Part shown: positions 1 to 64,000 of the stretch, one piece after another | Layout of the letters: each line of letters begins with the position of its first letter | Numbering within the stretch: position 1 is the stretch's first letter | Source: Escherichia coli | Lineage (GTDB): Bacteria > Pseudomonadota > Gammaproteobacteria > Enterobacterales > Enterobacteriaceae | NCBI RefSeq assembly: GCF_003018235.1 | Contig: NZ_CP027439.1 | Direction: 5' to 3' (one strand) | Length of the DNA stretch: 64,000 nt | Notes under the pieces: generated by a model | The model's input: the letters and a program-made list of their open reading frames with translations, nothing else | The model's database searches: none | What the model was told of the DNA's origin: nothing | Translations under genes and position numbers: made by a program

Positions 1-1
1 C

Positions 2-1996
2 GGCATACTCAGTGCGCTGGGATACTCCATCAATACCCTGACAATGTTCGGGATGGTGCTGGCCATCGGCCTGCTGGTTGATGACGCCATTGTGGTCGTG
101 GAAAACGTTGAACGCGTAATGGCTGAGGAAGGGCTAAAACCCCGCGCTGCAACACGAAAGTCTATGGAGCAGATCCAGGGGGCGTTGGTCGGCATTGCGC
201 TGGTCTTATCGGCAGTGTTTATTCCTATGGCCTTTTTTGGTGGCAGTACGGGGGTTATCTATCGACAGTTCTCCATTACGATTGTCTCGGCGATGGTGCT
301 GTCAGTGCTTGTTGCCCTCACCCTGACGCCTGCGCTTTGCGCCACTATACTGAAGCCGGTAAAGCCCGGTGAGCATGCCAAAAACCGTGGATTTTTTGGC
401 TGGTTTAACCGCCGTTTCGACGCCAGTAGCTCGCATTATTCACGTGCTGTCGGTCGTATGCTGAACGGAACAGGACGCTACTTAATCATATACGGCGTGA
501 TTGTCCTGGGTATGGCCTGGCTGTTTGCACGTCTGCCAACCGCATTCTTGCCTTCAGAAGATCAGGGCGTATTGGCTACGCAGGCCGTCCTACCCGCAGG
601 CGCGACTCAGGAGCGTTCTCAGCTTATTCTGGATCAGATTAATGACTGGTATCTCAATAAGGAGAAGCAAAACGTTGCTAACGTCCTGACGGTCAATGGT
701 TTTGGGTTCGCCGGTCGCGGGCAGAATATTGGTATTGCCTTTATCGGCCTGAAAGACTGGTCTAAGCGTGAAGGTAGTGAAAACAGCGTTGACGCCATCG
801 CGGCACGCGCTAATGAAGCCTTCTCTAAGCTCATCGATGCGCAAATCGCCGCGTTCAACTTGCCGCCAATTATTGCACTGGGTAACGCAACCGGCTTCGA
901 TTTTGAACTGATTGATCAAGCTGGCCTGGGGCATGAAAAACTCATGGAAGCCCGCAATACCCTGCTCCAGATGGCGCAGCAGCACCCTGACGTATTGATG
1001 GCCGTAAGGCCGAACGGCATGGAAGATACGCCTCAATATCGGATCAATATCGACCAGCAAAAAGCATCAGCACTGGGCGTTTCTCTGGAGGATATTAACA
1101 CCACGCTAAGTACCGCCTGGGCAGGAAGTTACGTCAATGACTTTATGGACAGAGGCAGGGTTAAAAAGGTTTATGTGATGAGCGATGCGTCTTGGCGCAT
1201 GATGCCGGACGATCTCAATAACTGGTACGTTCGCGCCGGTAACGGTAAAATGGTTTCCTTCGCAAGTTTTGCTGACGCTCAGTGGATTTATGGCTCGCCG
1301 CGCCTTGAGCGGTTCAATGGTCTGCCGTCCCTGGAAATACTTGGACAACCTGCACCGGGTCGAAGCTCAGGCGAAGCTATGGCTCTTATGGAGCAGTTAG
1401 CATCGCAGTTACCGAAAGGTATCGGTCACGACTGGACCGGGATGTCATATCAGGAACGCCTGAGTGGTCAGCAGGCTCCGGCGCTTTATGCCCTGTCGTT
1501 GATTATCGTTTTCCTGTGTCTGGCAGCGCTGTATGAAAGCTGGTCTATTCCATTTGCTGTGATGCTGGTAGTACCGCTAGGCGTCGTTGGTGCGTTGCTC
1601 GCAACGACCTTGCGTGGTCTCAATAACGACGTCTATTTCGTTGTCGGCCTGCTTACAACCATCGGTTTATCGGCGAAGAACGCGATCCTGATCGTTGAAT
1701 TTGCCAACGACATGATGGTGAAGGAAGGAAAAGGTCTAATTGAAGCAACGCTTGAGGCAGCACATATGCGTCTGCGCCCGATATTAATGACCTCACTGGC
1801 CTTTATACTCGGGGTTCTGCCACTGGCATTAAGCCGTGGAGCTGGGTCTGGCGCACAGAATGCCGTTGGGACTGGTGTCATTGGTGGGATGGTCGCGGCA
1901 ACGCTGCTGGCGATCTACTTTGTGCCAGTGTTCTTTGTCGTTGTACGCCGTCGTTTTACTGGCAAGCGTGTCAATGATGACGAGGATGATGAGTAA
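2..1996 (+). CDS. RND multidrug efflux permease, AcrB/AcrF family; 5' end outside the window (C-terminal 664 aa present)
   Basis: The frame is open from base 2 ([14 protein letters not shown] precedes the first Met at 44). The translation is collinear with my memory of E. coli AcrB from [32 protein letters not shown] to [10 protein letters not shown] hairpin terminator follows. Confidence 0.9.
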
Positions 1997-2001
1997 TCAA
2001 A

Positions 2002-2031
2002 ATCACCGGAGCCCCTGCTCCGGTGATTTTT

Positions 2032-2032
<1 letters not shown>
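2002..2032. terminator. Bidirectional rho-independent terminator between the convergent RND and LysR genes
   Basis: Stem ATCACCGGAGC / GCTCCGGTGAT with loop CCCT, followed by a T run. Confidence 0.6.
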
Positions 2033-2955
<923 letters not shown>

Positions 2956-3067
2956 TTAATCATGAGAAGGGTTCATAGACGCAATCATTTTAGCCTCGTT
3001 ACTCTCAATAATCACAGTTGATACACTTCTTCACAGTTAAATTCTCCAATTGCTCAGCAGGTTTATA

Positions 3068-3838
3068 ATGAAGGTTTTAATTGTCGGTGCGACCGGCAGT
3101 ATTGGTCGTCATGTTGTAGAAATGTCGATAGAAATGGGACATCAATCGAAAGCCCTGGTCCGTTCCCCAAAAAAAAGAAAATTGTTGCCACAGGGAATTG
3201 AGATTGTTTATGGCGACGTCTCTGTCCCGGAAACATTGACCGGCATTGGAGATGATATCGATGCCGTTATTTTCACCCTGGGATCAGATGGATTAGGCCG
3301 CATTGGTGCTCGGGCAGTGGACTATGGCGGGGTGAAAAATATTCTTCAACAACTTAAGCATCGGCGAGTCAGAGTTGCGCTGATGACTGCCATCGGCGTG
3401 ACAGAAAGAGAAGGTTCGTATAACCGCCAGACGGAAGCGCATGACTGGAAACGTCGTGCGGAACGCCTGGTTCGTGCCAGCGGTCACCCCTATACCATCG
3501 TCAGGCCTGGTTGGTTTGATTACAACAAACCGAATGAACAACAAATCGTCATGTTACAGGGAGACAGACGTCATTCAGGCACACCGATCGATGGCGTGAT
3601 TTCCCGTAAACAAATAGCCAGAGTACTGGTTAGCGCATTAACAGACGATGATGCTAAGAATAAAACGCTTGAACTCATTGCCGAAAAAGGGAAAGAGCAA
3701 CAGAATCTCACCCCACTTTTCTCAGCCCTGCAACAGGACCGCGCAGATAAAAACGATGGTATTCATGATTTAAACAACATGCCCATGGACTCAGAGCCTG
3801 AGTGCGTTGTTCGTGATCTTAATGCAATGACGCAATAA
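3068..3838 (+). CDS. NAD(P)-binding NmrA-like / atypical short-chain dehydrogenase family protein
   Basis: N-terminal Rossmann motif MKVLIVGATGSIGRHV. The ATG at 3068 is preferred over the TTG at 3050. Confidence 0.8.
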   Translation: MKVLIVGATGSIGRHVVEMSIEMGHQSKALVRSPKKRKLLPQGIEIVYGDVSVPETLTGIGDDIDAVIFTLGSDGLGRIGARAVDYGGVKNILQQLKHRRVRVALMTAIGVTEREGSYNRQTEAHDWKRRAERLVRASGHPYTIVRPGWFDYNKPNEQQIVMLQGDRRHSGTPIDGVISRKQIARVLVSALTDDDAKNKTLELIAEKGKEQQNLTPLFSALQQDRADKNDGIHDLNNMPMDSEPECVVRDLNAMTQ

Positions 3839-3847
3839 GATAAATAT

Positions 3848-3878
3848 AAAAAAGGCGGTATATTCTACCGCCTTTTTT
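3848..3878. terminator. Bidirectional terminator hairpin
   Basis: GGCGGTA-TATTC-TACCGCC flanked by an A run and a T run, between convergent genes. Confidence 0.6.
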
Positions 3879-3880
3879 AA

Positions 3881-4936
3881 TTACGCCTTCAATGAGGCCA
3901 TATCGATCACAAAGCGATATTTTACATCACTCTTTAGCATCCGCTGCCAGGCCGTGTTAATATCCGAAATATTAATCAACTCAATATCAGACGTTATCTG
4001 ATGCTTTGCACAGAAATCGATCATTTCCTGTGTCTCCGCAATCCCACCAATGACCGAGCCAGCCACCGATTTTCGTCCTAAAATCAGCGGCGCGCTGTTC
4101 AGCATCGGATTCAAGTCTCCCAGATACCCCACAAGCACCAGTGTTCCGCTCAGCGCCAGCGTCGGAATATAGGGATTCAGATCATGCACATAAGGAACCG
4201 TATCGATAATCAAATCAAACTGGTTATGTGCTTCCTGCATCTGCTTTTCATCGGTTGAAATAACAATATGCGTGGCCCCCAGACGGCGAGCATCGGCCTC
4301 TTTGTTCGGCGAACGACTGAATAACGTGACTTCCGCACCCAGCGCTTTGGCTAATTTTATCGCCATATGCCCCAGACCACCCAACCCAACGACCACAACT
4401 TTGCTGCCCGGGCCAACATTCCAGTGACGAAGCTGTGACCAGGTGGTGATACCCGCGCACAGCAGCGGTGCTGCACCTTTTAAATCCAGCGTATCAGGTA
4501 CTTTGATAACGAATTTTTCGGTGACCACAATCTTGTCCGAATAGCCGCCATAGGTTGGCATATGGTCATGCCTGTCAATGTCGTTATAGGTTAAGGTATT
4601 GCCCTCTTCACAGTACTGCTCCAGCCCCTGCTCACAGGGCTTACAATGCTGGCAGGAGTCCACCATGCAACCTACACCGGCATAGTCGCCCACGCGGAAT
4701 TCGGTCACCGCCTTGCCAATCTGAGTCACTCGGCCAATGATTTCATGCCCCGGCACCATCGGATATTTTACACCGCCCCAGTCATTAAACGCATTGTGGA
4801 TGTCTGAGTGACAAACGCCGCTGTATAAAATCTCGATAACCACATCGTTATCGCGCGGATCGCGGCGAACAAAATTGTGTGGTACTAAATCCTCTTTCGC
4901 GGCAAAAGCGGCATAACCTTTCACATTTAAGGTCAT
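3881..4936 (-). CDS. Zn-dependent alcohol dehydrogenase (cinnamyl-alcohol/YahK-like group)
   Basis: GVCHSDIH zinc motif, GHEIIG, a CxxCxxC structural-zinc cluster (CQHCKPCEQG) and GLGGLGH NAD(P) motif. The start at ATG 4936 has GGAG 8 nt upstream. Confidence 0.85.
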   Translation of the reverse strand: MTLNVKGYAAFAAKEDLVPHNFVRRDPRDNDVVIEILYSGVCHSDIHNAFNDWGGVKYPMVPGHEIIGRVTQIGKAVTEFRVGDYAGVGCMVDSCQHCKPCEQGLEQYCEEGNTLTYNDIDRHDHMPTYGGYSDKIVVTEKFVIKVPDTLDLKGAAPLLCAGITTWSQLRHWNVGPGSKVVVVGLGGLGHMAIKLAKALGAEVTLFSRSPNKEADARRLGATHIVISTDEKQMQEAHNQFDLIIDTVPYVHDLNPYIPTLALSGTLVLVGYLGDLNPMLNSAPLILGRKSVAGSVIGGIAETQEMIDFCAKHQITSDIELINISDINTAWQRMLKSDVKYRFVIDMASLKA

Positions 4937-5013
4937 CGTTGAATCTCCGAATAAGAAATGAAACGACATGATGGTCACACGGCGGCCATCATGTCCTTGG
5001 AAGAGTAAGAGGG

Positions 5014-5430
5014 TTATTGCGGGCGTAATTCGCCATATTTATAAGATGCCGTTGCGCCGCCATCAATCAGCAGATCGCTGCCGGTAATGTAGGTACCATT
5101 AGGCCCAAACAGAAACTCTGCCAGCGCACCAATCTCATCCGGCGTGCCTCCCCGCCCTGCCGGCGATTTATCAAGCATATTGCGATAAAACGCACCCCGT
5201 TCTGCGCTATTAAGCTCGTCATAGGCTAGGGGCGTAAAGATGATCCCGGCACTGATGCAGTTAATTCGCGCCCCACGTTTGCCCCACTTCACTGCTTCTG
5301 ACATGACACGGAGTGCATTACAACGCTTGGAAATCTGGTAGGCGTATAAGCTGTCTTCAATATCTTTCATCAGTGGCAACTCGAGCAGTTCCTCCGGCGG
5401 TAACGGGAGGGCAGAATTTTCAAGATGTAG
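5014..5430 (-). pseudogene. 5'-truncated short-chain dehydrogenase gene; C-terminal half only, paralogue of 6366-7193
   Basis: The translation from LPLPPEELLELPLMKDIEDSLYAYQISKR to SYKYGELRPQ aligns with residues about 145-275 of the 6366-7193 product. The N-terminal Rossmann part is missing. Confidence 0.7.
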
Positions 5431-5535
5431 GCGTTTTATTTTATGGTTAATAATCACCGCCACTCTTATGGTGAGAGCATAAAAAAGCCCCCACGGGCTT
5501 TATTACTAAATTCAATACAAACAACAAATTATGCT

Positions 5536-5573
5536 CTTAACGTACGTTTTCGTTCCATTGGCCCTCAGACCCC
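5536..5573 (-). repeat. Tn3-family 38-bp terminal inverted repeat
   Basis: The reverse complement reads GGGGTCTGAGGGCCAATGGAACGAAAACGTACGTTAAG. This matches the GGGG...ACGTTAAG Tn3/Tn1000-type end as I remember it. Confidence 0.75.
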
Positions 5574-5574
5574 T

Positions 5575-6306
5575 CATACGGCTCTCGATGTATTCGTGGC
5601 AATCGGTTGGAATAGCAAAGGGTAACTGGTTATCCCGTAATGATTTGTCAAAATCGCCAGATGGGATCAGATAATCATCGAAATTCCTGTATCGGCGAGA
5701 TCCCTTTACCCAGATGTCACCTGAACGCAAGACTCCCTTCAGCTCATTCAGCACGCAAAATTCGTAATATTTTCGGTCAATGCCGGTGGGAGTGATCACC
5801 ACCTTTCTCCAGCTTTCCGGGATAAACCTGGTTGGCGCGGAAGGTGGTACTTTTCGGAGTTGTTTTCGATACATCTCTCTGACGGTATCAAGCGCGTCAC
5901 TGAGCTGCATTGCGGTAGGTGCAGCCCTGAACTGCAACGCGGACAGCATCCGGGGGGCGTATTTACGCAGCGTACTGTATTTTTCTGTGATTAGATGCAA
6001 CGGGTCGAAGTTGTCCTTACGTGACAGGAGCCGCGTCTCTTCCACACTGTTGATAAATTCCTGCCAGGGAAGGACGTCTTCTATTGCGGCCCAGGGATCT
6101 TCACCGGATTCTCTGGCATTAAGCAATGCCTGCCCGACGGTAACGTATTGCTTCAGCTTACTCTGAATCAGCTTTCCCGTTTGCTGGAGTCGTTCGGCCT
6201 GCGTGCGTTTTGCCCTGCTGAACAGACTGCCCAGAATACGCTCGTGCAGATCAATAACTTCGTCAGTCAGCGTTCTAATGATACTGACGATTAATATAAA
6301 TAACAT
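5575..6306 (-). pseudogene. Internal fragment of a Tn3-family transposase (tnpA)
   Basis: The translation contains the characteristic DRKYYEFCVLNELKGVLRSGDIWVKGSRRYRNFDDYLIP block. The expected N- and C-terminal parts of a roughly 1000-aa TnpA are absent. The ORF reads through into the IR of another element. Confidence 0.8.
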
Positions 6307-6365
6307 AGCCCAGCCAGAAGGCTGGGCTAACAGGAAGGCAGACTATTCACGTGTAGATAGTCTGC

Positions 6366-7193
6366 TTATGGCCTGAGTTCCCCGTATTTATAAGAGGCCG
6401 TCACGCCGCCATCAATCAGAATGTCACTCCCGCTGATATACGTCCCGGCTGGCCCGAAAAGGAGTTCGGCTAATGCACCTATTTCATCCGGGGTTCCACC
6501 TCGTCCGGCTGGCGATTTTTCAAGCATATTCCTGTAAAACTCTCCACGCTCCGGACTCGTTAATTCGTCATAGGCCAGAGGGGTGAAAATAATCCCTGCA
6601 CTGATACAGTTAATGCGCGCTCCGCGTTTACCCCATTTCACGGCTTCCGCCATCACGCGCAGTGCGTTACCACGTTTGGATATTTGATAGGCGTAGAGGC
6701 TGTCATCAATTTCTTTAACGAACGGCAAATCCAGTAATGCCTCAGGTGTCAGCGTGGCTAATGCATCGGCCTGTGACTGGGTCAGGGCATCAACATTCAG
6801 ACGATGACTGGATTGTGAACCGATCACCACAGCGGAGCCTCCGGGGGCAATAACCTTACCAAATTCTTCAAATACGACAGCAGTCCCATATAAATCAACC
6901 CGAAGAATATCTTGGGCTTTGGCCTGTGAGGGGGAGAGCCCCGCTGTATGGATGACGCCTTTTATGTCCCCCAGCTCGGTGGCCGTGCGGACCAGGTTCT
7001 GGACTGACTGTCGGGAACTGACATCAACGACAGCGGTACTGATCGTAAAGCCTGCTTTTGACAGAATTTCTTCGGCTGACTGCGCACTTTCAGCCTTAAT
7101 ATCAGCCAGTAAAATATGCTTACCCACACTGACTCTGCGCGCAATCGCCTGCGCAATTGAGCCACTTCCAATGACCACAATGATCTCTTTCAT
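6366..7193 (-). CDS. Short-chain dehydrogenase/reductase family oxidoreductase
   Basis: 275-aa ORF. It has N-terminal VIGSGSIAQAIA dinucleotide-binding motif, the YxxxK region YAYQISKRG, and a hairpin after the stop. Confidence 0.85.
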   Translation of the reverse strand: MKEIIVVIGSGSIAQAIARRVSVGKHILLADIKAESAQSAEEILSKAGFTISTAVVDVSSRQSVQNLVRTATELGDIKGVIHTAGLSPSQAKAQDILRVDLYGTAVVFEEFGKVIAPGGSAVVIGSQSSHRLNVDALTQSQADALATLTPEALLDLPFVKEIDDSLYAYQISKRGNALRVMAEAVKWGKRGARINCISAGIIFTPLAYDELTSPERGEFYRNMLEKSPAGRGGTPDEIGALAELLFGPAGTYISGSDILIDGGVTASYKYGELRP

Positions 7194-7259
7194 GCGATGT
7201 TCCTTATTGTCGGTGGATCAGTGCGGCCTGATTACAGGCCGCAATCTCACTGGTTGATA

Positions 7260-8408
7260 CTACAATGCGAGTTTAAGGATTGTGGTTAACACATCCGGGG
7301 TGTAGGTCTCAGCCAGCCCGAACCAGCGGGTATTCCCTTCCAGGTTTTCCAGGATACGGGGAAAGTCTGCCTCCGTTATTCCCAGTTGTGACAGACGAGT
7401 TGGGGTACCAATTTTATCAAACCATTTTTCAAGCGCCAGGATGCCTTGTTCAGCGGTTTTCAAACCGAACAGATGCTGCGCAAAACGCTCAAACTGAGAA
7501 GGATTCTGGCTGTGGTACCACTTCATCCATGCAGGCATTACAACGGATAACCCTGCACCATGGGGAACATTAAAGAGGGCTGACAGAGAATGCTCAATCA
7601 TGTGATTAGGGTAGCTGAATCCTGACGTTCCGGCATAGATCAGGCCATTAAGTGCCAGCGTTGCTGCCCATGCAAATTCCGCCCGGGCGTTGTAGTCGCC
7701 CGCATCTGCCAGCAACATTTCCGTCGTCTCCATGACCGTTGCGATAACCGATTCAACCAGACGTGACTGGATTTTCGGCTGCACCGCTGCTGTGAAATAA
7801 CCTTCAATGGAATGGGCGATAATGTCCGCTGCCGAATAGACAAGATAGTCCCGGGAGACCGTCTGCATCAGTGCCGGGTTCACAACGGAGACTTTCGGAA
7901 ACGTATGCACGGAATGCAGAGCAAATTTTTCCAGCGTGGCGTCATTGGTGACAACGGCACCACCGTTCATCTCACTGCCGGTCGCGGCAAGAGTCAGAAC
8001 AGAAAACACGGGTAAGGCAGCTTCGATTTGTCCTTTACCGATAAACAAATCCCAGACGTCGTTCTCATAAAGTGCGCCTGCCGCGACAGATTTCGCACTA
8101 TCCAGTACAGAACCGCCGCCCACGCTTAAAATGGCATCAACCTGGTGAGCACGCGCCAGCTGAATACCTTCTCTGACCTTAGAAATCAGCGGGTTGCTGA
8201 CTATCCCGCCAAACTCTACATACTGAATGCCGTGCTTTGTCAGGCTGTCGCTGATAGTGCTGAACAAACCATCTCGCTTGATGCGGTCACTGCCAAACGC
8301 CAGCAGAACTTTACTGACTTTCTGCTCTGCTAGGATCTGGCCGATCAGCTTTTCTTTGTCTGCACCAAATTCAATTCGGGTCGGGTTATAAAAACTGAAA
8401 TTATCCAT
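7260..8408 (-). CDS. Iron-containing (group III) alcohol dehydrogenase, YqhD/butanol-dehydrogenase-like
   Basis: 382 aa with GGGSVLDSAK and histidine-rich metal site motifs (HSIEGY, HMIEHSLSALFNVPHGAGL). Confidence 0.9.
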   Translation of the reverse strand: MDNFSFYNPTRIEFGADKEKLIGQILAEQKVSKVLLAFGSDRIKRDGLFSTISDSLTKHGIQYVEFGGIVSNPLISKVREGIQLARAHQVDAILSVGGGSVLDSAKSVAAGALYENDVWDLFIGKGQIEAALPVFSVLTLAATGSEMNGGAVVTNDATLEKFALHSVHTFPKVSVVNPALMQTVSRDYLVYSAADIIAHSIEGYFTAAVQPKIQSRLVESVIATVMETTEMLLADAGDYNARAEFAWAATLALNGLIYAGTSGFSYPNHMIEHSLSALFNVPHGAGLSVVMPAWMKWYHSQNPSQFERFAQHLFGLKTAEQGILALEKWFDKIGTPTRLSQLGITEADFPRILENLEGNTRWFGLAETYTPDVLTTILKLAL

Positions 8409-8541
8409 CAGTCACCTCTGTGAAATTAAGTCTGTGAATGCTGTTCTGTGTAACAACACTATAAGCAACTGACTCACAACCAACCAGATGGTAATATGAT
8501 GAATCAGTTACAACTAAATGATGTAAATAAGAGTACTGCTC

Positions 8542-9498
8542 ATGATTAATGAACTGCGTTCAGTGACCACCTTTATCCGGACTGTTGAGCTGGGAAGTCT
8601 GAGTAAAGCTGCTGAAGCCCAGCAAATATCACCTCAGGCGGCGAGTAAGGCCTTAAAGCAACTCGAAAGCTCTCTGGGCGTGAGGCTGTTTCACCGCACA
8701 ACACGGAGTATGTCGCTCACTGAGGAAGGGCAACGGTTTCTCGAAGCAGCCAAACCAGCACTGACCGGGTTACAGCAGGCTTTTGCTTCTGTCCGGCAGA
8801 CGCGGGAGGGGTTTTCCGGGCCATTGCGCATAGTGGCTCCGCGTTCTGTTGTACAGCATATTATTCACCCTGTGCTGATTGAATATTGTCGGCTTTACCC
8901 GGAAGTTCAGCCTGATGTCCAGCTTGATGACGGGGTGGATAACTGGGTTGAGAAGCGCGTGGATGTTGGTTTTCGGATTGCTGTTTCACCGCAGGATGGG
9001 CTGATTGCCAGACGCCTGTTTCCGTTGCAACTGATTATATGCGCATCGCCTGCATATCTTCGCAAATATGGTATGCCGAAATCACTGCATGACCTCAGTA
9101 ATCACCGCTGTAATACATTTCGACATGCCGCAACCGGGCGATTACTTCCCTGGACTGTGAAGGAAGGAGACAACATACAGGAGCACTATGTTAAGCCTGC
9201 CATGTCGACAAATGATGAGATGCTGGAATTACATGCCGTCCTTGCCGGAGAAGTTATTGCTCAGGTTGCAGCACCGACAGCAGCGCAATACATACGATCA
9301 GGTCAGCTTGTGCCACTGTTACTGGAGAATATCGCTGATGTCCACAGCCTGTTTCTCTATTATGGGAGCCGGGTCGCTCAGCCACTTCGTATTCGCCGTT
9401 TTATTGACCTTGCTGTTGAGCGCCTGGCCAGTAGAAAGGGCTTTGTTTTTTCCTCAGAAGAACTGAGACAGGCACATATTGAAGGTATTGCAATGTAA
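8542..9498 (+). CDS. LysR-family transcriptional regulator
   Basis: 318 aa with a wHTH N-terminus. It is divergent from the Fe-ADH gene and a clear paralogue of 12146-13105. Confidence 0.9.
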   Translation: MINELRSVTTFIRTVELGSLSKAAEAQQISPQAASKALKQLESSLGVRLFHRTTRSMSLTEEGQRFLEAAKPALTGLQQAFASVRQTREGFSGPLRIVAPRSVVQHIIHPVLIEYCRLYPEVQPDVQLDDGVDNWVEKRVDVGFRIAVSPQDGLIARRLFPLQLIICASPAYLRKYGMPKSLHDLSNHRCNTFRHAATGRLLPWTVKEGDNIQEHYVKPAMSTNDEMLELHAVLAGEVIAQVAAPTAAQYIRSGQLVPLLLENIADVHSLFLYYGSRVAQPLRIRRFIDLAVERLASRKGFVFSSEELRQAHIEGIAM

Positions 9499-9717
9499 CA
9501 GTACTGTTCTTCCCGGTATCGAAGTTAATACCTTCAATAAATCCATCACACTGGATGACTTTCTCCCAGATGCACTTCCCTCTCTCACACACAACTCGTT
9601 TGTATAATGTTGCGTGGTGCGAGGGACATCTGCTCCCGCAGCGACCGGAAACATCCCTGCCGTCAGGCAGAGAGCGAGGGACGCTGCCAGACCCTGCATT
9701 TTTTTGTCTATTTTCAT
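9454..9717 (-). CDS. Possible small exported protein (doubtful)
   Basis: There is a signal-peptide-like N-terminus (MQGLAASLALCLTAGMFPVAAGA). However, the 3' end overlaps the LysR gene and a second frame looks equally protein-like. Confidence 0.25.
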   Translation of the reverse strand: MKIDKKMQGLAASLALCLTAGMFPVAAGADVPRTTQHYTNELCVREGSASGRKSSSVMDLLKVLTSIPGRTVLLHCNTFNMCLSQFF

Positions 9718-9823
9718 ACAGATTTCCTGATACAGGAACGCCCGATTCCTGTCTGTGAATACGTCATGCCAACGAACAGAGAAAAACGGCCCCTGTACGG
9801 AGCCGTTAGCATGGTAAAACAGG

Positions 9824-10600
9824 TTATGACAGGTTACCGGCGTAGACCTGTGTCTGGCCGCCGTCGATGGTAAGATTTATACCGTTGATAAAACTGCTGG
9901 CGTCGGATGCCAGGAACACGACGCCGTCCCCGATCTCATCAGCACGACCAACACGTCCGACGGGGATCTCCGCTGCACATTTGGCGGCGAAGGCTTCAAC
10001 CTCCTCCGGGGTCATACCCTGCACGGTTTCATAGCCTTCAGTCGGGATAGCCCCTGGACTGATAACATTCACGCGGATATTGCGTGTCTTGAGCTCAGTG
10101 GTCCAGACTCGCGCCATGCCGATAACTGCCGCTTTGGTCGCGGCGTAAGTCGTGTATTCCGGCAGACCAATAAAGGCGGTCATGGAGGACGTCAGAATGA
10201 TTGAACCGCCAGCATTCATAATGGGCAGCATGGCTTGTACGGTGAATAACTGCCCCTTAAGGTTGATGTTCAGCATGTTGTCGAAAAACTCTTCGCTCAC
10301 GTCCTCTAGTTTCTTGCCTATGTAGTAGCCGGCATTAGAGAAAATGATGTCCAGATGACCTTTTTCCAGCTGAATGACTGAGGCGACATTCACCATGTCT
10401 TCCTTGCGGGAGACATCGGCAACGATGGCACGGGCATTTGGGCCAATCTGTTTAATCGCCTCATCCAGGACGTCCTGGCGGCGGCCCACTATATAGACAA
10501 AAGCACCTTCTTCAGCAAGGCGCTTTGCGCCCCCCAGACCGAGTCCCGTTCCGCCACCCGTGACCAGTGCCACTTTACCTTTTAACGTTTGAACCGACAT
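9824..10600 (-). CDS. Classical short-chain dehydrogenase/reductase (3-oxoacyl-ACP reductase / glucose dehydrogenase-like)
   Basis: TGGGTGLG cofactor motif, NAG, catalytic YAATKAA, and PG motif. Confidence 0.9.
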   Translation of the reverse strand: MSVQTLKGKVALVTGGGTGLGLGGAKRLAEEGAFVYIVGRRQDVLDEAIKQIGPNARAIVADVSRKEDMVNVASVIQLEKGHLDIIFSNAGYYIGKKLEDVSEEFFDNMLNINLKGQLFTVQAMLPIMNAGGSIILTSSMTAFIGLPEYTTYAATKAAVIGMARVWTTELKTRNIRVNVISPGAIPTEGYETVQGMTPEEVEAFAAKCAAEIPVGRVGRADEIGDGVVFLASDASSFINGINLTIDGGQTQVYAGNLS

Positions 10601-10630
10601 AAATATTCCTCTGTTTGTAATACAGGTGGC

Positions 10631-10924
10631 TTACGCGATCGTCTGCACGACGCTCATGCAGGAGAGATCGATAATGTCTTTGATTTTCTCTCCGAGGGCC
10701 AGATGATCAGGGGCGCGCATATAGCGCTCCCAGTCCTCCCGGGAATCGAACTCGGCAATCAGCACCACTGCCTGGGTTTCTGACCAGTCGAGTGTCTTTT
10801 CAACGCTGAAGGCTTTGATCCTCGGGACGATGGAGGGCAATTGGCGAAGGATGTCCACTACAGCAGACAGCTCGGCCTCAGTCTTACCTGGATATGTTTT
10901 GCCTATGAAAATATGTTTCAACAT
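10631..10924 (-). CDS. Dabb (stress-responsive alpha/beta-barrel) domain protein
   Basis: 97 aa with the typical size and pattern (MLKHIFIGK...AEFDSREDWERYMRAPDH). It is tightly linked to the flanking dehydrogenases. Confidence 0.7.
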   Translation of the reverse strand: MLKHIFIGKTYPGKTEAELSAVVDILRQLPSIVPRIKAFSVEKTLDWSETQAVVLIAEFDSREDWERYMRAPDHLALGEKIKDIIDLSCMSVVQTIA

Positions 10925-10935
10925 TCGGGGCTCCT

Positions 10936-11997
10936 TCAGGCATTTTTCAGCGTAGACATGTCAATAGAGAAACGATATTTGACGTCACCCTTTTCCAGGC
11001 GGACATAAGCTTCATTAATCTCCTGGATGCCGATGACTTCCACATCGGATGTGATGTTGTGCTGACCGCAGAAATCGAGCATTTCCTGCGTTTCAGCAAT
11101 CCCGCCAATAAGTGACCCGGACAGGCTACGGCCGCCAAAAATAAGGCTGTAGGCTGAGACATCAATTTTGTCAGCAGAAGCGCCAACCAGCGTCAGATTA
11201 CCTTCCGGATGCAGCATATTGAGGTAAACATTCAGATCATGTGGAGCGGATACGGTATCGAGAATAAAATCAAACGTACCGGCGTGAGCCTGCATCTCTT
11301 CCGGGTTTCGTGACACCACTACTTCATGAGCACCAACACGGAGTGCATCTTCTTTCTTGGATGGAGATGTGGTGAAGAGAACCACATGTGCGCCCAGGGC
11401 GCGGGCAAATTTTACGCCCATATGTCCTAGTCCGCCCAGACCAACGATACCCACTTTCTGACCGGCCTTTACACCCCAGCGACGGATAGGGGAATAGGCA
11501 GTGATGCCCGCACATACCAGCGGAGCAACACCTGCCAGATCGAGATTTTCCGGTACCTGAAGAACAAAATGCTCATCCACCACAATGCTTTCGGCATAAC
11601 CACCGTAGGTCACCGGAGCAGTACCGTAATTATCCGGTGAGTTATACGTCAGCACCTTGGTAGGGGAATACTGTTCACGATTCGCTTTACAGTGAGGGCA
11701 GGTTGGATCGGCATCGACCAAGCAGCCCACAGCGACAATATCGCCAGCCTTGTGTTTTGTCACCGCCGTGCCCACCGAGATAACCCGGCCTACAATTTCA
11801 TGACCCGGAACAATCGGGTAAATGGTTGGCATGGCGCTGCCGAACTCATCACGCACATGGTGAATGTCAGAGTGGCAAACCCCGCAGAACAGAATATCAA
11901 TCCGGACATCGTGCTCATTCGGATCACGACGCGGGATCGATAACGGTGCAAGTGGGGATGTTGCGGACGTGGCCGCATAAGCTTTGGTTACGTACAT
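10936..11997 (-). CDS. Zn-dependent alcohol dehydrogenase (cinnamyl-alcohol dehydrogenase group)
   Basis: GVCHSDIH, GHEIVG, CPHCKANREQY and GLGGLGH motifs. It is a paralogue of 3881-4936. Confidence 0.9.
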   Translation of the reverse strand: MYVTKAYAATSATSPLAPLSIPRRDPNEHDVRIDILFCGVCHSDIHHVRDEFGSAMPTIYPIVPGHEIVGRVISVGTAVTKHKAGDIVAVGCLVDADPTCPHCKANREQYSPTKVLTYNSPDNYGTAPVTYGGYAESIVVDEHFVLQVPENLDLAGVAPLVCAGITAYSPIRRWGVKAGQKVGIVGLGGLGHMGVKFARALGAHVVLFTTSPSKKEDALRVGAHEVVVSRNPEEMQAHAGTFDFILDTVSAPHDLNVYLNMLHPEGNLTLVGASADKIDVSAYSLIFGGRSLSGSLIGGIAETQEMLDFCGQHNITSDVEVIGIQEINEAYVRLEKGDVKYRFSIDMSTLKNA

Positions 11998-12145
11998 TCT
12001 TTGCTCCCGTTGATCCCGGCCAGAAGTGCCGGGAAGTGCGACTACTATAGGGAGCTAATTATCAATATAATAGATAGTAAATCATTGAAGCTGTTGCAAG
12101 TATTAATTGATAATAATGTGAGTTATCCTGATAGGGAAAGGCATC

Positions 12146-13105
12146 ATGCTGACAAAAGACATTCGCGCGATAGATATACTGGCGAAAGCTGTGGAACTGG
12201 GCAGCCTGCGCCAGGCCGCTCTCGCAAAAGGGGTGACCTCACAGGCCGCCAGCCAGACACTCGCTCAACTTGAAGACTCACTGGGGGTGCGCCTTCTGCA
12301 CCGCACAACTCGCAGCCTCTCTCTGACAGAGGAGGGCAGGCAACTGCTGGAAGCCACACAACCGGCACTGGCGGTACTGGACCGTGCCCTTACGCGTGCA
12401 CGGCAGGCAAAGGACGAGGTTGCCGGTCCGTTGCGTATTGTTGGTCCCCGATCGGCCTTCACACCGGTTTTATGGCCAGTCATTGACGAATACTGCCGGC
12501 GCTACCCGGACGTTCAGCCAGAAGTGCAGCTTGATGACAACGTGGGGGACTGGGTTCTTGATCGAGTGGACGTGGGGTTTCGGTTTGGTTCTCCGCCTGC
12601 AGAGGGGCTTATCGCACGCCCGCTGTTCCGTGCGCAACTGATTATCTGTGCATCACCGGCATACCTCCGCACGCATGGTGTACCCCGTTCGCTGGAGGAA
12701 CTAGCGTACCACCGCTGCAGCGTCTTTCGCCATCCGGGAACGGATGCAATATTTCCCTGGTACGTAAATATAGGGGGAGAAATCCAGACACGAGAGTTTC
12801 CTCCAACCGTGGCAACAAACAGCACAGACATAGAAGTTGAGGCCACGCTGACCGGACAGGTCATCGCACAGCTCTCATCATTGTCCTCAGCTGCGCTGAT
12901 CCGCGCAGGCCGTCTTGTGCCCTTACTAACAGAGCATGTGGCCAGCCACCTTCATCTGTACGCTTACTACGGGAGCCGCAAAGCGCAGCCGCTGCGGGTC
13001 AGAAAATTTATCGAGCTCGCCGTCGAACGGTTAACGGACAACCGGGAGCTGACTCTGACTACAGATGAACTGCAGACGTATTCTGCTGAAAGGCTGAACC
13101 AGTAA
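12146..13105 (+). CDS. LysR-family transcriptional regulator
   Basis: 319 aa, divergent from the 10936-11997 ADH operon. It shares long identical blocks with 8542-9498 (LIICASPAYLR, VDVGFR, YYGSR.AQPLR.R.FI.LAVERL). Confidence 0.9.
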   Translation: MLTKDIRAIDILAKAVELGSLRQAALAKGVTSQAASQTLAQLEDSLGVRLLHRTTRSLSLTEEGRQLLEATQPALAVLDRALTRARQAKDEVAGPLRIVGPRSAFTPVLWPVIDEYCRRYPDVQPEVQLDDNVGDWVLDRVDVGFRFGSPPAEGLIARPLFRAQLIICASPAYLRTHGVPRSLEELAYHRCSVFRHPGTDAIFPWYVNIGGEIQTREFPPTVATNSTDIEVEATLTGQVIAQLSSLSSAALIRAGRLVPLLTEHVASHLHLYAYYGSRKAQPLRVRKFIELAVERLTDNRELTLTTDELQTYSAERLNQ

Positions 13106-13725
13106 GTGACATGTACGAAAACGCCCTTTGTGAAAACAAGACGGGATTCAGATTCATAACCCAGTCAGATATGTCTGCTCCTGACACTTAGCTGACTTTT
13201 AACGGGAGAACAGCCTGGCGGGCTTATATATACAGTTATCGCAATAATTTGCGTGATTTCCTGTGCTGGGGACAATAATCCGCTCAGCACAATAATCGTT
13301 CTTAATTAGTGCCCCTCATTCATCAATCCCTCTCATCTTCTCCGCAGATCCGAAAACCTCCAGAGTAGGATCTTGTCTCACCCTACCGGCGCTGCACACC
13401 ACGACAACACAAGATGTAGCGGCTCTGTCAACTGCCTTGGCTACCAGATGTTGTGTTTATCTCTTCGTTCTGTGAGGGGCGCTGCACGCCGGAAAACGGA
13501 GCTTTGCTCAGGGCGTAATCGTGCTACACTTCCGGAAAGTCGTGAATACGTGAAAAATCGGATCACCTGAAAACCGCCATCCGTTAATTTAATCCAGTGG
13601 TTATCAGGCTGCTAATTATCAGACAAAGAAAACATCATGGCAGGGAAAGTCCTGTGTGTGATAGTCAGGTGAGTTAGCGGTGGTGAGGTAATGATTGCGG
13701 TTTGTGATTATTTATTGGAAAAGGA

Positions 13726-14070
13726 TTGCGGAAGGAATACGTGGACGAACAAAAACTTTTTGATGAGCTGAATGAGAATGGCCACCGGTTCGTGTGGTAT
13801 CTCTGCGAACCTGGTCTTGTACATCCGGACGGGATCTCCCCTGATACTCAGTTCATCGTTGATCAGAACGGGAAGGAACTGGCCCGCCGGTTAAATATTC
13901 ATGAACAGTCAGAAGATGGCTGGCGAATCGACACCTGGCACGCCAGAGATTTTGGAGGGCTGCCGGAAAGTGCTCTGAAGGTGGATTTGCATCTGCTGTT
14001 AACCCGGATTCTTATCGGAGAAACGGGTTCGATGTTTTCGTGGCCCTTTTTCCTGTCCGAAGAAGAGTGA
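13726..14070 (+). CDS. Hypothetical acidic soluble protein (about 110 aa)
   Basis: Clean ORF. The likely start is GTG 13741 (GAAGGA 4 nt upstream) rather than TTG 13726. No motif was recognised. Confidence 0.5.
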   Translation: MRKEYVDEQKLFDELNENGHRFVWYLCEPGLVHPDGISPDTQFIVDQNGKELARRLNIHEQSEDGWRIDTWHARDFGGLPESALKVDLHLLLTRILIGETGSMFSWPFFLSEEE

Positions 14071-14108
14071 TCATAATGATGGGCAGGATTTCTCTTTAAG
14101 GAAAAAAC

Positions 14109-15839
<1,731 letters not shown>

Positions 15840-16086
15840 CAGATATCAGCATTCACGGCTTGGGATGCGTGCCGTTTTACTGGCCAAACGATTGAGGAAG
15901 CTTAATGGTATGCCTTCCTCAAATCTTGATAATGGCAGTTGCTGGTCTGTACAACATGTATTGTGGACTGAGTGGAGGAAACAACGAAAATCCAGAGCCA
16001 GAATGGCATGCCCGGGTACCTAACTTTTTCAGATGCAGGGATGCGGACAGATCATAAATCTTCATGTAATGTTTCAGGAGTCAGTT

Positions 16087-16521
16087 ATGGAAAATATGAT
16101 GAAAACTATGCGTGAGTATTTCCCCACGCGAACAGTAGTGTTCGAACAGTCTCTGGATATGTTTGGTATCACCCGGGGTAAGGATGGGAAGCTCATATTT
16201 CCCCGTCATTCTGATAACCGTTTCCCGATCGGGCGTATCCGCAAACGTCTGGCAGCTTATGGCTGGCGCGGAGAACGTCTGAATCAGGAAGTAGCGCGTA
16301 TCGTCGCGGGTCCTGGTGTTCTTCCTGAAAGAAATGATTACAGCATATTTTTTCCTTACGGATGGGAACGTAACCAGCTTACCCCTGAGATGCGGAGAAT
16401 GTTTCCCCGGAAGACTGGTCGCCGCGTGCTGCTTATGCTGGATGAGCTCCATTATATTCATGACGCCGGGGAGCGTAAGTCGTTTTCACCAGAAAGTAAT
16501 GAAGCACCCGAGGTATCATGA
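16087..16521 (+). CDS. Hypothetical protein co-transcribed with the recombinase
   Basis: AGGAG lies 6 nt before ATG 16087. The stop overlaps the recombinase start (ATGA). No motif was recognised. Confidence 0.6.
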   Translation: MENMMKTMREYFPTRTVVFEQSLDMFGITRGKDGKLIFPRHSDNRFPIGRIRKRLAAYGWRGERLNQEVARIVAGPGVLPERNDYSIFFPYGWERNQLTPEMRRMFPRKTGRRVLLMLDELHYIHDAGERKSFSPESNEAPEVS

Positions 16522-17300
16522 ATTACCCTTCTCTTCCCGGACAGGCCTACGCCCCGGAAAAAGTGCATCTACCTATGGCCATCGATTACCCGGCAGCGCT
16601 GGCCCTGCGTCAGATGGCAATCGTCCAGGACGAACTGCCGAAATACCTGCTGGCCCCGGAAGTGAGCGCCCTGCTGCATTATGTCCCCGATTTGCACCGC
16701 AAGATGCTGCTGGCCACGTTGTGGAATACCGGTGCGCGCATTAACGAAGCGCTGGCCCTGACCCGGAGTGATTTTTCGCTGGTGCCACCCTACCCGTTTG
16801 TGCAACTGGCCACGCTGAAACAGCGGGCGGAAAAAGCGGCCAGAACAGCAGGAAGAACGCCTGCCGGCAGCCAGGCGCATCGCTTGGTACCGCTGTCAGA
16901 TAAACAGTACGTCAGCCAGCTGGAGATGATGGTGGCCACGCTGAAAATTCCCCTCGAACGCAGGAATAAACGTACTGGCAGAACAGAGAAAGCACGCATC
17001 TGGGAAATTACCGACCGCACGGTCCGTACCTGGCTCAGCGAAGCGGTTGAAGCGGCAGCGGCTGACGGGGTGACGTTCTCCGTGCCGGTGACACCGCATA
17101 CATTCCGTCACAGCTATGCCATGCACATGTTGTACAACGGTATTCCGCTGAAAGTGCTGCAGAGCCTGATGGGACACAAGTCAGTCAGTTCGACAGAGGT
17201 GTACACGAAGGTGTTTGCACTGGACGTAGCTGCGCGACATCGGGTGCAGTTCCTGATGCCCAGTGATGATGCTGTGGCTATGCTCAGGGGAAACACCTAA
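16518..17300 (+). CDS. Tyrosine site-specific recombinase (Rsd/ResD/XerD-like, 260 aa)
   Basis: The catalytic signature is intact: TGARINEAL (Arg), HTFRHSYAMH (HxxR), LMGHKSVSSTEVY (His...Tyr). The size and layout match plasmid multimer-resolution recombinases such as F ResD and Salmonella Rsd (from memory). Confidence 0.9.
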   Translation: MNYPSLPGQAYAPEKVHLPMAIDYPAALALRQMAIVQDELPKYLLAPEVSALLHYVPDLHRKMLLATLWNTGARINEALALTRSDFSLVPPYPFVQLATLKQRAEKAARTAGRTPAGSQAHRLVPLSDKQYVSQLEMMVATLKIPLERRNKRTGRTEKARIWEITDRTVRTWLSEAVEAAAADGVTFSVPVTPHTFRHSYAMHMLYNGIPLKVLQSLMGHKSVSSTEVYTKVFALDVAARHRVQFLMPSDDAVAMLRGNT

Positions 17301-17511
17301 GTGGTAAAACAACTGAAGATTACTCCAGTGTGGTCACTTAGCGATTGAGGCTAAGTTCCAGAGTGGTGGCGTTCAGTTATACCCAAGTGTGACAGGCTGA
17401 CGCGCCCGTCGGGCTTGTCCAACCCTTCGCCTGCTCAGATCCAAGATCTGAACAGACTCACGGTTTGCGCGGTGGGTCAACAAAATTAAATACGATCACC
17501 AGAAATATTTT

Positions 17512-17546
17512 CTGGACACTTTTTCCGATAGTGCCGAATTGTCCAG
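17512..17546. repeat. Inverted repeat CTGGACA-N21-TGTCCAG sharing the arm hexamers of the array motif
   Basis: CTGGACA at 17512-17518 and TGTCCAG at 17540-17546. The right half, GAATTGTCCAGG, resembles the array right arm GAATGTCCAGG with one extra T. Confidence 0.4.
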
Positions 17547-17614
17547 GTTGGAAAGCATTTTTTGTGCGTTGTTGAAGGGCCGCGACGAGTGGAGCAAGGT
17601 GACAAAAATAATGC

Positions 17615-17638
17615 TGGACAGAAAAACCTGAACGTCCA
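17615..17638 (+). repeat. Array site R0 (24-bp core-type motif)
   Basis: TGGACAGAA AAACCT GAACGTCCA. Confidence 0.75.
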
Positions 17639-18162
17639 ATATGGGGAAAGGATTACGTGACGGGGCGGGTTTGCTAGCAGTTCTGCGAACGTACCAGCGC
17701 ATCGAGGACTGGTAATGCCAGCAGGCTATTACGTCCGGGCTGGAAAATCGAGAGTTGCGATGATGACGAGGCAAGGGGATCGCAGACATTAACCTCTGCA
17801 ATAGAATATCTATTGCGTGATTTATTATAAATGTTATCCCTTTATTGTTTTCCAATTATCCCCGCAGTTGAAGAAATCAGCACTGAATAAAATTTTCAAA
17901 ATTTTATTCATGATGCTTACAAATAAATTAATGTAGATGAATCATCGGGATAGACTATTCTACATCAACTGCATTCTTAATTTTACGTCAAAATCAAGCG
18001 TTGCACTAAAATAAATCCTTACTAGAATAGCTATCCAGAAGAATCACCATGTATTCTTCAGTCTGACCCTCGGGCGCAGATTCTTGTTGTATTAAAATAT
18101 TGGGAAAATAAATCAGGAGTGAAAATGCAGTGACAGAGACACGTTACACAACGTCTGAAAGC

Positions 18163-18256
18163 AAAAAAGCCCTGAATAATCAGAGCTTTATTACTGGATT
18201 GGAAATGACGGCCATCAAATCCAATTCAAAACACACCAAAGGCATGTCCTCAAGTG
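18163..18256 (-). ncRNA. Candidate antisense sRNA (antitoxin) of module 1
   Basis: A minus-strand promoter reads TTGACG (18291-18286), 17-nt spacer, TATTAT (18268-18263). A minus-strand terminator has stem AAGCTCTGA/TCAGGGCTT followed by TTTTTT (plus-strand A run 18163-18168). The ends are approximate. Confidence 0.45.
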
Positions 18257-18339
18257 ATGAAGATAATAGAAAACTATTCAATCTACGTCAACCGAATGCC
18301 TGCGGTAACAATCCCAAAGCCGTTATCGGAGGTACGATT

Positions 18340-18441
18340 ATGTTGCCATTGCTCAACACGTTCATGAATGCCCCTCTTCTGAGTCAGGGGGCTACTATCC
18401 TGTTTCTTGGGCTTCTTATCCTTGCGCTCAAGAACCAGTGA
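18340..18441 (+). CDS. Candidate small hydrophobic toxin peptide, 33 aa (or 65 aa from in-frame ATG 18244)
   Basis: GGAGG lies 7 nt before the ATG. The product is MLPLLNTFMNAPLLSQGATILFLGLLILALKNQ, homologous to the 19340 peptide. A terminator hairpin (AGCTGGC-TTCG-GCCAGCT) follows. Confidence 0.5.
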   Translation: MLPLLNTFMNAPLLSQGATILFLGLLILALKNQ

Positions 18442-18475
18442 TCGCACTGAGCTGGCTTCGGCCAGCTTCTTTACT

Positions 18476-18499
18476 TGGATAGAATCACCTGAACGTCCA
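18476..18499 (+). repeat. Array site R1
   Basis: TGGATAGAA TCACCT GAACGTCCA. Confidence 0.75.
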
Positions 18500-18601
18500 G
18501 TCGGGCGCTAATTTATAATAAATGACCGTAGAAGGGCCATTTCTACGGCAAAGTTCTGGAGATGATAAAATAAGGGCCTTAAACAATAAAAGGGCTTGCT
18601 T

Positions 18602-19003
18602 ATGACACTGGACCAACTGCTTGAAATCCACGACTGCGCTGGGCTGAGCACCTATGAACAGGAAACAATTATATCTTTCATTAACCAGCGGCGAGGTGAC
18701 TTTGGTGTAAAAGCGTTTCCGGAAATTATGCCTCCAGTATCTTGCGGCTGGATCTCCAGAAGAACAAAACAACGTTCTCAGGAGCAGGCAGACGAAAATA
18801 GCTGGAATTATTATAAACAGAAGATTCAGGAATGGATAACGCTAATCGAATTGCATGAGGCATCACTTACTAGGGGGGAAAAGCTAAAGCGCTTTGTGGG
18901 AAAGCATAAATGGTGGTTAGGAGGCACTTGCGCAGTTATCGCATCAATTACAAGCACTGTGATAGCTAGCTGGATTCTTTCGTTATGGACTTGGGCTAAC
19001 TGA
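18602..19003 (+). CDS. Hypothetical tail-anchored membrane protein (133 aa), module 2
   Basis: Single ORF filling the R1-R2 interval, with a C-terminal hydrophobic helix (GGTCAVIASITSTVIASWILSLW). The stop abuts R2. Confidence 0.5.
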   Translation: MTLDQLLEIHDCAGLSTYEQETIISFINQRRGDFGVKAFPEIMPPVSCGWISRRTKQRSQEQADENSWNYYKQKIQEWITLIELHEASLTRGEKLKRFVGKHKWWLGGTCAVIASITSTVIASWILSLWTWAN

Positions 19004-19004
19004 C

Positions 19005-19028
19005 GTGACAGAAGCTGCGTTACGTCCA
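19005..19028 (+). repeat. Array site R2 (most divergent centre)
   Basis: GTGACAGAA GCTGCG TTACGTCCA. Confidence 0.55.
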
Positions 19029-19164
19029 AGTTGATAAAAAGTTGTTATCCACAGAGAACAGGGCGGTCATCCGGCGGGTTCAATAATATGATATTATTAC
19101 AGCACCTTAAAAAATAAGGATTGCGGACGGATGATATATTGATAAAGGATACTCATGCGTGTAA

Positions 19165-19262
19165 AACGCAAAATACCCTGAGTAATCAGGGTATTAAACG
19201 CGGAAAAGTAAAGGTTGAGCGCTTTACATTTTCCATTCACACCAGAGGCGTGACTAAATCTA
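19165..19262 (-). ncRNA. Candidate antisense sRNA (antitoxin) of module 3
   Basis: A minus-strand promoter reads TTGACG (19297-19292), 17-nt spacer, TAGAAT (19274-19269). A minus-strand terminator has the perfect stem AATACCCTGA/TCAGGGTATT followed by TTTTGCGTTTT. The ends are approximate. Confidence 0.45.
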
Positions 19263-19339
19263 AAATTGATTCTACGGCAACGTTCAATCTACGTCAAATC
19301 GCCAATGGTTTTCCTGTTATGAAAATTACCGGAGGCTTC

Positions 19340-19450
19340 ATGTTGTTAACCATCATCGACACCTATCTTCATGCTTCATTACTGACACAGATACTGGTAA
19401 TCCCGTTTATCTGTGCGGTGGTGTGGGCGGTAAAGAAAATCCGGGTATAA
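19340..19450 (+). CDS. Candidate small hydrophobic toxin peptide, 36 aa (or 66 aa from in-frame GTG 19250)
   Basis: GGAGG lies 5 nt before the ATG. The product is MLLTIIDTYLHASLLTQILVIPFICAVVWAVKKIRV. A 12-bp-stem terminator follows (AACATGGCTGGC...GCCAGCCATGTT). Confidence 0.5.
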   Translation: MLLTIIDTYLHASLLTQILVIPFICAVVWAVKKIRV

Positions 19451-19503
19451 CTTAAACATGGCTGGCTGAGAGGCCAGCCATGTTCAGTGAGTTTTGTTTC
19501 GAA

Positions 19504-19527
19504 TGGACAGAATAACCTGAATGTCCA
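19504..19527 (+). repeat. Array site R3 (consensus copy)
   Basis: TGGACAGAA TAACCT GAATGTCCA. Confidence 0.8.
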
Positions 19528-19645
19528 AGTTTGCAAGGAATTGTGATCGTACTACAACCAGTGTCAACCTTCCTATAATGCAGATAATCTTCTATAATTT
19601 CTTTTAATTCTGTGGCGATGTCATTAAGGAAAAGAGGTATTATTT

Positions 19646-19903
19646 ATGGGAAATAAACACATCAGCGCCAGTGAAGCTAAAAAGATTAGTTCTTCAGTGA
19701 TACCTGATGCAGACAAAACACTTGATATGATATTTGGAGGAATAAAGCTCCAAGCAAGATTGGGCCAGACATCCTTTATTTATCCTGTCCATGAAAACAT
19801 TCTTGAGCAAGTGGTCAAGGTTCTAAGGGAATCTGGTTATAGGATTAACTCATCGAAGGCTAATGAGAATAACAAATTTATTATTGAAATTAGCTGGCAG
19901 TGA
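19646..19903 (+). CDS. Hypothetical soluble protein (85 aa), module 4
   Basis: AGAGG lies upstream of the ATG. Two perfect TATAAT hexamers lie at 19574 and 19593. A terminator (AAGCCAC...GTGGCTTTTTTT) sits just before R4. Confidence 0.55.
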   Translation: MGNKHISASEAKKISSSVIPDADKTLDMIFGGIKLQARLGQTSFIYPVHENILEQVVKVLRESGYRINSSKANENNKFIIEISWQ

Positions 19904-19961
19904 AATAGAATCCGCTTTGTCTTTATTTTACCCTTGAAGCCACCCATTAGTGTGGCTTTTT

Positions 19962-19985
19962 TTGACAAGATTACCTGAATGTCCA
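19962..19985 (+). repeat. Array site R4
   Basis: TTGACAAGA TTACCT GAATGTCCA. Confidence 0.7.
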
Positions 19986-19998
19986 GGTAACGCGGGGA

Positions 19999-20445
19999 TT
20001 AATGAGAAGAATAGGTAGTTGGTATATTTAGCTTGAGTCCAATCTCCTTTATGAGATTGTAGGTATTTTCCTTACTGTTGCCAGCAAGTATTGAGGTGAT
20101 CTCATTAAGGTTTTGTGCTGCACCAAGAACTTCACCCTTTGATGGTACAAACTTCATACCTAAATAGCTTCTTTTTAGGCTACCAGGCAAGGCTGCATAC
20201 TTTGCCATTAACTGAGAAGCAGCATCTTTCAAATCGTGGATGGTTTCATGATTAGCTCTGAAATTTGTGATCGTCGCTTGCTCACGTAATAAAAGCGCTG
20301 TAATCCTCCCTAATTGTTCTCTGAATGATATATAAGGCTCAATGAATCTTTTTGCGATGAGTTGACCAACAACAAAAACGGTTACGCCGGTCAGAACAGT
20401 TACGGCAGCAGACGAACTCATAATTGTACCTAGTGACTGAATCAT
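19999..20445 (-). CDS. Hypothetical N-terminally membrane-anchored protein (148 aa), module 5; reversed relative to the sites
   Basis: One N-terminal TM helix (AAVTVLTGVTVFVVGQLIA) followed by a helical soluble part. It is the only long ORF between R4 and R5. Confidence 0.55.
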   Translation of the reverse strand: MIQSLGTIMSSSAAVTVLTGVTVFVVGQLIAKRFIEPYISFREQLGRITALLLREQATITNFRANHETIHDLKDAASQLMAKYAALPGSLKRSYLGMKFVPSKGEVLGAAQNLNEITSILAGNSKENTYNLIKEIGLKLNIPTTYSSH

Positions 20446-20482
20446 GGGGGTTATCCTATCTGGAGGGCAACAGCCTGTCTAC

Positions 20483-20506
20483 TGTACAGAAAATGCTGTA
20501 TGTCCA
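20483..20506 (+). repeat. Array site R5
   Basis: TGTACAGAA AATGCT GTATGTCCA. Confidence 0.6.
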
Positions 20507-20562
20507 GTCTGTGCTGGAATTATAATGGCAACCATGATCATCACAGGAAGAACGAGTAACAG

Positions 20563-21042
20563 ATGGCAACTGCGTGGGTGGATGTGGCTGATAATGCCGT
20601 AAAAATAGGTTTGGGGTCGTTGTTGACTATTTTAGGGGGGTGGCTGACTCTTAAGCTAACACAAAAGCACGAATTAAAAAAAGAAGCGGCAGTACAGGGA
20701 TTAAAAGATAAAGAAATAAAAACCAAACGATATGTGGAGTTTCTGACCTTGTCTCAATCTCTCATGCAAAAATATTTATATGAGCAGTGTGAAGCAAATA
20801 ACGATGATTATCTTGCCTATCTTCGCATACATAATGAGATAACGATCACGTCAGGTTTAGCCATAAGGAAAGCAGCATTTAAACTCCAGTTTGATGTTTC
20901 TACTTTCATTTTCTACAACAAAATACACGACACAGAACTCATTAATGCACTGAGGGATAAGGCTAGAAATTCTGTTTCCATGTTTCAGGCCATTGTGAAT
21001 GAGGAAATCTGCAACGGAAAGTTTGGCACAGCAAGCCAGTAG
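20563..21042 (+). CDS. Hypothetical N-terminally membrane-anchored protein (159 aa), module 6
   Basis: N-terminal TM helix (IGLGSLLTILGGWLTL), a Lys-rich linker, then a helical domain. The stop lies 4 nt before R6. Confidence 0.55.
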   Translation: MATAWVDVADNAVKIGLGSLLTILGGWLTLKLTQKHELKKEAAVQGLKDKEIKTKRYVEFLTLSQSLMQKYLYEQCEANNDDYLAYLRIHNEITITSGLAIRKAAFKLQFDVSTFIFYNKIHDTELINALRDKARNSVSMFQAIVNEEICNGKFGTASQ

Positions 21043-21045
21043 CGC

Positions 21046-21069
21046 TGGGCAGAATAACCTGAATGTTTA
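21046..21069 (+). repeat. Array site R6
   Basis: TGGGCAGAA TAACCT GAATGTTTA. Confidence 0.7.
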
Positions 21070-21118
21070 ACTGCCGGAGGAATTAACCGAGGGGCGTGAA
21101 AAGGCCGCTTACGCGGCC

Positions 21119-21229
21119 TCAGTTTTCTCTTGAACTCCTGAAGTCTATGTAGTCGATAAACTCAAGAATATAGTAGGCAATCACGCCTGTACCTACATAG
21201 ATAGCTCCGAATATCAGTGACTCACTCAT
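21119..21229 (-). CDS. Candidate 36-aa hydrophobic peptide
   Basis: AGGAG lies 9 nt before the ATG. The product is MSESLIFGAIYVGTGVIAYYILEFIDYIDFRSSREN. The stop is followed by the hairpin GAGGCCGCGTAAGCGGCCTTTT. The ORF is below the 60-aa cutoff of the ORF track. Confidence 0.4.
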   Translation of the reverse strand: MSESLIFGAIYVGTGVIAYYILEFIDYIDFRSSREN

Positions 21230-21266
21230 TGAAGTGTACTCCTGAATAACACTCTATTGCACATAG

Positions 21267-21491
21267 CCGCAAGCCAGATCCCTCGCATCCAGTATAACCG
21301 GACTTACTCCACTGCAGTTTCAGAAACAACTACGTCTACAGGAAGCCAGACGATTGATGTTACGAGGTTCAGATGCCAGTATTGCCGGGTACAACGTTGG
21401 ATATGAAAGCACAAGTCAGTTCTCCCGGGAATATAGACGTTACTTCGGCTATCCCCCCAAAAAGGACATTGCACGATTACGCGAAACATAA
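21267..21491 (+). pseudogene. 3' remnant of an AraC/XylS-family regulator gene (last ~74 codons)
   Basis: The translation [56 protein letters not shown] is the second HTH of AraC-type regulators. There is no start codon or N-terminal domain. Confidence 0.65.
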
Positions 21492-21527
21492 ACATCTTTG
21501 ACATTCGCGACGTCCGACCAGCCGAAC

Positions 21528-21551
21528 AGGATAGAACACCCTGAACATCTC
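21528..21551 (+). repeat. Array site R7 (terminal, right arm degenerate)
   Basis: AGGATAGAA CACCCT GAACATCTC. Confidence 0.5.
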
Positions 21552-21653
21552 GGCTGACTGTGCTTTCATTTTTAGTCGGTTAAGCAGACGCTTTTCTGTA
21601 ATTTCTTTCAGTTCAATGTAGCTGATACTTAACTTTTTGAAATAACTAATATT

Positions 21654-21941
21654 TCACCTCATTCGTTCGCTGGCAAGATTATAAACATCACTACGTTCAC
21701 GTTTCCCTACAGCAACAACAGCGATAACTAATTGATCATCAATCACCTGATAAACCAGGCGGAAGCCAGACGCACGAAGTTTAATTTTGTAGCAATCCTT
21801 TATCCCACGCAGTTTTGCTGATGGGATATGTGGATTTTCACTGCACTTCTTTAGCTTTTTAGCAAACTGCTGCTGAATTGCCTTATCCAGTTTTTGCCAT
21901 TCTTTCAGTGCATCTTCCCTGAATCTGACTGTGTAAGTCAT
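21654..21941 (-). CDS. stbE: RelE/StbE-family mRNA interferase toxin
   Basis: 95 aa. ALKEWQKL...LRG.KDCYKIKLR.SG.RLVYQVID...VGKRERS.VY matches RelE closely. It overlaps the upstream antitoxin gene by 4 nt. Confidence 0.9.
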   Translation of the reverse strand: MTYTVRFREDALKEWQKLDKAIQQQFAKKLKKCSENPHIPSAKLRGIKDCYKIKLRASGFRLVYQVIDDQLVIAVVAVGKRERSDVYNLASERMR

Positions 21942-22189
21942 AGGTAGCTATCCAGATCTACATCGTGCAGCTTCTGGTTGCTGCGTTCGGCGACCAGATT
22001 AACCAGTTCCTGATCGTCTAGGGCATCGAGCATCTTTTCATACAGTTCTGCGGGGACACAGTAAAAGGCGGGCTGGTTACGGTTCAGAATCGCGACTGGG
22101 TAACCATCACCGGCACTGACTGTCGCCATCGGGTTTTTTTTCAGTTCGCTGACACTGGCGCTAGTGTCACTCAGAATAATGTGGGGCAT
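21938..22189 (-). CDS. stbD: Phd/YefM/StbD-family antitoxin
   Basis: 83 aa with a Phd-type N-terminus (SVSELKKNPMATV). It is translationally coupled to the toxin gene. Confidence 0.85.
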   Translation of the reverse strand: MPHIILSDTSASVSELKKNPMATVSAGDGYPVAILNRNQPAFYCVPAELYEKMLDALDDQELVNLVAERSNQKLHDVDLDSYL

Positions 22190-22271
22190 AGGGCACCTTT
22201 AGAGACTATTTAACAGGTCTTTATAGTGTTCTAAAAAAGACCTCTTAACAAGTCTTTTTGTCATTTTACTC

Positions 22272-22316
22272 AATGTGCCGTAAAGCCCCGCCCTTCAGGG
22301 CGAGGAGGATGTCAAA
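22272..22316 (+). repeat. 45-bp hairpin-containing repeat, copy E1
   Basis: AATGTGCCGTAAAGCCCCGCCCTTCAGGGCGAGGAGGATGTCAAA. The second copy is at 26028-26072. Confidence 0.7.
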
Positions 22317-22412
22317 TAATAGGACCCCGAAAGGATTAGTAATGTGGCGTCTTTGCTACACAGGTGCTTTTGTAATATGTTGTATAGCGTACTCACTACA
22401 CAGGAGATGTGT

Positions 22413-22952
22413 ATGGCATTGTCACAGATCAGCGTTCGTATTGATGATGAACTCAAACAACGCACGGATGAAAAAATGAAACTGCTGAGAACCAACCCCA
22501 CGCAGGCCATTACGTTGCTCTATCAGTATATTGCTGAAAATGGGAAACTTCCCTTTACTGTCAGCACCCAACTCTTCACTTCAGAGGATTACACCCAAAA
22601 ATTAATCACCACAGTCAGATCTATTTATGAATACTGGCGCGCGCTTTCTGAGACATCAGCAACAACCAGAACGAAAAGTGGAATGGCCTATTCAATGGCA
22701 ATGGCAGCACATGTTTCGAAGCTGCACAGCGATCTGATACACAACTGCGGCACCTTGAGTGGTGAAGAAGTTGCCTCATTAATGATTGTTATGGAGGACA
22801 TTCTTTCTACGCCGCCATCTTTTTATCGCGGAGAAGCGCCCGATCAGGTGTTTCAGGATAAATTAAACGCTGCTGACCAAACTATTCTGATGATTGAAAA
22901 ATGTCATGGTATGAATGTTCAACGCGGGGAAAATTTTTACGCTCTCAGATGA
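22413..22952 (+). CDS. RelB/DinJ-like ribbon-helix-helix protein with a ~120-aa C-terminal extension
   Basis: The N-terminus MALSQISVRIDDELKQRTDEKMKLLRTNPTQAITLLYQYIAENGKLPF is DinJ/RelB-like. CAGGAG lies 6 nt before ATG 22413. There is no adjacent toxin ORF. Confidence 0.6.
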   Translation: MALSQISVRIDDELKQRTDEKMKLLRTNPTQAITLLYQYIAENGKLPFTVSTQLFTSEDYTQKLITTVRSIYEYWRALSETSATTRTKSGMAYSMAMAAHVSKLHSDLIHNCGTLSGEEVASLMIVMEDILSTPPSFYRGEAPDQVFQDKLNAADQTILMIEKCHGMNVQRGENFYALR

Positions 22953-23085
22953 ATGCACTGAATATGCAACAGCCCGTAAGGGTTTTTTTTGTGTACGCAG
23001 GACAGTTAATCCTAGTGTCCAGTGTGGAGCGGAAGTTACGTAACATTTGACGTAAGTATTTTTGGGATACTTATGAACTGAAATA

Positions 23086-23105
23086 AGATTTCGCATGCGA
23101 AATCT
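23086..23105. promoter_or_regulatory. Candidate parS/operator palindrome P1
   Basis: AGATTTCGCATGCGAAATCT, a perfect 20-bp palindrome. Confidence 0.6.
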
Positions 23106-23304
23106 ATTGCGTATCATTATTGATACTCTATGATTTCTCTGTATACTGTTCATATTGTCATGAACGTATGGCAACAAACGCAGTAGTAGATAGCTGCTTC
23201 TGCATCTTGGCGCAACGCCTGACTCACAGGAGTGTGTATGAAATACCGCAATGAATTCATATCATTACAGCAATACTTTTTCAATCCGCGCCGCCCCCTC
23301 TCAA

Positions 23305-23324
23305 ACATTTCGCATGCGAAATCT
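23305..23324. promoter_or_regulatory. Candidate parS/operator palindrome P2
   Basis: ACATTTCGCATGCGAAATCT (16-bp perfect core), 14 bp upstream of the parA start. Confidence 0.6.
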
Positions 23325-23337
23325 TAAGGACTGTTAC

Positions 23338-24204
23338 ATGACACTGAAAATTGGACCTATCGGAAAATTAATCGTTATATGTAGCCAGAAGGGCGGAATC
23401 GTAAAATCGCAGTCATCCAGCGAAATAGCATATGATCTTCGAGAATCAGGTTTTCGTGTGCTTGAAATTGATATGGACTGGACTACTGGTCTGACAGAGA
23501 GAGCTTTCCCCGATAGCTTACCCTATGAGATAGAGCGCGAACCTTTAAGTAACAGTTTTACACCCGGCGAAGCGAATACATATCAGCTTTTCTTCCCGGA
23601 CACTGAAGTTCGACCGATTGAGCTTCCTGGCGGGCGTTTTTTTATTGGCGCTACCAGTGAGCTTAATGAAATTAACTACCGCAACAGCGACTGTATGTTC
23701 GACTTCAGAGACCGTATTGAAGAACTGAAGAAACAGTTTGATTTTATTATTGCTGATTCAGCGCCATCATATTCAAACGTTATGATCGCCGCACATATGT
23801 CAGCTGACTATCTTCTGATCCCTACTCTGTTGGAGAAGCAGGCCCGAAATGCAGTTGGTAAACAGCTTACTTACATGCAAAAAATAAAACGGAACTATAA
23901 TCCATCGTTGCAGTTTATGGGCACTTATGTGACCCAAACACCGGTAAAAAATTATAAAAAGCCGCTTAAAGAAGGGTATTTGGGACCTATTGATACACTG
24001 AATCTGAATCTACTCATTGAGATCCTTCAGGGAAAAGGATATTCCGAAGAGTACATTCTTGCCTATATATCATTTGTACCTGCTGCTGCCAAAGAAGCGA
24101 TAGAACTTGGCCTCTCATTTGATGAATATGATCCTAAGTGTCTTCCTGCAATTCAGTATAAAGAGCTTACCCAGAAAATTATTCAGATCGCAGGAGATAA
24201 ATAA
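23338..24204 (+). CDS. parA: ParA/SopA-type partition ATPase
   Basis: Deviant Walker A motif SQKGGIVKSQSS and Walker B motif FIIADSAP. AAGGA lies upstream of ATG 23338. The longer ORF from 23251 would read through palindrome P2. Confidence 0.85.
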   Translation: MTLKIGPIGKLIVICSQKGGIVKSQSSSEIAYDLRESGFRVLEIDMDWTTGLTERAFPDSLPYEIEREPLSNSFTPGEANTYQLFFPDTEVRPIELPGGRFFIGATSELNEINYRNSDCMFDFRDRIEELKKQFDFIIADSAPSYSNVMIAAHMSADYLLIPTLLEKQARNAVGKQLTYMQKIKRNYNPSLQFMGTYVTQTPVKNYKKPLKEGYLGPIDTLNLNLLIEILQGKGYSEEYILAYISFVPAAAKEAIELGLSFDEYDPKCLPAIQYKELTQKIIQIAGDK

Positions 24205-25235
24205 TGGCCAAGAAACCGTTTATGAAACGACTCAAGGCGCAGCAGGAAATGAAAAAAAACTCTGCTGTTGTCTCTGATATTGAACAAGTCATTGCAAATA
24301 AACAGCCAGATGAGAAGAGCCATGACGTATCTGCGCACCAGATTTTGACAGATATTTCCCGCCCGGTTCTTGAACCTGATGGACAGATAATCCGCGTCGA
24401 TATAAACCTGGTTTATGCTGAGGAACAAGTACGACCTGAAGAAGATTTCGATGAAGAGGTTATCGATGGTATGGCAGATACTTTCGAAACCATAGGGATG
24501 CTTACCCCGCCTCGTTGTTATCCCCGCGACAGACGTGGATACCAGATATGGTTAGGAGAAACACGAGTTCGTACTGCACGTAAACGTGGTGATACCCATA
24601 TTGATATTTATGTCGGTAAACCACCACGAGAAAGAAAAGAACGAATCATTGGTCAGCTCATTGAAAACCTTCAGCAATCGGGTTTAAAACCATTAGCGAC
24701 TGCAAGATCGTTCTATGAACTTAAGCATCACTTCAATATGACGGGTGAACAGATCGCAAAAACGATGGGTAAACCAACCTCATTTGTCAGTAAACATCTT
24801 CGTCTCATTGATGCTCCAGAGAATGTTACCGCCCTTCTCCGGGATAAAGTGACATCCGATATTGATTTGGCTTACACACTAATACAGGTAAATGAAAGGG
24901 CTCCTGAAGAAGCCGAGAAGCTTATTGCAGCTGCGCGGGAATCTGGTATTTCACGCGCGCAAGTTAAAGCTGTTCTTGATGAGGTTAAGAACAAAAGCAA
25001 CCGTGAGATTTCGCATGCGAAATCTAAAGCTCAGAATAAAAGGCCATCCAAGTCTCTTAATAACAATTCAGATGTAAAAAGCTGGCAGGTAGTTGTCGAG
25101 ATTGACGGTCAGCAGGGAGTAATAATGACCGACCGTGCGCCAGAGGAAGATGGCTATGTGTGGGTTAAATTAGATATTGGTGAAATATCCGTCGAGGCTT
25201 CAGAGGTTCGTGTCAAGGGAATGCGGTCTTTGTGA
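24204..25235 (+). CDS. parB: ParB-family partition/centromere-binding protein
   Basis: It is coupled to parA (TAATG). It carries a ParB N-terminal-type box (IWLGETRVRTARKRG) followed by an HTH-like region (GEQIAKTMGKPTSFVSKHLRL). Confidence 0.8.
   Translation: MAKKPFMKRLKAQQEMKKNSAVVSDIEQVIANKQPDEKSHDVSAHQILTDISRPVLEPDGQIIRVDINLVYAEEQVRPEEDFDEEVIDGMADTFETIGMLTPPRCYPRDRRGYQIWLGETRVRTARKRGDTHIDIYVGKPPRERKERIIGQLIENLQQSGLKPLATARSFYELKHHFNMTGEQIAKTMGKPTSFVSKHLRLIDAPENVTALLRDKVTSDIDLAYTLIQVNERAPEEAEKLIAAARESGISRAQVKAVLDEVKNKSNREISHAKSKAQNKRPSKSLNNNSDVKSWQVVVEIDGQQGVIMTDRAPEEDGYVWVKLDIGEISVEASEVRVKGMRSL
25006..25025. promoter_or_regulatory. Candidate parS palindrome P3, inside the parB coding sequence
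   Basis: AGATTTCGCATGCGAAATCT, encoding EISHAKS. Confidence 0.6.
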
Positions 25236-25672
25236 TGAAATCAACCCCATTCACTGAAATGGCCACTGCATTCCGTGGCCAAATTGTCCGTCTCTGGGCG
25301 CTTCGATATCCCGGAACTCAATCCGAAGCAGCTGCTGCATTAACAGAAGCTGCTATCAATCTTGGATACGTTACAAGAAGTAGACCTGTGCCTGGAGCAG
25401 CCTTATTATCATGGTTATCGAATCCCGCTGAAACGCCTCTGTGGGCGGCTCAGACCGCATTAACGATGATGCTCAAGATTGGCTGGAAGCCAGAGAGTAA
25501 TCAAGAATGGTGTGGGATGTCGGCACTGATATTCAGAGCTAATCGTAAACTTTCACTTGAACTGTTAGTTGCATCCTTGCCTGATAGTATAGACAGGCAA
25601 ACTGCTACAGGATGGTTTGTGGCTGCAATAGAAGAAGATGCCCACTACCGTTATAACAGGAAATTCAGATGA
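25232..25672 (+). CDS. Hypothetical protein (146 aa), translationally coupled to parB
   Basis: GTGATG overlap with the parB stop. No motif was recognised. Confidence 0.55.
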   Translation: MMKSTPFTEMATAFRGQIVRLWALRYPGTQSEAAAALTEAAINLGYVTRSRPVPGAALLSWLSNPAETPLWAAQTALTMMLKIGWKPESNQEWCGMSALIFRANRKLSLELLVASLPDSIDRQTATGWFVAAIEEDAHYRYNRKFR

Positions 25673-25992
25673 CCTTTCAGGAGCTTGATGCTTGTATTGC
25701 TGGCTCTGGTAGGCGTTCTATCGCTTCAGCGTTAATCGCTTTTATTCTCGATGCGTTTGATGATGGACAGGACGGAGTTGATCTTGATTCTTTCCAGAGC
25801 CAGATGCGCTTCGTTCGCAACAATGTAACAACCGTAGCCAACTATCTGCAGCGACAGGGGGTTCTCCATATACTGTATTACCGTGATGGTGCCGCAGAAC
25901 GTCAGTATGAGACCGTTAATAATTATGGACGATGGGCAAAACAGCACTATCGTCCTTCTCAGGCACTTATTCAGTTGCACCGCCGTAATTAA
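25669..25992 (+). CDS. Hypothetical protein (107 aa)
   Basis: ATGA overlap with the previous ORF. No motif was recognised. Confidence 0.55.
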   Translation: MTFQELDACIAGSGRRSIASALIAFILDAFDDGQDGVDLDSFQSQMRFVRNNVTTVANYLQRQGVLHILYYRDGAAERQYETVNNYGRWAKQHYRPSQALIQLHRRN

Positions 25993-25993
25993 A

Positions 25994-26021
25994 GCAAAGA
26001 TTTCGCATGCGAAATCTTTGC
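25994..26021. promoter_or_regulatory. Candidate parS palindrome P4 (extended 28-bp perfect palindrome)
   Basis: GCAAAGATTTCGCATGCGAAATCTTTGC, immediately after the operon. Confidence 0.6.
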
Positions 26022-26027
26022 TTACCT

Positions 26028-26072
26028 AATGTGCCATAAAGCCCCGTCCTTCTGGACGGGGAGGATGTCAAA
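26028..26072 (+). repeat. 45-bp hairpin-containing repeat, copy E2
   Basis: AATGTGCCATAAAGCCCCGTCCTTCTGGACGGGGAGGATGTCAAA. Confidence 0.7.
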
Positions 26073-26074
26073 GG

Positions 26075-27349
26075 TCATCGTATCATTGCCACCGGGAGGT
26101 CAGTCCAGCGTGTCGTATATGCTGGTGACAACATTTCGCGCTTCATTTGCCACTCAGGAGCTATGCCTCGCCCCGCAAACCACACTTTCCCAAGTCCAGA
26201 ATGGTTAATACCGTCCACGACTTTCATCAATTGATTACTGTTGCTTCGGGGCAGAGTATCATCAAACAGATTCAACTGTGAAACTCCGGTCGGCGTAAAA
26301 TCGTTCAGCATGCAGCCTGCCCTTACATAGCGGTGGCCATTCACCCAGATCCTGTCCAGGGCTTTGACGGCAGCGGCAATGATGTCCGGTGTATCCTGCG
26401 TGGGGATGAGCAGCTTTTCACTGGCCAGATTACCGTAGTAGGGCTCATTTACGGCAAACGGCGATGTTTTCACAAATACGACAATATGCCTGCAGAACTG
26501 CCGTTCGCCGCGCAGCTTTTCCGCAGCACGCTCAGCGTACTGACAGACTGCCTGACGCAGGGCTTCATACGTTGTGATACGCTCCCCAAAAGACCTGCTG
26601 CAGACAATCTGCTGTTTCGGCGGGGGAGCTTCTTCAAGCGAAATACAGCTTTCTCCGTTGAGTTCCCGGACCGTTCTCTCCAGTACAACGTTGAAATTCT
26701 TCCGGATAAATACGGGGTTCGCGCGCGCCAGCTGCAGTGCAGTGGTGATGCCCATTGTGCTTAGTTTCCTGGATATCCTGCTGCCAACTCCCCAGATTTC
26801 TTCCACCGGCTGCAGTGAAAGCAGTTTCTCCGTTCGTTTCGGATTGTGTGATGTCAGGGCAAGCACACCACCGAATTGTGGCCATTCCTTGGACGCCCAT
26901 TGCGCGCTTTTAGCCAGCGTTTTGGTTGGCCCCATCCCGACACCTATTGTCAGCCCCGTTCCTGAGCGCACGTGTTCGCGTAGCTGCCGCCCAAAGTCCT
27001 CATAGTCGATGCAGTTGTCTATACCACGGATATCGAGAAACATCTCATCGATGCTGTACTGTTCCACACGTGGCGCCAGCTCTTCTAGGTGAGTCATCAC
27101 CCTGTTAGACATGGACGCGTACAGCTCGTAATTGCTTGAGAACACGATGATCTGCTCAGAGAATTCCGCCTTCTTCAGTTGAAACCACGGCACTCCCATT
27201 TTGATACCCAGCAACTTCGCTTCTTTTGAACGGGCGATAACGCAACCATCATTGTTACTGAGTACCACAACCGGCTTGTTTCGCAAATCAGGTCGAAATA
27301 CTTTCTCGCAGCTGGCATAAAATGAATTCACATCAGCGAGCGCAAACAT
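26075..27349 (-). CDS. umuC: Y-family translesion DNA polymerase subunit (UmuC/MucB/ImpB type)
   Basis: 424 aa. [22 protein letters not shown]...[14 protein letters not shown] and the full length are collinear with UmuC. Confidence 0.95.
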
Positions 27350-27771
27350 CAGCGTACCTCACGCGTCTTGTGTATGAATGCCGTCACTACCCCGAAAATC
27401 TGCAGATCTTCCGGATAGAGGGTGGGGTAGGCTGGATTCATCGGCAGCAGGGCAATACGGGGCTTAAGCTGCAGGCGTTTGACAGTAAACTCGCCGTCAA
27501 TTTCAGCAATAACGATGTCCCCCTGCAGTGGTTTTTCAGCTTTATCGACCACCATCAGATCACCGGAGTGCAACCCCATATTCTGCATCGAATCACCTAT
27601 GGCCCGGACAAAGAAAGTTGCAGCCGGACGTCGGATACAGTAGGCATTCAGATCCAGTTCGTCTTCGGTGTAGTCTGCGGCCGGTGACGGAAAACCTGCT
27701 GGGCAACGTTCGGTGAAAAGTGGTGCGGTAGATAGTTCTGGTTCAGGTGCCGCTGGAACAAAAAGGATCAT
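27349..27771 (-). CDS. umuD: UmuD-like LexA-family self-cleaving protein
   Basis: The [12 protein letters not shown] and GEFTVKRL motifs are present. The start at ATG 27771 (MILFVP) fits the UmuD length and sits 18 bp from the SOS box. Confidence 0.9.
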
Positions 27772-27788
27772 GGTATACTTCTTTAAAT

Positions 27789-27808
27789 ACCTGTTTATAT
27801 ATACAGTA
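27789..27808. promoter_or_regulatory. LexA (SOS) box of the umuDC operon
   Basis: ACCTGTTTATATATACAGTA, i.e. CTG-N10-CAG with an AT-rich centre. Confidence 0.8.
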
Positions 27809-27892
27809 TAATTTAAGATATTTTCCATTCCGCAAGCTGAATTTTACGCTGCCATGCCAGGTGATTGTTCTGGCGAACAAAACAGATGCGTG

Positions 27893-27901
27893 TTATCCAC
27901 A
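27893..27901 (+). promoter_or_regulatory. DnaA box at the replication origin
   Basis: TTATCCACA, a perfect consensus 9-mer. Confidence 0.6.
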
Positions 27902-28019
27902 GAACCGGTGCATAACCCTGTGAGTTGATATCCGCTCTGCTCTGAAGGACAGGGTTTTTCGGCGGATTAGGTAAAGTCTACTGTATGCGACATTTTGATT
28001 TAGTTTTTTCCACTGGCTA

Positions 28020-28073
28020 GATCCAATAAATATATCCATATAGACCCTTAGAGATCCTAGAAGATCCCCGATC
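28020..28073. promoter_or_regulatory. Dam-site (GATC) cluster of the origin
   Basis: Four GATC sites in 54 bp (28020, 28053, 28063, 28070), three of them in AGATCC contexts. The cluster is flanked by an AT-rich stretch. Confidence 0.55.
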
Positions 28074-28110
28074 GCTGCAGGCCGCTCCGTTACTGGTCTC
28101 ATAGATGATT

Positions 28111-28215
28111 AATGTCTACTGTGTGCTACATAATGTCTATTGTATGCGACATAATATCTATTGAGTGCTACAAAAGGTCTACTATGTGCTACCATAAGGT
28201 CTACTGTGAGCTACT
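28111..28215 (+). repeat. Five tandem ~21-bp iterons upstream of repA
   Basis: AATGTCTACTGTGTGCTACA / TAATGTCTATTGTATGCGACA / TAATATCTATTGAGTGCTACA / AAAGGTCTACTATGTGCTACC / ATAAGGTCTACTGTGAGCTACT. An isolated copy lies at 27974-27992. Confidence 0.85.
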
Positions 28216-28251
28216 AAGATATTTTTTGTTCACACTAAACAGGGAAATAAA

Positions 28252-29139
28252 ATGTCTAATAAAATCAATGAACAATTCCTGAATATCAAGGAAATTAACA
28301 AGCGAACGGGAGAAGAGCTCACGCTTATATCCACAAGTGAGTCCAGTGTTCAGGTAGTTCCGTTGATGCGCCTTGGTGTTTTTGTCCCGACTCTTAAAGG
28401 GACCGATAAAGCTAAAATTACCCGCAATACCGTTGATGCTTCGAAAGATTTTAATACGCTTTCGCTCTACAGCTCTGAGGGATTCGAGAAGGTCATTATT
28501 AGTGGTCCCCGACTTGATATGGACACTGATTTTAAAGTTTGGGTTGGCATAATTTCCGTTCTGACAGACAGTGATCATCCGATCACCAAAGAAGGAAAAA
28601 TCGTGATACCTTTCAGCGAATTTGCGCATCGCTGCGGATTCCCACGGGGGAGGATGAAACAGGAACTTCGCACTCGCCTGAAAGACTCGATAAAGAAGAT
28701 TATGTCCACAATTGTCGAATTTTCGAAAGACTCCGGGAAACCAACAGAGAAGACGCAGATGGTGCAACTCATGGGGGAGTCCACAATAGACATTGGTAAT
28801 GATCTTGTTCTGCTTACACCCAGTATGTCTTTAAAAGATCTTTACGCCAGTGAGTATAAAGTCCTGCTCAAGCTAAAAGCGCTAAAAAGCCTGGCTCGTA
28901 AGGAGTCTGCTCAGGCTCTGTATCTCTATTTGGAAGGTCTGCCCACAAATCCTGCTCCAGTTAGTATTAAGCGTTTTCGCGAACGTCTCAACCTTACATC
29001 CAGAACTGCACTGCAGAATGCCACCATTAAGAAAGCTCTAAAGCAGCTGGAAGAAATTGGTTATCTGGAATATCAGGAAATGAGGAGTGGCAGGGACATC
29101 GCGTTTAATATCATCAAACGTAATCCGAAGCTTCAGTAA
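28252..29139 (+). CDS. repA: Iteron-binding replication initiator, RepFIB/RepHI1B-like
   Basis: 295 aa. The blocks VPLMRLGVFVPTLK, ISGPRLDMDTDFKVWVGII, RKESAQALYLYLEGLP and EIGYLEY match my memory of RepFIB RepA. Confidence 0.9.
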   Translation: MSNKINEQFLNIKEINKRTGEELTLISTSESSVQVVPLMRLGVFVPTLKGTDKAKITRNTVDASKDFNTLSLYSSEGFEKVIISGPRLDMDTDFKVWVGIISVLTDSDHPITKEGKIVIPFSEFAHRCGFPRGRMKQELRTRLKDSIKKIMSTIVEFSKDSGKPTEKTQMVQLMGESTIDIGNDLVLLTPSMSLKDLYASEYKVLLKLKALKSLARKESAQALYLYLEGLPTNPAPVSIKRFRERLNLTSRTALQNATIKKALKQLEEIGYLEYQEMRSGRDIAFNIIKRNPKLQ

Positions 29140-29240
29140 GCTACTGTATGCTACATATTGTCCCATTATCTTGAGCGATAACTCCCAAAGTATTCATCTC
29201 GCTGTTATGAGACATTTGTTAATAGCATACAGTAGACATT
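29138..29240. repeat. Downstream iteron copies (one direct, one inverted)
   Basis: AAGCTACTGTATGCTACA at 29138-29155 and the inverted copy TAGCATACAGTAGACATT at 29223-29240. Confidence 0.6.
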
Positions 29241-29537
29241 TCAGTTATGTGGCCTCAGCGTCGTGTGCGGGCTGTGCCGTGCCTCCAACTTAGCCGGGTT
29301 GGCGTTGATGCAAGGGTACGCTTCGCCGCTGCGGTCACCCGGTCCCTCCTTCCCGTCTGCCGTGATTTTCCGGTCGTTCACCCGCTCAGATTTCGCGGTA
29401 TCACCCTCCAACTCCCGTCAGCCGAGTGCGTCAGGCTGCGGCTTCCCTTGCGCCCCTGCATCCCCGCCTTATCGCCCGGCTTTTATGGAGGCACGGCACC
29501 GCCCGGTGTCGCGGAATATGTGAACAACGGAGGAAAT

Positions 29538-29577
29538 CCCATGCAGTATGCGAAACTCCCATGCAGTATGCGAAACC
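29538..29577 (+). repeat. 20-bp tandem duplication spanning the klcA start codon
   Basis: CCCATGCAGTATGCGAAACT followed by CCCATGCAGTATGCGAAACC. Confidence 0.85.
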
Positions 29578-29986
29578 TGTCACTCTGAACGTTGAAGAGT
29601 GCGACCGTCTGTCTTTTCTGCCTTACCTGTTTGGCCTGGATTTTCTGTATGCCGAAGCGTCTGTATACGCGCTGGCGAAACAAATGATGCCGGAATATCA
29701 GGGAGGTTTCTGGCACTTCATCCGCCTGCCGGACGGTGGCGGTTACATGATGCCGGATGGCGACCGTTTCCACATGGTGAACGGTGCAAACTGGTTTGAC
29801 CGTACCGTGAGTGCTGATGCCGCAGGCATCATTCTGATTTCCCTTGTGATTAACCGCCAGTTGTGGCTGTACCACGACAGCGGGGATGCAGGACTGACCC
29901 AGCTTTACCGGATGCGCGATGCGCAGTTGTGGCGTCACATCGAATTTCACCCTGAATGCAACGCGATTTACGCGGCACTGGACTGA
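29561..29986 (+). CDS. klcA: KlcA/ArdB-family antirestriction protein
   Basis: 141 aa. [25 protein letters not shown]...[18 protein letters not shown] matches KlcA as I remember it. This is the typical first anti-restriction gene of F-like leading regions. Confidence 0.9.
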
Positions 29987-30032
29987 TTAACGGACGGGGC
30001 GGCAATGCCGCCCCTGTAAAGGAGACGAGAAC

Positions 30033-30455
30033 ATGTACTGTACTGTTAAAGAAATTATCCGCGAAGTGCTGGATACAGACGTGCCGGACAGTGAATGCGT
30101 TTTTGCCGTGGTGCTGACACGTGGGGATGTGCGTCACATAGCCCAGGACTGGAGTCTGACAGACGATGAGCTGGAAGCCGTCATGCAGCGGCTGGACGAT
30201 GCCTTTGAGCATGGTGCGGATGTCAGCATTGTTCACGACGTTGTTCGTGAACTGATGGAGGAAAAGCGCGCCAGCCGTCAGGTGACAGTCCCGGCGGTGA
30301 TGCTGGAAAAAGTGATGGCGCTGGCAGGCAGTGAAATGAAGCGCCTGTATGCCGTCGGGAGTGAGAACGGGGGCGACGGTGACGCATTCGTCAGGGAGGA
30401 ACGCGAAGCAATAAACGTTGTGTTACAGGCGCTGGACGGGGAGCACATGTCATGA
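30033..30455 (+). CDS. Conserved leading-region protein of unknown function (DUF1380-like, from memory)
   Basis: 140-aa acidic ORF with a GGAG SD. It is coupled to the next ORF. Confidence 0.65.
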   Translation: MYCTVKEIIREVLDTDVPDSECVFAVVLTRGDVRHIAQDWSLTDDELEAVMQRLDDAFEHGADVSIVHDVVRELMEEKRASRQVTVPAVMLEKVMALAGSEMKRLYAVGSENGGDGDAFVREEREAINVVLQALDGEHMS

Positions 30456-30643
30456 ATATCAGCACGGAAACCCGCGAAATTCTGCGCAATTACAAAGCCG
30501 TGATTAATGCGTGGCGTCGTGAAATGGGACAGAAACCGCTCACCACCGCACAGATTGTTGATGAAATCTGCGATTTTGTGGCGAATCAGCAGGCGGTTTT
30601 CCTCGGTGGTCACTACATCCTTCAGGGCAGCAGAAACAGGTGA
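30452..30643 (+). CDS. Hypothetical small protein (63 aa)
   Basis: ATGA overlap with the upstream ORF. Confidence 0.5.
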   Translation: MNISTETREILRNYKAVINAWRREMGQKPLTTAQIVDEICDFVANQQAVFLGGHYILQGSRNR

Positions 30644-30872
30644 TACAGGGGCAGGCGGTGGAGGCCGCCTGTCAGCCCGCGCGAAAACCCCTGGCAGGCT
30701 GACGCCTGCCGGAAGGGAAGCGGGCCACGCTGACGCGTCGCCCGTTACCCTTCCTGTTTGTGATGTGCCCGGAATGTTTTTTTCTGATGTTATTTTTCTG
30801 TGGTTACCGTGCTTGTTATTGTTCTTCTTCTTTTTCCTCTTCCTCTTCTTTCCGTTCCTCTCCTGTTTATGG

Positions 30873-31398
30873 CTTTTCCGGGCGTCCCCCTGACGGGGCG
30901 GGCTGTCGTGAACGGAGCCAGCGAAGCTGTCTCCGCCCTGGCGGGCTTCCATCCCTGACGCGAAACCCTGGCTTGCAGCGACCGTTCCGGTCGCGCCGCC
31001 TCTGTCGCGCCGTGGCCTGCGCTCCTGGCATCCCGGCAAAAGGCCGCCGGGATGTAAGGGGCAACGCCGTTTCGCGCACGCGCTCTCCGTCGTTGCGGCG
31101 GGCCCCTGCTCATTGCCTGCCGGGTGCCACACACCCGTATGAGTCCCTGTCGCCGGGGGCTGAGACAGCCACAACCTGCCGCACTGACTGTCCAGGGTAA
31201 ATGAACAGCCCACAAAATTTTTTACCCAAAAACCGGTAAAAAATTTTGCGTTCTGCCCAGGACAGGTGCGTCAGGCCGTGGCAGTGATGCCCCTTGCGGC
31301 GAAGGTTCTCAAACGGGTGAAGTTCATACCACAGGGAATACAGCAGCAGGTTCCCGCGAAACGTCAAAACCGCGGCTCCCGAAACTCAACGGGTGATG
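30873..31398 (+). promoter_or_regulatory. Frpo/ssi-like leading-region repeat, copy A
   Basis: About 526-bp GC-rich repeat shared with 34166-34707 and 39682-40124. It contains the 14-bp-stem hairpin CAAAATTTTTTACC...GGTAAAAAATTTTG (31213-31248). Confidence 0.65.
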
Positions 31399-31625
31399 TT
31401 CTTTAAAAATCAGGATTTATTTCAGCCTCCGGCAATACGCATTTATTTGTTCTGTCAGTCATCCGGCTGACAGGTAATGAGAACGCAGGAACAGAAGGAG
31501 GAAAACACCGGAAAGCGTCAGATGCAGATATGAAAAAAGCAGGTCAGGGACCTGCTTAATCCATGCCGCAGAGACTGCACGAACAGTTTTTGCGGCTCCA
31601 GTCAATCGTCATAAGAGGCTAAATT

Positions 31626-31856
31626 ATGACAATAAGTATTGTTTCACCTTCCGCAGCGGCTGTAAAGCCCCGCCGTCATCCCCGTTTCAGACGCGAAGAC
31701 ATCCCCGCGCCGGAAATTGACCCCGTGCTGAAAGCCTTCGGGCGACACATAGCCCGGAGTTTTCACCGGGGGCGTGGTGCACACATCCCCGCCATGAAAA
31801 ACACGGCCTTCGGGCAGGTGCTCCGCACACTCGAACTGAAACGCGCTTTTAACTGA
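31626..31856 (+). CDS. Hypothetical basic protein (76 aa)
   Basis: First ORF downstream of repeat copy A. There is no recognisable motif. Confidence 0.4.
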   Translation: MTISIVSPSAAAVKPRRHPRFRREDIPAPEIDPVLKAFGRHIARSFHRGRGAHIPAMKNTAFGQVLRTLELKRAFN

Positions 31857-31907
31857 TGAGGTGAGCCGCCCCGCGAGGGGCGGCAACAGACGGAAGGAGA
31901 ACATTTT

Positions 31908-33269
31908 ATGACATTAGCAGCAATCACCATGACCGCCCCGGAAGCCGCCAGCCCTGTGCAGATGTACCGCGCGACCTACTCACCGGATGACAACAAACTG
32001 CGCCTGTATGCCGCGTCACGTCTTGACCCGGAGACGTATAAGAAAGTCCATGATGCCGGTTTCCGCTGGGCACCAAAACAGGCGCTGTTTGTCGCGCCAG
32101 CTTGGACACCGGGCCGGGAAGATGTGCTCCTCTCACTTGCCGGAGAGATTGAGGATGAAGACAGCACACTCGCTGAACGTCAGGAAGCACGGGCGGAGCG
32201 GTTTACTGGATACAGCGGAAAGCGGGCCAGTGAATCCGCACAGGCACTTGATGAAGTGGAAAGACTGGCCGCGATGATCCCGCCCGGTCAGCCCATTCTT
32301 GTGGGGCATCACAGCGAACGCCGCGCCCGTCGTGATGCGCAGCGTATTGAAAACGGCATGAAACGTGCTGTGATGCTCTTTGAACGTGCAGAATACTGGG
32401 AAGAGCGGGCGCGCTCGGCACTGCTTCACGCGAAGTATAAAGAACGTCCGGACGTTCGCTGGCGTCGTATCAAAAAAATCGAAGCTGATTTGCGCAAGTC
32501 TGAAAAGACCATCGCGCAGTCGCAGAAATATCTGACGATGTGGCGGGCTGAATCGCTGGATCTGAATATGGCAAAACTCATCAGCAGTCATGACCATATC
32601 AGCGCCTGTTTCCCGCTGGATACGTATCCGCGCCCGGCAGAAAAAAGCCAGTATGAAGGAAGTCGCTCGTTATGGTCGGCCCTGGATGATGACATCATCA
32701 CCACGGAGCAGGCCCGTGAAATTGCGATCCGCTGTCATGAACGGCAGATTCAGCGTCAGCAACGCTGGGTTAACCACTATCAGAACCGCCTGATCTATGA
32801 GCGTGCCATGCTGGACGAAAGCGGCGGCGTGGTTACCCGGACACAGGATTTTGAGCCGGGCGGACAGGTTTTCAGCCGGGGTGAGTGGCTGACCATCATC
32901 CGCGTGAACAAAAGCAACGGGGCGGTGAGTTCAGTCACAACGCCAAATTACAGTTTTCTCGGGTACAGCGGCACGATGAAAGTGACGCCCGATCGCATCA
33001 CGGACTACAAAGCACCATCGGCAGAAGAGGCTGCCGTCGCCAGCCAGGCCGCGAAGCGTCCGCCGGTAGTCAACTATCCGGGGGAAGGTTTCCGGGAAAT
33101 GACAAAGGCACAGTGGGCCGCCCTGCCCCGGGACTGTAAGGCCGTGCGCAGTGTGGCAGAAGCAGAAGACCACGGGGCATACCGCTACCGCCGCACAATG
33201 GACAATAATTTCCGTCTGGTGAATGTGTATATCACCGACATGAAAATTACGGAAATCCCACAGAAATAA
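31908..33269 (+). CDS. Conserved leading-region protein of unknown function (DUF3560-like, from memory)
   Basis: 453-aa ORF with a GGAG SD. The N-terminal block YSPDDNKLRLYAASRLDPETYKKVHDAGFRWAPKQ is typical of this family. Confidence 0.7.
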   Translation: MTLAAITMTAPEAASPVQMYRATYSPDDNKLRLYAASRLDPETYKKVHDAGFRWAPKQALFVAPAWTPGREDVLLSLAGEIEDEDSTLAERQEARAERFTGYSGKRASESAQALDEVERLAAMIPPGQPILVGHHSERRARRDAQRIENGMKRAVMLFERAEYWEERARSALLHAKYKERPDVRWRRIKKIEADLRKSEKTIAQSQKYLTMWRAESLDLNMAKLISSHDHISACFPLDTYPRPAEKSQYEGSRSLWSALDDDIITTEQAREIAIRCHERQIQRQQRWVNHYQNRLIYERAMLDESGGVVTRTQDFEPGGQVFSRGEWLTIIRVNKSNGAVSSVTTPNYSFLGYSGTMKVTPDRITDYKAPSAEEAAVASQAAKRPPVVNYPGEGFREMTKAQWAALPRDCKAVRSVAEAEDHGAYRYRRTMDNNFRLVNVYITDMKITEIPQK

Positions 33270-33315
33270 GGTATATCCCCCCGGGAAATCCCCGGGGGAT
33301 GACGGAGATAATGAC

Positions 33316-33879
33316 ATGCACAGTCAGTTAAAAGAACGTATCCGGCTGATGCGCGCAAGGCTGGATAACGCCGCGCCGGTTGCTGAAATCCGGGCTGAAT
33401 CTCAGCTTTTTGTGACTCCTGCCCCGGTCTGTGATCGCCTGGTGACGCTGGCGGAGATCAGCAACCGTGATCACATTCTGGAACCCTCTGCCGGCACCGG
33501 GGCCATACTGCGGGCGATTCGGGATACCGCGCCGGGGGCCATGTGTGATGCGGTGGAAATCAACAGCGGGCTGGTCCGGTATCTGCGGGAAAATTTTAAC
33601 GGTGTCAGGGTTCAGTGTGGCGACTTCATGGAATGGCAGCCGGTGCAGTATTACAGCCGGGTTATCATGAATCCGCCGTTCAGCCACGGGCAGGATATCC
33701 GGCATATCCTGCGGGCCTTTTCCCTGTTGCGTCCGGGTGGCGTGCTGGTTGCCGTCTGTCTGAACGGGCCGCGCCAGCAGGAGAAGCTGTTACCGTTTTC
33801 TGACGTCCGCGAGGAGCTGCCACGCGGCACGTTTGCTTATACCGATGTTCCGACGATGATTATTCGTCTGCGTGCCTGA
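33316..33879 (+). CDS. Orphan SAM-dependent DNA (N6-adenine type) methyltransferase
   Basis: SAM motif ILEPSAGTGAIL and catalytic motif IMNPPF. There is no adjacent restriction gene. Confidence 0.85.
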   Translation: MHSQLKERIRLMRARLDNAAPVAEIRAESQLFVTPAPVCDRLVTLAEISNRDHILEPSAGTGAILRAIRDTAPGAMCDAVEINSGLVRYLRENFNGVRVQCGDFMEWQPVQYYSRVIMNPPFSHGQDIRHILRAFSLLRPGGVLVAVCLNGPRQQEKLLPFSDVREELPRGTFAYTDVPTMIIRLRA

Positions 33880-34060
33880 TGACTCCGGGCAGGCGGGAGG
33901 ACAAATGCCCGTCTGCCCGCGCCGGGAAAAGACCGCGCGCCGGTGGCGCTGAAAGGGGCCGCGCTCACGCGCCGCCCCTTACATTACGCGGACATTCTGC
34001 TGTGGGCTTCTGTCTTTTCAGACCTGTCATTTGTCTGTTACTGATGATGTTGTTGTTCCT

Positions 34061-34108
34061 GCTACTGCTACTGCTACTGCTACTGCTACTGCTACTGCTA
34101 CTGCTACT
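34061..34108 (+). repeat. Hexanucleotide microsatellite (GCTACT)x8
   Basis: Eight perfect tandem copies, preceded by TGATGATGTTGTTGTT and followed by T/C-rich sequence. Confidence 0.9.
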
Positions 34109-34165
34109 GTTCTTCTTTTTTCTGCTGTTCTGATTACTGCCTGTTTTGTTGTTCTCCTGCTTATG

Positions 34166-34707
34166 CCTTTTCCGGGCGTCCCCCTGGCGGGGCGGGCTGT
34201 CGTGAACGGAGCCAGCGAAGCTGTCTCCGCCCTGGCGGGCTTCCATCCCTGACGCGAAACCCCGGGCTTGCAGCGACCGTTCCGGTCGCGCCGCCTCTGT
34301 CGCGCCGTGGCCTGCGCTCCCGGCATCCCGGCAAAAGGCCGCCGGGATGTAAGGGGCAACGCCGTTTCGCAAACCGCGCTTCACGTCGTTGCGGCGGGTC
34401 CCTGTCCGTTGTTGTGTCCGGTGCCATTCACCTGTTTAAGCCCCTGTCGCCGGGGGCTGATACAGCCACAACCGTCTCCGCCAGTCCAGGGGTGAAATGT
34501 ACATCCCGCAAAACTTTTTGCCCAAAAGCAGGCAAAAACTTTTGCGGTCTGCCCCCGGACAGTCGTTTCCGGCCGTGGCAGTGATGCCCCTTGCGGCGAA
34601 GGTTCTCAAAAAGGTGATGGTGAATACCGGAGGGAACAAAAGGCAGGTCCCCGCAAAACGTCAAAACCGCGGCTCCCGAAACTCAAAAGATGATGGGGGC
34701 TGAAAAC
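34166..34707 (+). promoter_or_regulatory. Frpo/ssi-like leading-region repeat, copy B (upstream of ssb)
   Basis: Aligns with copies A and C. The hairpin arms GCAAAACTTTTTGCC / GGCAAAAACTTTTGC carry changes relative to copy A in both arms. Confidence 0.65.
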
Positions 34708-34728
34708 ATCAACAGAAGGAGGCACATC

Positions 34729-35558
<830 letters not shown>

Positions 35559-35621
35559 GAGAGGTGCCGGACGGGAACGCGTCCGGCAGACATACAACCA
35601 TCCCGGTCAAAGGAGAAATAT

Positions 35622-37580
35622 ATGTCAGTTACAGAGTCTAAGACAAAAACGGAGCGTAAATCCAGCCGTAAACCTGCAAAAACGCAGGAAACAGTCCTGT
35701 CTGCCCTGCTGGCGCAGACGGAGGAAGTGAGCGTGCCGCTGGCCTCACTGATTAAATCACCGCTGAATGTGCGCACGGTGCCGTATTCTGCGGAGTCCGT
35801 CAGCGAACTGGCGGACTCCATTAAAGGCGTCGGCCTGTTACAGAATCTGGTTGTTCATGCCCTGCCAGGTGACCGTTACGGTGTCGCCGCAGGTGGTCGC
35901 CGACTGGCTGCACTCAACATGCTGGCAGAGCGTGGCATCATTCCGGCTGACTGGCCTGTCCGTGTGAAGGTCATTCCGCAGGAGCTGGCGACGGCGGCAT
36001 CAATGACTGAAAACGGTCATCGTCGGGATATGCACCCTGCTGAACAGATTGCCGGATTCCGCGCAATGGCGCAGGAAGGCAAAACACCTGCACAAATCGG
36101 TGATTTGCTGGGCTATTCACCCCGCCATGTCCAGCGAATGCTGAAACTGGCAGATCTTGCGCCTGTCATCCTCGATGCGCTGGCAGAAGACCGCATCACC
36201 ACCGAACACTGTCAGGCGCTGGCACTGGAGAACGACACCGCGCGTCAGGTGCAGGTGTTTGAAGCCGCCTGCCAGTCAGGATGGGGTGGAAAACCGGAAG
36301 TGCAGACCATTCGTCGTCTGGTGACCGAAAGTGAAGTGGCGGTGGCGGGGAACAGTAAATTCCGCTTCGTGGGGGCTGATGCCTTCTCGCCAGATGAACT
36401 GCGCACCGATTTGTTCAGCGACGACGAGGGTGGCTATGTGGACTGTGTTGCGCTCGATGTCGCCCTGCTGGAAAAACTCCAGGCTGTCGCAGAGTTCCTT
36501 CGGGAAGCCGAAGGCTGGGAATGGTGCGCCGGACGTATGGAGCCTGTTGGTGAGTGCCGTGAGGATGCCGGAACATACCGCTGTCTGCCGGAGCCGGAAG
36601 CGGTGCTGACGGAGGCGGAAGAAGAACGCCTGAACGAACTGATGGCACGTTACGACGCGCCGGAAAACCAGAGTGAGGAATCCGACCTGCTGGAAGCCGA
36701 AATGAAGCTGATGCGCTGCATGGCGAAGGTCAGGGCGTGGACGCCGGAGATGCGTGCCGGAAGTGGCGTGGTGGTGTCCTGGCGTTATGGCAACGTGTGT
36801 GTCCAGCGTGGTGTGCAGTTGCGCAGTGAGGATGATGTGGCTGATAACGATTACCGCACGGAACAGGTGCAGGAGAAAGCCTCAGTGGAGGAAATCAGTC
36901 TGCCGCTGCTGACGAAAATGTCCTCAGAGCGCACGCTGGCAGTCCAGGCGGCACTGATGCAGCAATCAGACAAATCCCTGGCACTTCTGGCATGGACACT
37001 CTGTCTGAATGTATTTGGCAGTGGAGCGTACAGCAATCCCGCCAGAATCCGCCTGGAATGTGAGCATTATTCGCTGACCAGCGATGCGCCGTCAGGGAAG
37101 GAAGGTGCCGCATTCATGGCGATGATGGCAGAAAAAGCCCGTCTTGCCGCCCTGCTGCCGGATGGATGGGCACGGGATATGACGACGTTCCTGTCACTCA
37201 GTCAGGAGGTGCTGTTATCACTGCTCAGTTTCTGCACCGCGTGCAGTATCCACGGTGTCCAGACCCGTGAGTATGGTCACACGTCACGCAGTCCGCTGGA
37301 TTCGCTGGAAAGCGCCATCGGCTTTCACATGCGCGACTGGTGGCAGCCGACAAAAGCAAACTTCTTCGGACACCTGAAAAAGCCGCAGATTATCGCAGCC
37401 CTGAATGAGGCAGGACTGTCCGGTGCTGCACGGGACGCGGAGAAGATGAAGAAAGGCGATGCGGCTGAACATGCAGAGTTCCACATGAAAGACAACCGCT
37501 GGGTGCCTGGCTGGATGTGTGCACCACGCCCACAGACGGATGCCACTGAACGCACCGATAACCTGGCTGATGCCGCCTGA
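35622..37580 (+). CDS. ParB/Srx-domain protein of the leading region (652 aa)
   Basis: N-terminal ParB-type box LLQNLVVHALPGDRYGVAAGGRRLAAL. It holds the conserved position upstream of psiB in F-like plasmids. Confidence 0.85.
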   Translation: MSVTESKTKTERKSSRKPAKTQETVLSALLAQTEEVSVPLASLIKSPLNVRTVPYSAESVSELADSIKGVGLLQNLVVHALPGDRYGVAAGGRRLAALNMLAERGIIPADWPVRVKVIPQELATAASMTENGHRRDMHPAEQIAGFRAMAQEGKTPAQIGDLLGYSPRHVQRMLKLADLAPVILDALAEDRITTEHCQALALENDTARQVQVFEAACQSGWGGKPEVQTIRRLVTESEVAVAGNSKFRFVGADAFSPDELRTDLFSDDEGGYVDCVALDVALLEKLQAVAEFLREAEGWEWCAGRMEPVGECREDAGTYRCLPEPEAVLTEAEEERLNELMARYDAPENQSEESDLLEAEMKLMRCMAKVRAWTPEMRAGSGVVVSWRYGNVCVQRGVQLRSEDDVADNDYRTEQVQEKASVEEISLPLLTKMSSERTLAVQAALMQQSDKSLALLAWTLCLNVFGSGAYSNPARIRLECEHYSLTSDAPSGKEGAAFMAMMAEKARLAALLPDGWARDMTTFLSLSQEVLLSLLSFCTACSIHGVQTREYGHTSRSPLDSLESAIGFHMRDWWQPTKANFFGHLKKPQIIAALNEAGLSGAARDAEKMKKGDAAEHAEFHMKDNRWVPGWMCAPRPQTDATERTDNLADAA

Positions 37581-37634
37581 TGAACAACCACACCGCCCCG
37601 CCGGAGACGGGGCGGCAGCAAGGGAGATACCGTG

Positions 37635-38069
37635 ATGAAAACTGAACTGACCCTGAATGTATTACAGACCATGAACGCACAGGAATATGAAGATATCCGG
37701 GCTGCCGGAAGTGATGAACGCCGTGAGCTGACTCACGCCGTGATGCGGGAGCTGGATGCGCCGGATAACTGGACGATGAACGGCGAGTACGGCAGCGAGT
37801 TTGGCGGCTTTTTCCCCGTCCAGGTCCGTTTCACGCCTGCCCACGAACGTTTTCACCTGGCGTTATGTTCACCGGGCGATGTCTCTCAGGTCTGGGTGCT
37901 GGTTCTGGTGAATGCCGGTGGTGAGCCGTTTGCGGTGGTTCAGGTACAGCGGCGGTTTGCACCGGAAGCCGTCAGCCATTCACTGGCACTGGCGGCGTCA
38001 CTGGATACGCAGGGGTACAGCGTTAACGACATCATCCATATCCTGATGGCGGAAGGAGGTCAGGTATGA
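37635..38069 (+). CDS. psiB: Plasmid SOS-inhibition protein PsiB
   Basis: 144 aa. [40 protein letters not shown] matches F PsiB. Confidence 0.95.
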
Positions 38070-38785
38070 GCGTACGTTCACAGGCACTGGTTCCCCTCAG
38101 CACAGAGCAACAGGCCGCATGGCGGGCGGTGGCGGAGACAGAAAAACGCCGCCATCAGGGTAACACGCTGGCGGAATATCCGTATGCGGGGGCGTTTTTC
38201 CGCTGTCTGAACGGAAGCCGCAGGATATCGCTGTCTGACCTGCGATTTTTCATGCCGTCCCTGACCGCAGAAGAACTGCACGGCAACCGTCTTCAGTGGC
38301 TGTATGCAGTCGATGTGCTGATTGAAACACAGGGCGAGGTCTGCCTCCTTCCCCTTCCCGGTGATGCAGCAGAGCGGTTGTTTCCGTCGGTGCGGTTTCG
38401 TGTCAGGGAGCGCAGTCGCCATAAATCCGCGCTGGTCATGCAGAAGTACAGCCGCCAGCAGGCACGGGAGGCAGAGCAGAAAGCCCGTGCGTACCAGGCG
38501 CTGGTCGCTCAGGCTGAAATCGAACTGGCATTCCATTCGCCGGAAACAGTCGGAAGCTGGCATGCACGCTGGAGTGACCGGGTGGCAGAGCATGACCTGG
38601 AAACCCTGTTCTGGCAGTGGGGCGAGCGTTTTCCGTCACTGGCCGGAATGGAACGCTGGCAGTGGCAGGATATGCCGTTCTGGCAGGTTATTGCGGAAGC
38701 CAGTCTTGCAGCAAGAGAGGCCGGTCACGCTGTCCGTGAGATGGAGCGGTGGATGGTGCCGAACAAACTCCGGGAGGCTGCGTGA
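38066..38785 (+). CDS. psiA: PsiA protein
   Basis: 239 aa, coupled to psiB by an ATGA overlap. It is collinear with F PsiA as I remember it. Confidence 0.9.
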
Positions 38786-38954
38786 TGCGGCAACAATCAC
38801 ACAGATTACCCGTAAACAGCCTGAATGAGCGGGTTATTTTCAGGAAAAGTGAGTGTGGTCAGCGTGCAGGGATATGGGCTATGATGTGCCCGGCGCTTGA
38901 GGCTTTCTGCCTCATGACGTGAAGGTGGTTTGTTGCCGTGTTGTGTGGCAGAAA

Positions 38955-39016
38955 GAAGATAGCCCCGTAGTAAGTTAATTTTCATTAACCACCACGAGGC
39001 ATCCCTATGTCTAGTC
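38955..39016 (-). ncRNA. sok: Sok/FlmB-type antisense RNA (approximate ends)
   Basis: A minus-strand promoter reads TTGCGC (39051-39046), 17-nt spacer, TATCCT (39028-39023). The transcript would cover the mok start region and the GTTAAT-GAAA-ATTAAC hairpin. Confidence 0.5.
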
Positions 39017-39219
39017 CACATCAGGATAGCCTCTTACCGCGCTTTGCGCAAGGAGAAGAAGGCCATGAAACTACCACGAAGTTCCCTTGTCTGGTGTGTG
39101 TTGATCGTGTGTCTCACACTGTTGATATTCACTTATCTGACACGAAAATCGCTGTGCGAGATTCGTTACAGAGACGGACACAGGGAGGTGGCGGCTTTCA
39201 TGGCTTACGAATCCGGTAA
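39007..39219 (+). CDS. mok: Mok-type leader reading frame overlapping hok
   Basis: 70-codon ORF overlapping the hok frame, as in hok/sok and flm loci. Confidence 0.7.
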
Positions 39220-39223
39220 GTAG
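39065..39223 (+). CDS. hok: Hok/FlmA-family type I toxin (52 aa)
   Basis: [52 protein letters not shown]. The ORF is below the ORF-track cutoff and was found by reading the sequence. Confidence 0.9.
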
Positions 39224-39681
39224 CAACCTGGAGGCGGGCGCAGGCCCGCCTTTTCAGGACTGATGCTGGTCTGACTACTGAAGCGCCTTTATAAAGGGGC
39301 TGCTGGTTCGCTGGTAGCCCCTTTCTCCTTGCTGATGTTGTACGGGCATGAACAACCTGACTTCAGGAAGATCGTTTCCCTTCAGGAACGGGGATGAACG
39401 CGCGCCTGCGGCGCCCGTTCTTTTCCCCCGCCTTCTCTGGTTATGGCCTGTCAGAAATCACATCACCTTCCCTGTGATTATTCTCTTTTTCTTCCTGCTC
39501 TGATTCTGACTACTGCAGTGTTGTCCTGTCTGCTAGGCGCACCTTCGGCTCCCGGCTGCCTGGCGGCATCCGGTCGTCAGGCCCGACTCCGACAGGCAGC
39601 TGCTGGCGCACCTGCCAGTCTCCGCCGAACCCGCTGGCGCGGTTTCGGGCTGTCGCTACGGTCCGATGCGTGAAAACCACA

Positions 39682-40124
39682 GGCTTGCAGCGACCGTTCC
39701 GGTCGCGCCGCCTCTGTCGCGCCGTAGCCTGCGCTCCCGGCATCCCGGCAAAAGGCCGCCGGGATGTAAGGGGCAACGCCGTTTCGCAAACCGCGCTTCA
39801 CGTCGTTGCGGCGGGTCCCTGCCCGTTGTTGTGTCCGGTGCCATTCACCTGTTTAAGCCCCTGTCGCCGGGGGCTGATACAGCCACAACCTGCCGCACTG
39901 ACTGTCCAGGGTAAATGAACAGCCCACAAAATTTTTTACCCAAAACCCGGTAAAAAATTTTGCGTTCTGCCCAGGACAGGTGCGTCAGGCCGTGGCAGTG
40001 ATGCCCCTTGCGGCGAAGGTTCTCAAACAGGTGATGGTTAATACCGGAGGGAACAAAAGGCAGGTCCCCGCAAAACGTCAAAACCGCGGCTCCCGAAACT
40101 CAACAGATGATGGGGGCTGAAAAC
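39682..40124 (+). promoter_or_regulatory. Frpo/ssi-like leading-region repeat, copy C (upstream of orf95)
   Basis: It lacks the first ~100 bp of copies A and B. Internally it is a mosaic of B-like, A-like and B-like segments. Confidence 0.65.
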
Positions 40125-40137
40125 CAGAGAAAGCAGG

Positions 40138-40425
40138 ATGAGTACCCGAAATATCCACGTTAACACCGCGTCGTACACGCTTCTTGTTGCCGGGAAGAAA
40201 AAAAACACCGGGGAAGAGTGGGACGTCCTGGAATTCAGCAGCCTGACTGAGCTGAAAAAATATCGCAAAAGCCACCCGGAAAAGATGGCCTTCAGCTATA
40301 GCTACGCGCTCAGCCAGGGTGTGGATACGCAGTTCCGCCATATCAACATTGCGGAAGCTGATCACTTCAAACAGTTCCTGCGTCAGATTAAGCGTGCCGG
40401 CCTCGATATCCGGGCGATCTGCTGA
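40138..40425 (+). CDS. Leading-region protein of unknown function (F orf95 equivalent)
   Basis: 95 aa. Position and length match orf95 of the F leading region (from memory). Confidence 0.7.
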   Translation: MSTRNIHVNTASYTLLVAGKKKNTGEEWDVLEFSSLTELKKYRKSHPEKMAFSYSYALSQGVDTQFRHINIAEADHFKQFLRQIKRAGLDIRAIC

Positions 40426-40542
40426 CCGGATGTGATGAATATCCCTCCTGATTGTTGCAATGTTGTTAATGGAGAACGGGGGGATGATATTAAGCGGAAA
40501 AATTTTTTATTAAATTTATTCTTTCATAAAGGAGTAGCTGTT

Positions 40543-41364
40543 ATGCGATTAGCTTCCCGTTTTGGTCGGTATAATTCCATCCGCCGTGAACGTCCTTTAA
40601 CGGATGATGAATTAATGCAGTTCGTGCCTTCGGTATTTTCCGGTGATAAACATGAGTCCCGGAGTGAACGTTATACGTATATTCCAACAATCAATATCAT
40701 CAATAAGTTACGTGATGAAGGTTTCCAGCCATTCTTTGCCTGTCAGAGTCGGGTTCGTGATTTGGGGCGTCGGGAATACAGTAAATATATGTTACGTCTT
40801 CGTAGGGAAGGGCATATTAACGGGCAGGAAGTTCCTGAAATTATCCTGCTTAATTCACATGATGGTTCATCCAGTTATCAGATGATCCCGGGAATTTTTC
40901 GTTTTGTCTGCACAAATGGCCTGGTGTGCGGAAATAATTTTGGCGAAATCCGCGTTCCACATAAAGGTGATATTGTCGGGCAGGTTATCGAGGGAGCGTA
41001 TGAAGTGCTCGGTGTCTTTGATAAGGTCACTGATAATATGGAGGCAATGAAAGAAATTCATCTTAACAGTGACGAGCAACATTTATTTGGCAGAGCTGCC
41101 CTGATGGTCAGGTATGAAGATGAAAATAAAACGCCGGTGACGCCTGAACAGATAATTACTCCCCGTCGTCGGGAGGATAAACAGAACGATCTCTGGACAA
41201 CCTGGCAGCGGGTTCAGGAGAATATGATAAAAGGTGGATTATCGGGGCGAAGTGCCTCCGGGAAAAATACCAGGACAAGAGCCATTACAGGTATTGATGG
41301 TGATATAAGAATCAACAAAGCATTATGGATGATTGCCGAACAGTTCAGGGAGTGGAAGTCATGA
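40543..41364 (+). CDS. DUF932-family protein (F orf273 equivalent)
   Basis: 273 aa from ATG 40543 (AAAGGAG SD). It contains the conserved block SHDGSSSYQMIPGIFRFVCTNGLV. Confidence 0.85.
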   Translation: MRLASRFGRYNSIRRERPLTDDELMQFVPSVFSGDKHESRSERYTYIPTINIINKLRDEGFQPFFACQSRVRDLGRREYSKYMLRLRREGHINGQEVPEIILLNSHDGSSSYQMIPGIFRFVCTNGLVCGNNFGEIRVPHKGDIVGQVIEGAYEVLGVFDKVTDNMEAMKEIHLNSDEQHLFGRAALMVRYEDENKTPVTPEQIITPRRREDKQNDLWTTWQRVQENMIKGGLSGRSASGKNTRTRAITGIDGDIRINKALWMIAEQFREWKS

Positions 41365-41414
41365 TAATATAAGTAAAGCCCCGAAAAATTTTTCGGGGCT
41401 TTACTTATATTATC
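41363..41414. terminator. 52-bp perfect palindrome (bidirectional terminator or ssDNA hairpin)
   Basis: GATAATATAAGTAAAGCCCCGAAAAA / TTTTTCGGGGCTTTACTTATATTATC. It overlaps the orf273 stop. Confidence 0.6.
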
Positions 41415-41660
41415 ATCCTGCGGCATTGCTATGTCGTCTGATATGCCTCAATTTCATCAACTGGCTTTTCGGTAGTATGTAAATATTGTGCCCGCGAAAA
41501 ATGGTCTGGCAGGAGGCTGCGCAGTTACCGGATATATATAAGATGGGTTCCCGCTTTGCGGGGCTTCGGCCAGTCAGTATTGTCACTCATATGATATTTT
41601 TGTGTGTGGCCTTCCATGCCGCTTTTGCGGCATAACCGATATCTGACAATGTCTGTAAGA

Positions 41661-42170
41661 TTAATTGTTCTGCACGCTGTTAATTTCCGGAAGTGATTTC
41701 TTCGTGGTCGGAACCTGGATGCCTTTACTGCTCTTTATCCCGGTATAAATCCGGTAAACCTCTGATGCGTAGGCAAGACGTCTCTGGTTCTGGCGTTCGG
41801 TCTTCCTGAATCCAGCATTGTATGCACCAACGGCCTCCCAGGAGACGCCCCATTTTTTAAAGGCTATTGCCAGATAATAAGCACCGGTATAAATGTTCAT
41901 GCAGGGATCTGTTGTCAGATGTTCCGGCTTAATTCCATAGCGGGCCAGTTCGTTAAAATGCTGGGAATCTACCTGCATCAGTCCGCTGCCATATCCCGTT
42001 ACCGGATTAATACCGATGGCATTAACCCGGTAACGGGATTCTTTCCATGATATTGCTCTCAGTAAATCAGGATCTATTTTGTAATCCCGGCCTGCAAGAT
42101 CAAAGCAATCAGTGGCATGGCAGATCTCATTTATAAACATCAGGCAGATGGCTAACATCCATTTTTTCAT
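41661..42170 (-). CDS. Lytic transglycosylase of the transfer system (F orf169 / R1 gene 19 type)
   Basis: 169 aa from ATG 42170 (GAGG SD), with a signal sequence and the SLT catalytic region [14 protein letters not shown]...GLMQV...AYNAG. Confidence 0.9.
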
Positions 42171-42539
42171 TTTTCCACCTCTGGTGACTTTATCCGTAAA
42201 TAATTTAACCCACTCCACAAAAAGGCTCAACAGGTTGGTGGTTCTCACCACCAAAAGCACCACACCCCACGCAAAAACAAGTTTTTGCTGATTTTTCTTT
42301 ATAAATAGAGAGTTATGAAAAATTAGTTTCTCTTACTCTCTTTATGATATTTAAAAAAGCGGTGGTACTGACTATTTTTATAAAAAACATTATTTTATAT
42401 TAGGGGCGCTGCTAGCGGCGCGGTGTGTTTTTTTATAGGATAACGCCAGGGGCGCTGCTAGCGGTGCGTCCCTGTTTGCATTATGAATTTTAGTGTTTCG
42501 AAATTAACTTTATTTTATGTTCAAAAAAGGTAATCTCTA
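42171..42539 (-). other. oriT region of an F-type plasmid, with the nic site on the minus strand
   Basis: The minus strand reads TTTGCGTGGGGTGTGGTGCTTTTGGTGGTGAGAAC (42245-42279), the F nic-region sequence as I recall it, with the nick expected near 42261/42262. It is followed by AT-rich bends and two GGGGCGCTGCTAGCGG(C/T)GCG TraM-site-like repeats at 42403-42422 and 42449-42468. Confidence 0.85.
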
Positions 42540-42923
42540 ATGGCTAAGGTGAACCTGTATATCAGCAATGATGCTTATGAAAAAATAAATGCGATTATTG
42601 AGAAGCGTCGACAGGAAGGGGCAAGGGAAAAAGATATCAGTTTTTCAGCAACAGCTTCAATGCTTCTTGAACTGGGGCTTCGTGTACATGAGGCTCAGAT
42701 GGAGCGTAAAGAGTCTGCATTTAATCAGACTGAGTTTAATAAATTGCTTCTTGAATGCGTTGTAAAAACACAATCATCAGTAGCGAAAATTTTGGGTATT
42801 GAGTCTCTCAGTCCTCATGTCTCCGGAAATCCAAAGTTTGAATATGCCAATATGGTTGAAGATATCAGGGAGAAGGTATCATCTGAGATGGAGCGATTTT
42901 TTCCAAAAAATGATGATGAATAA
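42540..42923 (+). CDS. traM: Relaxosome accessory protein TraM
   Basis: 127 aa. MAKVNLYISNDAYEKINAIIEKRRQEGAREKD. F-type. Confidence 0.95.
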   Translation: MAKVNLYISNDAYEKINAIIEKRRQEGAREKDISFSATASMLLELGLRVHEAQMERKESAFNQTEFNKLLLECVVKTQSSVAKILGIESLSPHVSGNPKFEYANMVEDIREKVSSEMERFFPKNDDE

Positions 42924-43037
42924 AAGAAATTTGACTTCGTTCAAATATCAGAGTTTTTATGATTTAAAAGGGTGACAGTACGAAAGATAATTAGTATATT
43001 AATTACGTGGTTAATGCCACGTTAAAATTTGAATTTG

Positions 43038-43116
43038 AAAATCGCCGATGCAGGGAGTTCACGTCTCCCTGCATCGACTGTCCATAGAATCCTTTGTGAG
43101 GAGGTTCCTATGTATC
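43038..43116 (-). ncRNA. finP: FinP antisense RNA
   Basis: The minus strand reads GATACATAGGAACCTCCTCACAAAGGATTCTATGGACAGTCGATGCAGGGAGACGTGAACTCCCTGCATCGGCGATTTT. This gives two stem-loops complementary to the traJ leader, SD and start codon. The ends are approximate. Confidence 0.8.
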
Positions 43117-43799
43117 CGATGGATCGTATTCAACAAAAACATGCTCGTCAAATAGATCTGCTGGAAAATCTGACGGCAGTTATTCAGGATTATCCAAATC
43201 CAGCCTGTATCAGGGACGAAACTGGAAAATTTATTTTTTGCAATACGCTGTTTCATGAGTCATTTCTTACACAAGATCAAAGTGCTGAAAAATGGCTTCT
43301 GTCGCAGAGAGATTTTTGTGAATTGATCTCTGTCACAGAGATGGAAGCATACAGGAATGAGCATACGCATCTTAATCTTGTAGAGGATGTTTTTATTCAG
43401 AACAGATTCTGGACAATATCTATTCAGTCATTTCTTAATGGACACAGAAATATCATTCTGTGGCAATTTTATGATGCTGCTCATGTTCGTCATAAAGACA
43501 GTTATAATCAAAAAACGATTGTCAGTGATGATATCAGAAATATAATCAGAAGAATGAGTGATGATTCTTCTGTATCATCATATGTAAATGATGTCTTTTA
43601 CTTATATAGCACCGGAATCAGTCATAATGCTATAGCAAGAATATTAAACATATCCATCTCCACATCAAAGAAACACGCGTCTCTGATATGCGACTACTTC
43701 TCTGTTTCTAATAAAGATGAGTTAATCATCTTACTCTACAATAAAAAGTTTATTCATTATTTGTACGAGAAGGCTATGTGTATCATAAATACGCGTTAA
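43110..43799 (+). CDS. traJ: Transfer operon activator TraJ
   Basis: 229 aa from MYPMDRIQQKHARQIDLLENL, with a GAGGAGG SD. F-type allele. Confidence 0.95.
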   Translation: MYPMDRIQQKHARQIDLLENLTAVIQDYPNPACIRDETGKFIFCNTLFHESFLTQDQSAEKWLLSQRDFCELISVTEMEAYRNEHTHLNLVEDVFIQNRFWTISIQSFLNGHRNIILWQFYDAAHVRHKDSYNQKTIVSDDIRNIIRRMSDDSSVSSYVNDVFYLYSTGISHNAIARILNISISTSKKHASLICDYFSVSNKDELIILLYNKKFIHYLYEKAMCIINTR

Positions 43800-43897
43800 T
43801 AAAGTGTTAATAAAATATAGACTTTCCGTCTATTTACCTTTTCTGATTATTCTGCAAACATAAGTAGTAACCAGAAGATAAACAGCGGGAGGTGTTA

Positions 43898-44293
43898 TTG
43901 AAAAGATTTGGTACACGTTCTGCAACAGGTAAGATGGTAAAACTAAAATTACCTGTAGATGTGGAAAGTCTATTAATTGAGGCAAGTAACAGAAGCGGAA
44001 GAAGTCGATCGTTTGAGGCAGTAATAAGACTTAAAGATCATCTTCACCGCTATCCAAAGTTTAACAGGGCAGGGAATATCTATGGTAAGTCGCTGGTTAA
44101 GTATCTGACAATGCGTCTGGATGATGAAACTAACCAGCTACTTATTGCAGCCAAAAATCGTAGTGGATGGTGTAAAACAGATGAGGCTGCAGACAGAGTT
44201 ATTGATCATTTGATCAAGTTTCCTGATTTTTATAACTCGGAGATATTCAGGGAGGCAGATAAAGAGGAAGATATAACATTTAATACACTCTAG
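43898..44293 (+). CDS. traY: Relaxosome accessory RHH protein TraY (F-type, duplicated RHH, 131 aa)
   Basis: (M)KRFGTRSATGKMVKLKLPVDVESLLIEASNRSGRSRS. The TTG start at 43898 is as reported for F (from memory). The ORF track starts at GTG 43892. Confidence 0.9.
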   Translation: MKRFGTRSATGKMVKLKLPVDVESLLIEASNRSGRSRSFEAVIRLKDHLHRYPKFNRAGNIYGKSLVKYLTMRLDDETNQLLIAAKNRSGWCKTDEAADRVIDHLIKFPDFYNSEIFREADKEEDITFNTL

Positions 44294-44325
44294 TTTTATT
44301 CATTTATCCGAAATTGAGGTAACTT

Positions 44326-44685
44326 ATGAATGCTGTTTTAAGTGTTCAGGGTGCTTCTGCGCCCGTCAAAAAGAAGTCGTTTTTTTCTAAATTCACTCGT
44401 CTGAATATGCTTCGCCTGGCTCGCGCTGTGATCCCGGCTGCTGTTCTGATGATGTTCTTCCCGCAACTGGCAATGGCAGCACAGGGCCAGGACCTGATGG
44501 CAAGCGGTAACACCACGGTTAAGGCGACCTTCGGTAAGGACTCCAGTGTTGTTAAATGGGTCGTTCTGGCTGAAGTTCTGGTCGGTGCGGTCATGTACAT
44601 GATGACCAAAAACGTCAAGTTCCTGGCCGGTTTTGCCATCATCTCTGTATTTATTGCTGTGGGTATGGCCGTCGTTGGCCTCTGA
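44326..44685 (+). CDS. traA: Propilin TraA
   Basis: 119 aa with the 51-residue leader ...FFPQLAMA followed by the mature pilin [23 protein letters not shown]... Confidence 0.95.
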
Positions 44686-44699
44686 CAGGAAATAAAACG

Positions 44700-45011
44700 A
44701 TGTCGGGAGACGAGAATAAACTTAAGAAATATCGTTTCCCGGAAACACTGACCAACCAGAGCCGCTGGTTTGGCCTGCCACTGGATGAACTGATCCCCGC
44801 AGCAATCTGTATTGGCTGGGGTATCACAACATCGAAATATCTGTTCGGTATTGGTGCAGCGGTTCTGGTTTATTTCGGGATTAAAAAACTGAAAAAAGGG
44901 CGGGGCAGTTCCTGGTTACGTGACCTGATTTACTGGTATATGCCAACAGCCCTGCTGCGCGGTATTTTTCATAATGTTCCCGATTCGTGTTTCCGGCAGT
45001 GGATTAAATAG
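44700..45011 (+). CDS. traL: Pilus assembly protein TraL
   Basis: Collinear order and sequence with F. Confidence 0.9.
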
Positions 45012-45032
45012 AACTGATACCAGGATTGTTAT

Positions 45033-45599
45033 ATGGAACACGGTGCCCGTTTAAGTACCAGTCGTGTAATGGCCATCGCCTTTATATTTATGTCAGTGCT
45101 TATTGTTCTCAGCCTCTCTGTTAACGTCATTCAGGGGGTGAATAACTACCGTCTTCAGAATGAGCAACGCACTGCCGTGACGCCAATGGCATTTAATGCC
45201 CCCTTTGCCGTGTCACAGAACAGTGCCGACGCCTCTTATTTACAGCAGATGGCGCTGTCATTTATTGCCCTCCGTCTGAATGTTTCATCAGAAACCGTCG
45301 ATGCCTCACATCAGGCGCTTCTGCAATATATCCGCCCGGGTGCACAGAACCAGATGAAAGTTATTCTGGCTGAAGAAGCGAAGCGTATTAAAAACGATAA
45401 CGTGAACTCAGCCTTTTTCCAGACCAGTGTTCGTGTCTGGCCTCAGTATGGCCGTGTGGAAATTCGTGGTGTGCTTAAAACCTGGATTGGTGATTCAAAA
45501 CCTTTCACTGATATCAAACATTACATCCTTATTCTGAAGCGGGAAAACGGGGTGACCTGGCTGGATAATTTCGGGGAAACAGACGATGAGAAAAAATAA
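45033..45599 (+). CDS. traE: Pilus assembly protein TraE
   Basis: 188 aa with an N-terminal TM helix. F order. Confidence 0.9.
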
Positions 45600-46314
45600 T
45601 ACAGCAATAATATTCGGCGGCCTGTTTTTTTCCTGCAGCGTGATGGCCGGAGCCGGTACGCTGGCACCCACCGTGGTGCCAATGGTGAACGGTGGTCAGG
45701 CCAGTATTGCCATCAGCAATACCAGCCCGAATCTGTTTACCGTTCCCGGTGACCGGATTATCGCCGTGAACAGTCTGGATGGTGCCCTGACCAGTAATGA
45801 GCAGACCGCCTCCGGCGGTGTGGTGGTTGCCACCGTCAACAAAAAGCCCTTTACGTTCATTCTGGAAACAGAACGTGGTCTGAATCTTTCCATTCAGGCC
45901 GTTCCCCGTGAAGGCGCGGGGCGTACCATTCAGCTGGTCAGTGACCTGCGCGGAACCGGAGAAGAAGCCGGTACGTGGGAAACGTCCACGCCTTACGAAT
46001 CCCTGCTTGTGACCATCAGCCAGGCCGTCCGTGGCGGAAAATTACCCGCAGGCTGGTATCAGGTCCCGGTGACAAAGGAAACCCTGCAGGCCCCGGCGGG
46101 GCTGTCTTCAGTGGCAGATGCCGTATGGACGGGGAATCACCTGAAGATGGTCCGCTTTGCCGTGGAAAATAAAACGCTGTCTGCCCTGAATATCCGGGAA
46201 AGTGACTTCTGGCAGCCGGGAACCCGTGCCGTGATGTTCAGCCAGCCTGCCAGCCAGTTACTGGCAGGTGCGCGCATGGATGTGTATGTCATCCGTGACG
46301 GGGAGGGCAACTGA
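45586..46314 (+). CDS. traK: T4SS secretin-like protein TraK
   Basis: 242 aa with a signal peptide. F order. Confidence 0.9.
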
Positions 46315-47741
46315 TGGCCAGTATCAATACCATTGTGAAACGCAAGCAGTACCTGTGGCTGGGGATTGTGGTTGTCGGTACAGCCTCCGCGATTGGTGGG
46401 GCACTGTATCTGTCTGATGTGGACATGTCCGGTAACGGTGAAACCGTGGCTGAACAGGAGCCTGTGCCGGATATGACCGGTGTGGTGGATACGACCTTTG
46501 ATGACAAGGTGCGTCAGCATGCCACCACAGAGATGCAGGTGACGGCAGCGCAGATGCAGAAGCAGTATGAGGAAATCCGTCGTGAGCTGGATGTTCTGAA
46601 CAAACAGCGCGGTGATGACCAGCGTCGTATTGAAAAGCTGGGACAGGACAATGCCGCCCTGGCAGAGCAGGTAAAAGCCCTGGGTGCTAATCCCGTCACG
46701 GCGACCGGTGAGCCTGTACCGCAGATGCCTGCCTCACCGCCCGGCCCGGAAGGCGAACCACAGCCAGGAAACACACCCGTATCTTTCCCGCCGCAGGGCA
46801 GCGTTGCTGTTCCACCGCCGACGGCGTTTTATCCCGGGAATGGTGTCACGCCACCACCACAGGTGACGTACCAGTCTGTGCCGGTGCCTAACCGGATACA
46901 GCGTAAGGTGTTTACCCGTAATGAGGGAAAACAGGGACCCTCGCTGCCGTACATTCCGTCAGGAAGTTTTGCGAAAGCCATGCTGATTGAAGGGGCGGAT
47001 GCCAATGCCTCTGTCACTGGTAATGAATCCACGGTGCCGATGCAGCTGCGTATCACCGGCCTGGTGGAAATGCCGAACAGCAAAACGTATGACGCAAAGG
47101 GATGTTTTGTGGGTCTGGAAGCCTGGGGGGATGTCTCCAGTGAGCGTGCCATTGTACGTACCCGCAATATCAGCTGCCTGAAGGACGGCAAAACCATTGA
47201 TATGCCGATTAAGGGGCATGTCAGCTTCCGGGGTAAAAACGGTATTAAGGGCGAAGTGGTGATGCGTAACGGCAAAATCCTCGGCTGGGCATGGGGCGCG
47301 GGATTTGTTGACGGTATCGGTCAGGGAATGGAGCGTGCTTCCCAGCCGGCTGTCGGGCTGGGTGCCACTGCTGCTTACGGGGCCGGCGATGTCCTTAAAA
47401 TGGGTATCGGTGGCGGCGCATCGAAAGCCGCACAGACGCTCAGTGACTACTACATCAAACGTGCCGAACAGTATCACCCGGTGATACCGATTGGTGCGGG
47501 CAACGAAGTGACCGTGGTGTTCCAGGACGGCTTCCAGCTGAAAACCGTGGAAGAGATGGCGCTGGAGCGCACGCAGAACAGAGCGGAAGAAGATAATCCG
47601 GAAAGTCCGGTTCCTGTTCCGCCATCAGCTGAAAGTCATCTTAACGGCTTTAATACTGACCAGATGCTGAAGCAGCTGGGCAACCTGAATCCGCAGCAGT
47701 TTATGTCCGGCAGCCAGGGAGGAGGCAACGATGGCAAATAA
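46314..47741 (+). CDS. traB: T4SS core protein TraB (VirB10-like)
   Basis: 475 aa with a TM helix, a coiled coil, a Pro-rich region and a VirB10-like C-terminus. Confidence 0.95.
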   Translation: MASINTIVKRKQYLWLGIVVVGTASAIGGALYLSDVDMSGNGETVAEQEPVPDMTGVVDTTFDDKVRQHATTEMQVTAAQMQKQYEEIRRELDVLNKQRGDDQRRIEKLGQDNAALAEQVKALGANPVTATGEPVPQMPASPPGPEGEPQPGNTPVSFPPQGSVAVPPPTAFYPGNGVTPPPQVTYQSVPVPNRIQRKVFTRNEGKQGPSLPYIPSGSFAKAMLIEGADANASVTGNESTVPMQLRITGLVEMPNSKTYDAKGCFVGLEAWGDVSSERAIVRTRNISCLKDGKTIDMPIKGHVSFRGKNGIKGEVVMRNGKILGWAWGAGFVDGIGQGMERASQPAVGLGATAAYGAGDVLKMGIGGGASKAAQTLSDYYIKRAEQYHPVIPIGAGNEVTVVFQDGFQLKTVEEMALERTQNRAEEDNPESPVPVPPSAESHLNGFNTDQMLKQLGNLNPQQFMSGSQGGGNDGK

Positions 47742-48318
47742 TATGTCGTCCCGTCAGGCGTGCCATGCCGCCCGGTATGTTGTCGCCCGGGTTCTGCGAG
47801 GACTGTTCTGGTGTCTGAAATACGCCGTCATTCTGCCACTGGCCACAATGGCCCTGATGGCTCTGTTTGTTTTATGGAAGGACAACACCACGCCGGGAAA
47901 ATTGCTGGTTCAGGAGATCGAGTTTGTAAGGGGCAGAACGCCAGCGGGGTTATATCCGGTCCGATACTGCTCGAACAGTTTTGGTTCCGATTTAGCGATG
48001 CCTCCGTCTGTAACGTGCGGTTTTCGCCGGGGGGATGCTGCAGAATATGCCAGGGAGACTGACCGGTCACTGATGCAACTGTTCACCGCATTATGGGCAA
48101 CGCTGGCACTGATGTATGTCTCGCTGGCGGTGATCTCCGGAAAATGTCCGATGCGACCCGGAAAAATGAAATGTGTCCGGGTGGTAACCGCAGATGAACA
48201 TCTGAAGGAAGTTCTTACGGAAGATGCTTCCCTGCCGGAAAAAATCAGGAAATGGCCTGTTTATCTTCCTGATGACAGAACAAACAGAAACAACGGAGAT
48301 AAAAATGAACATGCGTAA
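47731..48318 (+). CDS. traP: TraP
   Basis: 195-aa membrane protein in the F position. Confidence 0.85.
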   Translation: MANNMSSRQACHAARYVVARVLRGLFWCLKYAVILPLATMALMALFVLWKDNTTPGKLLVQEIEFVRGRTPAGLYPVRYCSNSFGSDLAMPPSVTCGFRRGDAAEYARETDRSLMQLFTALWATLALMYVSLAVISGKCPMRPGKMKCVRVVTADEHLKEVLTEDASLPEKIRKWPVYLPDDRTNRNNGDKNEHA

Positions 48319-48625
48319 TATTAATGTTATTACAGCCCTCTCTGTGCCGGGTAAAACCGTGTCAGATGATTTTATTCATGCTGTTCTCAGTAACTGCGCC
48401 ACAAGAATCGTACTTCCTGCACCGGAGAAATTCGGTTCTGAGTCATTGCCGCACAATTTTAATATGGCTGCTGTCGGTGTGATGAAGAAGGGTATGTCGA
48501 TGAGCTTATTTTCTTCTCCGGGGCATATTGTGGTTGCCGGACAATCCGGTGACGGAAAATCTGTTCCGGTGAAAGAACTAATCGACAGAATTATTCAGAA
48601 ATATAAGGAACCCTTCGATGAATAA
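48305..48625 (+). CDS. trbD: TrbD
   Basis: ATG 48305 has a GGAG SD. The position between traP and trbG is as in F. Confidence 0.7.
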   Translation: MNMRNINVITALSVPGKTVSDDFIHAVLSNCATRIVLPAPEKFGSESLPHNFNMAAVGVMKKGMSMSLFSSPGHIVVAGQSGDGKSVPVKELIDRIIQKYKEPFDE

Positions 48626-48869
48626 GCTGGTTTCTGATGGCAGCGTCAAAAAAATAAATTATCCGGTGCTGTATGAGTCCGTAATAACACCTCCGTTATG
48701 TGAAGTCAGTGCACCAGAACCTGATGCGGGTGGGAAACGCATTGTGGCATATGTTTATAAATCATCACGGAATACGGTTTTTGAAAATCCTGACATTGTA
48801 AAAACCTGTACGGTCAGGGATTTGAAGAATGATTTTGTGAACTGCGATGAGAAAGGTGAGGGACAATGA
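48618..48869 (+). CDS. trbG: TrbG
   Basis: 83 aa, as in F. Confidence 0.75.
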   Translation: MNKLVSDGSVKKINYPVLYESVITPPLCEVSAPEPDAGGKRIVAYVYKSSRNTVFENPDIVKTCTVRDLKNDFVNCDEKGEGQ

Positions 48870-49381
48870 AACAGATTTCTTTATTTATTCCTCTGCTGGG
48901 GACCTTATTACTTTCCGGCTGTGCCGGAACCAGTACGGAATTTGAGTGTAACGCCACCACATCCGATACCTGTATGACGATGGAGCAGGCCAATGAGAAG
49001 GCCAAAAAACTGGAGCAGTCCTCAGAAGCAAAGCCGGTTGCGGCATCACTGCCGCGCCTGGCTGAAGGGAACTTCCGGACAATGCCGGTGCAGACCGTCA
49101 CCGCGACCACTCCGTCCGGCAGCGGGCCTGTAGTGACTGCACTTCCGGAGCAGAAACTGCTGGCACCACGCCCGCTGTTTACCGCTGCCCGGGAAGTGAA
49201 AACGGTTGTTCCGGTCAGCTCAGTTGCGCCGGTAACGCCTCCCCGTCCGTTAAGAACGGGTGAGCAGACGGCAGCATTATGGATAGCACCATATATTGAT
49301 AATCAGGATGTTTATCATCAGCCATCCAGTGTGTTTTTTGTTATTAAACCATCTGCGTGGGGAAAACCACGTATTAATTAA
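48866..49381 (+). CDS. traV: Outer-membrane lipoprotein TraV
   Basis: 171 aa with the lipobox LLLSGC. Confidence 0.95.
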   Translation: MKQISLFIPLLGTLLLSGCAGTSTEFECNATTSDTCMTMEQANEKAKKLEQSSEAKPVAASLPRLAEGNFRTMPVQTVTATTPSGSGPVVTALPEQKLLAPRPLFTAAREVKTVVPVSSVAPVTPPRPLRTGEQTAALWIAPYIDNQDVYHQPSSVFFVIKPSAWGKPRIN

Positions 49382-49515
49382 CTGGCCCTGAAGTTGTATA
49401 TCAGCCGGCAATGCCGGCGGGCTTTCTGTATTCAAAATCTGCCTGTAAAACGAGTGCCCTGTGCGTGAAAAGGGATGGGCGGTAGCGTGTCAGAACATGT
49501 CGGGAGGAATATTCC

Positions 49516-49737
49516 GTGAGTGATGAAGCCGATGAAGCATATTCAGTGACAGAACAGATGACCATGACAGGAATAAACCGGATACGCCAGAAAATAAATG
49601 CTCATGGTATTCCTGTTTATCTCTGTGAAGCATGCGGTAATCCTATTCCGGAAGCCCGGCGGAAAATATTTCCCGGTGTGACGTTATGTGTTGAATGTCA
49701 GGCGGATCAGGAAAGGCAGAGGAAACACTATGCATAA
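49516..49737 (+). CDS. traR: DksA/TraR-family zinc-finger protein TraR
   Basis: 73 aa with the CEACGNPIP...CVEC four-Cys finger. Confidence 0.95.
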   Translation: MSDEADEAYSVTEQMTMTGINRIRQKINAHGIPVYLCEACGNPIPEARRKIFPGVTLCVECQADQERQRKHYA

Positions 49738-50203
49738 ATCAGAAACTGAAAAAATAGATTCTATCCTGGATGAACATCAACAGATATATCGCAGACATAA
49801 CCGAATAGATAACATCCTGGCGTTTTTTGCGTGTATTGCATGGATTCCCTGTATTATTGCTGCGTTCGGCGTTGATGGTATATATCTGAAAATCCTGTTT
49901 GCGGTCCTTGCCTGCTGTGGTGCGGTATGCTTTTTTATTTTCTTCTTCACCCTCCTGCCGGAATCACTCATGGTCCTCAGCCGTCAGAGCCTGCTTCAGC
50001 TTATGCGTCTGACTGAAGACGTACCGGATGCGAGACAGGAACTGCTTAACCGTCTGCTGTCCGGTAAAAAACTGACTGGTCGGAATGAAAAGGATATCCG
50101 GCGTCTCTGGCAGGATAAAGTGGATGCAATGCAGGAGTCTGCCACCCGTCAGCGTGAACAGGATACCATTCGGAAGTTTGCTGAAGAGAGTAAATCTGAA
50201 TGA
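49730..50203 (+). CDS. Hypothetical membrane protein (157 aa) in the traR-traC interval
   Basis: Two adjacent TM helices (ILAFFACIAWIPCIIAAFG, LKILFAVLACCGAVCFFIFFFTLL). The start overlaps the traR stop. Confidence 0.55.
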   Translation: MHKSETEKIDSILDEHQQIYRRHNRIDNILAFFACIAWIPCIIAAFGVDGIYLKILFAVLACCGAVCFFIFFFTLLPESLMVLSRQSLLQLMRLTEDVPDARQELLNRLLSGKKLTGRNEKDIRRLWQDKVDAMQESATRQREQDTIRKFAEESKSE

Positions 50204-50282
50204 AAATCTGCTGTGTTTTATAACCTCATAAGTTAACTGAAGGAATATTCAGTGATTAATATTTAACTGGAGGTAATAAAGA

Positions 50283-50417
50283 ATGCATACCTTTATCTTT
50301 CTTGTGCTGATGAAAAATGTTGGCGGTGGTGGTATCTGGAATATTACACCCATGCCAAATACGGATGTATGTGCACAGATCCTTCGGAGAATAGAAGCGC
50401 GTGGAGGCAGGGCTTAG
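50283..50417 (+). CDS. Candidate 44-aa peptide
   Basis: GGAGG lies 8 nt before the ATG. The product is MHTFIFLVLMKNVGGGGIWNITPMPNTDVCAQILRRIEARGGRA. The ORF is below the ORF-track cutoff. Confidence 0.35.
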   Translation: MHTFIFLVLMKNVGGGGIWNITPMPNTDVCAQILRRIEARGGRA

Positions 50418-50527
50418 GAAATTCAGGGGAGTGTATTGAAGTTAAAACAAATGAACCTTTGAACAACGTGATGGAAACACTGAATGGTGATGGGCAATGA
50501 GTGCTTACTGCTTCGAAGGAAAATGAA

Positions 50528-50890
50528 ATGAAGTCGATATATTTAAAATCTGTTCTGGCTTTTATATTTGTTGGCGTTATGGCTATGTTGATATGTGGTC
50601 TTTTTTACAATGATTACCTTGAGCAACAACCTGCAACACCAGAACAACTGACAGAGATTACACAGGATATCCCCTGTGCAGCAGAAGCATTTAAGGAAGC
50701 TATTAAGTCTGACACATCTGATTATCAGCCTGAACCTTTAAGTCTTGGTAAGGCAAAAGAGCTTGCATCAGCGTGTAGAGAAAGAAACGAAATGGCAGAG
50801 GTGAAACGGGTAAGAGAAAATGAGCGCAATAAGATTCGCGAAAAACAAATTCAGGCATTAAATGATGCTCATTCAGTAAAGGAACGTTAA
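50528..50890 (+). CDS. Hypothetical membrane-anchored or exported protein (120 aa)
   Basis: AAGGA SD. An N-terminal hydrophobic segment (VLAFIFVGVMAMLICGLF) is followed by a charged helical part. Confidence 0.55.
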   Translation: MKSIYLKSVLAFIFVGVMAMLICGLFYNDYLEQQPATPEQLTEITQDIPCAAEAFKEAIKSDTSDYQPEPLSLGKAKELASACRERNEMAEVKRVRENERNKIREKQIQALNDAHSVKER

Positions 50891-51015
50891 TCCTGGTTTC
50901 CTGTTAAAAGCCTCCATCTCTTATTTGTGCTGTGGTTTCAGGAATGGCACTGCGTGATATATCCACGGCCACAGACTGATATTTTCCTTTTTTAAACGCA
51001 CTAAGGAATACTCAT

Positions 51016-53646
51016 ATGAGTAATAACCCACTTGAGGCCGTCACTCAGGCGGTTAACTCCCTCGTCACAGCACTGAAACTGCCTGACGAATCAGCAAAGG
51101 CCAATGAAGTGCTGGGCGAAATGAGCTTCCCGCAGTTCAGCCGTCTGCTGCCGTACCGTGATTACAACCAGGAATCCGGTCTGTTCATGAATGACACCAC
51201 GATGGGCTTTATGCTGGAAGCCATTCCCATCAATGGGGCGAATGAGTCCATTGTGGAGGCCCTCGATCATATGCTGCGCACCAAACTGCCGCGCGGTATT
51301 CCGTTGTGTATCCATCTGATGTCCAGTCAGCTGGTTGGTGACAGGATTGAATACGGGCTGCGTGAGTTCTCCTGGTCTGGCGAACAGGCCGAACGGTTTA
51401 ACGCCATTACCCGTGCCTATTATATGAAAGCGGCAGCGACACAGTTTCCGCTGCCGGAGGGGATGAATCTGCCCCTGACCCTGCGCCATTACCGGGTGTT
51501 TATCTCGTACTGTTCTCCCTCGAAGAAAAAAAGCCGGGCTGACATTCTGGAAATGGAAAATCTGGTGAAAATCATCCGTGCCTCTTTTCACGGCGCAAAA
51601 ATCACCACACAGACAGTGGATGCACAGGCTTTCATCGAGATTGTCGGGGAGATGATTAACCATAATCCGGACTCTCTGTACCCGAAAAGACGTCAGCTGG
51701 ACCCGTATTCTGATCTGAATTATCAGTGTGTGGAGGACAGTTTTGATCTGAAGGTCCGGGCGGATTACCTGACGCTGGGGCTGCGTGAGAACGGCAGGAA
51801 CAGCACAGCCCGTATCCTGAATTTCCATCTGGCCCGTAACCCGGAAATCGCCTTCCTGTGGAACATGGCCGATAACTACAGCAATCTGCTGAACCCGGAA
51901 ATGTCCATTTCCTGCCCGTTCATCCTGACGCTGACACTGGTGGTGGAAGATCAGGTGAAAACCCACAGTGAAGCCAACCTGAAGTACATGGACCTGGAGA
52001 AAAAGTCGAAGACCTCCTATGCCAAATGGTTTCCGTCCGTGGAGAAAGAGGCGAAGGAGTGGGGGGAACTGCGCCAGCGGCTGGGCTCCGGTCAGTCTTC
52101 TGTCGTGTCCTACTTCCTTAACATCACAGCATTCTGCAAGGATAACAATGAAACGGCTCTGGAAGTGGAGCAGGACATTCTGAACAGCTTTCGTAAAAAC
52201 GGTTTTGAGCTGATTTCACCGCGCTTTAACCACATGCGCAATTTCCTGACCTGCCTGCCCTTTATGGCCGGGAAAGGGCTGTTTAAACAGCTGAAAGAGG
52301 CCGGTGTGGTTCAGCGCGCAGAGAGCTTTAATGTGGCCAACCTGATGCCGTTAGTGGCGGATAACCCCCTGACACCGGCAGGCCTGCTGGCACCCACCTA
52401 CCGTAACCAGCTGGCGTTTATCGATATCTTCTTTAAGGGGATGAATAACACCAACTACAACATGGCGGTCTGTGGCACCTCCGGGGCCGGTAAAACCGGG
52501 CTGATACAGCCACTTATCCGCAGCGTGCTGGACTCCGGGGGCTTTGCCGTGGTGTTCGACATGGGGGATGGCTACAAGTCTTTGTGTGAGAACATGGGGG
52601 GCGTATATCTGGACGGTGAAACCCTGCGCTTTAACCCGTTTGCGAACATCACTGATATTGACCAGTCAGCGGAGCGTGTCCGTGACCAGTTGTCGGTGAT
52701 GGCCAGCCCCAACGGTAACCTGGATGAAGTGCATGAAGGTCTGTTGCTGCAGGCGGTCAGAGCCTCCTGGCTGGCTAAAAAGAAGCAGGCGCGCATTGAT
52801 GATGTGGTGGATTTCCTGAAAAACGCCCGTGATAACGACCAGTATGTCGAGTCACCGACCATCCGCAGCCGTCTGGACGAAATGATTGTGCTGCTTGACC
52901 AGTACACTGCCAACGGCACTTACGGCCGGTATTTTAACTCTGATGAACCGTCCCTACGGGATGATGCCAGAATGGTGGTGCTGGAGCTGGGCGGACTGGA
53001 AGACCGTCCGTCACTGCTGGTTGCGGTGATGTTCAGCCTTATCATTTACATCGAGAACCGGATGTACCGCACGCCGCGTAACCTCAAGAAACTGAACGTC
53101 ATTGATGAAGGCTGGCGTCTGCTGGACTTCAAAAATCGTAAAGTTGGTGAGTTTATTCAAAAAGGTTACCGCACCTGTCGCCGTCATACCGGTGCCTATA
53201 TCACCATCACACAGAACATCGTCGACTTTGACTCTGACAAGGCATCCAGCGCAGCCCGTGCGGCATGGGGTAACTCCTCCTACAAAATTATCCTCAAACA
53301 GAGTGCGAAGGAGTTCGCGAAATATAACCAGTTATTCCCGGATCAGTTCCAGCCACTGCAGCGCGACATGATTGGTAAGTTTGGTGCGGCCAAAGACCAG
53401 TGGTTCAGTTCCTTCCTGCTGCAGGTGGAAAACCATTCCTCCTGGCACCGTCTGTTTGTGGACCCGTTAAGCCGTGCCATGTACAGCTCTGACGGCCCGG
53501 ATTTTGAGTTTGTGCAGCAGAAACGCAGAGAGGGTATGAGTATTCATGAGGCGGTGTGGCAGCTGGCGTGGAAGAAATCGGGGCCGGAGATGGCTTCGCT
53601 GGAGGCCTGGCTGGAAGAACATGAGAAATACAGGAGTGTTGCATGA
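51016..53646 (+). CDS. traC: T4SS ATPase TraC (VirB4-like)
   Basis: 876 aa with Walker A motif GTSGAGKT and Walker B motif. Confidence 0.95.
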   Translation: MSNNPLEAVTQAVNSLVTALKLPDESAKANEVLGEMSFPQFSRLLPYRDYNQESGLFMNDTTMGFMLEAIPINGANESIVEALDHMLRTKLPRGIPLCIHLMSSQLVGDRIEYGLREFSWSGEQAERFNAITRAYYMKAAATQFPLPEGMNLPLTLRHYRVFISYCSPSKKKSRADILEMENLVKIIRASFHGAKITTQTVDAQAFIEIVGEMINHNPDSLYPKRRQLDPYSDLNYQCVEDSFDLKVRADYLTLGLRENGRNSTARILNFHLARNPEIAFLWNMADNYSNLLNPEMSISCPFILTLTLVVEDQVKTHSEANLKYMDLEKKSKTSYAKWFPSVEKEAKEWGELRQRLGSGQSSVVSYFLNITAFCKDNNETALEVEQDILNSFRKNGFELISPRFNHMRNFLTCLPFMAGKGLFKQLKEAGVVQRAESFNVANLMPLVADNPLTPAGLLAPTYRNQLAFIDIFFKGMNNTNYNMAVCGTSGAGKTGLIQPLIRSVLDSGGFAVVFDMGDGYKSLCENMGGVYLDGETLRFNPFANITDIDQSAERVRDQLSVMASPNGNLDEVHEGLLLQAVRASWLAKKKQARIDDVVDFLKNARDNDQYVESPTIRSRLDEMIVLLDQYTANGTYGRYFNSDEPSLRDDARMVVLELGGLEDRPSLLVAVMFSLIIYIENRMYRTPRNLKKLNVIDEGWRLLDFKNRKVGEFIQKGYRTCRRHTGAYITITQNIVDFDSDKASSAARAAWGNSSYKIILKQSAKEFAKYNQLFPDQFQPLQRDMIGKFGAAKDQWFSSFLLQVENHSSWHRLFVDPLSRAMYSSDGPDFEFVQQKRREGMSIHEAVWQLAWKKSGPEMASLEAWLEEHEKYRSVA

Positions 53647-54029
53647 CCACAACGCAAAAAACGACTGACGTTACAGCCCGTCGACGCAGCCACTGGTGGT
53701 GGACGGTGCCGGGATGCCTGGCAATGGTGTTACTGAACGCAGCCGTCAGTTACGGCATTGTCAGACTGAACGCACCAGTGACTGTCGCCTTCAACATGAA
53801 ACAGACCGTGGATGCGTTTTTTGACAGCGCCAGTCAGAAACAACTGTCAGAAGCACAGTCAAAAGCCCTTTCAGCGCGTTTTAATACGGCACTGGAAGCC
53901 AGCCTGCTGACGTGGCAGCAGAAACACCACGCGGTCATTCTGGTTTCGCCTGCCGTGGTACAGGGGGCACCGGATATCACCCGGGAAATCCAGCAGGATA
54001 TTGCCCGGCGGATGAGGGCGGAGCCATGA
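53643..54029 (+). CDS. trbI: TrbI
   Basis: 128 aa, F order, ATGA coupling. Confidence 0.9.
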   Translation: MTTTQKTTDVTARRRSHWWWTVPGCLAMVLLNAAVSYGIVRLNAPVTVAFNMKQTVDAFFDSASQKQLSEAQSKALSARFNTALEASLLTWQQKHHAVILVSPAVVQGAPDITREIQQDIARRMRAEP

Positions 54030-54658
54030 GATGCCGGGGGCTGATTGCCCTGCTGATATGGGGGCAGAGTGTGGCCGCAGCCGATCTTGGCACCTGGGGC
54101 GATCTGTGGCCGGTGCAGGAGCCGGACATGCTGACGGTGATCATGCAGCGCCTGACGGCACTGGAGCAGTCCGGTGAGATGGGCCGGAAAATGGATGCCT
54201 TTAAGGAGCGGGTGATCCGCAACAGCCTGCGGCCCCCTGCCGTTCCCGGAATCGGACGCACGGAAAAATACAGCAGCCGGTTGTTTGACCCGTCCGTCAG
54301 ACTGGCTGCGGATATCCGGGATAACGAAGGGCGGGTGTTTGCCCGTCAGGGAGAAGTGATGAATCCGCTGCAGTATGTCCCTTTTAACCAGACGCTGTAT
54401 TTCATCAATGGCGATGATCCGGCGCAGGTGACCTGGATGAAACGCCAGACGCCGCCCACACTGGAGAGCAAAATTATCCTCGTGCAGGGCAGTATCCCGG
54501 AGATGCAGAAGTCTCTGGACAGCCGTGTTTACTTTGACCAGAACGGTGTGCTCTGCCAGCGCCTCGGCATTGATCAGGTCCCGGCACGGGTGAGCGCCGT
54601 TCCCGGCGATCGCTTCCTGAAGGTGGAATTTATTCCGGCAGAGGAGGGCAGAAAATGA
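54026..54658 (+). CDS. traW: TraW
   Basis: 210 aa from MRCRGLIALLIWGQSVAA (signal peptide). The longer ORF-track start at 53912 lies inside trbI. Confidence 0.9.
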   Translation: MRCRGLIALLIWGQSVAAADLGTWGDLWPVQEPDMLTVIMQRLTALEQSGEMGRKMDAFKERVIRNSLRPPAVPGIGRTEKYSSRLFDPSVRLAADIRDNEGRVFARQGEVMNPLQYVPFNQTLYFINGDDPAQVTWMKRQTPPTLESKIILVQGSIPEMQKSLDSRVYFDQNGVLCQRLGIDQVPARVSAVPGDRFLKVEFIPAEEGRK

Positions 54659-55647
54659 AGCGAAGCCTGTGGCTGCTGATGTTATTCCTTCTCGCCGGTC
54701 ATGTCCCTGCAGCGTCTGCGGATTCTGCCTGTGAGGGGCGTTTTGTAAACCCGATCACGGATATCTGCTGGAGCTGTATTTTCCCGCTCTCGCTGGGCAG
54801 TATCAAAGTCAGTCAGGGTAAGGTCCCCGACACAGCGAACCCGTCGATGCCCATTCAGATTTGTCCGGCACCGCCGCCGCTGTTCAGGCGTATCGGGCTG
54901 GCCATTGGTTACTGGGAGCCGATGGCGCTGACGGACGTCACCCGATCACCGGGATGCATGGTTAACCTGGGCTTCAGCCTGCCGGCTTTTGGTAAAACGG
55001 CACAGGGAACGGCGAAAAAGGATGAGAAGCAGGTGAACGGGGCGTTCTATCACGTTCACTGGTACAAATACCCGCTGACGTACTGGCTTAACATCATCAC
55101 ATCGCTGGGCTGTCTGGAAGGTGGTGACCTGGATATCGCTTATCTTTCTGAAATCGACCCCACCTGGACGGACAGCAGCCTGACCACCATTCTCAATCCG
55201 GAAGCTGTCATCTTTGCCAATCCGATAGCACAGGGGGCCTGTGCAGCAGATGCCATTGCCAGCGCCTTTAATATGCCTCTCGATGTTCTGTTCTGGTGTG
55301 CCGGTTCGCAGGGCAGTATGTACCCGTTCAATGGCTGGGTGAGTAATGAGTCCAGTCCGTTGCAGTCCTCCCTGCTGGTCAGTGAACGCATGGCGTTCAA
55401 GCTGCACCGTCAGGGCATGATTATGGAAACCATCGGGAAAAATAACGCCGTCTGTAATGAATATCCGTCCCCAATCCTGCCCAAAGAACGCTGGCGTTAC
55501 CAGATGGTGAATATGTACCCGGACAGCGGACAGTGCCACCCGTTCGGGCGCAGTGTGACCCGCTGGGAAACCGGGAAAAATCCGCCCAATACAAAGAAAA
55601 ACTTCGGCTACCTGATGTGGCGTAAACGTAACTGTGTCTTCCTGTGA
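54655..55647 (+). CDS. traU: TraU
   Basis: 330 aa, Cys-rich periplasmic protein. Confidence 0.95.
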   Translation: MKRSLWLLMLFLLAGHVPAASADSACEGRFVNPITDICWSCIFPLSLGSIKVSQGKVPDTANPSMPIQICPAPPPLFRRIGLAIGYWEPMALTDVTRSPGCMVNLGFSLPAFGKTAQGTAKKDEKQVNGAFYHVHWYKYPLTYWLNIITSLGCLEGGDLDIAYLSEIDPTWTDSSLTTILNPEAVIFANPIAQGACAADAIASAFNMPLDVLFWCAGSQGSMYPFNGWVSNESSPLQSSLLVSERMAFKLHRQGMIMETIGKNNAVCNEYPSPILPKERWRYQMVNMYPDSGQCHPFGRSVTRWETGKNPPNTKKNFGYLMWRKRNCVFL

Positions 55648-55652
55648 GGTGA

Positions 55653-56294
55653 ATGATGAAGCTGAGTATGAAATCTCTGGCAGCACTGCTGATGATGCTG
55701 AACGGGGCGGTTATGGCGTCAGAAAACGTGAACACTCCTGAAAACCGCCAGTTCCTGAAGCAGCAGGAAAATTTAAGCAGACAACTGCGTGAAAAACCTG
55801 ACCATCAGCTGAAAGCCTGGGCGGAGAAGCAGGTGCTGGAAAACCCCCTTCAGCGTTCAGATAACCATTTCCTGGATGAGCTGGTTCGTAAACAGCAGGC
55901 TTCGCAGGACGGGAAACCCCGGCAGGGTGCTCTGTATTTTGTGTCGTTTTCCATTCCCGAAGAGGGGCTGAAACGAATGCTGGGCGAAACCCGGCACTAC
56001 GGTATACCCGCCACACTGCGGGGCATGGTGAACAATGACCTGAAGACCACCGCTGAAGCCGTGCTGTCCCTGGTGAAAGACGGCGCGACTGATGGTGTTC
56101 AGATCGACCCGACGCTGTTTTCACAGTATGGCATTCGCAGTGTACCGGCACTGGTGGTGTTCTGCAGTCAGGGATACGACATCATCCGGGGAAACCTGCG
56201 GGTCGGCCAGGCGCTGGAGAAAGTGGCCGCCACGGGTGACTGCTGGCAGGTGGCTCATGATTTACTGGCAGGGAAAGGAGATTCCGGGAAATGA
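55653..56294 (+). CDS. trbC: TrbC
   Basis: 213 aa with a signal peptide. F order. Confidence 0.9.
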   Translation: MMKLSMKSLAALLMMLNGAVMASENVNTPENRQFLKQQENLSRQLREKPDHQLKAWAEKQVLENPLQRSDNHFLDELVRKQQASQDGKPRQGALYFVSFSIPEEGLKRMLGETRHYGIPATLRGMVNNDLKTTAEAVLSLVKDGATDGVQIDPTLFSQYGIRSVPALVVFCSQGYDIIRGNLRVGQALEKVAATGDCWQVAHDLLAGKGDSGK

Positions 56295-58099
56295 AACGTA
56301 TTTTACCTCTGATACTGGCTCTGGTTGCCGGCATGGCACAGGCTGACAGCAACAGTGATTACCGGGCCGGCTCTGATTTTGCTCACCAGATCAAAGGACA
56401 GGGAAGCAGCAGTATTCAGGGCTTTAAGCCACAGGAGAGTATCCCCGGCTATAACGCGAATCCGGACGAGACAAAATACTACGGTGGCGTGACTGCCGGC
56501 GGGGATGGCGGCCTGAAAAATGACGGCACCACGGAATGGGCGACCGGTGAAACCGGAAAAACCATCACAGAGTCATTCATGAACAAGCCGAAAGACATTC
56601 TTTCACCGGATGCACCGTTTATCCAGACCGGCAGGGATGTGGTGAACCGGGCTGACAGCATTGTGGGAAACACCGGGCAGCAGTGCAGTGCGCAGGAGAT
56701 TAGCCGGAGTGAATACACGAATTACACCTGTGAGCGGGATTTACAGGTGGAGCAGTACTGCACACGAACTGCCCGTATGGAGCTGCAGGGGAGTACCACA
56801 TGGGAAACCCGGACGCTGGAGTATGAAATGAGTCAGCTACCTGCACGTGAAGTGAATGGTCAGTATGTTGTCTCCATTACCTCTCCCGTTACCGGTGAAA
56901 TTGTCGATGCGCATTACAGCTGGAGTCGTACTTACCTGCAGAAGAGTGTACCTATGACAATTACAGTACTGGGAACCCCACTGAGCTGGAATGCCAAATA
57001 CTCAGCAGATGCCTCATTTACACCAGTACAGAAAACACTGACTGCCGGTGTTGCTTTTACGTCATCTCACCCCGTCCGGGTCGGGAATACAAAATTCAAA
57101 CGTCATACGGCAATGAAGCTGCGTCTGGTTGTCAGGGTAAAAAAAGCCTCGTACACCCCGTATGTTGTCTGGTCTGAAAGCTGCCCGTTCAGCAAGGAGC
57201 TGGGGAAACTGACAAAAACAGAATGTACGGAGGCTGGCGGGAACAGGACGCTGGTGAAAGACGGTCAGTCATACAGCATGTACCAGAGCTGCTGGGCATA
57301 CCGGGACACGTATGTCACGCAGTCAGCAGACAAGGGAACCTGTCAGACCTACACCGACAATCCTGCCTGTACCCTGGTGTCGCACCAGTGCGCCTTTTAC
57401 TCCGAAGAAGATGCCTGTCTGCATGAATATGCCACGTACTCCTGCGAGTCAAAAACATCCGGGAAAGTGATGGTCTGTGGGGGAGACGTCTTCTGTCTCG
57501 ATGGCGAATGCGATAAGGCTCAGAGCGGGCAGAGTAATGATTTTGCCGAAGCCGTTTCTCAGCTGGCGGCACTGGCCGCTGCAGGTAAGGATGTCGCGGC
57601 GCTGAACGGGGTGGATGTCCGTGCTTTCACCGGACAGGCGAAATTTTGTAAGAAGGCTGCAGCCGGATACAGCAACTGCTGTAAGGACAGCGGCTGGGGA
57701 CAGGATATTGGGCTGGCCAAATGCAGCAGTGATGAAAAAGCCCTGTCTAAAGCAAAATCAAACAAACTGACCGTCAGCGTCGGGGAATTCTGTTCGAAGA
57801 AAGTGCTGGGTGTCTGTCTGGAGAAAAAACGCAGCTACTGTCAGTTTGATTCGAAACTGGCGCAGATAGTCCAGCAGCAGGGGCGCAACGGGCAGCTACG
57901 TATCAGTTTTGGTAGTGCGAAGCATCCTGACTGTCGGGGAATTACGGTTGATGAACTGCAGAAAATTCAGTTCGACAGACTGGATTTCACTAACTTCTAC
58001 GAAGACCTGATGAATAACCAGAAAATCCCTGACAGTGGCGTTCTGACGCAGAAAGTGAAAGAGCAGATTGCTGAACAGCTGAAACAGGCAGGACAGTAA
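56291..58099 (+). CDS. traN: Mating-pair stabilisation outer-membrane protein TraN
   Basis: 602 aa, Cys-rich, with a signal peptide. The length is the same as F TraN (from memory). Confidence 0.95.
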   Translation: MKRILPLILALVAGMAQADSNSDYRAGSDFAHQIKGQGSSSIQGFKPQESIPGYNANPDETKYYGGVTAGGDGGLKNDGTTEWATGETGKTITESFMNKPKDILSPDAPFIQTGRDVVNRADSIVGNTGQQCSAQEISRSEYTNYTCERDLQVEQYCTRTARMELQGSTTWETRTLEYEMSQLPAREVNGQYVVSITSPVTGEIVDAHYSWSRTYLQKSVPMTITVLGTPLSWNAKYSADASFTPVQKTLTAGVAFTSSHPVRVGNTKFKRHTAMKLRLVVRVKKASYTPYVVWSESCPFSKELGKLTKTECTEAGGNRTLVKDGQSYSMYQSCWAYRDTYVTQSADKGTCQTYTDNPACTLVSHQCAFYSEEDACLHEYATYSCESKTSGKVMVCGGDVFCLDGECDKAQSGQSNDFAEAVSQLAALAAAGKDVAALNGVDVRAFTGQAKFCKKAAAGYSNCCKDSGWGQDIGLAKCSSDEKALSKAKSNKLTVSVGEFCSKKVLGVCLEKKRSYCQFDSKLAQIVQQQGRNGQLRISFGSAKHPDCRGITVDELQKIQFDRLDFTNFYEDLMNNQKIPDSGVLTQKVKEQIAEQLKQAGQ

Positions 58100-58122
58100 G
58101 GTAGGGAAAATAACCGGGGGAA

Positions 58123-58383
58123 ATGATGAAAGTCATATTCACGTCGAACCGTTTTATTGATTTTCTTATCCGGCTTTTGATTACAGCGATTGTCATTTCC
58201 CCGGTAATTATCTGGTCGTGGGATACGGTAAAAGAAACCACTGCAGGTGAGATACTTGCTGCTGCTTTCGTTATTTTTTACTCCGGTGTGCTCCTGTTTA
58301 TTCTGTATTTTTGTTTTTCTGCCCTGACTGACCTGCAGAAACCTGATGAAAGAAAAAGTGATGAAAGGAATGAAGATGAATAA
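58123..58383 (+). CDS. trbE: TrbE
   Basis: 86-aa membrane protein. F order. Confidence 0.85.
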   Translation: MMKVIFTSNRFIDFLIRLLITAIVISPVIIWSWDTVKETTAGEILAAAFVIFYSGVLLFILYFCFSALTDLQKPDERKSDERNEDE

Positions 58384-59119
58384 AGCATTACTGCCACTGT
58401 TACTCTGCTGCTTTATTTTTCCGGCGTCAGGAAAAGATGCAGGCTGGCAGTGGTATAACGAGAAAATAAATCCGAAGGAAAAAGAAAATAAACCAGTACC
58501 TGCAGCCCCCCGTCAGGAGCCGGACATTATGCAGAAACTGGCCGCACTGCAGACGGCAACAAAGCGGGCGCTGTACGAAGCCATTCTGTATCCCGGTGTG
58601 GATAATTTTGTGAAATATTTCCGTCTGCAGAATTACTGGACTCAGCAGGCCGGGCTTTTCACCATGAGCGCCAGAAAGGCCATGCTGGCACATCCTGAAC
58701 TGGACTATAACCTGCAGTACAGCCATTACAACGGTACGGTACGGAACCAGCTGGCAGCAGACCAGGCGCAGCAGCGACAGGCCATTGCGAAACTGGCTGA
58801 ACACTACGGCATCATGTTTTTTTACCGGGGGCTGGACCCTATTGACGGGCAGCTGGCGCAGGTCATTAATGGCTTCAGGGATACCTATGGTCTGAGTGTT
58901 ATTCCCGTATCCGTGGATGGCGTGATTAATCCGCTGTTGCCGGATTCCCGGACTGACCAGGGGCAGGCGCAGCGCCTCGGCGTGAAATATTTCCCGGCCA
59001 TGATGCTGGTTGACCCGAAACAGGGCAGTGTTCGCCCGTTATCATACGGCTTTATTTCGCAGGATGATCTGGCAAAACAGTTCCTGAACGTTTCTGAAGA
59101 TTTTAAACCAAATTTTTAA
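58376..59119 (+). CDS. traF: Thioredoxin-fold pilus assembly protein TraF
   Basis: 247 aa from MNKALLPLLLCCFIFPASG. The ORF-track start at 58346 lies inside trbE. Confidence 0.9.
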   Translation: MNKALLPLLLCCFIFPASGKDAGWQWYNEKINPKEKENKPVPAAPRQEPDIMQKLAALQTATKRALYEAILYPGVDNFVKYFRLQNYWTQQAGLFTMSARKAMLAHPELDYNLQYSHYNGTVRNQLAADQAQQRQAIAKLAEHYGIMFFYRGLDPIDGQLAQVINGFRDTYGLSVIPVSVDGVINPLLPDSRTDQGQAQRLGVKYFPAMMLVDPKQGSVRPLSYGFISQDDLAKQFLNVSEDFKPNF

Positions 59120-59134
59120 TCGCGGATTTGATTT

Positions 59135-59482
59135 ATGAGTGAAGATTATTTGAAAATGTTTACAGGTGTTTTTCTGTTAATATTTGTCATTATTGCCGGT
59201 TATTTCTTTTCTGAGCGTAATGACAGGAAAATGTTTCTCCTGAGCTCACTGGTTTTCCTTGTTATTAATATCGCGTGTTTATATGTGCTTACCGCCAGTC
59301 TCTGGTTTCTGTGTGGTGCAATTATGAATCAGGGCGCAGCAATGGTTGTTCCAATGGTTATTGGCTCATTACCGGACGTTACGAGCTTCGACAGGTTCAG
59401 AAGAATATTTGTCTGTATTATGTTGTCATCAGTATGGTCCGGAATGATGTGGTTTTTTATAAGGGGGCTTATGACAGGCTAA
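59135..59482 (+). CDS. trbA: TrbA
   Basis: 115-aa polytopic membrane protein. F order. Confidence 0.8.
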   Translation: MSEDYLKMFTGVFLLIFVIIAGYFFSERNDRKMFLLSSLVFLVINIACLYVLTASLWFLCGAIMNQGAAMVVPMVIGSLPDVTSFDRFRRIFVCIMLSSVWSGMMWFFIRGLMTG

Positions 59483-59600
59483 GTCATATAAAACGGTAAT
59501 AAAAACCATACAAAATAATGAGGTTGAACTGATTAATATCACACAAACGCGAATATTACAGACATAAATACTCTCATGTAAATAATAACCGGAGTTTAAC

Positions 59601-59885
59601 ATGATAAGTAAACGCAGATTCTCTTTACCCCGGCTTGATATTACGGGAATGTGGGTATTTTCCCTGGGTGTCTGGTTTCATATCGTCGCCCGTCTTGTTT
59701 ACAGCAAACCCTGGATGGCTTTTTTTCTGGCGGAGCTGATTGCGGCCATCCTTGTGCTGTTCGGCGCATACCAGGTGCTGGATGCATGGATTGCCCGTGT
59801 CAGCCGGGAAGAGCGTGAGGCACTGGAAGCCAGGCAACAGGCCATGATGGAAGGGCAGCAGGAGGGCAGACATGTCTCTCATTAA
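59601..59885 (+). CDS. traQ: Pilin chaperone TraQ
   Basis: 94 aa. F order. Confidence 0.9.
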   Translation: MISKRRFSLPRLDITGMWVFSLGVWFHIVARLVYSKPWMAFFLAELIAAILVLFGAYQVLDAWIARVSREEREALEARQQAMMEGQQEGRHVSH

Positions 59886-60417
59886 ATCACTGTTGTTCAC
59901 CCTGTTGCTGGCATCCGCTGCCGTGCAGGCCTCCACCCGGGATGAAATTGAACGACTCTGGAATCTGCAGGGCATGGCCGCGCAGCCTGCACAACCGGCA
60001 GCAGGCACGTCAGCCAGGACAGAAAAGCCAGCCCCCCGCTGGTTCCGCCTCAGCAACGGCAGGCAGGTTAACCTGGCCGACTGGAAGGTGGTGCTGTTTA
60101 TGCAGGGGCATTGCCCTTACTGTCACCAGTTTGACCCGGTACTGAAACAGCTGGCACAGCAGTACGGCTTTTCCGTTTTTCCCTACACCCTGGATGGTCA
60201 GGGGGATACCGCCTTTCCGGAGGCATTGCCGGTGCCACCGGACGTGATGCAGACCTTCTTCCCGAATATCCCGGTGGCCACACCGACTACCTTCCTGGTC
60301 AACGTCAACACGCTTGAGGCATTACCGCTTTTACAGGGGGCAACGGATGTTGCCGGTTTTATGGCGCGGATGGATACCGTTCTGCAGATGTACGGAGGGA
60401 AAAAAGGTGCGAAATAA
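59872..60417 (+). CDS. trbB: Periplasmic thiol-disulfide isomerase TrbB
   Basis: 181 aa with the CPYC active site. Confidence 0.9.
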   Translation: MSLIKSLLFTLLLASAAVQASTRDEIERLWNLQGMAAQPAQPAAGTSARTEKPAPRWFRLSNGRQVNLADWKVVLFMQGHCPYCHQFDPVLKQLAQQYGFSVFPYTLDGQGDTAFPEALPVPPDVMQTFFPNIPVATPTTFLVNVNTLEALPLLQGATDVAGFMARMDTVLQMYGGKKGAK

Positions 60418-60709
60418 GCAGGTGGTGTTACTCATTGCCGGAATATCCGGCATCGCGACGGGAATAATCGTCAGCCTGAATATCCCCTTTATCCATCAGG
60501 GGCTTTTTTATCCCGCCAGCCCTGTAGAAATTGTCGTTTCGCTGTGCCTTACCTTTTCTGTTTCTGTTGTGTTTTTTGTGGGGGCAATTGTGGGATGGAT
60601 TTCGGTGTCTGAAATATATTACAGCCGCAGGACTGGACGGAAATATCGGGATATTCCTGCTGAAATGTCGTATGCGCCGGGAGAACACATTAAGGGAGGG
60701 CAAGAATGA
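60407..60709 (+). CDS. trbJ: TrbJ (start uncertain)
   Basis: GTG 60407 has GGAGGGA 6 nt upstream. The product is a membrane protein. The longer ORF-track start lies inside trbB. Confidence 0.7.
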   Translation: MRNKQVVLLIAGISGIATGIIVSLNIPFIHQGLFYPASPVEIVVSLCLTFSVSVVFFVGAIVGWISVSEIYYSRRTGRKYRDIPAEMSYAPGEHIKGGQE

Positions 60710-62082
60710 TGCCACGCATTAAACCTCTTCTGGTTCTTTGTGCTGCTTTACTGACGGTCACACCCGCAGCGTCAGCGGATGTGAACAGCGACATGAATCA
60801 GTTCTTTAACAAGCTGGGCTTCGCCTCCAATACCACACAGCCGGGCGTCTGGCAGGGGCAGGCCGCCGGTTATGCTTACGGTGGCTCCCTGTATGCCCGT
60901 ACTCAGGTCAAAAATGTTCAGCTGATTTCCATGACGCTGCCGGATATCAATGCCGGATGTGGCGGCATCGACGCCTATCTCGGCTCGTTCAGTTTTATTA
61001 ATGGCGAGCAGCTGCAGCGTTTTGTTAAGCAGATTATGAGCAATGCTGCCGGTTACTTTTTTGACCTTGCCCTGCAGACAACGGTGCCGGAAATCAAAAC
61101 CGCAAAAGACTTCCTGCAGAAAATGGCAAGCGACATTAACAGTATGAACCTCAGTTCCTGCCAGGCGGCACAGGGGATTATCGGCGGGCTCTTCCCCCGG
61201 ACGCAGGTGTCCCAGCAGAAAGTCTGTCAGGACATTGCCGGTGAGAGCAATATTTTTGCTGACTGGGCGGCTTCCCGGCAGGGATGTACCGTTGGCGGTA
61301 AATCTGACAGCGTCAGGGATAAAGCCAGCGACAAGGATAAGGAGCGGGTGACCAAAAACATTAACATCATGTGGAATGCGCTTTCCAAAAACAGAATGTT
61401 TGACGGCAACAAAGAGCTGAAAGAGTTTGTGATGACGCTGACCGGCTCACTGGTGTTTGGTCCCAACGGCGAAATCACACCGCTGTCAGCCAGAACCACT
61501 GACCGCTCAATTATCCGGGCCATGATGGAAGGCGGCACAGCAAAAATTTATCACTGCAACGATTCTGATAAATGCCTGAAAGTGGTGGCAGACACACCGG
61601 TGACCATCAGCCGGGATAATGCACTGAAGTCTCAGATTACTAAACTTCTGGCCAGCATTCAGAACAAGGCGGTCAGTGACACGCCTCTGGATGACAAGGA
61701 AAAAGGCTTTATTTCCAGTACCACCATCCCCGTCTTCAAATACCTGGTTGACCCGCAGATGCTCGGTGTTTCCAACAGTATGATTTACCAGCTGACGGAC
61801 TATATCGGTTACGACATCCTGCTGCAGTACATTCAGGAGCTGATACAGCAGGCCCGGGCGATGGTGGCCACAGGAAATTATGACGAAGCAGTTATCGAAC
61901 ATATTAACGACAACATGAATGATGCCACCCGGCAGATTGCGGCGTTTCAGTCACAGGTGCAGGTACAGCAGGATGCGCTGCTGGTTGTCGATCGTCAGAT
62001 GAGCTACATGCGTCAGCAGCTTTCCGCCCGCATGCTCAGTCGTTACCAGAACAACTATCACTTCGGAGGGAGCACGCTGTGA
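60706..62082 (+). CDS. traH: TraH
   Basis: 458 aa with a signal peptide. Same length as in F. Confidence 0.95.
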   Translation: MMPRIKPLLVLCAALLTVTPAASADVNSDMNQFFNKLGFASNTTQPGVWQGQAAGYAYGGSLYARTQVKNVQLISMTLPDINAGCGGIDAYLGSFSFINGEQLQRFVKQIMSNAAGYFFDLALQTTVPEIKTAKDFLQKMASDINSMNLSSCQAAQGIIGGLFPRTQVSQQKVCQDIAGESNIFADWAASRQGCTVGGKSDSVRDKASDKDKERVTKNINIMWNALSKNRMFDGNKELKEFVMTLTGSLVFGPNGEITPLSARTTDRSIIRAMMEGGTAKIYHCNDSDKCLKVVADTPVTISRDNALKSQITKLLASIQNKAVSDTPLDDKEKGFISSTTIPVFKYLVDPQMLGVSNSMIYQLTDYIGYDILLQYIQELIQQARAMVATGNYDEAVIEHINDNMNDATRQIAAFQSQVQVQQDALLVVDRQMSYMRQQLSARMLSRYQNNYHFGGSTL

Positions 62083-64000
62083 ATGAAGTTTATGTGATTG
62101 CCGGTGGTGAGTGGTTGCGGAATAACCTGAACGCCATTGCCGCTTTTATGGGAACCAGGACGTGGGATTCCATTGAAAAAATTGCGCTCACATTGTCTGT
62201 TCTCGCGGTGGCCGTGATGTGGGTACAGCGGCACAACGTGATGGATTTGCTGGGCTGGGTGGCCGTGTTTGTGCTTATCAGCCTGCTGGTTAATGTCCGC
62301 ACATCGGTGCAGATTATTGATAACAGTGACCTGGTCAAAGTTCACCGGGTGGATAATGTGCCGGTCGGACTGGCGATGCCACTTTCACTGACGACCCGTA
62401 TCGGGCATGCAATGGTGGCCAGTTACGAGATGATCTTCACGCAACCGGACAGTGTCACCTACAGCAAAACGGGGATGCTGTTTGGCGCAGAACTGGTATC
62501 AAAAAGCACCGACTTTTTGTCCCGGAATCCGGAAATCGCCAATCTTTTCCAGGATTATGTGCAGAACTGCGTGATGGGGGATATTTACCTGAACCACAAA
62601 TATACGCTGGAGGAGCTGATGGCCTCCGCTGATCCCTACACGCTGATTTTTTCCCGCCCCAGCCCGCTGCGGGGCGTTTATGACAGCAATAATAATTTCG
62701 TAACCTGTAAGGACGCTTCGGTTTCGCTGAAAGACAAGCTGAATCTGGACACACAGAGTGGCGGAAAAACCTGGCATTATTATGCCCAGCAGCTATTTGG
62801 CGGACGCCCTGATCCTAACCTGCTGTTCAGTACGCTGATTGGCGACAGTTACAGTTACTTCTATGGCTCAAGTAAATCAGCCAGCCAGATCATCCGCCAG
62901 AATGTCACCATCAATGCGCTGAAGGAGGGGATCACCAGTTATGCCGCACGTAATGGTGATTCGGCCAGCCTGGTGAATCTGGCCACCACATCATCGATGG
63001 AGAAGCAACGTCTGGCACATGTCTCCATCGGTCATGTGGCGATGCGGACACTGCCCATGACGCAGACCATCCTGACGGGGATCGCCATCGGTATTTTCCC
63101 GCTCCTGGTACTGGCGGCTGTCTTCAACAAACTGACGCTGTCCGTCCTGAAAGGCTATGTGTTTGCCCTGATGTGGTTGCAGTCATGGCCAATGTTGTAC
63201 GCCATTCTGAACAGCGCCATGACATTTTATGCAAAGCAGAATGGTGCACCGGTGGTGCTCTCGGAAATTTCACAGATACAGCTGAAATACTCCGATCTGG
63301 CTTCCACTGCCGGGTATCTTTCCATGATGATCCCGCCATTATCCTGGATGATGGTCAGGGGGCTCGGGGCAGGATTTTCCAGTGTGTACAGCCATTTCGC
63401 TTCCTCTGCTATCAGCCCGACCGCCAGTGCAGCAGGCAGTGTGGTTGACGGTAATTACTCCTACGGCAACATGCAGACGGAGAACGTTAACGGCTTCAGC
63501 TGGAGCACCAACAGCACCACGTCGTTTGGTCAGATGATGTACCAGACCGGCAGTGGCGCAACCGCCACACAGACCCGTGACGGTAATATGGTGATGGATG
63601 CAAGCGGAGCGATGTCCCGGTTACCGGTCGGCATCAATGCAACGCGTCAGATTGCGGCGGCACAACAGGAAATGGCCCGGGAAGCATCGAACAGAGCAGA
63701 AAGTGCCCTGCATGGGTTCAGCAGCAGTATTGCCAGTGCCTGGAACACGCTCAGTCAGTTTGGTTCTAACCGGGGGAGCAGTGATTCTGTCACCGGTGGT
63801 GCTGACAGCACGATGAGTGCTCAGGACTCCATGATGGCCAGCCGTATGCGCAGTGCAGTGGAAAGCTATGCGAAGGCGCATAATATCAGTAATGAGCAGG
63901 CGACTCAGGAACTGGCATCAACAAGTACCAGGCTATCTGGTGGAATGTATGCTGATGCTCATGCTGAATGGGGGGTTAAACCTAAAATTCTTGGTGTTGG
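62079..64000 (+). CDS. traG: TraG (pilus assembly / mating-pair stabilisation); 3' end outside the window
   Basis: A GTG start overlaps the traH stop. The translation (M)NEVYVIAGGEWLRNNLNAIAAFMGTRTWDS matches F TraG. The frame is open to the end of the window, so it is absent from the ORF track. Confidence 0.9.
   Translation, partial: MNEVYVIAGGEWLRNNLNAIAAFMGTRTWDSIEKIALTLSVLAVAVMWVQRHNVMDLLGWVAVFVLISLLVNVRTSVQIIDNSDLVKVHRVDNVPVGLAMPLSLTTRIGHAMVASYEMIFTQPDSVTYSKTGMLFGAELVSKSTDFLSRNPEIANLFQDYVQNCVMGDIYLNHKYTLEELMASADPYTLIFSRPSPLRGVYDSNNNFVTCKDASVSLKDKLNLDTQSGGKTWHYYAQQLFGGRPDPNLLFSTLIGDSYSYFYGSSKSASQIIRQNVTINALKEGITSYAARNGDSASLVNLATTSSMEKQRLAHVSIGHVAMRTLPMTQTILTGIAIGIFPLLVLAAVFNKLTLSVLKGYVFALMWLQSWPMLYAILNSAMTFYAKQNGAPVVLSEISQIQLKYSDLASTAGYLSMMIPPLSWMMVRGLGAGFSSVYSHFASSAISPTASAAGSVVDGNYSYGNMQTENVNGFSWSTNSTTSFGQMMYQTGSGATATQTRDGNMVMDASGAMSRLPVGINATRQIAAAQQEMAREASNRAESALHGFSSSIASAWNTLSQFGSNRGSSDSVTGGADSTMSAQDSMMASRMRSAVESYAKAHNISNEQATQELASTSTRLSGGMYADAHAEWGVKPKILGV

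Follow-up and report, generated by a model that had tools for sequence, protein, structure and literature searches.

Organization of the par operon

In the window, by which we mean the whole 64-kb stretch of E. coli DNA that was analyzed, a four-gene operon lies on the plus strand in the order parA-parB-orf146-orf107. The first gene, parA (23338-24204), encodes a 288-aa Walker-type partition ATPase (KGGIVKS), and its stop overlaps the start of parB (24204-25235), which encodes a 343-aa KorB-like ParB. The start of orf146 (25235-25672), a conserved hypothetical gene of 145 aa counted from the ATG at 25235, overlaps the parB stop, and 3′ of parB, orf146 and orf107 (25669-25992; modelled as a small winged helix-turn-helix (HTH) protein) are also overlapping and translationally coupled. 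The window is part of a larger F-type plasmid, so a second partition system may exist beyond it.

The gene upstream of the operon ends at an intrinsic-terminator-like hairpin followed by a T run (22971-22984). The best sigma-70-like candidate, the plus-strand sequence TTGATA-16-TATACT (23120-23147, 10/12 matches), was presumed to be the par operon promoter, and both its -35 and -10 hexamers were kept in the alignment of relatives. The -35 hexamer is overlapped by an inverted repeat, GTATCAttatTGATAC (23111-23126), which is different from the palindromes described below and occurs only once in the window. This repeat was kept in the E. coli, Klebsiella, and Pantoea relatives and had grown to a perfect 38-bp palindrome in Providencia, and it was not found in the Morganella and Serratia relatives; it is a candidate operator for another regulator, possibly orf107. 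The transcribed leader contains a putative mini-ORF on the plus strand (23239-23328; 29 aa, MKYRNEFISLQQYFFNPRRPLSNISHAKS; Shine-Dalgarno sequence AGGAG), of which the TAA stop falls in the Shine-Dalgarno sequence of parA. The mini-ORF was open with a conserved Shine-Dalgarno sequence and ATG in 8/9 lineages, and its residues were poorly conserved except for the tail, which is encoded by one of the palindromes (P2, contained in the mini-ORF). At the other end, a GC-rich hairpin, CCCCGTCC-TTCT-GGACGGGG (26042-26062), lies in the gap that separates the par operon from the convergent umuC; it belongs to a 51-nt repeat and is a probable terminator.

The protein encoded by orf146 was predicted to be all-helical; it had no match in Pfam, NCBIfam or PDB, its single-sequence AF2 model was poor (pLDDT 63), and its homologues were confined to an Enterobacterales clade and missing from Morganella. 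For orf107, the AF2 model reached a pLDDT of 94.6, and the top matches in a Foldseek search of the PDB were all winged helices of the MarR, ArsR or TFE type (TM approximately 0.5-0.6, E 0.01-0.1). The orf107 product is a probable accessory DNA-binding protein. Its gene sits where gene 053 sits in IncC plasmids, and a profile comparison with 053-like proteins gave a weak match (E 0.023, probability 2%).

Copies of the palindrome in the window

A 16-base palindrome, ATTTCGCATGCGAAAT, has four exact copies in the 64-kb window, with core starts at 23088, 23307, 25008, and 26000 (0 mismatches each), and all of them are inside 2.9 kb at the par operon. Shuffled sequences had a mean of 0.01 copies, and four copies were reached in 0/100 shuffles, so the four copies around and within the operon that a first-pass annotation of this DNA had pointed out were confirmed. 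Their extents needed some correction. P1 (23086-23105, AGATTTCGCATGCGAAATCT) is a perfect 20-bp palindrome as described, and P3 (25006-25025) is another, but P2, given as 20 bp, is perfect over only 16 bp (23307-23322), since the 20-mer 23305-23324 contains one non-complementary pair (AC...CT), and P4, given as 28 bp, is a perfect palindrome of 32 bp (25992-26023, AAGCAAAGATTTCGCATGCGAAATCTTTGCTT). All four are putative ParB sites.

P1 ends 233 nt before the parA start (250 bp in the first-pass annotation), and the -35 of the best promoter lies 14 nt downstream of its edge. The core of P2 ends 3 nt before the Shine-Dalgarno sequence AAGGA, leaving 15 nt to the parA ATG at 23338. P2 had been proposed as the autoregulatory operator, but it lies in the transcribed leader approximately 160 nt downstream of the best promoter, and P1 is better placed than P2 as a classical operator; P2 could act by roadblock or sliding clamp. 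The 16-bp core of P3 corresponds to parB codons 269-274 (I-S-H-A-K-S), in an indel-rich linker with the DNA-binding domain on one side and the C-terminal domain on the other. P4 is at the end of the operon and takes in the final base of the orf107 stop codon, and its extension past 20 bp is particular to this E. coli lineage.

No fifth copy of ATTTCGCATGCGAAAT was found in the window when up to 2 mismatches were allowed, and a 14-mer search relaxed to 3 mismatches gave extra matches at chance level only. There was no copy outside 23086-26023 in the window, although rep, the leading region, and tra are all covered, and in a complete 60-kb plasmid whose par module is 99.8% identical, the same four sites were present and none elsewhere. 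No other repeated motif able to serve as parS was found in the par locus.

Conservation of the sites

The four-site layout was kept in every relative with a ParB at least 58% identical (range 58-90%), which included E. coli, Klebsiella, Kluyvera, Pantoea, Izhakiella, Mixta, Providencia, and Morganella. When 14 operons were aligned over 3.35 kb (mean column conservation 0.65), P2 and P3 were the only invariant runs of at least 11 nt; on the evidence of this alignment, selection acts on the DNA of P2 and P3 themselves. P3 was kept in Providencia and Morganella, with ParB about 60% identical, and was absent from the Serratia and Alcaligenes loci. P1 was the least conserved among the four sites, though it was at the same place in the relatives: Klebsiella had AATTCGCATGCGAATT, in which two bases are changed symmetrically, and single mismatches were seen in pLAO6 and two other relatives. 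The P4 core after the last gene was kept in relatives, with varying flanks. The par module also recurred at approximately 88% identity across roughly 600 PLSDB plasmids, which were mostly large Klebsiella plasmids, with E. coli, Enterobacter, Citrobacter, and Salmonella as further hosts.

A palindrome of this family was present at 48/48 ParB-encoding loci examined, with one copy just upstream of parA in most of them, and the palindrome classes TTCGCATGCGAA, TTCACATGTGAA, TTGCACATGTGCAA, and TTACGCATGCGTAA were never mixed within the 48 loci. This conservation bears on the idea, which we consider extremely improbable, that the repeats function as RNA (in the form of hairpins, terminators or processing sites) or that they represent a small mobile repeat with no link to partition. 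A hairpin is possible for each copy, an RNA copy of P4 would have a stem of 14 pairs in a region that folds well (z = -6.7), and a pattern scan marked P1 as terminator-like on the minus strand. But the sequence itself was invariant across lineages, beyond mere pairing, which argues against an RNA role because RNA stems would tolerate compensatory change, and the motif followed the ParB lineages in the 48 loci. Moreover, P2, P3, and P4 have no U tail, P1 is upstream of the promoter, and a terminator within parB or in the gap between leader and parA would defeat the operon.

It is also very unlikely, in our estimate, that the palindromes are bound by the winged helix of orf107 (perhaps with orf146) while ParB recognizes another sequence. 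Palindromes are typical targets of dimeric winged-helix repressors, the winged-helix model of orf107 is confident, and a small third gene was found after parB in nearly all distant loci carrying the palindrome family, with a winged-helix HTH (Pfam) in the third gene of both loci scanned (IncC and Alcaligenes). Since orf107 or a small third gene also accompanies the palindromes, co-occurrence alone cannot single out ParB. The Morganella loci (ParA 72%, ParB 60% identical), however, had neither orf146 nor orf107 by tblastn and still retained 8-11 exact copies of the site, including one in parB, which means that the sites track ParAB rather than the neighboring genes. Relatives from Morganella and Serratia carried 7-11 copies, most of them in intergenic stretches ahead of other small genes. 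In addition, purified IncC ParB alone binds a sister palindrome and stabilization did not require 053 (PMC10954446), the inverted repeat at 23111-23126 offers a candidate site for orf107, and if ParB were to bind elsewhere, the locus holds no further repeated motif fit as parS.

ParA and ParB proteins

ParA matched AAA_31, MipZ, and CbiA in Pfam, has its Walker A box at residues 17-23, and carries no N-terminal HTH domain or extension. Its closest PDB matches were Soj, delta, and small ParA proteins, with alignments beginning at residue 8-12, and it was 23-24% identical to the ParA proteins of IncC and NAH7. The Pfam domains of ParB, i.e., KorB (PF08535; E 1.5e-16, 60.6 bits with a cut-off of 22.3), HTH_ParB (E 9.8e-10), and ParB_N (27.9 bits, cut-off 26.3), together with a borderline KorB_C match (25.0 bits against a cut-off of 25), place it in the KorB/HTH_ParB family. 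The domain order is ParB_N, HTH/KorB, a variable linker (approximately residues 262-293), and a putative KorB_C-like C-terminal domain, of the SH3-like dimerization type, and the C-terminus was 47% identical to that of IncC ParB across 36 residues. PDB matches of ParB were Spo0J, Noc, ParB, and KorB (8qa8, 1r71), with CTP-clamp structures among those aligned. The motif G118-E-T-R-V-R-T-A125, followed by ENLQQ, aligned to GERRFRAA of Spo0J 6sdk, and G, E, R121, R123, and A125 were invariant across five homologues. Because the first R of GERR is replaced by threonine and ENLQR by ENLQQ, CTP-dependent clamping by this ParB is only assumed.

The gene calls of the first-pass annotation, a 288-aa ParA without an N-terminal HTH and a large HTH ParB, were correct. 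The pairing is not unusual as had been thought, since a short HTH-less ParA with an HTH ParB is standard in IncC plasmids and NAH7; it is also the arrangement of chromosomal Soj/Spo0J and of IncC2/KorB of RK2. Other types were considered and rejected. In SopAB/P1-ParAB systems (type Ia, N15 among them), ParA is large and bears a regulatory HTH domain at its N-terminus; here the NCBIfam SopA score was 24.8 bits, where the cut-off is 725, ParA lacks an N-terminal extension, and ParB matched chromosomal and KorB-type ParB proteins and not SopB. In type Ib (ParF/ParG, pB171 par2, pSM19035), the centromere binder is a ribbon-helix-helix protein of less than approximately 120 aa, but the candidate binder here is the 343-aa HTH ParB.

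Proposed function of the palindromes

Taken together, the four palindromes are in all likelihood parS/operator sites of a KorB/IncC-type ParABS system. They are non-random, conserved in sequence and position, track ParAB, and differ from the experimentally proven IncC parS by one symmetric pair, and for these reasons we infer that they are very probably ParB binding sites acting as centromere and operator. The centromere/operator reading of the first-pass annotation is therefore well supported by conservation, ParAB tracking, and kinship to IncC parS. ParB dimers would recognize (A/G)TTTCGCATGCGAAA(T/C) via the HTH/KorB domain and, by analogy with other ParB-CTPases, would close into clamps that load onto adjacent DNA, so that the whole 2.9-kb operon would become a partition complex, which the HTH-less Walker ATPase ParA would position on the nucleoid. 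The same binding would probably autoregulate the par operon, maybe jointly with orf107, given the positions of P1, immediately 5′ of the -35, and of P2, in the leader next to the ribosome-binding site of parA. Which sites act as centromere, the binding of this ParB to them, CTP-dependent loading, and autoregulation are all inferred; neither the exact site sequence nor binding, stability or incompatibility data for this ParB were found in the searched literature.

The positions of P1 at the promoter and P2 in the leader would also suit a role as ParB operators only, for autoregulation and perhaps local silencing, with a single one of them or another sequence as the centromere. In RK2, only OB3 among the 12 KorB sites is needed for partition (Williams et al. 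1998, cited in PMC10954446 as ref. 84), and the window does not span the whole plasmid. We nevertheless think an operator-only role quite unlikely. The complete 60-kb relative holds no copy beyond the four, so any site recognized by this ParB must be among them; P3 and P4 lack an obvious promoter to control, yet P3 is invariant; and in IncC, one such site together with ParAB stabilizes a replicon (PMC10954446).

A joint reading, which goes beyond the parS/operator assignment and which we hold to be unlikely, is that the operon forms a compact RK2-like control circuit, overlooked so far in hundreds of Klebsiella/Enterobacterales plasmids. ParB clamps would load at the four sites, orf107 on the 23111-23126 repeat would hold the clamps at the promoter as KorA does, and the sites in the parB linker and the mini-ORF would be transcriptional roadblocks that set the ratio of ParA, ParB, and accessory protein. 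If this were true, the CGC and CAC palindrome classes would be orthogonal specificity (incompatibility) groups, and the specificity of a group would depend on a small number of ParB residues that lie outside the HTH.

The parS/operator assignment brings no new mechanism, but it widens the IncC/KorB picture of multiple dispersed parS sites that double as operators. Knowledge of the sites would give a handle for predicting partition-mediated incompatibility, for curing or displacement vectors that titrate ParB, and for ParB/parS labelling tools orthogonal to the existing ones. The CGC and CAC classes, whose ParB proteins are 28-39% identical, are a natural system to map ParB specificity determinants.

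Comparison with known partition systems

The first-pass annotation had likened the sites to those of N15. As in N15 and phage-plasmid SopAB systems, there are multiple copies of a palindromic, here putative, centromere site instead of one tandem cluster, but the likeness did not hold further, since the proteins here are not of the SopA/SopB type (see the SopA score above) and the sites span only 2.9 kb at the operon and are not genome-wide. In viral contigs bearing the motif, neither a ParA nor a ParB homologue was found. Chromosomal ParABS (parS TGTTTCACGTGAAACA) is closer in several respects: the best solved-structure matches of both ParA and ParB are chromosomal (Soj-type and Spo0J 6sdk), the half-site (A/G)TTTC(G/A)C resembles GTTTCAC, and multiple sites are distributed near parAB, and one B. 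subtilis parS reportedly lies within spo0J (Lin and Grossman 1998). The differences are two extra central base pairs between the half-sites here (..CGC-AT-GCG..), the KorB_C-like C-terminal domain, the plasmid location, and the two additional operon genes.

Class I OB sites of RK2 are palindromes adjoining a -35, and a palindromic site adjoins the -35 here in the same way. Further likenesses to IncC-KorB of RK2/RP4 (IncP-1) are the Pfam KorB domain with the borderline KorB_C match, the matches to KorB structures 8qa8 and 1r71, and a single protein as centromere binder and repressor, as proposed here. However, the OB site is a 13-bp sequence with an odd centre (TTTAGCSGCTAAA), and ParB here is closer to chromosomal Spo0J (E 3.8e-17) than to KorB (E 1.5e-7). 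The KorB regulon is plasmid-wide, whereas none of the sites here is outside the par operon in 64 kb; a KorB-type global regulator was rejected, as operators in rep, tra, and other operons were absent from both the window and the 60-kb relative. KorB is described as a CTP-dependent sliding clamp that requires a partner repressor, KorA or TrbA (PMC11790492, PMC13584720); a korA homologue was not found here.

NAH7 (IncP-9) has a parA-parB-parR-parC operon with six parS sites, and its ParB binds TTTCTCGCATGCGAGAAA in EMSA (PMC12421886). The four-gene operon, the short ParA, the HTH ParB, and the dispersed, intergenic sites are shared, and the 18-bp palindrome TTTCTCGCATGCGAGAAA has the same inner 10 bp, TCGCATGCGA. 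In contrast, the ParB proteins are just 25% identical over 186 aa, the third NAH7 gene codes for a protein with a KorA domain, ParC and orf146 are unrelated, and the NAH7 sites activate conjugation genes.

Purified ParB of IncC plasmids binds 22-bp repeats with the core TTTCACATGTGAAA in EMSA, but does not bind the bare 14-bp core without flanks; the IncC plasmid R55 has 14 parS sites, of which 4 are within ORFs and one is at PparA, and ParA and ParB in trans stabilize a replicon bearing one site, with 053 dispensable (PMC10954446). The core here, TTTCGCATGCGAAA, is also 14 bp with the same centre and differs from TTTCACATGTGAAA by one symmetric base-pair change. ParB has the ParB and KorB domains of its IncC counterpart, shares 30% identity with it across the N-terminal and HTH regions, and also matches it in the putative C-terminal barrel; likewise ParA is short and without HTH, a site lies just upstream of parA with further sites in ORFs, and a small winged-helix gene is downstream of parB. 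The differences are that the core contains CGC rather than CAC, the flanks of the sites are unlike the IncC flanks, four operon-confined sites here stand against 14 over the IncC backbone, one conserved site is within parB itself, orf146 is inserted between parB and the winged-helix gene, and orf107 has no detectable homology to 053. Dispersed and intragenic sites are already known among chromosomal, RK2, IncC, and NAH7 systems, and the proper comparators for the four palindromes are IncC parS (4 of 14 sites within ORFs), OB of RK2, and NAH7 parS.

Four palindromes at the par operon

A scan of the 64-kb window found the 16-mer ATTTCGCATGCGAAAT at 23088, 23307, 25008 and 26000 with 0 mismatches, while 0.01 copies would be expected in shuffled sequence, and no fifth copy was found in the window even with up to two mismatches allowed. 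A looser scan (14-mer, three mismatches) of the same 64 kb gave extra matches at chance level only. These four sites (P1-P4), which lie around and inside the four-gene par operon, form a real, strongly conserved and non-random set, and the four copies at parAB reported in the first-pass annotation were all exact, with no other in the window. The extents given there were right for P1 (23086-23105) and P3 (25006-25025, within parB), which are perfect 20-mer palindromes, and had to be revised for P2 (23307-23322), perfect over 16 bp only, and P4 (25992-26023), a perfect 32-bp palindrome that reaches the stop codon of the operon's final gene. The palindrome copies of a complete 60-kb relative plasmid were only the same four, which weakens the reading that the sites are operators only or that the centromere lies elsewhere, while individual sites may still be of that kind.

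A 51-nt direct repeat (22266-22316 and 26022-26072, 86% identical, with a GC-rich hairpin inside) flanks a RelB-like gene together with the par operon, and its right copy begins at the edge of P4. Short, unannotated matches to this repeat (~85%) were seen in some 70 other plasmids.

The operon is tight, adjacent genes overlapping by 1 or 4 nt, and contains parA (23338-24204), parB (24204-25235), orf146 (25235-25672) and orf107 (25669-25992). A conserved promoter, TTGATA-16-TATACT (23120-23147), begins 14 nt downstream of P1, so P1 has the position of a promoter-proximal KorB operator. P2 is in the leader, ~160 nt further downstream and 3 nt from the parA Shine-Dalgarno, and is enclosed by a mini-ORF (23239-23328, 29 aa) with a conserved AGGAG Shine-Dalgarno and ATG and with its TAA stop within the Shine-Dalgarno of parA. 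This mini-ORF is open in eight of nine lineages (24-31 codons) with poorly conserved residues, and P2 reads ISHAKS in it, in the same frame as P3 in parB. The only roles open to P2 would be those of a roadblock or of a site for clamp loading.

A second inverted repeat, GTATCAttatTGATAC (23111-23126), is unrelated to P1-P4, occurs once in the window and shares bases with the -35 of the par promoter. Relatives in E. coli, Klebsiella and Pantoea keep this repeat; it becomes a 38-bp perfect palindrome in Providencia, and is absent in Serratia and in Morganella, which is also without orf146 and orf107. We infer that the orf107 protein may use it as its operator, and such binding would be parallel to KorA/KorB and to 053 of IncC plasmids.

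Proteins of the par operon

ParA is a 288-aa Walker ATPase, and the small Soj, delta and ParA structures align with it from residue 8-12, which means that it has no N-terminal HTH domain. ParB contains the Pfam domains KorB (E 1.5e-16), HTH_ParB, ParB_N and, at threshold, KorB_C, and it aligns with the structures of CTP-clamp ParB, Noc and KorB, with GETRVRTA replacing GERRFRAA. The orf107 product is confidently predicted to be a winged helix-turn-helix protein, as its model had a pLDDT of 94.6 and its top Foldseek matches were all MarR, ArsR or TFE winged helices. The single-sequence AF2 model of orf146 was poor (pLDDT 63). PDB profile searches gave no significant match for either protein, orf146 had no similarity to NAH7 ParC and nothing was found in its comparison with 053, and the hhalign comparison of orf107 with IncC 053-like proteins was not significant (E 0.023, probability 2%).

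Conservation of the sites among relatives

Three E. coli plasmids have the par module at 99.8% identity, and roughly 600 plasmids, mostly from Klebsiella, have it at ~88%. All relatives with a ParB 58-90% identical (E. coli, Klebsiella, Kluyvera, Pantoea, Izhakiella, Mixta, Providencia and Morganella) had the four sites in the same positions: one ~230 nt ahead of parA, one at its ribosome-binding site, one within parB and one beyond the last gene. When 14 operons (3.35 kb) were aligned with MAFFT, mean column conservation was 0.65 and the only invariant runs of at least 11 nt were P2 and P3. P1 was the most variable of the four sites, and the Klebsiella P1 has a symmetric double change, AATTCGCATGCGAATT. 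An RNA hairpin or terminator does not fit the palindromes, because the sequence itself is invariant beyond what pairing alone would explain, U tails are absent, and neither a place upstream of the promoter nor one inside parB suits such a role. P3 encodes ISHAKS in an indel-rich linker that joins the DNA-binding domain of ParB to its C-terminal domain, so the DNA constraint is cheap for the protein; in the more distant parB genes of Serratia and Alcaligenes, the P3 site is absent.

A Morganella psychrotolerans contig (L018, 140-13043) and a Serratia plasmid (L006, 1312-5926) had 7-11 palindrome copies, whereas the window's plasmid had only the four operon sites. The copies in these relatives are mostly intergenic, upstream of small unannotated genes, a pattern as expected of a KorB-like regulon, and a Pfam scan of the small genes adjoining the extra Morganella sites gave no match.

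The orf107 protein could be proposed as the binder of the palindromes. However, two Morganella-type loci (ParA 72% and ParB 60% identical) were without orf146 and orf107 by tblastn and keep 8-11 exact copies, the intragenic one included, and this, together with the biochemistry of the IncC system (PMC10954446), argues against orf107.

Palindrome family and ParB lineages

A ParB profile scan with one genome per species gave 45 loci. Among these and the plasmid loci, all 48 that encode ParB carry a palindrome of one family, in most cases with one copy just upstream of parA, and the classes never occur together: TTCGCATGCGAA in Enterobacterales, Serratia, Alcaligenes, Halomonas and Vreelandella, TTCACATGTGAA in IncC plasmids, Vibrio, Shewanella, Marinomonas, Alcanivorax and Edwardsiella, TTGCACATGTGCAA in Kistimonas, and TTACGCATGCGTAA in Pseudohongiella. 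Distant ParBs of the CGC class, to which the window palindromes belong, have 39% identity to those of the CAC class, the class of IncC plasmids, versus 28% to the window ParB, so motif class is not a simple reflection of overall relatedness. ParB residues that could split CGC from CAC were sought, and the few disjoint columns (e.g. positions 210 and 234, downstream of the HTH) are confounded by phylogeny.

An Edwardsiella anguillarum contig (L051, 1971-2355) has eight tandem TTTCACATGTGAAA copies at exactly 48-bp spacing and a ninth 96 bp upstream, ~4 kb upstream of an IncC-type parAB; this array is a classical clustered centromere made from the same motif family.

A link to N15-like phage-plasmids was rejected, as none of 16 IMG/VR stretches with the 16-mer had a ParA/ParB homologue in the DNA fetched. 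The 28% GC "viral" contig IMGVR_UViG_3300019754_000113 has five AATTTCGCATGCGAAATT copies (L062, 1778-5159; L067, 2695) at or between the integrase, DUF3560, DnaJ-like and LexA-like repressor genes. No ParA/ParB homologue was found in the 18 kb fetched from it. These copies may be convergent, or they may form the regulon of a ParB/KorB-like protein as yet unseen.

Taken together, the conserved layout, the co-occurrence at all 48 loci and the precedent of IncC ParB uphold the earlier proposal of a centromere/operator, with ParB as the predicted binder, and P1-P4 are probably the parS set of a very widespread, uncharacterised KorB/IncC-type partition module. A partition complex would start from ParB dimers bound at the four palindromes and cover the operon itself, and the short ParA would position this complex. 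Such a parS set is useful for plasmid biology and brings no conceptual surprise.

Plasmid context

The window comes from an F-type conjugative plasmid of mosaic structure, with the RelB-like gene and a terminator-like hairpin upstream of the par operon, and convergent umuDC and a Rep3-type initiator downstream. The only domain in the 202-residue upstream ORF (22344-22952) is an N-terminal RelB/DinJ antitoxin domain at residues 24-93, and no toxin gene is evident after it; a separate relBE-like pair is on the minus strand (21654-22189). A 652-aa orphan protein with ParB_N and HTH_ParB (35622-37580) adjoins psiA in the F-type leading region, without a ParA partner or a palindrome copy nearby. 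This gene was the only candidate for a second partition system, which was rejected: there was no second ParA among the 10 Pfam-scanned of 38 unassigned ORFs of at least 200 aa, the others being in cargo and tra regions.

Comparison with known systems

In IncC plasmids the CAC class serves as parS, and their purified ParB (ParB and KorB domains) binds 22-bp repeats with the core TTTCACATGTGAAA; R55 has 14 such sites, four inside ORFs and one at PparA, and a replicon with one site was stabilised by ParA and ParB in trans, the third gene, 053, being dispensable (PMC10954446). Across the N-terminal and HTH regions, IncC ParB and the window ParB are 30% identical, their C-terminal barrels match as well, and the IncC locus has a site ~50 bp upstream of parA. 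NAH7 ParB, only 25% identical to the window ParB, binds TTTCTCGCATGCGAGAAA (PMC12421886), which has the inner TCGCATGCGA in common with the window palindrome. The literature searched had no match to the exact site (14-mer), with a 12-mer match only in unrelated NRF1 work, and that on Klebsiella, IncFIB, IncR and parS gave no description of it.

The ParA/ParB pairing, which had been called unusual, is the same in the IncC and NAH7 systems examined, as it is in chromosomal Soj/Spo0J and RK2 IncC/KorB. The suggested analogy with N15 is loose: these are not Sop-like proteins, and all four sites fall within 2.9 kb. Sites on either side of genes and inside them have already been described in IncC plasmids, and the same holds for B. 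subtilis spo0J.

Follow-up and report, generated by a model that had tools for sequence, protein, structure and literature searches.

The window analysed here, a 64,000-nucleotide stretch of the Escherichia coli contig NZ_CP027439.1 taken at its full length, is from an F-like plasmid. An F-type oriT nic region, GGTGT/GGTGCTTTTGGTGGTGAG, was located on the minus strand at positions 42244 to 42266, matching exactly in 23 of 23 nucleotides with 0 such matches expected by chance. Its position on the minus strand identifies that strand as the transferred strand and as the template of klcA, which is itself encoded on the plus strand approximately 12.7 kb from nic in the direction of transfer, inside the leading region. 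The ssb, psiB, psiA, DUF932 and SLT genes lie between klcA and nic, and the traJ 5′ UTR and FinP (43005–43116) were found together with the traM region beyond nic. A Rep3/RepB-type initiator gene occupies positions 28252–29139, and the array of five 21-nt repeats upstream of it (28110–28214) probably represents its iterons. The initiator gene is followed by klcA, a DUF1380-like gene, a DUF3560 gene, a methyltransferase gene, ssb, a DUF905 gene, a ParB-like gene, psiB, psiA, sok, the DUF932 gene and the SLT transglycosylase gene. Directly downstream of klcA, the DUF1380-like gene (30033–30455, plus strand) overlaps by 4 nt with an ORF for 63 amino acids (30452–30643, plus strand); the same gene order was present in all relatives, and both genes probably share the klcA transcript.

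The klcA gene (29561–29986, plus strand) belongs to the klcA/ardB anti-restriction family, and its frame, for 141 amino acids, is intact. The product matched the Pfam family PF03230 (Antirestrict) with a score of 89.7 bits (cut-off 25) and an E-value of 1.4e-25, the solved KlcA structure 2kmg with an E-value of 1.9e-17 over residues 5–141, and the ArdB structure 2wj9 with an E-value of 7.4e-8. Judged by these matches, it is a full-length member of the KlcA/ArdB family. The exact protein is on record in RefSeq as WP_106907083.1 and is a UniRef100 singleton; since its reading frame is intact, it carries the ordinary name 'antirestriction protein [Escherichia coli]'. A C to T change at position 29838 gives the KlcA of this lineage a private T93I substitution. 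Threonine was found at this residue in 19 of 19 relatives and at the equivalent residue of the distant KlcA 2kmg, and cysteine in ArdB 2wj9. The substitution would point toward relaxed constraint on klcA, although a single substitution proves nothing. Other plasmids carry klcA lesions of their own: variant P0010 has a C-terminal tail of unrelated sequence, and the call for variant P0006 begins at residue 9. KlcA gene calls of only 100 amino acids in 6 of 10 contigs were considered as possible further 5′ lesions and rejected; the DNA was the same as in the contigs with 141-amino-acid calls, and the difference is thus an inconsistency of gene calling.

Upstream of klcA, the transferred (minus) strand is able to form a long imperfect hairpin spanning positions 29266–29505. 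The DNA fold of the minus strand of 29230–29540 had a free energy of −69 kcal/mol (z = −3.0), and 0 of 100 shuffled sequences were as stable. The GC content of 29240–29510 is 64.6%, compared to 50.4% for the window. The 300 nt upstream of klcA were 95–99% identical in 6 of the 7 IncF plasmids compared, and 96.6% identical in an IncI Salmonella plasmid. In pMTY12355_FIB an IS421 transposase gene lies upstream of klcA and the similarity to the window ends about 84 nt before the start codon, so that most of the hairpin is missing there, and in pSF-088-1 the upstream similarity begins only at window position 29307. For both pESBL and F, a class 2 ssDNA hairpin promoter 5′ of klcA and early induction in transconjugants have been described, and the transcription start at the pESBL klcA promoter was confirmed by 5′ RACE (PMC12672017). 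The element upstream of ardB in F, with a GC content of 68.6%, was named 'ssp2' (PMC13478746). The hairpin in the window is most likely such a class 2 or 'ssp2' ssDNA promoter, predicted to drive klcA early after conjugative entry. Within the window no homology was detected between this hairpin and other repeated elements of the leading region, and only its own inverted-repeat arms matched each other, in agreement with published work, which sees no sequence relationship between class 2 promoters and Frpo.

Direct reading and a 20-nt periodicity check revealed that the start codon of klcA is spanned by a perfect tandem duplication of the 20-nt sequence TCCCATGCAGTATGCGAAAC, identical in 20 of 20 positions. 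Copy 1 (29537–29556, plus strand) holds a decoy ATG at 29541, and no relative has a second copy; copy 2 (29557–29576, plus strand) holds the true klcA ATG at 29561. The duplicated unit corresponds to klcA positions −4 to +16. Mismatches were found directly outside the repeat at both edges, at 29536/29556 and at 29557/29577, and the duplication is thus perfect and has no flanking microhomology. In the initial annotation the 20-bp duplication was correctly recognised, but its register (29538–29557 and 29558–29577) was one base too far to the right, which gave rise to a spurious T/C mismatch between the copies. A perfect 20-nt tandem repeat is expected approximately 6e-8 times in 64 kb of random sequence (64000 × 4^−20) and is no chance event. 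Tandem Repeats Finder also listed the duplication, and among arrays with periods of at least 20 nt it listed just one more in the window, the five 21-nt repeats at 28110–28214. The duplication starts 32 nt past the base of the hairpin stem, which leaves the promoter element untouched and makes the lesion purely one of the translation start.

The consequences for the start signals follow from this anatomy, and here direct reading and translation agreed with what was proposed initially. The Shine-Dalgarno sequence (SD) GGAGGA (29529–29534, plus strand), which was invariant across all aligned relatives, now serves the first ATG at 29541 with a spacer of 6 nt (AATCCC). The best anti-SD duplex for this ATG had an energy of −9.5 kcal/mol at an aligned spacing of 6. 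The frame opened by the first ATG is +1 relative to klcA, comprises 15 codons, ends with the TGA at 29586–29588 and overlaps the first 28 nt of klcA (29541–29588, plus strand). This upstream ORF exists solely through the duplication. The true klcA ATG at 29561 is 26 nt away from the SD and has none of its own, as the 20 nt preceding it (ATGCAGTATGCGAAACTCCC) are without any SD-like run. Two ways in which an extended KlcA might be made from this arrangement were considered. A 186-amino-acid in-frame extension from a GTG at 29426 was rejected as a real product, since its frame is opened only by the 20-nt insertion; it also runs through the conserved hairpin, and such a protein is absent from the record. 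A −1 frameshift within the upstream ORF, which would carry ribosomes into the klcA frame and yield an N-terminally extended KlcA, was judged implausible, as no slippery site of the type X XXY YYZ was found in the overlap ATGCGAAACCTGTCACTCTGA.

The duplication is clearly not a universal feature of functional klcA loci. Following the suggestion in the initial annotation that klcA loci of related plasmids be compared, a single copy proved to be the norm in PLSDB, in E. coli genomes and in 19 aligned loci, that is, in all examined outside the lineage. When positions 29400–30000 were used as a 601-nt query, the best 5000 PLSDB matches were all at most 96.2% identical, and all 40 of the PLSDB matches listed spanned 580–582 nt for the 601 nt of the query, equivalent to a gap of about 20 nt. 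With an 81-nt query across the junction, neither the 3708 PLSDB records nor the 2551 records from 2024 complete E. coli genomes matched over the full length in one piece; the best matches consisted of two overlapping pieces spanning 61 nt. Throughout the ranking of a search in distant mode, the spans in the records were 18–26 nt shorter than the part of the query covered. The 19 loci that were aligned, which represent IncF and IncI plasmids in E. coli, E. fergusonii, Klebsiella, Salmonella and Shigella, were all single-copy, and two leader alleles were evident among the relatives, with either TCCC or ACATC in the spacer. The ancestral string GGAGGAAATCCCATGCAGTATGCGAAACCTG was present verbatim in pE105-3, pSF-088-1 and pMTY12355_FIB. 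The exact junction pattern had 0 matches in the contigs of GTDB species-representative genomes and in JGI metagenome contigs, and a relaxed pattern, allowing any duplication of 17–30 bp in either start-region allele, had 0 matches in these two collections and in IMG/VR viral contigs. The upstream ORF of 15 codons was likewise absent from 19 of 19 aligned relatives and from every database record matched, and it is not a conserved leader peptide.

A further carrier of the allele was identified by looking up the exact protein. The Logan contig SRR18191694_202 (5003 nt) contained the same 40-nt structure together with T93I, and was identical to the window from 25994 to 30055. From 30056 to 30843 the two sequences differed by 24 SNPs and one 3-nt indel, a divergence of about 3%, and in this part the contig had pE105-3-type alleles at 21 of the 24 SNP sites and at the indel. 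The DUF1380 protein encoded by the window over the divergent stretch is common elsewhere. This abrupt rise in divergence, from 0% to about 3%, resembles a recombination patch. The finding of the duplication in an independently built assembly makes it reproducible from independent reads, and it is very probably present in two different plasmid molecules. SRR18191694 may represent a second isolate or the same strain sequenced again; the differing downstream flank argues for a different molecule, although the contig might conceivably be a chimera of two co-resident plasmids. The umuDC-repB-klcA backbone is shared by only three complete E. coli genomes, at about 98% identity, and the age of the duplication is therefore not tightly bracketed.

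The expected effect on translation was estimated with a simplified Salis-type model of our own design, which is rough and combines the anti-SD duplex energy, a spacing penalty and local mRNA folding. The total free energy was 2.1 kcal/mol for the ancestral klcA ATG, 5.1 kcal/mol for the decoy ATG at 29541 and 15.0 kcal/mol for the klcA ATG at 29561 in the duplicated leader. In this rough thermodynamic model, direct initiation at the klcA ATG was about 0.3% of the ancestral level. In the RNA, copy 1 is also predicted to base-pair with copy 2 (CAUGCAGUAUG with CAUGCAGUAUG, G-U pairs included), which would add about 3 kcal/mol of local structure. Termination-reinitiation at native E. coli gene pairs was reported to be down by 40–80% at 14 nt and nearly gone at 38 nt, and natural gene overlaps of more than 8 nt are rare (PMC10666635). 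An overlap of 28 nt is thus expected to make reinitiation at klcA inefficient. Three out-of-frame start codons, ATG 29568, TTG 29592 and GTG 29599, are as near or nearer to the stop codon of the upstream ORF than the klcA ATG. From the spacing rules, the thermodynamic estimate and the published dependence of reinitiation on distance, we infer a strong knock-down of KlcA.

The allele is in our judgement probably a sporadic, heritable hypomorph or near-null of klcA, created by one spontaneous and perfect 20-bp duplication that would cut KlcA synthesis to a small fraction. Its history may be depicted as follows: The duplication would have arisen once, in an uncommon F-like lineage with the umuDC-repB-klcA backbone, and been inherited since. 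The promoter hairpin and the SD are intact, but a copy of the first 16 nt of klcA now separates the SD from the real start. Ribosomes that bind at the SD would initiate at the first ATG, translate 15 codons out of frame through the klcA start and terminate 25 nt downstream of it, at a stop codon in positions +26 to +28. The real klcA ATG, lacking an SD and lying 26 nt from the old one, would in addition be paired with copy 1 in a small predicted RNA hairpin. Residual KlcA might then stem from infrequent initiation without an SD, or from ribosomes that move 25–28 nt backwards after termination. If klcA is largely untranslated, polarity may also affect the DUF1380-like gene and the 63-amino-acid ORF downstream. 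Such an allele could be tolerated if KlcA is important only on plasmid entry into hosts that possess type I restriction systems. The mutational event was presumably a misalignment during replication, and the consequence for fitness is likewise deduced. The option of a recent slippage-type mutation, one of two offered in the initial annotation, fits the single copy found elsewhere, the identity of the two copies and the occurrence of the exact ancestral allele in relatives. No clean microhomology for slippage was detected at the repeat, as GAAA recurs at a spacing of 19 nt and not 20, and with no flanking microhomology simple slipped-strand mispairing is not an obvious mechanism. Two points count against a hypomorph. 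How well ribosomes reinitiate behind a short ORF can differ between genes, and KlcA at a few per cent of its normal level might suffice for anti-restriction. The allele has also outlived at least one recombination event, or was sampled twice; its survival suggests that it is not strongly counter-selected, which would fit a mild effect or a dispensable gene.

The near-absence of an effect is unlikely. Translation of the upstream ORF would here keep the region unfolded, and ribosomes would reinitiate at the klcA ATG 25–28 nt upstream of the stop codon, yielding adequate KlcA. In its favour, a strong SD still stands 6 nt from the decoy ATG, no more than 28 nt separate the klcA ATG from the end of the upstream ORF, and the allele persists in two distinct sequences. 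For phage and synthetic systems, scanning or reinitiation across tens of nucleotides has moreover been reported (studies cited in PMC10666635), but native E. coli gene pairs lose most of their coupling by 14–38 nt (PMC10666635). The three out-of-frame start codons are at least as close to the stop codon as the klcA ATG, no SD is available to hold a reinitiating subunit, and ribosomes that initiate at the first ATG or elongate from it would physically cover the second.

A knock-down favoured by positive selection is considerably less probable still. KlcA would in this case be harmful in the hosts of the lineage, for example by disarming the host's own type I system or by triggering a defence that senses anti-restriction proteins. 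The persistence of the allele across a recombination event, the additional private T93I and independent klcA lesions in other plasmids would all be compatible with such selection. None of the evidence separates selection from drift, however, and nearly all F-like and IncI plasmids keep the SD-ATG arrangement intact.

About as doubtful, if not slightly more so, is the second option of the initial annotation, a switchable attenuation reversible by duplication and collapse, with KlcA off in the two-copy state in permissive hosts and on in the one-copy state for entry into hosts with type I restriction. Such a contingency mechanism would weigh the cost of anti-restriction against access to restricting hosts. 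Precise collapse of a perfect tandem repeat is possible, and the one-copy product would be identical to pE105-3. The lesion spares the coding sequence, so that reversion would fully restore function, and restricting recipients should strongly select revertants. Known phase-variable tracts, however, consist of many copies of units of 1–7 nt, whereas the unit in klcA is 20 nt long and present in only 2.0 copies. No start-region duplication was found at other klcA loci among the best 5000 PLSDB matches, the 2551 E. coli records and the three contig collections, and no three-copy state of the klcA duplication was found among the records searched. Both of the non-identical sequences of the lineage are two-copy, which argues for stability and against rapid flipping. 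With two copies only, no recurrence among thousands of plasmids and no heterogeneity between the two lineage sequences, the proposed switch finds little to recommend it.

That the duplication is a sequencing or assembly artefact is barely credible: the two-copy form is unique among complete plasmid records, but the same 40-nt structure appeared in the independent Logan assembly of SRR18191694 with a downstream flank differing from the window, and a short-read assembler should resolve a 20-nt unit.

Earlier work has already described the gene and its family as well as its leading-region position and ssDNA promoter, and what is new is only the rare mutant allele. Behind an intact ORF the start signal may be disabled, and a klcA allele of this kind is missed by annotation pipelines. 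Catalogues of anti-defence genes would count the plasmid as KlcA-positive, though little KlcA is probably made. If the knock-down is true, the two-copy plasmid and its one-copy relatives, or a version repaired by engineering, would constitute a natural pair for titrating the need for KlcA on entry into restricting hosts.

Compared to the KlcA/ArdB proteins of IncF, IncI and IncP plasmids (PF03230), the klcA of the window encodes a full-length homologue of 141 amino acids. As in F-like and IncI plasmids, it is the first gene after a conserved GC-rich hairpin, is followed by the DUF1380 gene and lies in the leading region, where the transferred strand serves as its template. The allele differs from the family by the 20-bp duplication that parts the SD from the start codon and by T93I, neither of which occurred in the other members examined. 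With phase-variable contingency loci it shares a 5′ repeat; the number of copies determines whether the start signals serve the reading frame, and collapse to one copy would restore function exactly. Those loci have units of 1–7 nt in many copies, whereas the klcA repeat is 20 nt in two copies, with no copy-number series and no recurrence across alleles or lineages. The arrangement also resembles termination-reinitiation coupling at overlapping gene pairs (PMC6728339, PMC10666635), in that an upstream ORF, itself preceded by a good SD, runs over the start of a gene that has none. Functional coupled pairs, however, are conserved and have overlaps of 1, 4 or 8 nt, whereas the overlap in klcA is 28 nt and the upstream ORF, a by-product of the mutation, is absent from the relatives. 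With the class 2 ssDNA promoters of klcA and ardA in pESBL and F, the window has in common a long GC-rich hairpin of the transferred strand directly upstream of klcA, a likeness drawn from these features; here the promoter element is unchanged, and the lesion lies downstream of it, at the translation start.

The RefSeq pseudogene "antirestriction protein, missing N-terminus" (29240-29575; 1472-1807 of the extracted pDEC5B-4 locus) spans the conserved hairpin that precedes klcA and overlaps the klcA start, and in other records a "DUF1472" protein is called over this hairpin. Both calls are probably protein annotations placed over a structured non-coding ssDNA promoter. The recorded length of KlcA differed among ten further contigs, being 141 aa in four (klcA at 2529-2954) and 100 aa, from an internal Met start, in six (2652-2954). 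A lesion as the source of the 100-aa calls was rejected, since the 5′ region of the gene is identical DNA in the aligned part despite the two lengths; the difference is gene-caller inconsistency.

Judged from the sequences, the expression signals of klcA are lost in other plasmids, and by differing routes. In pMTY12355_FIB the region upstream of klcA contains an IS421 transposase gene (positions 1-484 of the extracted locus), and most of the promoter hairpin is absent because similarity to the window stops approximately 84 nt before the klcA start. In pSF-088-1, similarity upstream of klcA begins only at window position 29307. In the KlcA protein of the window, a private C-to-T change at 29838 gives T93I, whereas residue 93 is T in all 19 relatives compared and in the distant KlcA 2kmg. 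The exact T93I protein, WP_106907083.1, is a UniRef100 singleton.

The Logan contig SRR18191694_202, which also carries the klcA duplication, is identical to the window over 4062 nt and then differs by 24 SNPs and a 3-nt indel across 30056-30843 (4063-4850 in the contig), the indel being located at 30841-30843 within a TTC-rich tract. The contig alleles in this stretch are mostly of the type found in pE105-3, and the pattern suggests that a short patch of the DUF1380 region was exchanged by recombination.

A direct repeat array of five 21-nt units (28110-28214, 78% matches) is located directly upstream of a Rep3/RepB-type initiator gene (28252-29139) and probably represents the iterons of the replicon. 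Rfam matches scoring above the gathering scores identified the isrC sRNA (14650-14772), the antisense RNA AS-pc01 of the leading region (31534-31631, minus strand), immediately upstream of a 76-aa ORF and a DUF3560 gene, the sok antitoxin RNA (38891-39067) and AS-traG (62798-62883, minus strand). The cargo part of the plasmid (1-20400) is a mosaic, for which no full-length match was present in PLSDB. Its genes include alcohol dehydrogenases, LysR regulators, SDR oxidoreductases and an RND efflux permease; 2-5405 matches Klebsiella plasmids at approximately 88% identity, 5400-13363 is 99.6% identical to an E. coli plasmid, and several matching records bear IS element annotations there.

The leading region contains three dispersed segments, each about 550 nt long, that resemble one another (30859-31398, 34101-34707 and 39674-40210); each is 87-94% identical to the pDEC5B-4 counterparts of the others. 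These segments, whose sequence is unrelated to that of the klcA upstream hairpin, probably represent class 1 ssDNA promoter repeats of the Frpo/ssi type. Between a methyltransferase gene and a repeated, probably Frpo-like element of the leading region located upstream of ssb, 34059-34109 consists of a perfect hexanucleotide array, (CTGCTA) × 8.5. At the corresponding spot in pDEC5B-4, the closest complete plasmid, there are only about 1.5 copies, and the array is a genuine variable-number repeat. It resembles a tract prone to slippage far more closely than the klcA duplication does.

Follow-up and report, generated by a model that had tools for sequence, protein, structure and literature searches.

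Three Frpo/ssi-type repeats as probable single-stranded DNA promoters in the leading region of an IncF-type plasmid

Three direct repeats and their downstream gene blocks

The window, i.e., the whole 64 kb stretch of DNA that was analyzed, is the leading region of an IncF-type plasmid. The F nic-region 13-mer GGTGTGGTGCTTT was found in oriT as an exact match on the minus strand (42254-42266), and traM, traJ, and traY are located just past it. This placement identifies the minus strand as the one that is transferred. It enters the recipient with its 5′ end first from nic at approximately 42260, so that the repeats described below arrive in the order C, B, A.

Exactly three direct repeats, named A, B, and C, are present in the 64 kb window, and a profile search revealed no fourth copy. 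They sit 2.1–11 kb into the leading region, and all genes downstream of them are plus-sense, which is the strand geometry stated in the original prediction. The coordinates given there proved essentially correct: the homology of C begins at 39674 instead of 39682, A (30873-31398) runs on to about 31420, B (34166-34707) to about 34720, and C to about 40135. The genes assigned to each copy were also found in the expected places.

Repeat A (30873-31420, minus strand) is a Frpo-type class-1 element with an upstream extension of approximately 170 nt, and it reaches the recipient after the other two copies. It is followed by a plus-strand block (31626-33879) consisting of orf76 (31626-31856), a gene for a DUF3560 protein (31908-33269) and one for a class I SAM methyltransferase (33316-33879). 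The gap between A and orf76 measures about 230 nt and contains an antisense-RNA match. Repeat B (34166-34720, minus strand) is a Frpo-type element directly upstream of ssb, whose ATG at 34729 lies 9 nt past the end of the repeat. The plus-strand block downstream of B (34729-38785) comprises ssb, a DUF905 gene, a ParB-like gene, psiB, and psiA, with Pfam matches to SSB, DUF905, ParB_N/HTH_ParB, PsiB, and PsiA. Repeat C (39674-40135, minus strand), also of the Frpo type, lacks the upstream extension of A and B. It is the first copy to enter, approximately 2.1 kb from nic, and is located directly upstream of orf95 in the ygeA position. C ends at the ribosome-binding site of orf95, which starts at 40138 and forms a plus-strand block with a gene for a DUF932 protein (40138-41364); orf95 itself is ygeA-like.

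Each copy is located directly upstream of a co-oriented gene block, the operon-proximal position of ssp1 promoters. Annotation pipelines call short ORFs within the repeats, and these are probably spurious.

Sequence identity and folding of the transferred strand

The repeats were compared with the reference sequences in Supplementary files 4 and 11 of Samuel et al. (2024; PMC11541004). Over all 351 nt, repeat B matches F ssiD/Frpo (D90178) with 96.3% identity, and repeat C is 98.1% identical to the experimentally used F Frpo2 fragment. Repeat A shows 91.4% identity to F Frpo2 and 78.5% to F ssiD. The ssi1-3 elements of ColIb-P9 are 77–80% identical to the repeats, over approximately 100 nt of the hairpin core only. 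Direct comparison had been set beforehand as the refutation test for an assignment to the Frpo/ssi type, and best identities of 91.4–98.1% (A and C to Frpo2, B to ssiD) bear this assignment out. At least 5,000 plasmid records match the element, mostly in three places per record.

The minus strand of each copy, folded as single-stranded DNA as proposed with the original prediction, forms a single imperfect hairpin of approximately 360 nt (−96 to −106 kcal/mol, z −8.4 to −9.7). The hairpins extend from 31040 to 31400 in A (−99.3 kcal/mol, z −8.4), from 34335 to 34700 in B (−96.5 kcal/mol, z −8.7) and from 39752 to 40117 in C (−106.2 kcal/mol, z −9.7), all on the transferred strand. An extensive imperfect stem-loop, for which about 330 nt is given for ssp1 promoters, is present in all three copies, and the strand that forms it is both the transferred strand and the template for the downstream genes, as in ssp1. 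No other 300-nt window between 18 and 42.6 kb folds as stably in single-stranded form as those in A, B, and C, which reach −85 to −95 kcal/mol, with the median at −41. The hairpin is also formed by the plus strand, though less stably (−92.7 kcal/mol for A compared to −99.3 on the minus strand), and folding by itself is no proof of which strand acts.

Evidence from 42 Enterobacterales relatives shows that the hairpin is kept across genera by compensatory changes. In this set 98% of the cells are paired, compared to 37–47% with slid partners, and the covariation score is 0.146 as against at most 0.051 for slid partners. Compensatory changes on both sides were found at 15 hairpin pairs, a number which none of 500 shuffles reached. 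Furthermore, in 42 of 42 sequences the gene-template (transferred) strand forms the more stable fold of the two strands, with a mean gap of 13.9 kcal/mol, and it carries more G·T pairs. Functionless duplicated intergenic DNA or ordinary double-strand elements (terminators, cruciforms, or mobile-element remnants) would also be repeated and recombining, and might likewise attract short ORF calls. However, the compensatory changes, the better folding of the transferred strand throughout the family, the conserved placement and orientation relative to nic and the leading genes, and the function experimentally shown for near-identical F copies speak against this explanation. No transposase or terminal-repeat signature was seen at the repeats either, and the probability of such an origin is practically negligible.

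Sequence identity, strand geometry, folding, and covariation in the family are all in line with one reading: A, B, and C are very probably class-1 single-stranded DNA promoters of the Frpo/ssi type, also called ssp1. The phenomenon as a whole has already been published (Masai and Arai, 1997; Bates et al., 1999; PMC9849209; PMC11541004; PMC12672017). On the entering minus strand each element folds into its hairpin of about 360 nt, which host sigma-70 RNA polymerase, as described in the literature for the near-identical F elements, would bind like duplex promoter DNA. Transcription would then proceed from the hairpin, following the transferred strand, into the plus-sense genes. In this way A would drive orf76, the DUF3560 gene, and the methyltransferase gene, B would drive ssb, the DUF905 gene, the ParB-like gene, psiB, and psiA, and C would drive orf95 and the DUF932 gene. 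Since complementary-strand synthesis would iron out the hairpin and switch the promoter off, expression is expected to be early and transient. Any activity of A is extrapolated, as F has no counterpart of this copy and the gene-proximal arm of A shares only 77% identity with the others.

The promoter reading is consistent with several observations on related elements. Transcription and priming in vitro from Frpo were shown by Masai and Arai (1997), as cited in PMC9849209, and early expression of the downstream proteins is lost in vivo when Frpo1 or Frpo2 is deleted from F (PMC9849209). It is only from the F and IncI homologues that RNA polymerase- and SSB-dependent transcription or priming on single-stranded DNA, together with early rifampicin-sensitive expression in recipients, is documented in the literature. 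Start sites of the class-1 ssi1-3 promoters of pESBL were mapped by 5′ RACE, and F transcripts under the control of Frpo1/Frpo2 are enriched in recipients (PMC12672017). The same transcripts could also prime complementary-strand synthesis, and the repeats might mainly be ssi signals that provide RNA primers in the recipient, in which case gene expression would be a by-product. F ssiD, to which B is about 96% identical, was originally obtained as a signal for priming, Frpo transcripts serve as primers for DNA synthesis in vitro (PMC7690428), and early conversion at and downstream of ssp1a and ssp1b is rifampicin-sensitive in vivo (bioRxiv 10.64898/2026.01.09.698686). Against this stand the loss of early downstream protein production in the Frpo1 or Frpo2 deletions (PMC9849209) and the position of every copy directly before a co-oriented block, with B and C ending at a ribosome-binding site, which makes it unlikely that priming is the main function. 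Both roles are compatible; priming is likely as an extra role and not likely as the sole one.

It is highly improbable that the hairpins are chiefly barriers, which delay complementary-strand synthesis and thereby keep the leading region single-stranded for longer. They are very stable (−96 to −106 kcal/mol), and a roadblock role has been shown for the unrelated ssp2 hairpin of F, but in that study the stall mapped to ssp2 and not to ssp1a/ssp1b, and early conversion began at the ssp1 sites (bioRxiv 10.64898/2026.01.09.698686). In addition, the window has an ssp2-like hairpin of its own at 29252-29512.

Apical modules and the mosaic copy C

The apical module of A, designated alpha type, extends from 31165 to 31285 on the minus strand. 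It contains an A/T-rich stem of 16 bp (31211-31226 / 31235-31250) with a loop at 31227-31234 and an unpaired bulge of 8 nt, TTCATTTA on the minus strand (31198-31205). The beta-type module of B (34462-34582, minus strand) is 66–68% identical to the alpha module. Its stem (34506-34522 / 34531-34547) has a G·G mismatch at the center, and its unpaired bulge reads TACATTTCA on the minus strand (34493-34501). An unpaired bulge of 8–10 nt with T-N-C-A-T-(T/C)-T is always kept on the non-template arm of the apical module.

Covariation of the apical stem had been proposed from arms that were quoted correctly (A 31213-31226 / 31235-31248; B 34506-34522 / 34531-34547), but its strength was overstated. 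The A/C form differs from the B form at three pairs, and a single one of these is a true compensatory change (A-T to G-C). The second is a one-sided change from G·T to G-C, and in the third both sides changed, with a mismatch as the result, which is G·G on the transferred and C·C on the plus strand.

Sigma-70 boxes (−35 and −10) that are reconstituted in the stem are a feature of ssp1 promoters. A scan of the transferred strand for −35/−10 consensus sequences gave no match in A and C, and only TGGGCA-17-TACATT in B, with 8 of 12 positions agreeing with the simple consensus. A consensus duplex sigma-70 promoter was not found in or beside any copy. As this refers to a consensus match only, it is weak evidence that the copies, like ssp1 elements, do not act as promoters in duplex form. 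The conserved outer stem seems to carry a variable apical module, in which the bulge is a candidate for a pre-melted −10-like element. Transcription would then start near 31255-31262 in A, 34553-34560 in B, and 39970-39977 in C.

Repeat C is a mosaic, as the original prediction had described. In the alignment, 24 of its first 25 informative sites are B-like, all of the next 34 (39891-40028, minus strand) are A-like, and about 25 of the last 30 are B-like again. The maximum chi-square of this B-A-B pattern is 67.4, which was reached in 0 of 2,000 permutations (permutation maximum 29.1). The breakpoints lie within blocks that are identical in all copies (39878-39891 and 39987-40029). The swapped alpha block is the hairpin tip with both arms together. 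The mosaic pattern supports the proposed recombination among the copies. They trade sequence via homologous recombination or gene conversion, and C is a B-type body that holds the tip of an A-type copy.

At least two tip forms exist, a fully paired alpha form and a beta form in which the G·G mismatch is fixed. In IncF plasmids each of them is found at the ssb as well as at the ygeA position, and the G·G state is also seen in IncI1. A tentative reading is that the tip (approximately 100–135 nt with the A/T-rich stem, the loop, and the unpaired −10-like bulge) is a swappable cassette on a conserved outer stem, with both arms moving as a unit between paralogous copies and between plasmids; the alpha and beta forms may be long-lived. 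No paper describing the tip as such a cassette was found in open-access text. If the tip forms differ in promoter strength, timing, or priming, their shuffling would reset which of the leading operons is expressed most strongly upon entry.

Frpo/ssi elements enable a conjugative plasmid to switch on its genes for SSB, SOS inhibitors, and anti-defence functions ahead of the double-stranded stage, and this early step influences the establishment of resistance plasmids in new hosts. For the window, the value lies mainly in correct annotation, with three intergenic repeats as probable single-stranded DNA promoters defining three early operons. Modestly new are the apparent exchange of the hairpin tip as a unit between copies, the two-copy layout of F as an apparent A/B crossover, and the transferred strand as the better folder throughout the family.

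Comparison with known systems

One of the nearest characterized systems is F Frpo1, also named ssiD and ssp1a (Masai and Arai, 1997; Couturier et al., 2023). It shares with B the beta apical module (97% identity), the same hairpin architecture and the same orientation relative to nic. In F the ssiD type is located upstream of ygeA, whereas here the beta tip is found at the ssb position and copy C, at the ygeA position, has an alpha tip. Furthermore, the repeat unit reaches approximately 185 nt farther upstream here than the published ssiD fragment.

F Frpo2, also named ssp1b (Couturier et al., 2023) and used as a portable promoter by Samuel et al. (2024), has the alpha apical module in common with A (98%). 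It is collinear with A on the left and with B on the right. Up to and including the tip it resembles A, its gene-proximal arm resembles B, and it therefore looks like the product of a crossover between A and B. In F there are two copies, and the 3.3-kb orf76-DUF3560-methyltransferase block found here between A and B is missing. The F layout looks like an A/B crossover of the commoner three-copy layout.

The elements ssi1, ssi2, and ssi3 of ColIb-P9/IncI1 (Bates et al., 1999; Nasim et al., 2004), described as R1-R3 in pO26-CRL125 (PMC3817090), are likewise three dispersed leading-region repeats, each before a gene block. Their apical architecture is the same, with a GTCCNGGG / CCCTGGAC clamp, an A/T-rich stem and a 3′-arm bulge with (T/C)AT(T/C)T, and ssi1 has a G·G mismatch as in B. 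The outer stems, however, are unrelated in sequence to those of A, B, and C. Recombination between such repeats has already been described.

Finally, the class-2 and class-3 promoters ssp2 and ssp3 (Wen et al., 2025; PMC12672017) are also long transferred-strand hairpins upstream of leading-region operons, but show no sequence similarity to A, B, and C. The methylase operon of F uses a class-3 promoter, whereas here a different methyltransferase block is preceded by the class-1 copy A.

Repeats and genes of the leading region

Three direct repeats are located within 30.8–40.2 kb of the window, as the original prediction had stated. The genes after each copy were confirmed by Pfam scans. Copy A (30873–31398, reaching approximately 31420) lies upstream of orf76, which has no family, and of genes for a DUF3560 protein and a small SAM-dependent methyltransferase. 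Copy B (34166–34707, reaching approximately 34720) precedes the genes for SSB (ATG at 34729), a DUF905 protein, a ParB-like protein, PsiB and PsiA, and copy C, with homology from 39674 to approximately 40135, is followed by orf95 (no family) and a DUF932 protein gene. Rightward beyond the block of copy C, a transglycosylase gene, traM, traJ with FinP, traY and traA were found, and the region is the leading region and the transfer-operon start of an IncF-type conjugative plasmid. No fourth copy was found in the 64-kb window by a profile search built from A, B, and C.

The F nic-region sequence GGTGTGGTGCTTT has a single exact match, on the minus strand at 42254–42266, and therefore the minus strand is the transferred strand. 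It enters the recipient with its 5′ end first, towards lower coordinates, and the entry distance along it is approximately 2.1 kb for C, 7.5 kb for B and 10.9 kb for A. This strand is also the template of all listed plus-sense genes, which is the strand geometry that had been proposed for single-stranded DNA promoters.

An Rfam search of the window gave no family matching the repeats A, B, and C; all matches, namely isrC, traJ 5′ UTR, FinP, sok, AS-pc01 and AS-traG, lie elsewhere. The AS-pc01 match (antisense to pHK01_035; 31534–31631, minus strand; 109.6 bits, gathering score 79) lies in the 230-nt gap between copy A and orf76 and overlaps the beginning of this gene, and a terminator-like hairpin at 31557–31537 is located in the same gap. 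Both may be modulators of the operon driven by copy A. Directly 5′ of each repeat lies a plus-strand pyrimidine-rich tract (30780–30870, 34035–34130 and 39470–39520), purine-rich on the transferred strand, and in front of B the tract consists of approximately 12 units arranged as a (CTGCTA)n array. A 207-nt CDS is annotated inside the hairpin of B (34497–34703, plus strand) and likewise at approximately 462–669 in three related sequences (L051, L052, and L053). In public records it is labeled as "hypothetical protein" or even "single-stranded DNA-binding protein", and it is probably an annotation artefact.

Hairpin structure and the apical module

Folded as minus-strand single-stranded DNA, each copy forms one long imperfect hairpin of approximately 360 nt, with −99.3 kcal/mol (z −8.4) for A, −96.5 kcal/mol (z −8.7) for B and −106.2 kcal/mol (z −9.7) for C. 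When minus-strand folding was profiled between 18 and 42.6 kb by a 300-nt sliding scan, the three copies gave the three deepest minima (−85 to −95 kcal/mol vs. a median of −41). Relatives were gathered via a conserved motif outside the tip, scanning one genome per species, and 42 distinct sequences from Klebsiella, Raoultella, Citrobacter, Salmonella arizonae, Pantoea, Buttiauxella, Cedecea, Mixta and others were aligned; the family structure was analyzed with nhmmer, MAFFT, and pair counting on the consensus structure. Across these 42 sequences, standard pairs occur in 98.0% of the cells, compared to 37–47% when the partners are slid by 1–3 columns. Two-sided changes were found at 15 pairs, a number which none of 500 shuffles reached (slid controls 2–8), and the covariation score is 0.146 compared to at most 0.051 for slid partners. 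The gene-template strand is more stable than its complement in all 42 sequences, by 13.9 kcal/mol on average, a count that overstates independence as the sequences are related. It is richer in G·T pairs, which are C·A mismatches on the other strand. Such a uniform folding advantage would be expected if selection acts on the transferred single strand. Near-identical Klebsiella-type copies were also present on short contigs of assemblies labeled Catenulispora, Streptomyces, Geobacteraceae, and Dysgonomonas (L016, L022, L033, L046, and L014/L037), most likely because enterobacterial plasmid DNA contaminated, or was mis-binned into, these assemblies.

Covariation of the arms had been claimed for the apical stem, and the arms quoted for it are correct. 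On the transferred strand they read CGCAAAATTTTTTACC ... GGTAAAAAATTTTGTG in A and C and CCGCAAAAGTTTTTGCC ... GGCAAAAAGTTTTGCGG in B, differing at three paired positions. Only one of these is compensatory (A-T to G-C); the second is changed on one side (G·T to G-C), and the third is changed on both sides with loss of the pair (T-A to G·G). The G·G state also occurs in F Frpo1, ColIb ssi1, a Klebsiella plasmid and two Salmonella candidates, and a Citrobacter plasmid combines it with closing pairs like those of A and C. It is thus a recurrent state rather than noise, but does not itself argue for pairing. The structural conclusion stands because of the family-wide pair counts and not because of the three apical positions.

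All family members share a clamp, 5′-GTCC(N)GGG paired with CCC(N)GGAC-3′, which encloses a variable apical module. This module is a 16-bp A/T-rich stem in the F/IncI form, longer in the Klebsiella/Serratia form, and only a CGCGGTTTACCGCG mini-hairpin in the short form. The tips were compared by separate folding, since MAFFT fails to align the apical region across cassette types; located by regular-expression anchors, the tips compared leave out five sequences in the main survey and L049 in the comparison that included the Citrobacter plasmid. Except in the longer Klebsiella/Serratia form, the 3′ arm, which would be the non-template strand, carries an unpaired bulge of 8–10 nt with the motif T-N-C-A-T-(T/C)-T. 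Copies A and C have TTCATTTA there and B has TACATTTCA, whereas the short form carries TGCCATTTA and ColIb shows TACATCTCT or TATATCTT.

Scanning the transferred strand for plain −35/−10 consensus sequences gave no match in A or C, and only TGGGCA-17-TACATT in B. Two further readings were not endorsed: TTG(T/C)GG followed after 15–17 nt by TGGAC(A/T), the −10 of which is poor, and TTGACG as −35. The latter is nearly invariant near the base of the gene-proximal arm and lacks a conserved −10 at 16–18 nt. As both are unsatisfactory, the unpaired bulge was retained as the most likely −10 mimic; it would act as a −10-like element that is already melted, and the A/T-rich stem would be spacer or UP-like DNA. 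A consensus duplex promoter was found neither within nor adjoining A, B, and C, which is consistent with published observations that these genes are silent in donors.

Mosaic structure of copy C

Site counts and a breakpoint test confirm the proposal that copy C is a mosaic. At informative sites, where A differs from B and C equals one of them, C follows B at 24 of the 25 sites up to 39878, A at all 34 sites from 39891 to 40028, and B again at approximately 25 of 30 sites from 40029 onwards. The two-breakpoint maximum chi-square is 67.4, while the highest value among 2,000 permutations was 29.1. Two types of the 99-nt tip can be distinguished: the alpha type of A, C, and F Frpo2 (98–100% alike) and the beta type of B and F Frpo1 (97–100% alike), which are only 66–68% alike to each other. 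In the gene-proximal arm it is A that stands apart (77%) from B, C, and both F copies (98–100%). The A-like block of C is centered roughly on the loop, with both breakpoints in stretches that are identical across all copies, which indicates that the two arms of the tip were transferred jointly. If a crossover fell between the arms, an alpha arm would be joined to a beta arm and the hairpin impaired; survival is therefore likely only for whole-tip exchanges. The tips of C and A differ in one loop base, and C may have received its alpha tip either by conversion within the plasmid or by recombination with another plasmid. Recombination between such repeats was described for IncI plasmids (PMC3817090) and noted as a risk for F (PMC9849209).

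Comparison with published Frpo/ssi elements

For comparison, F ssiD (D90178, the original Frpo), ColIb-P9 ssi1-3 and the F Frpo2 portable-promoter fragment were used as references, all as given by Samuel et al. (2024; PMC11541004). Similarity was present for all three copies by BLAST: B matches F ssiD at 96.3% identity along its full 351 nt, C matches the F Frpo2 fragment at 98.1%, and A shows 91.4% identity to F Frpo2 and 78.5% to F ssiD. The ColIb ssi sequences share 77–80% identity with the window repeats over approximately 100 nt of the hairpin core. By sequence, A, B, and C are thus members of the Frpo/ssi family, beyond mere likeness to Frpo. Functionless repeats or a mobile element were considered as alternatives and rejected. 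In A (30873–31040), B (34166–34335) and both F copies the repeat unit extends 170–185 nt beyond the published 351-nt ssiD; on the transferred strand this upstream extension folds with −54 kcal/mol (z −3.2). The upstream module of C (39520–39673) is a different one, similar to the end segments of certain Salmonella and insect-metagenome candidates.

Further single-strand elements were detected in the window. A different long inverted repeat (29252–29512, minus strand), located 5′ of an antirestriction (ArdB/KlcA-like) ORF ending at 29986, is 85% identical over 263 nt to candidate Frpo′ 4 (Samuel et al., 2024), a type later named class 2 or ssp2. Counting A, B, and C, the leading region thus has four or more hairpin promoters, which belong to two classes. 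Between the DUF932 and transglycosylase genes, close to oriT, the segment 41478–41666 (minus strand) is 96% identical to F ssiE (D90180), a published single-strand initiation signal.

The F plasmid (NC_002483) carries two copies, Frpo1 5′ of a ygeA homologue and Frpo2 5′ of ssb. To the left of Frpo2, F 10700–12610 is collinear with window 29486–31398 through copy A, and to the right, F 12071–13300 is collinear with window 34153–35385, including copy B and ssb. Frpo2 itself resembles A up to and including the tip, and B in the gene-proximal arm. The F layout looks like the product of a crossover between A and B that removed the 3.3-kb orf76-DUF3560-methyltransferase block, although an insertion, in the opposite direction, would leave the same arrangement. 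Among the plasmid matches listed, three places per record are commonest. Roughly, taking the best place per record among the best 5,000 plasmid matches, beta and alpha tips each account for about half at the ssb position, and, again roughly by best place per record, an alpha tip at the ygeA position, the combination of the window, is a minority arrangement. The best full-length match to the window's alpha-tip copy at the ygeA position has 97.9% identity. In a close relative (L001, NZ_CP091041.1, 14729–14918), the copy at this position consists of the two repeat ends only, the hairpin core (B positions 152–503) being deleted.

Three homologous repeats were reportedly described in ColIb-P9 in 1999. 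As cited in PMC9849209, Frpo was characterized in 1997 as a single-strand promoter and primer source in vitro. Early expression in vivo is lost when Frpo1 or Frpo2 is deleted (PMC9849209). A catalogue lists more than 13,000 homologues across approximately 6,000 conjugative elements (PMC11541004), and one or more are present in 74% of the psiB-carrying PLSDB plasmids (PMC12826799). The class-1/2/3 nomenclature dates from 2025, when start sites were also mapped (PMC12672017), followed in 2026 by a report of in vivo priming at ssp1a and ssp1b, i.e., F Frpo1 and Frpo2 (bioRxiv 10.64898/2026.01.09.698686). No description was found in the open-access literature of whole-tip exchange between copies, of an A/B crossover as the origin of F Frpo2, or of the transferred strand being uniformly the better-folding one. 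These three points are minor additions to a known system, which the Frpo/ssi interpretation had correctly recognized: A, B, and C as Frpo/ssi elements are already known biology.
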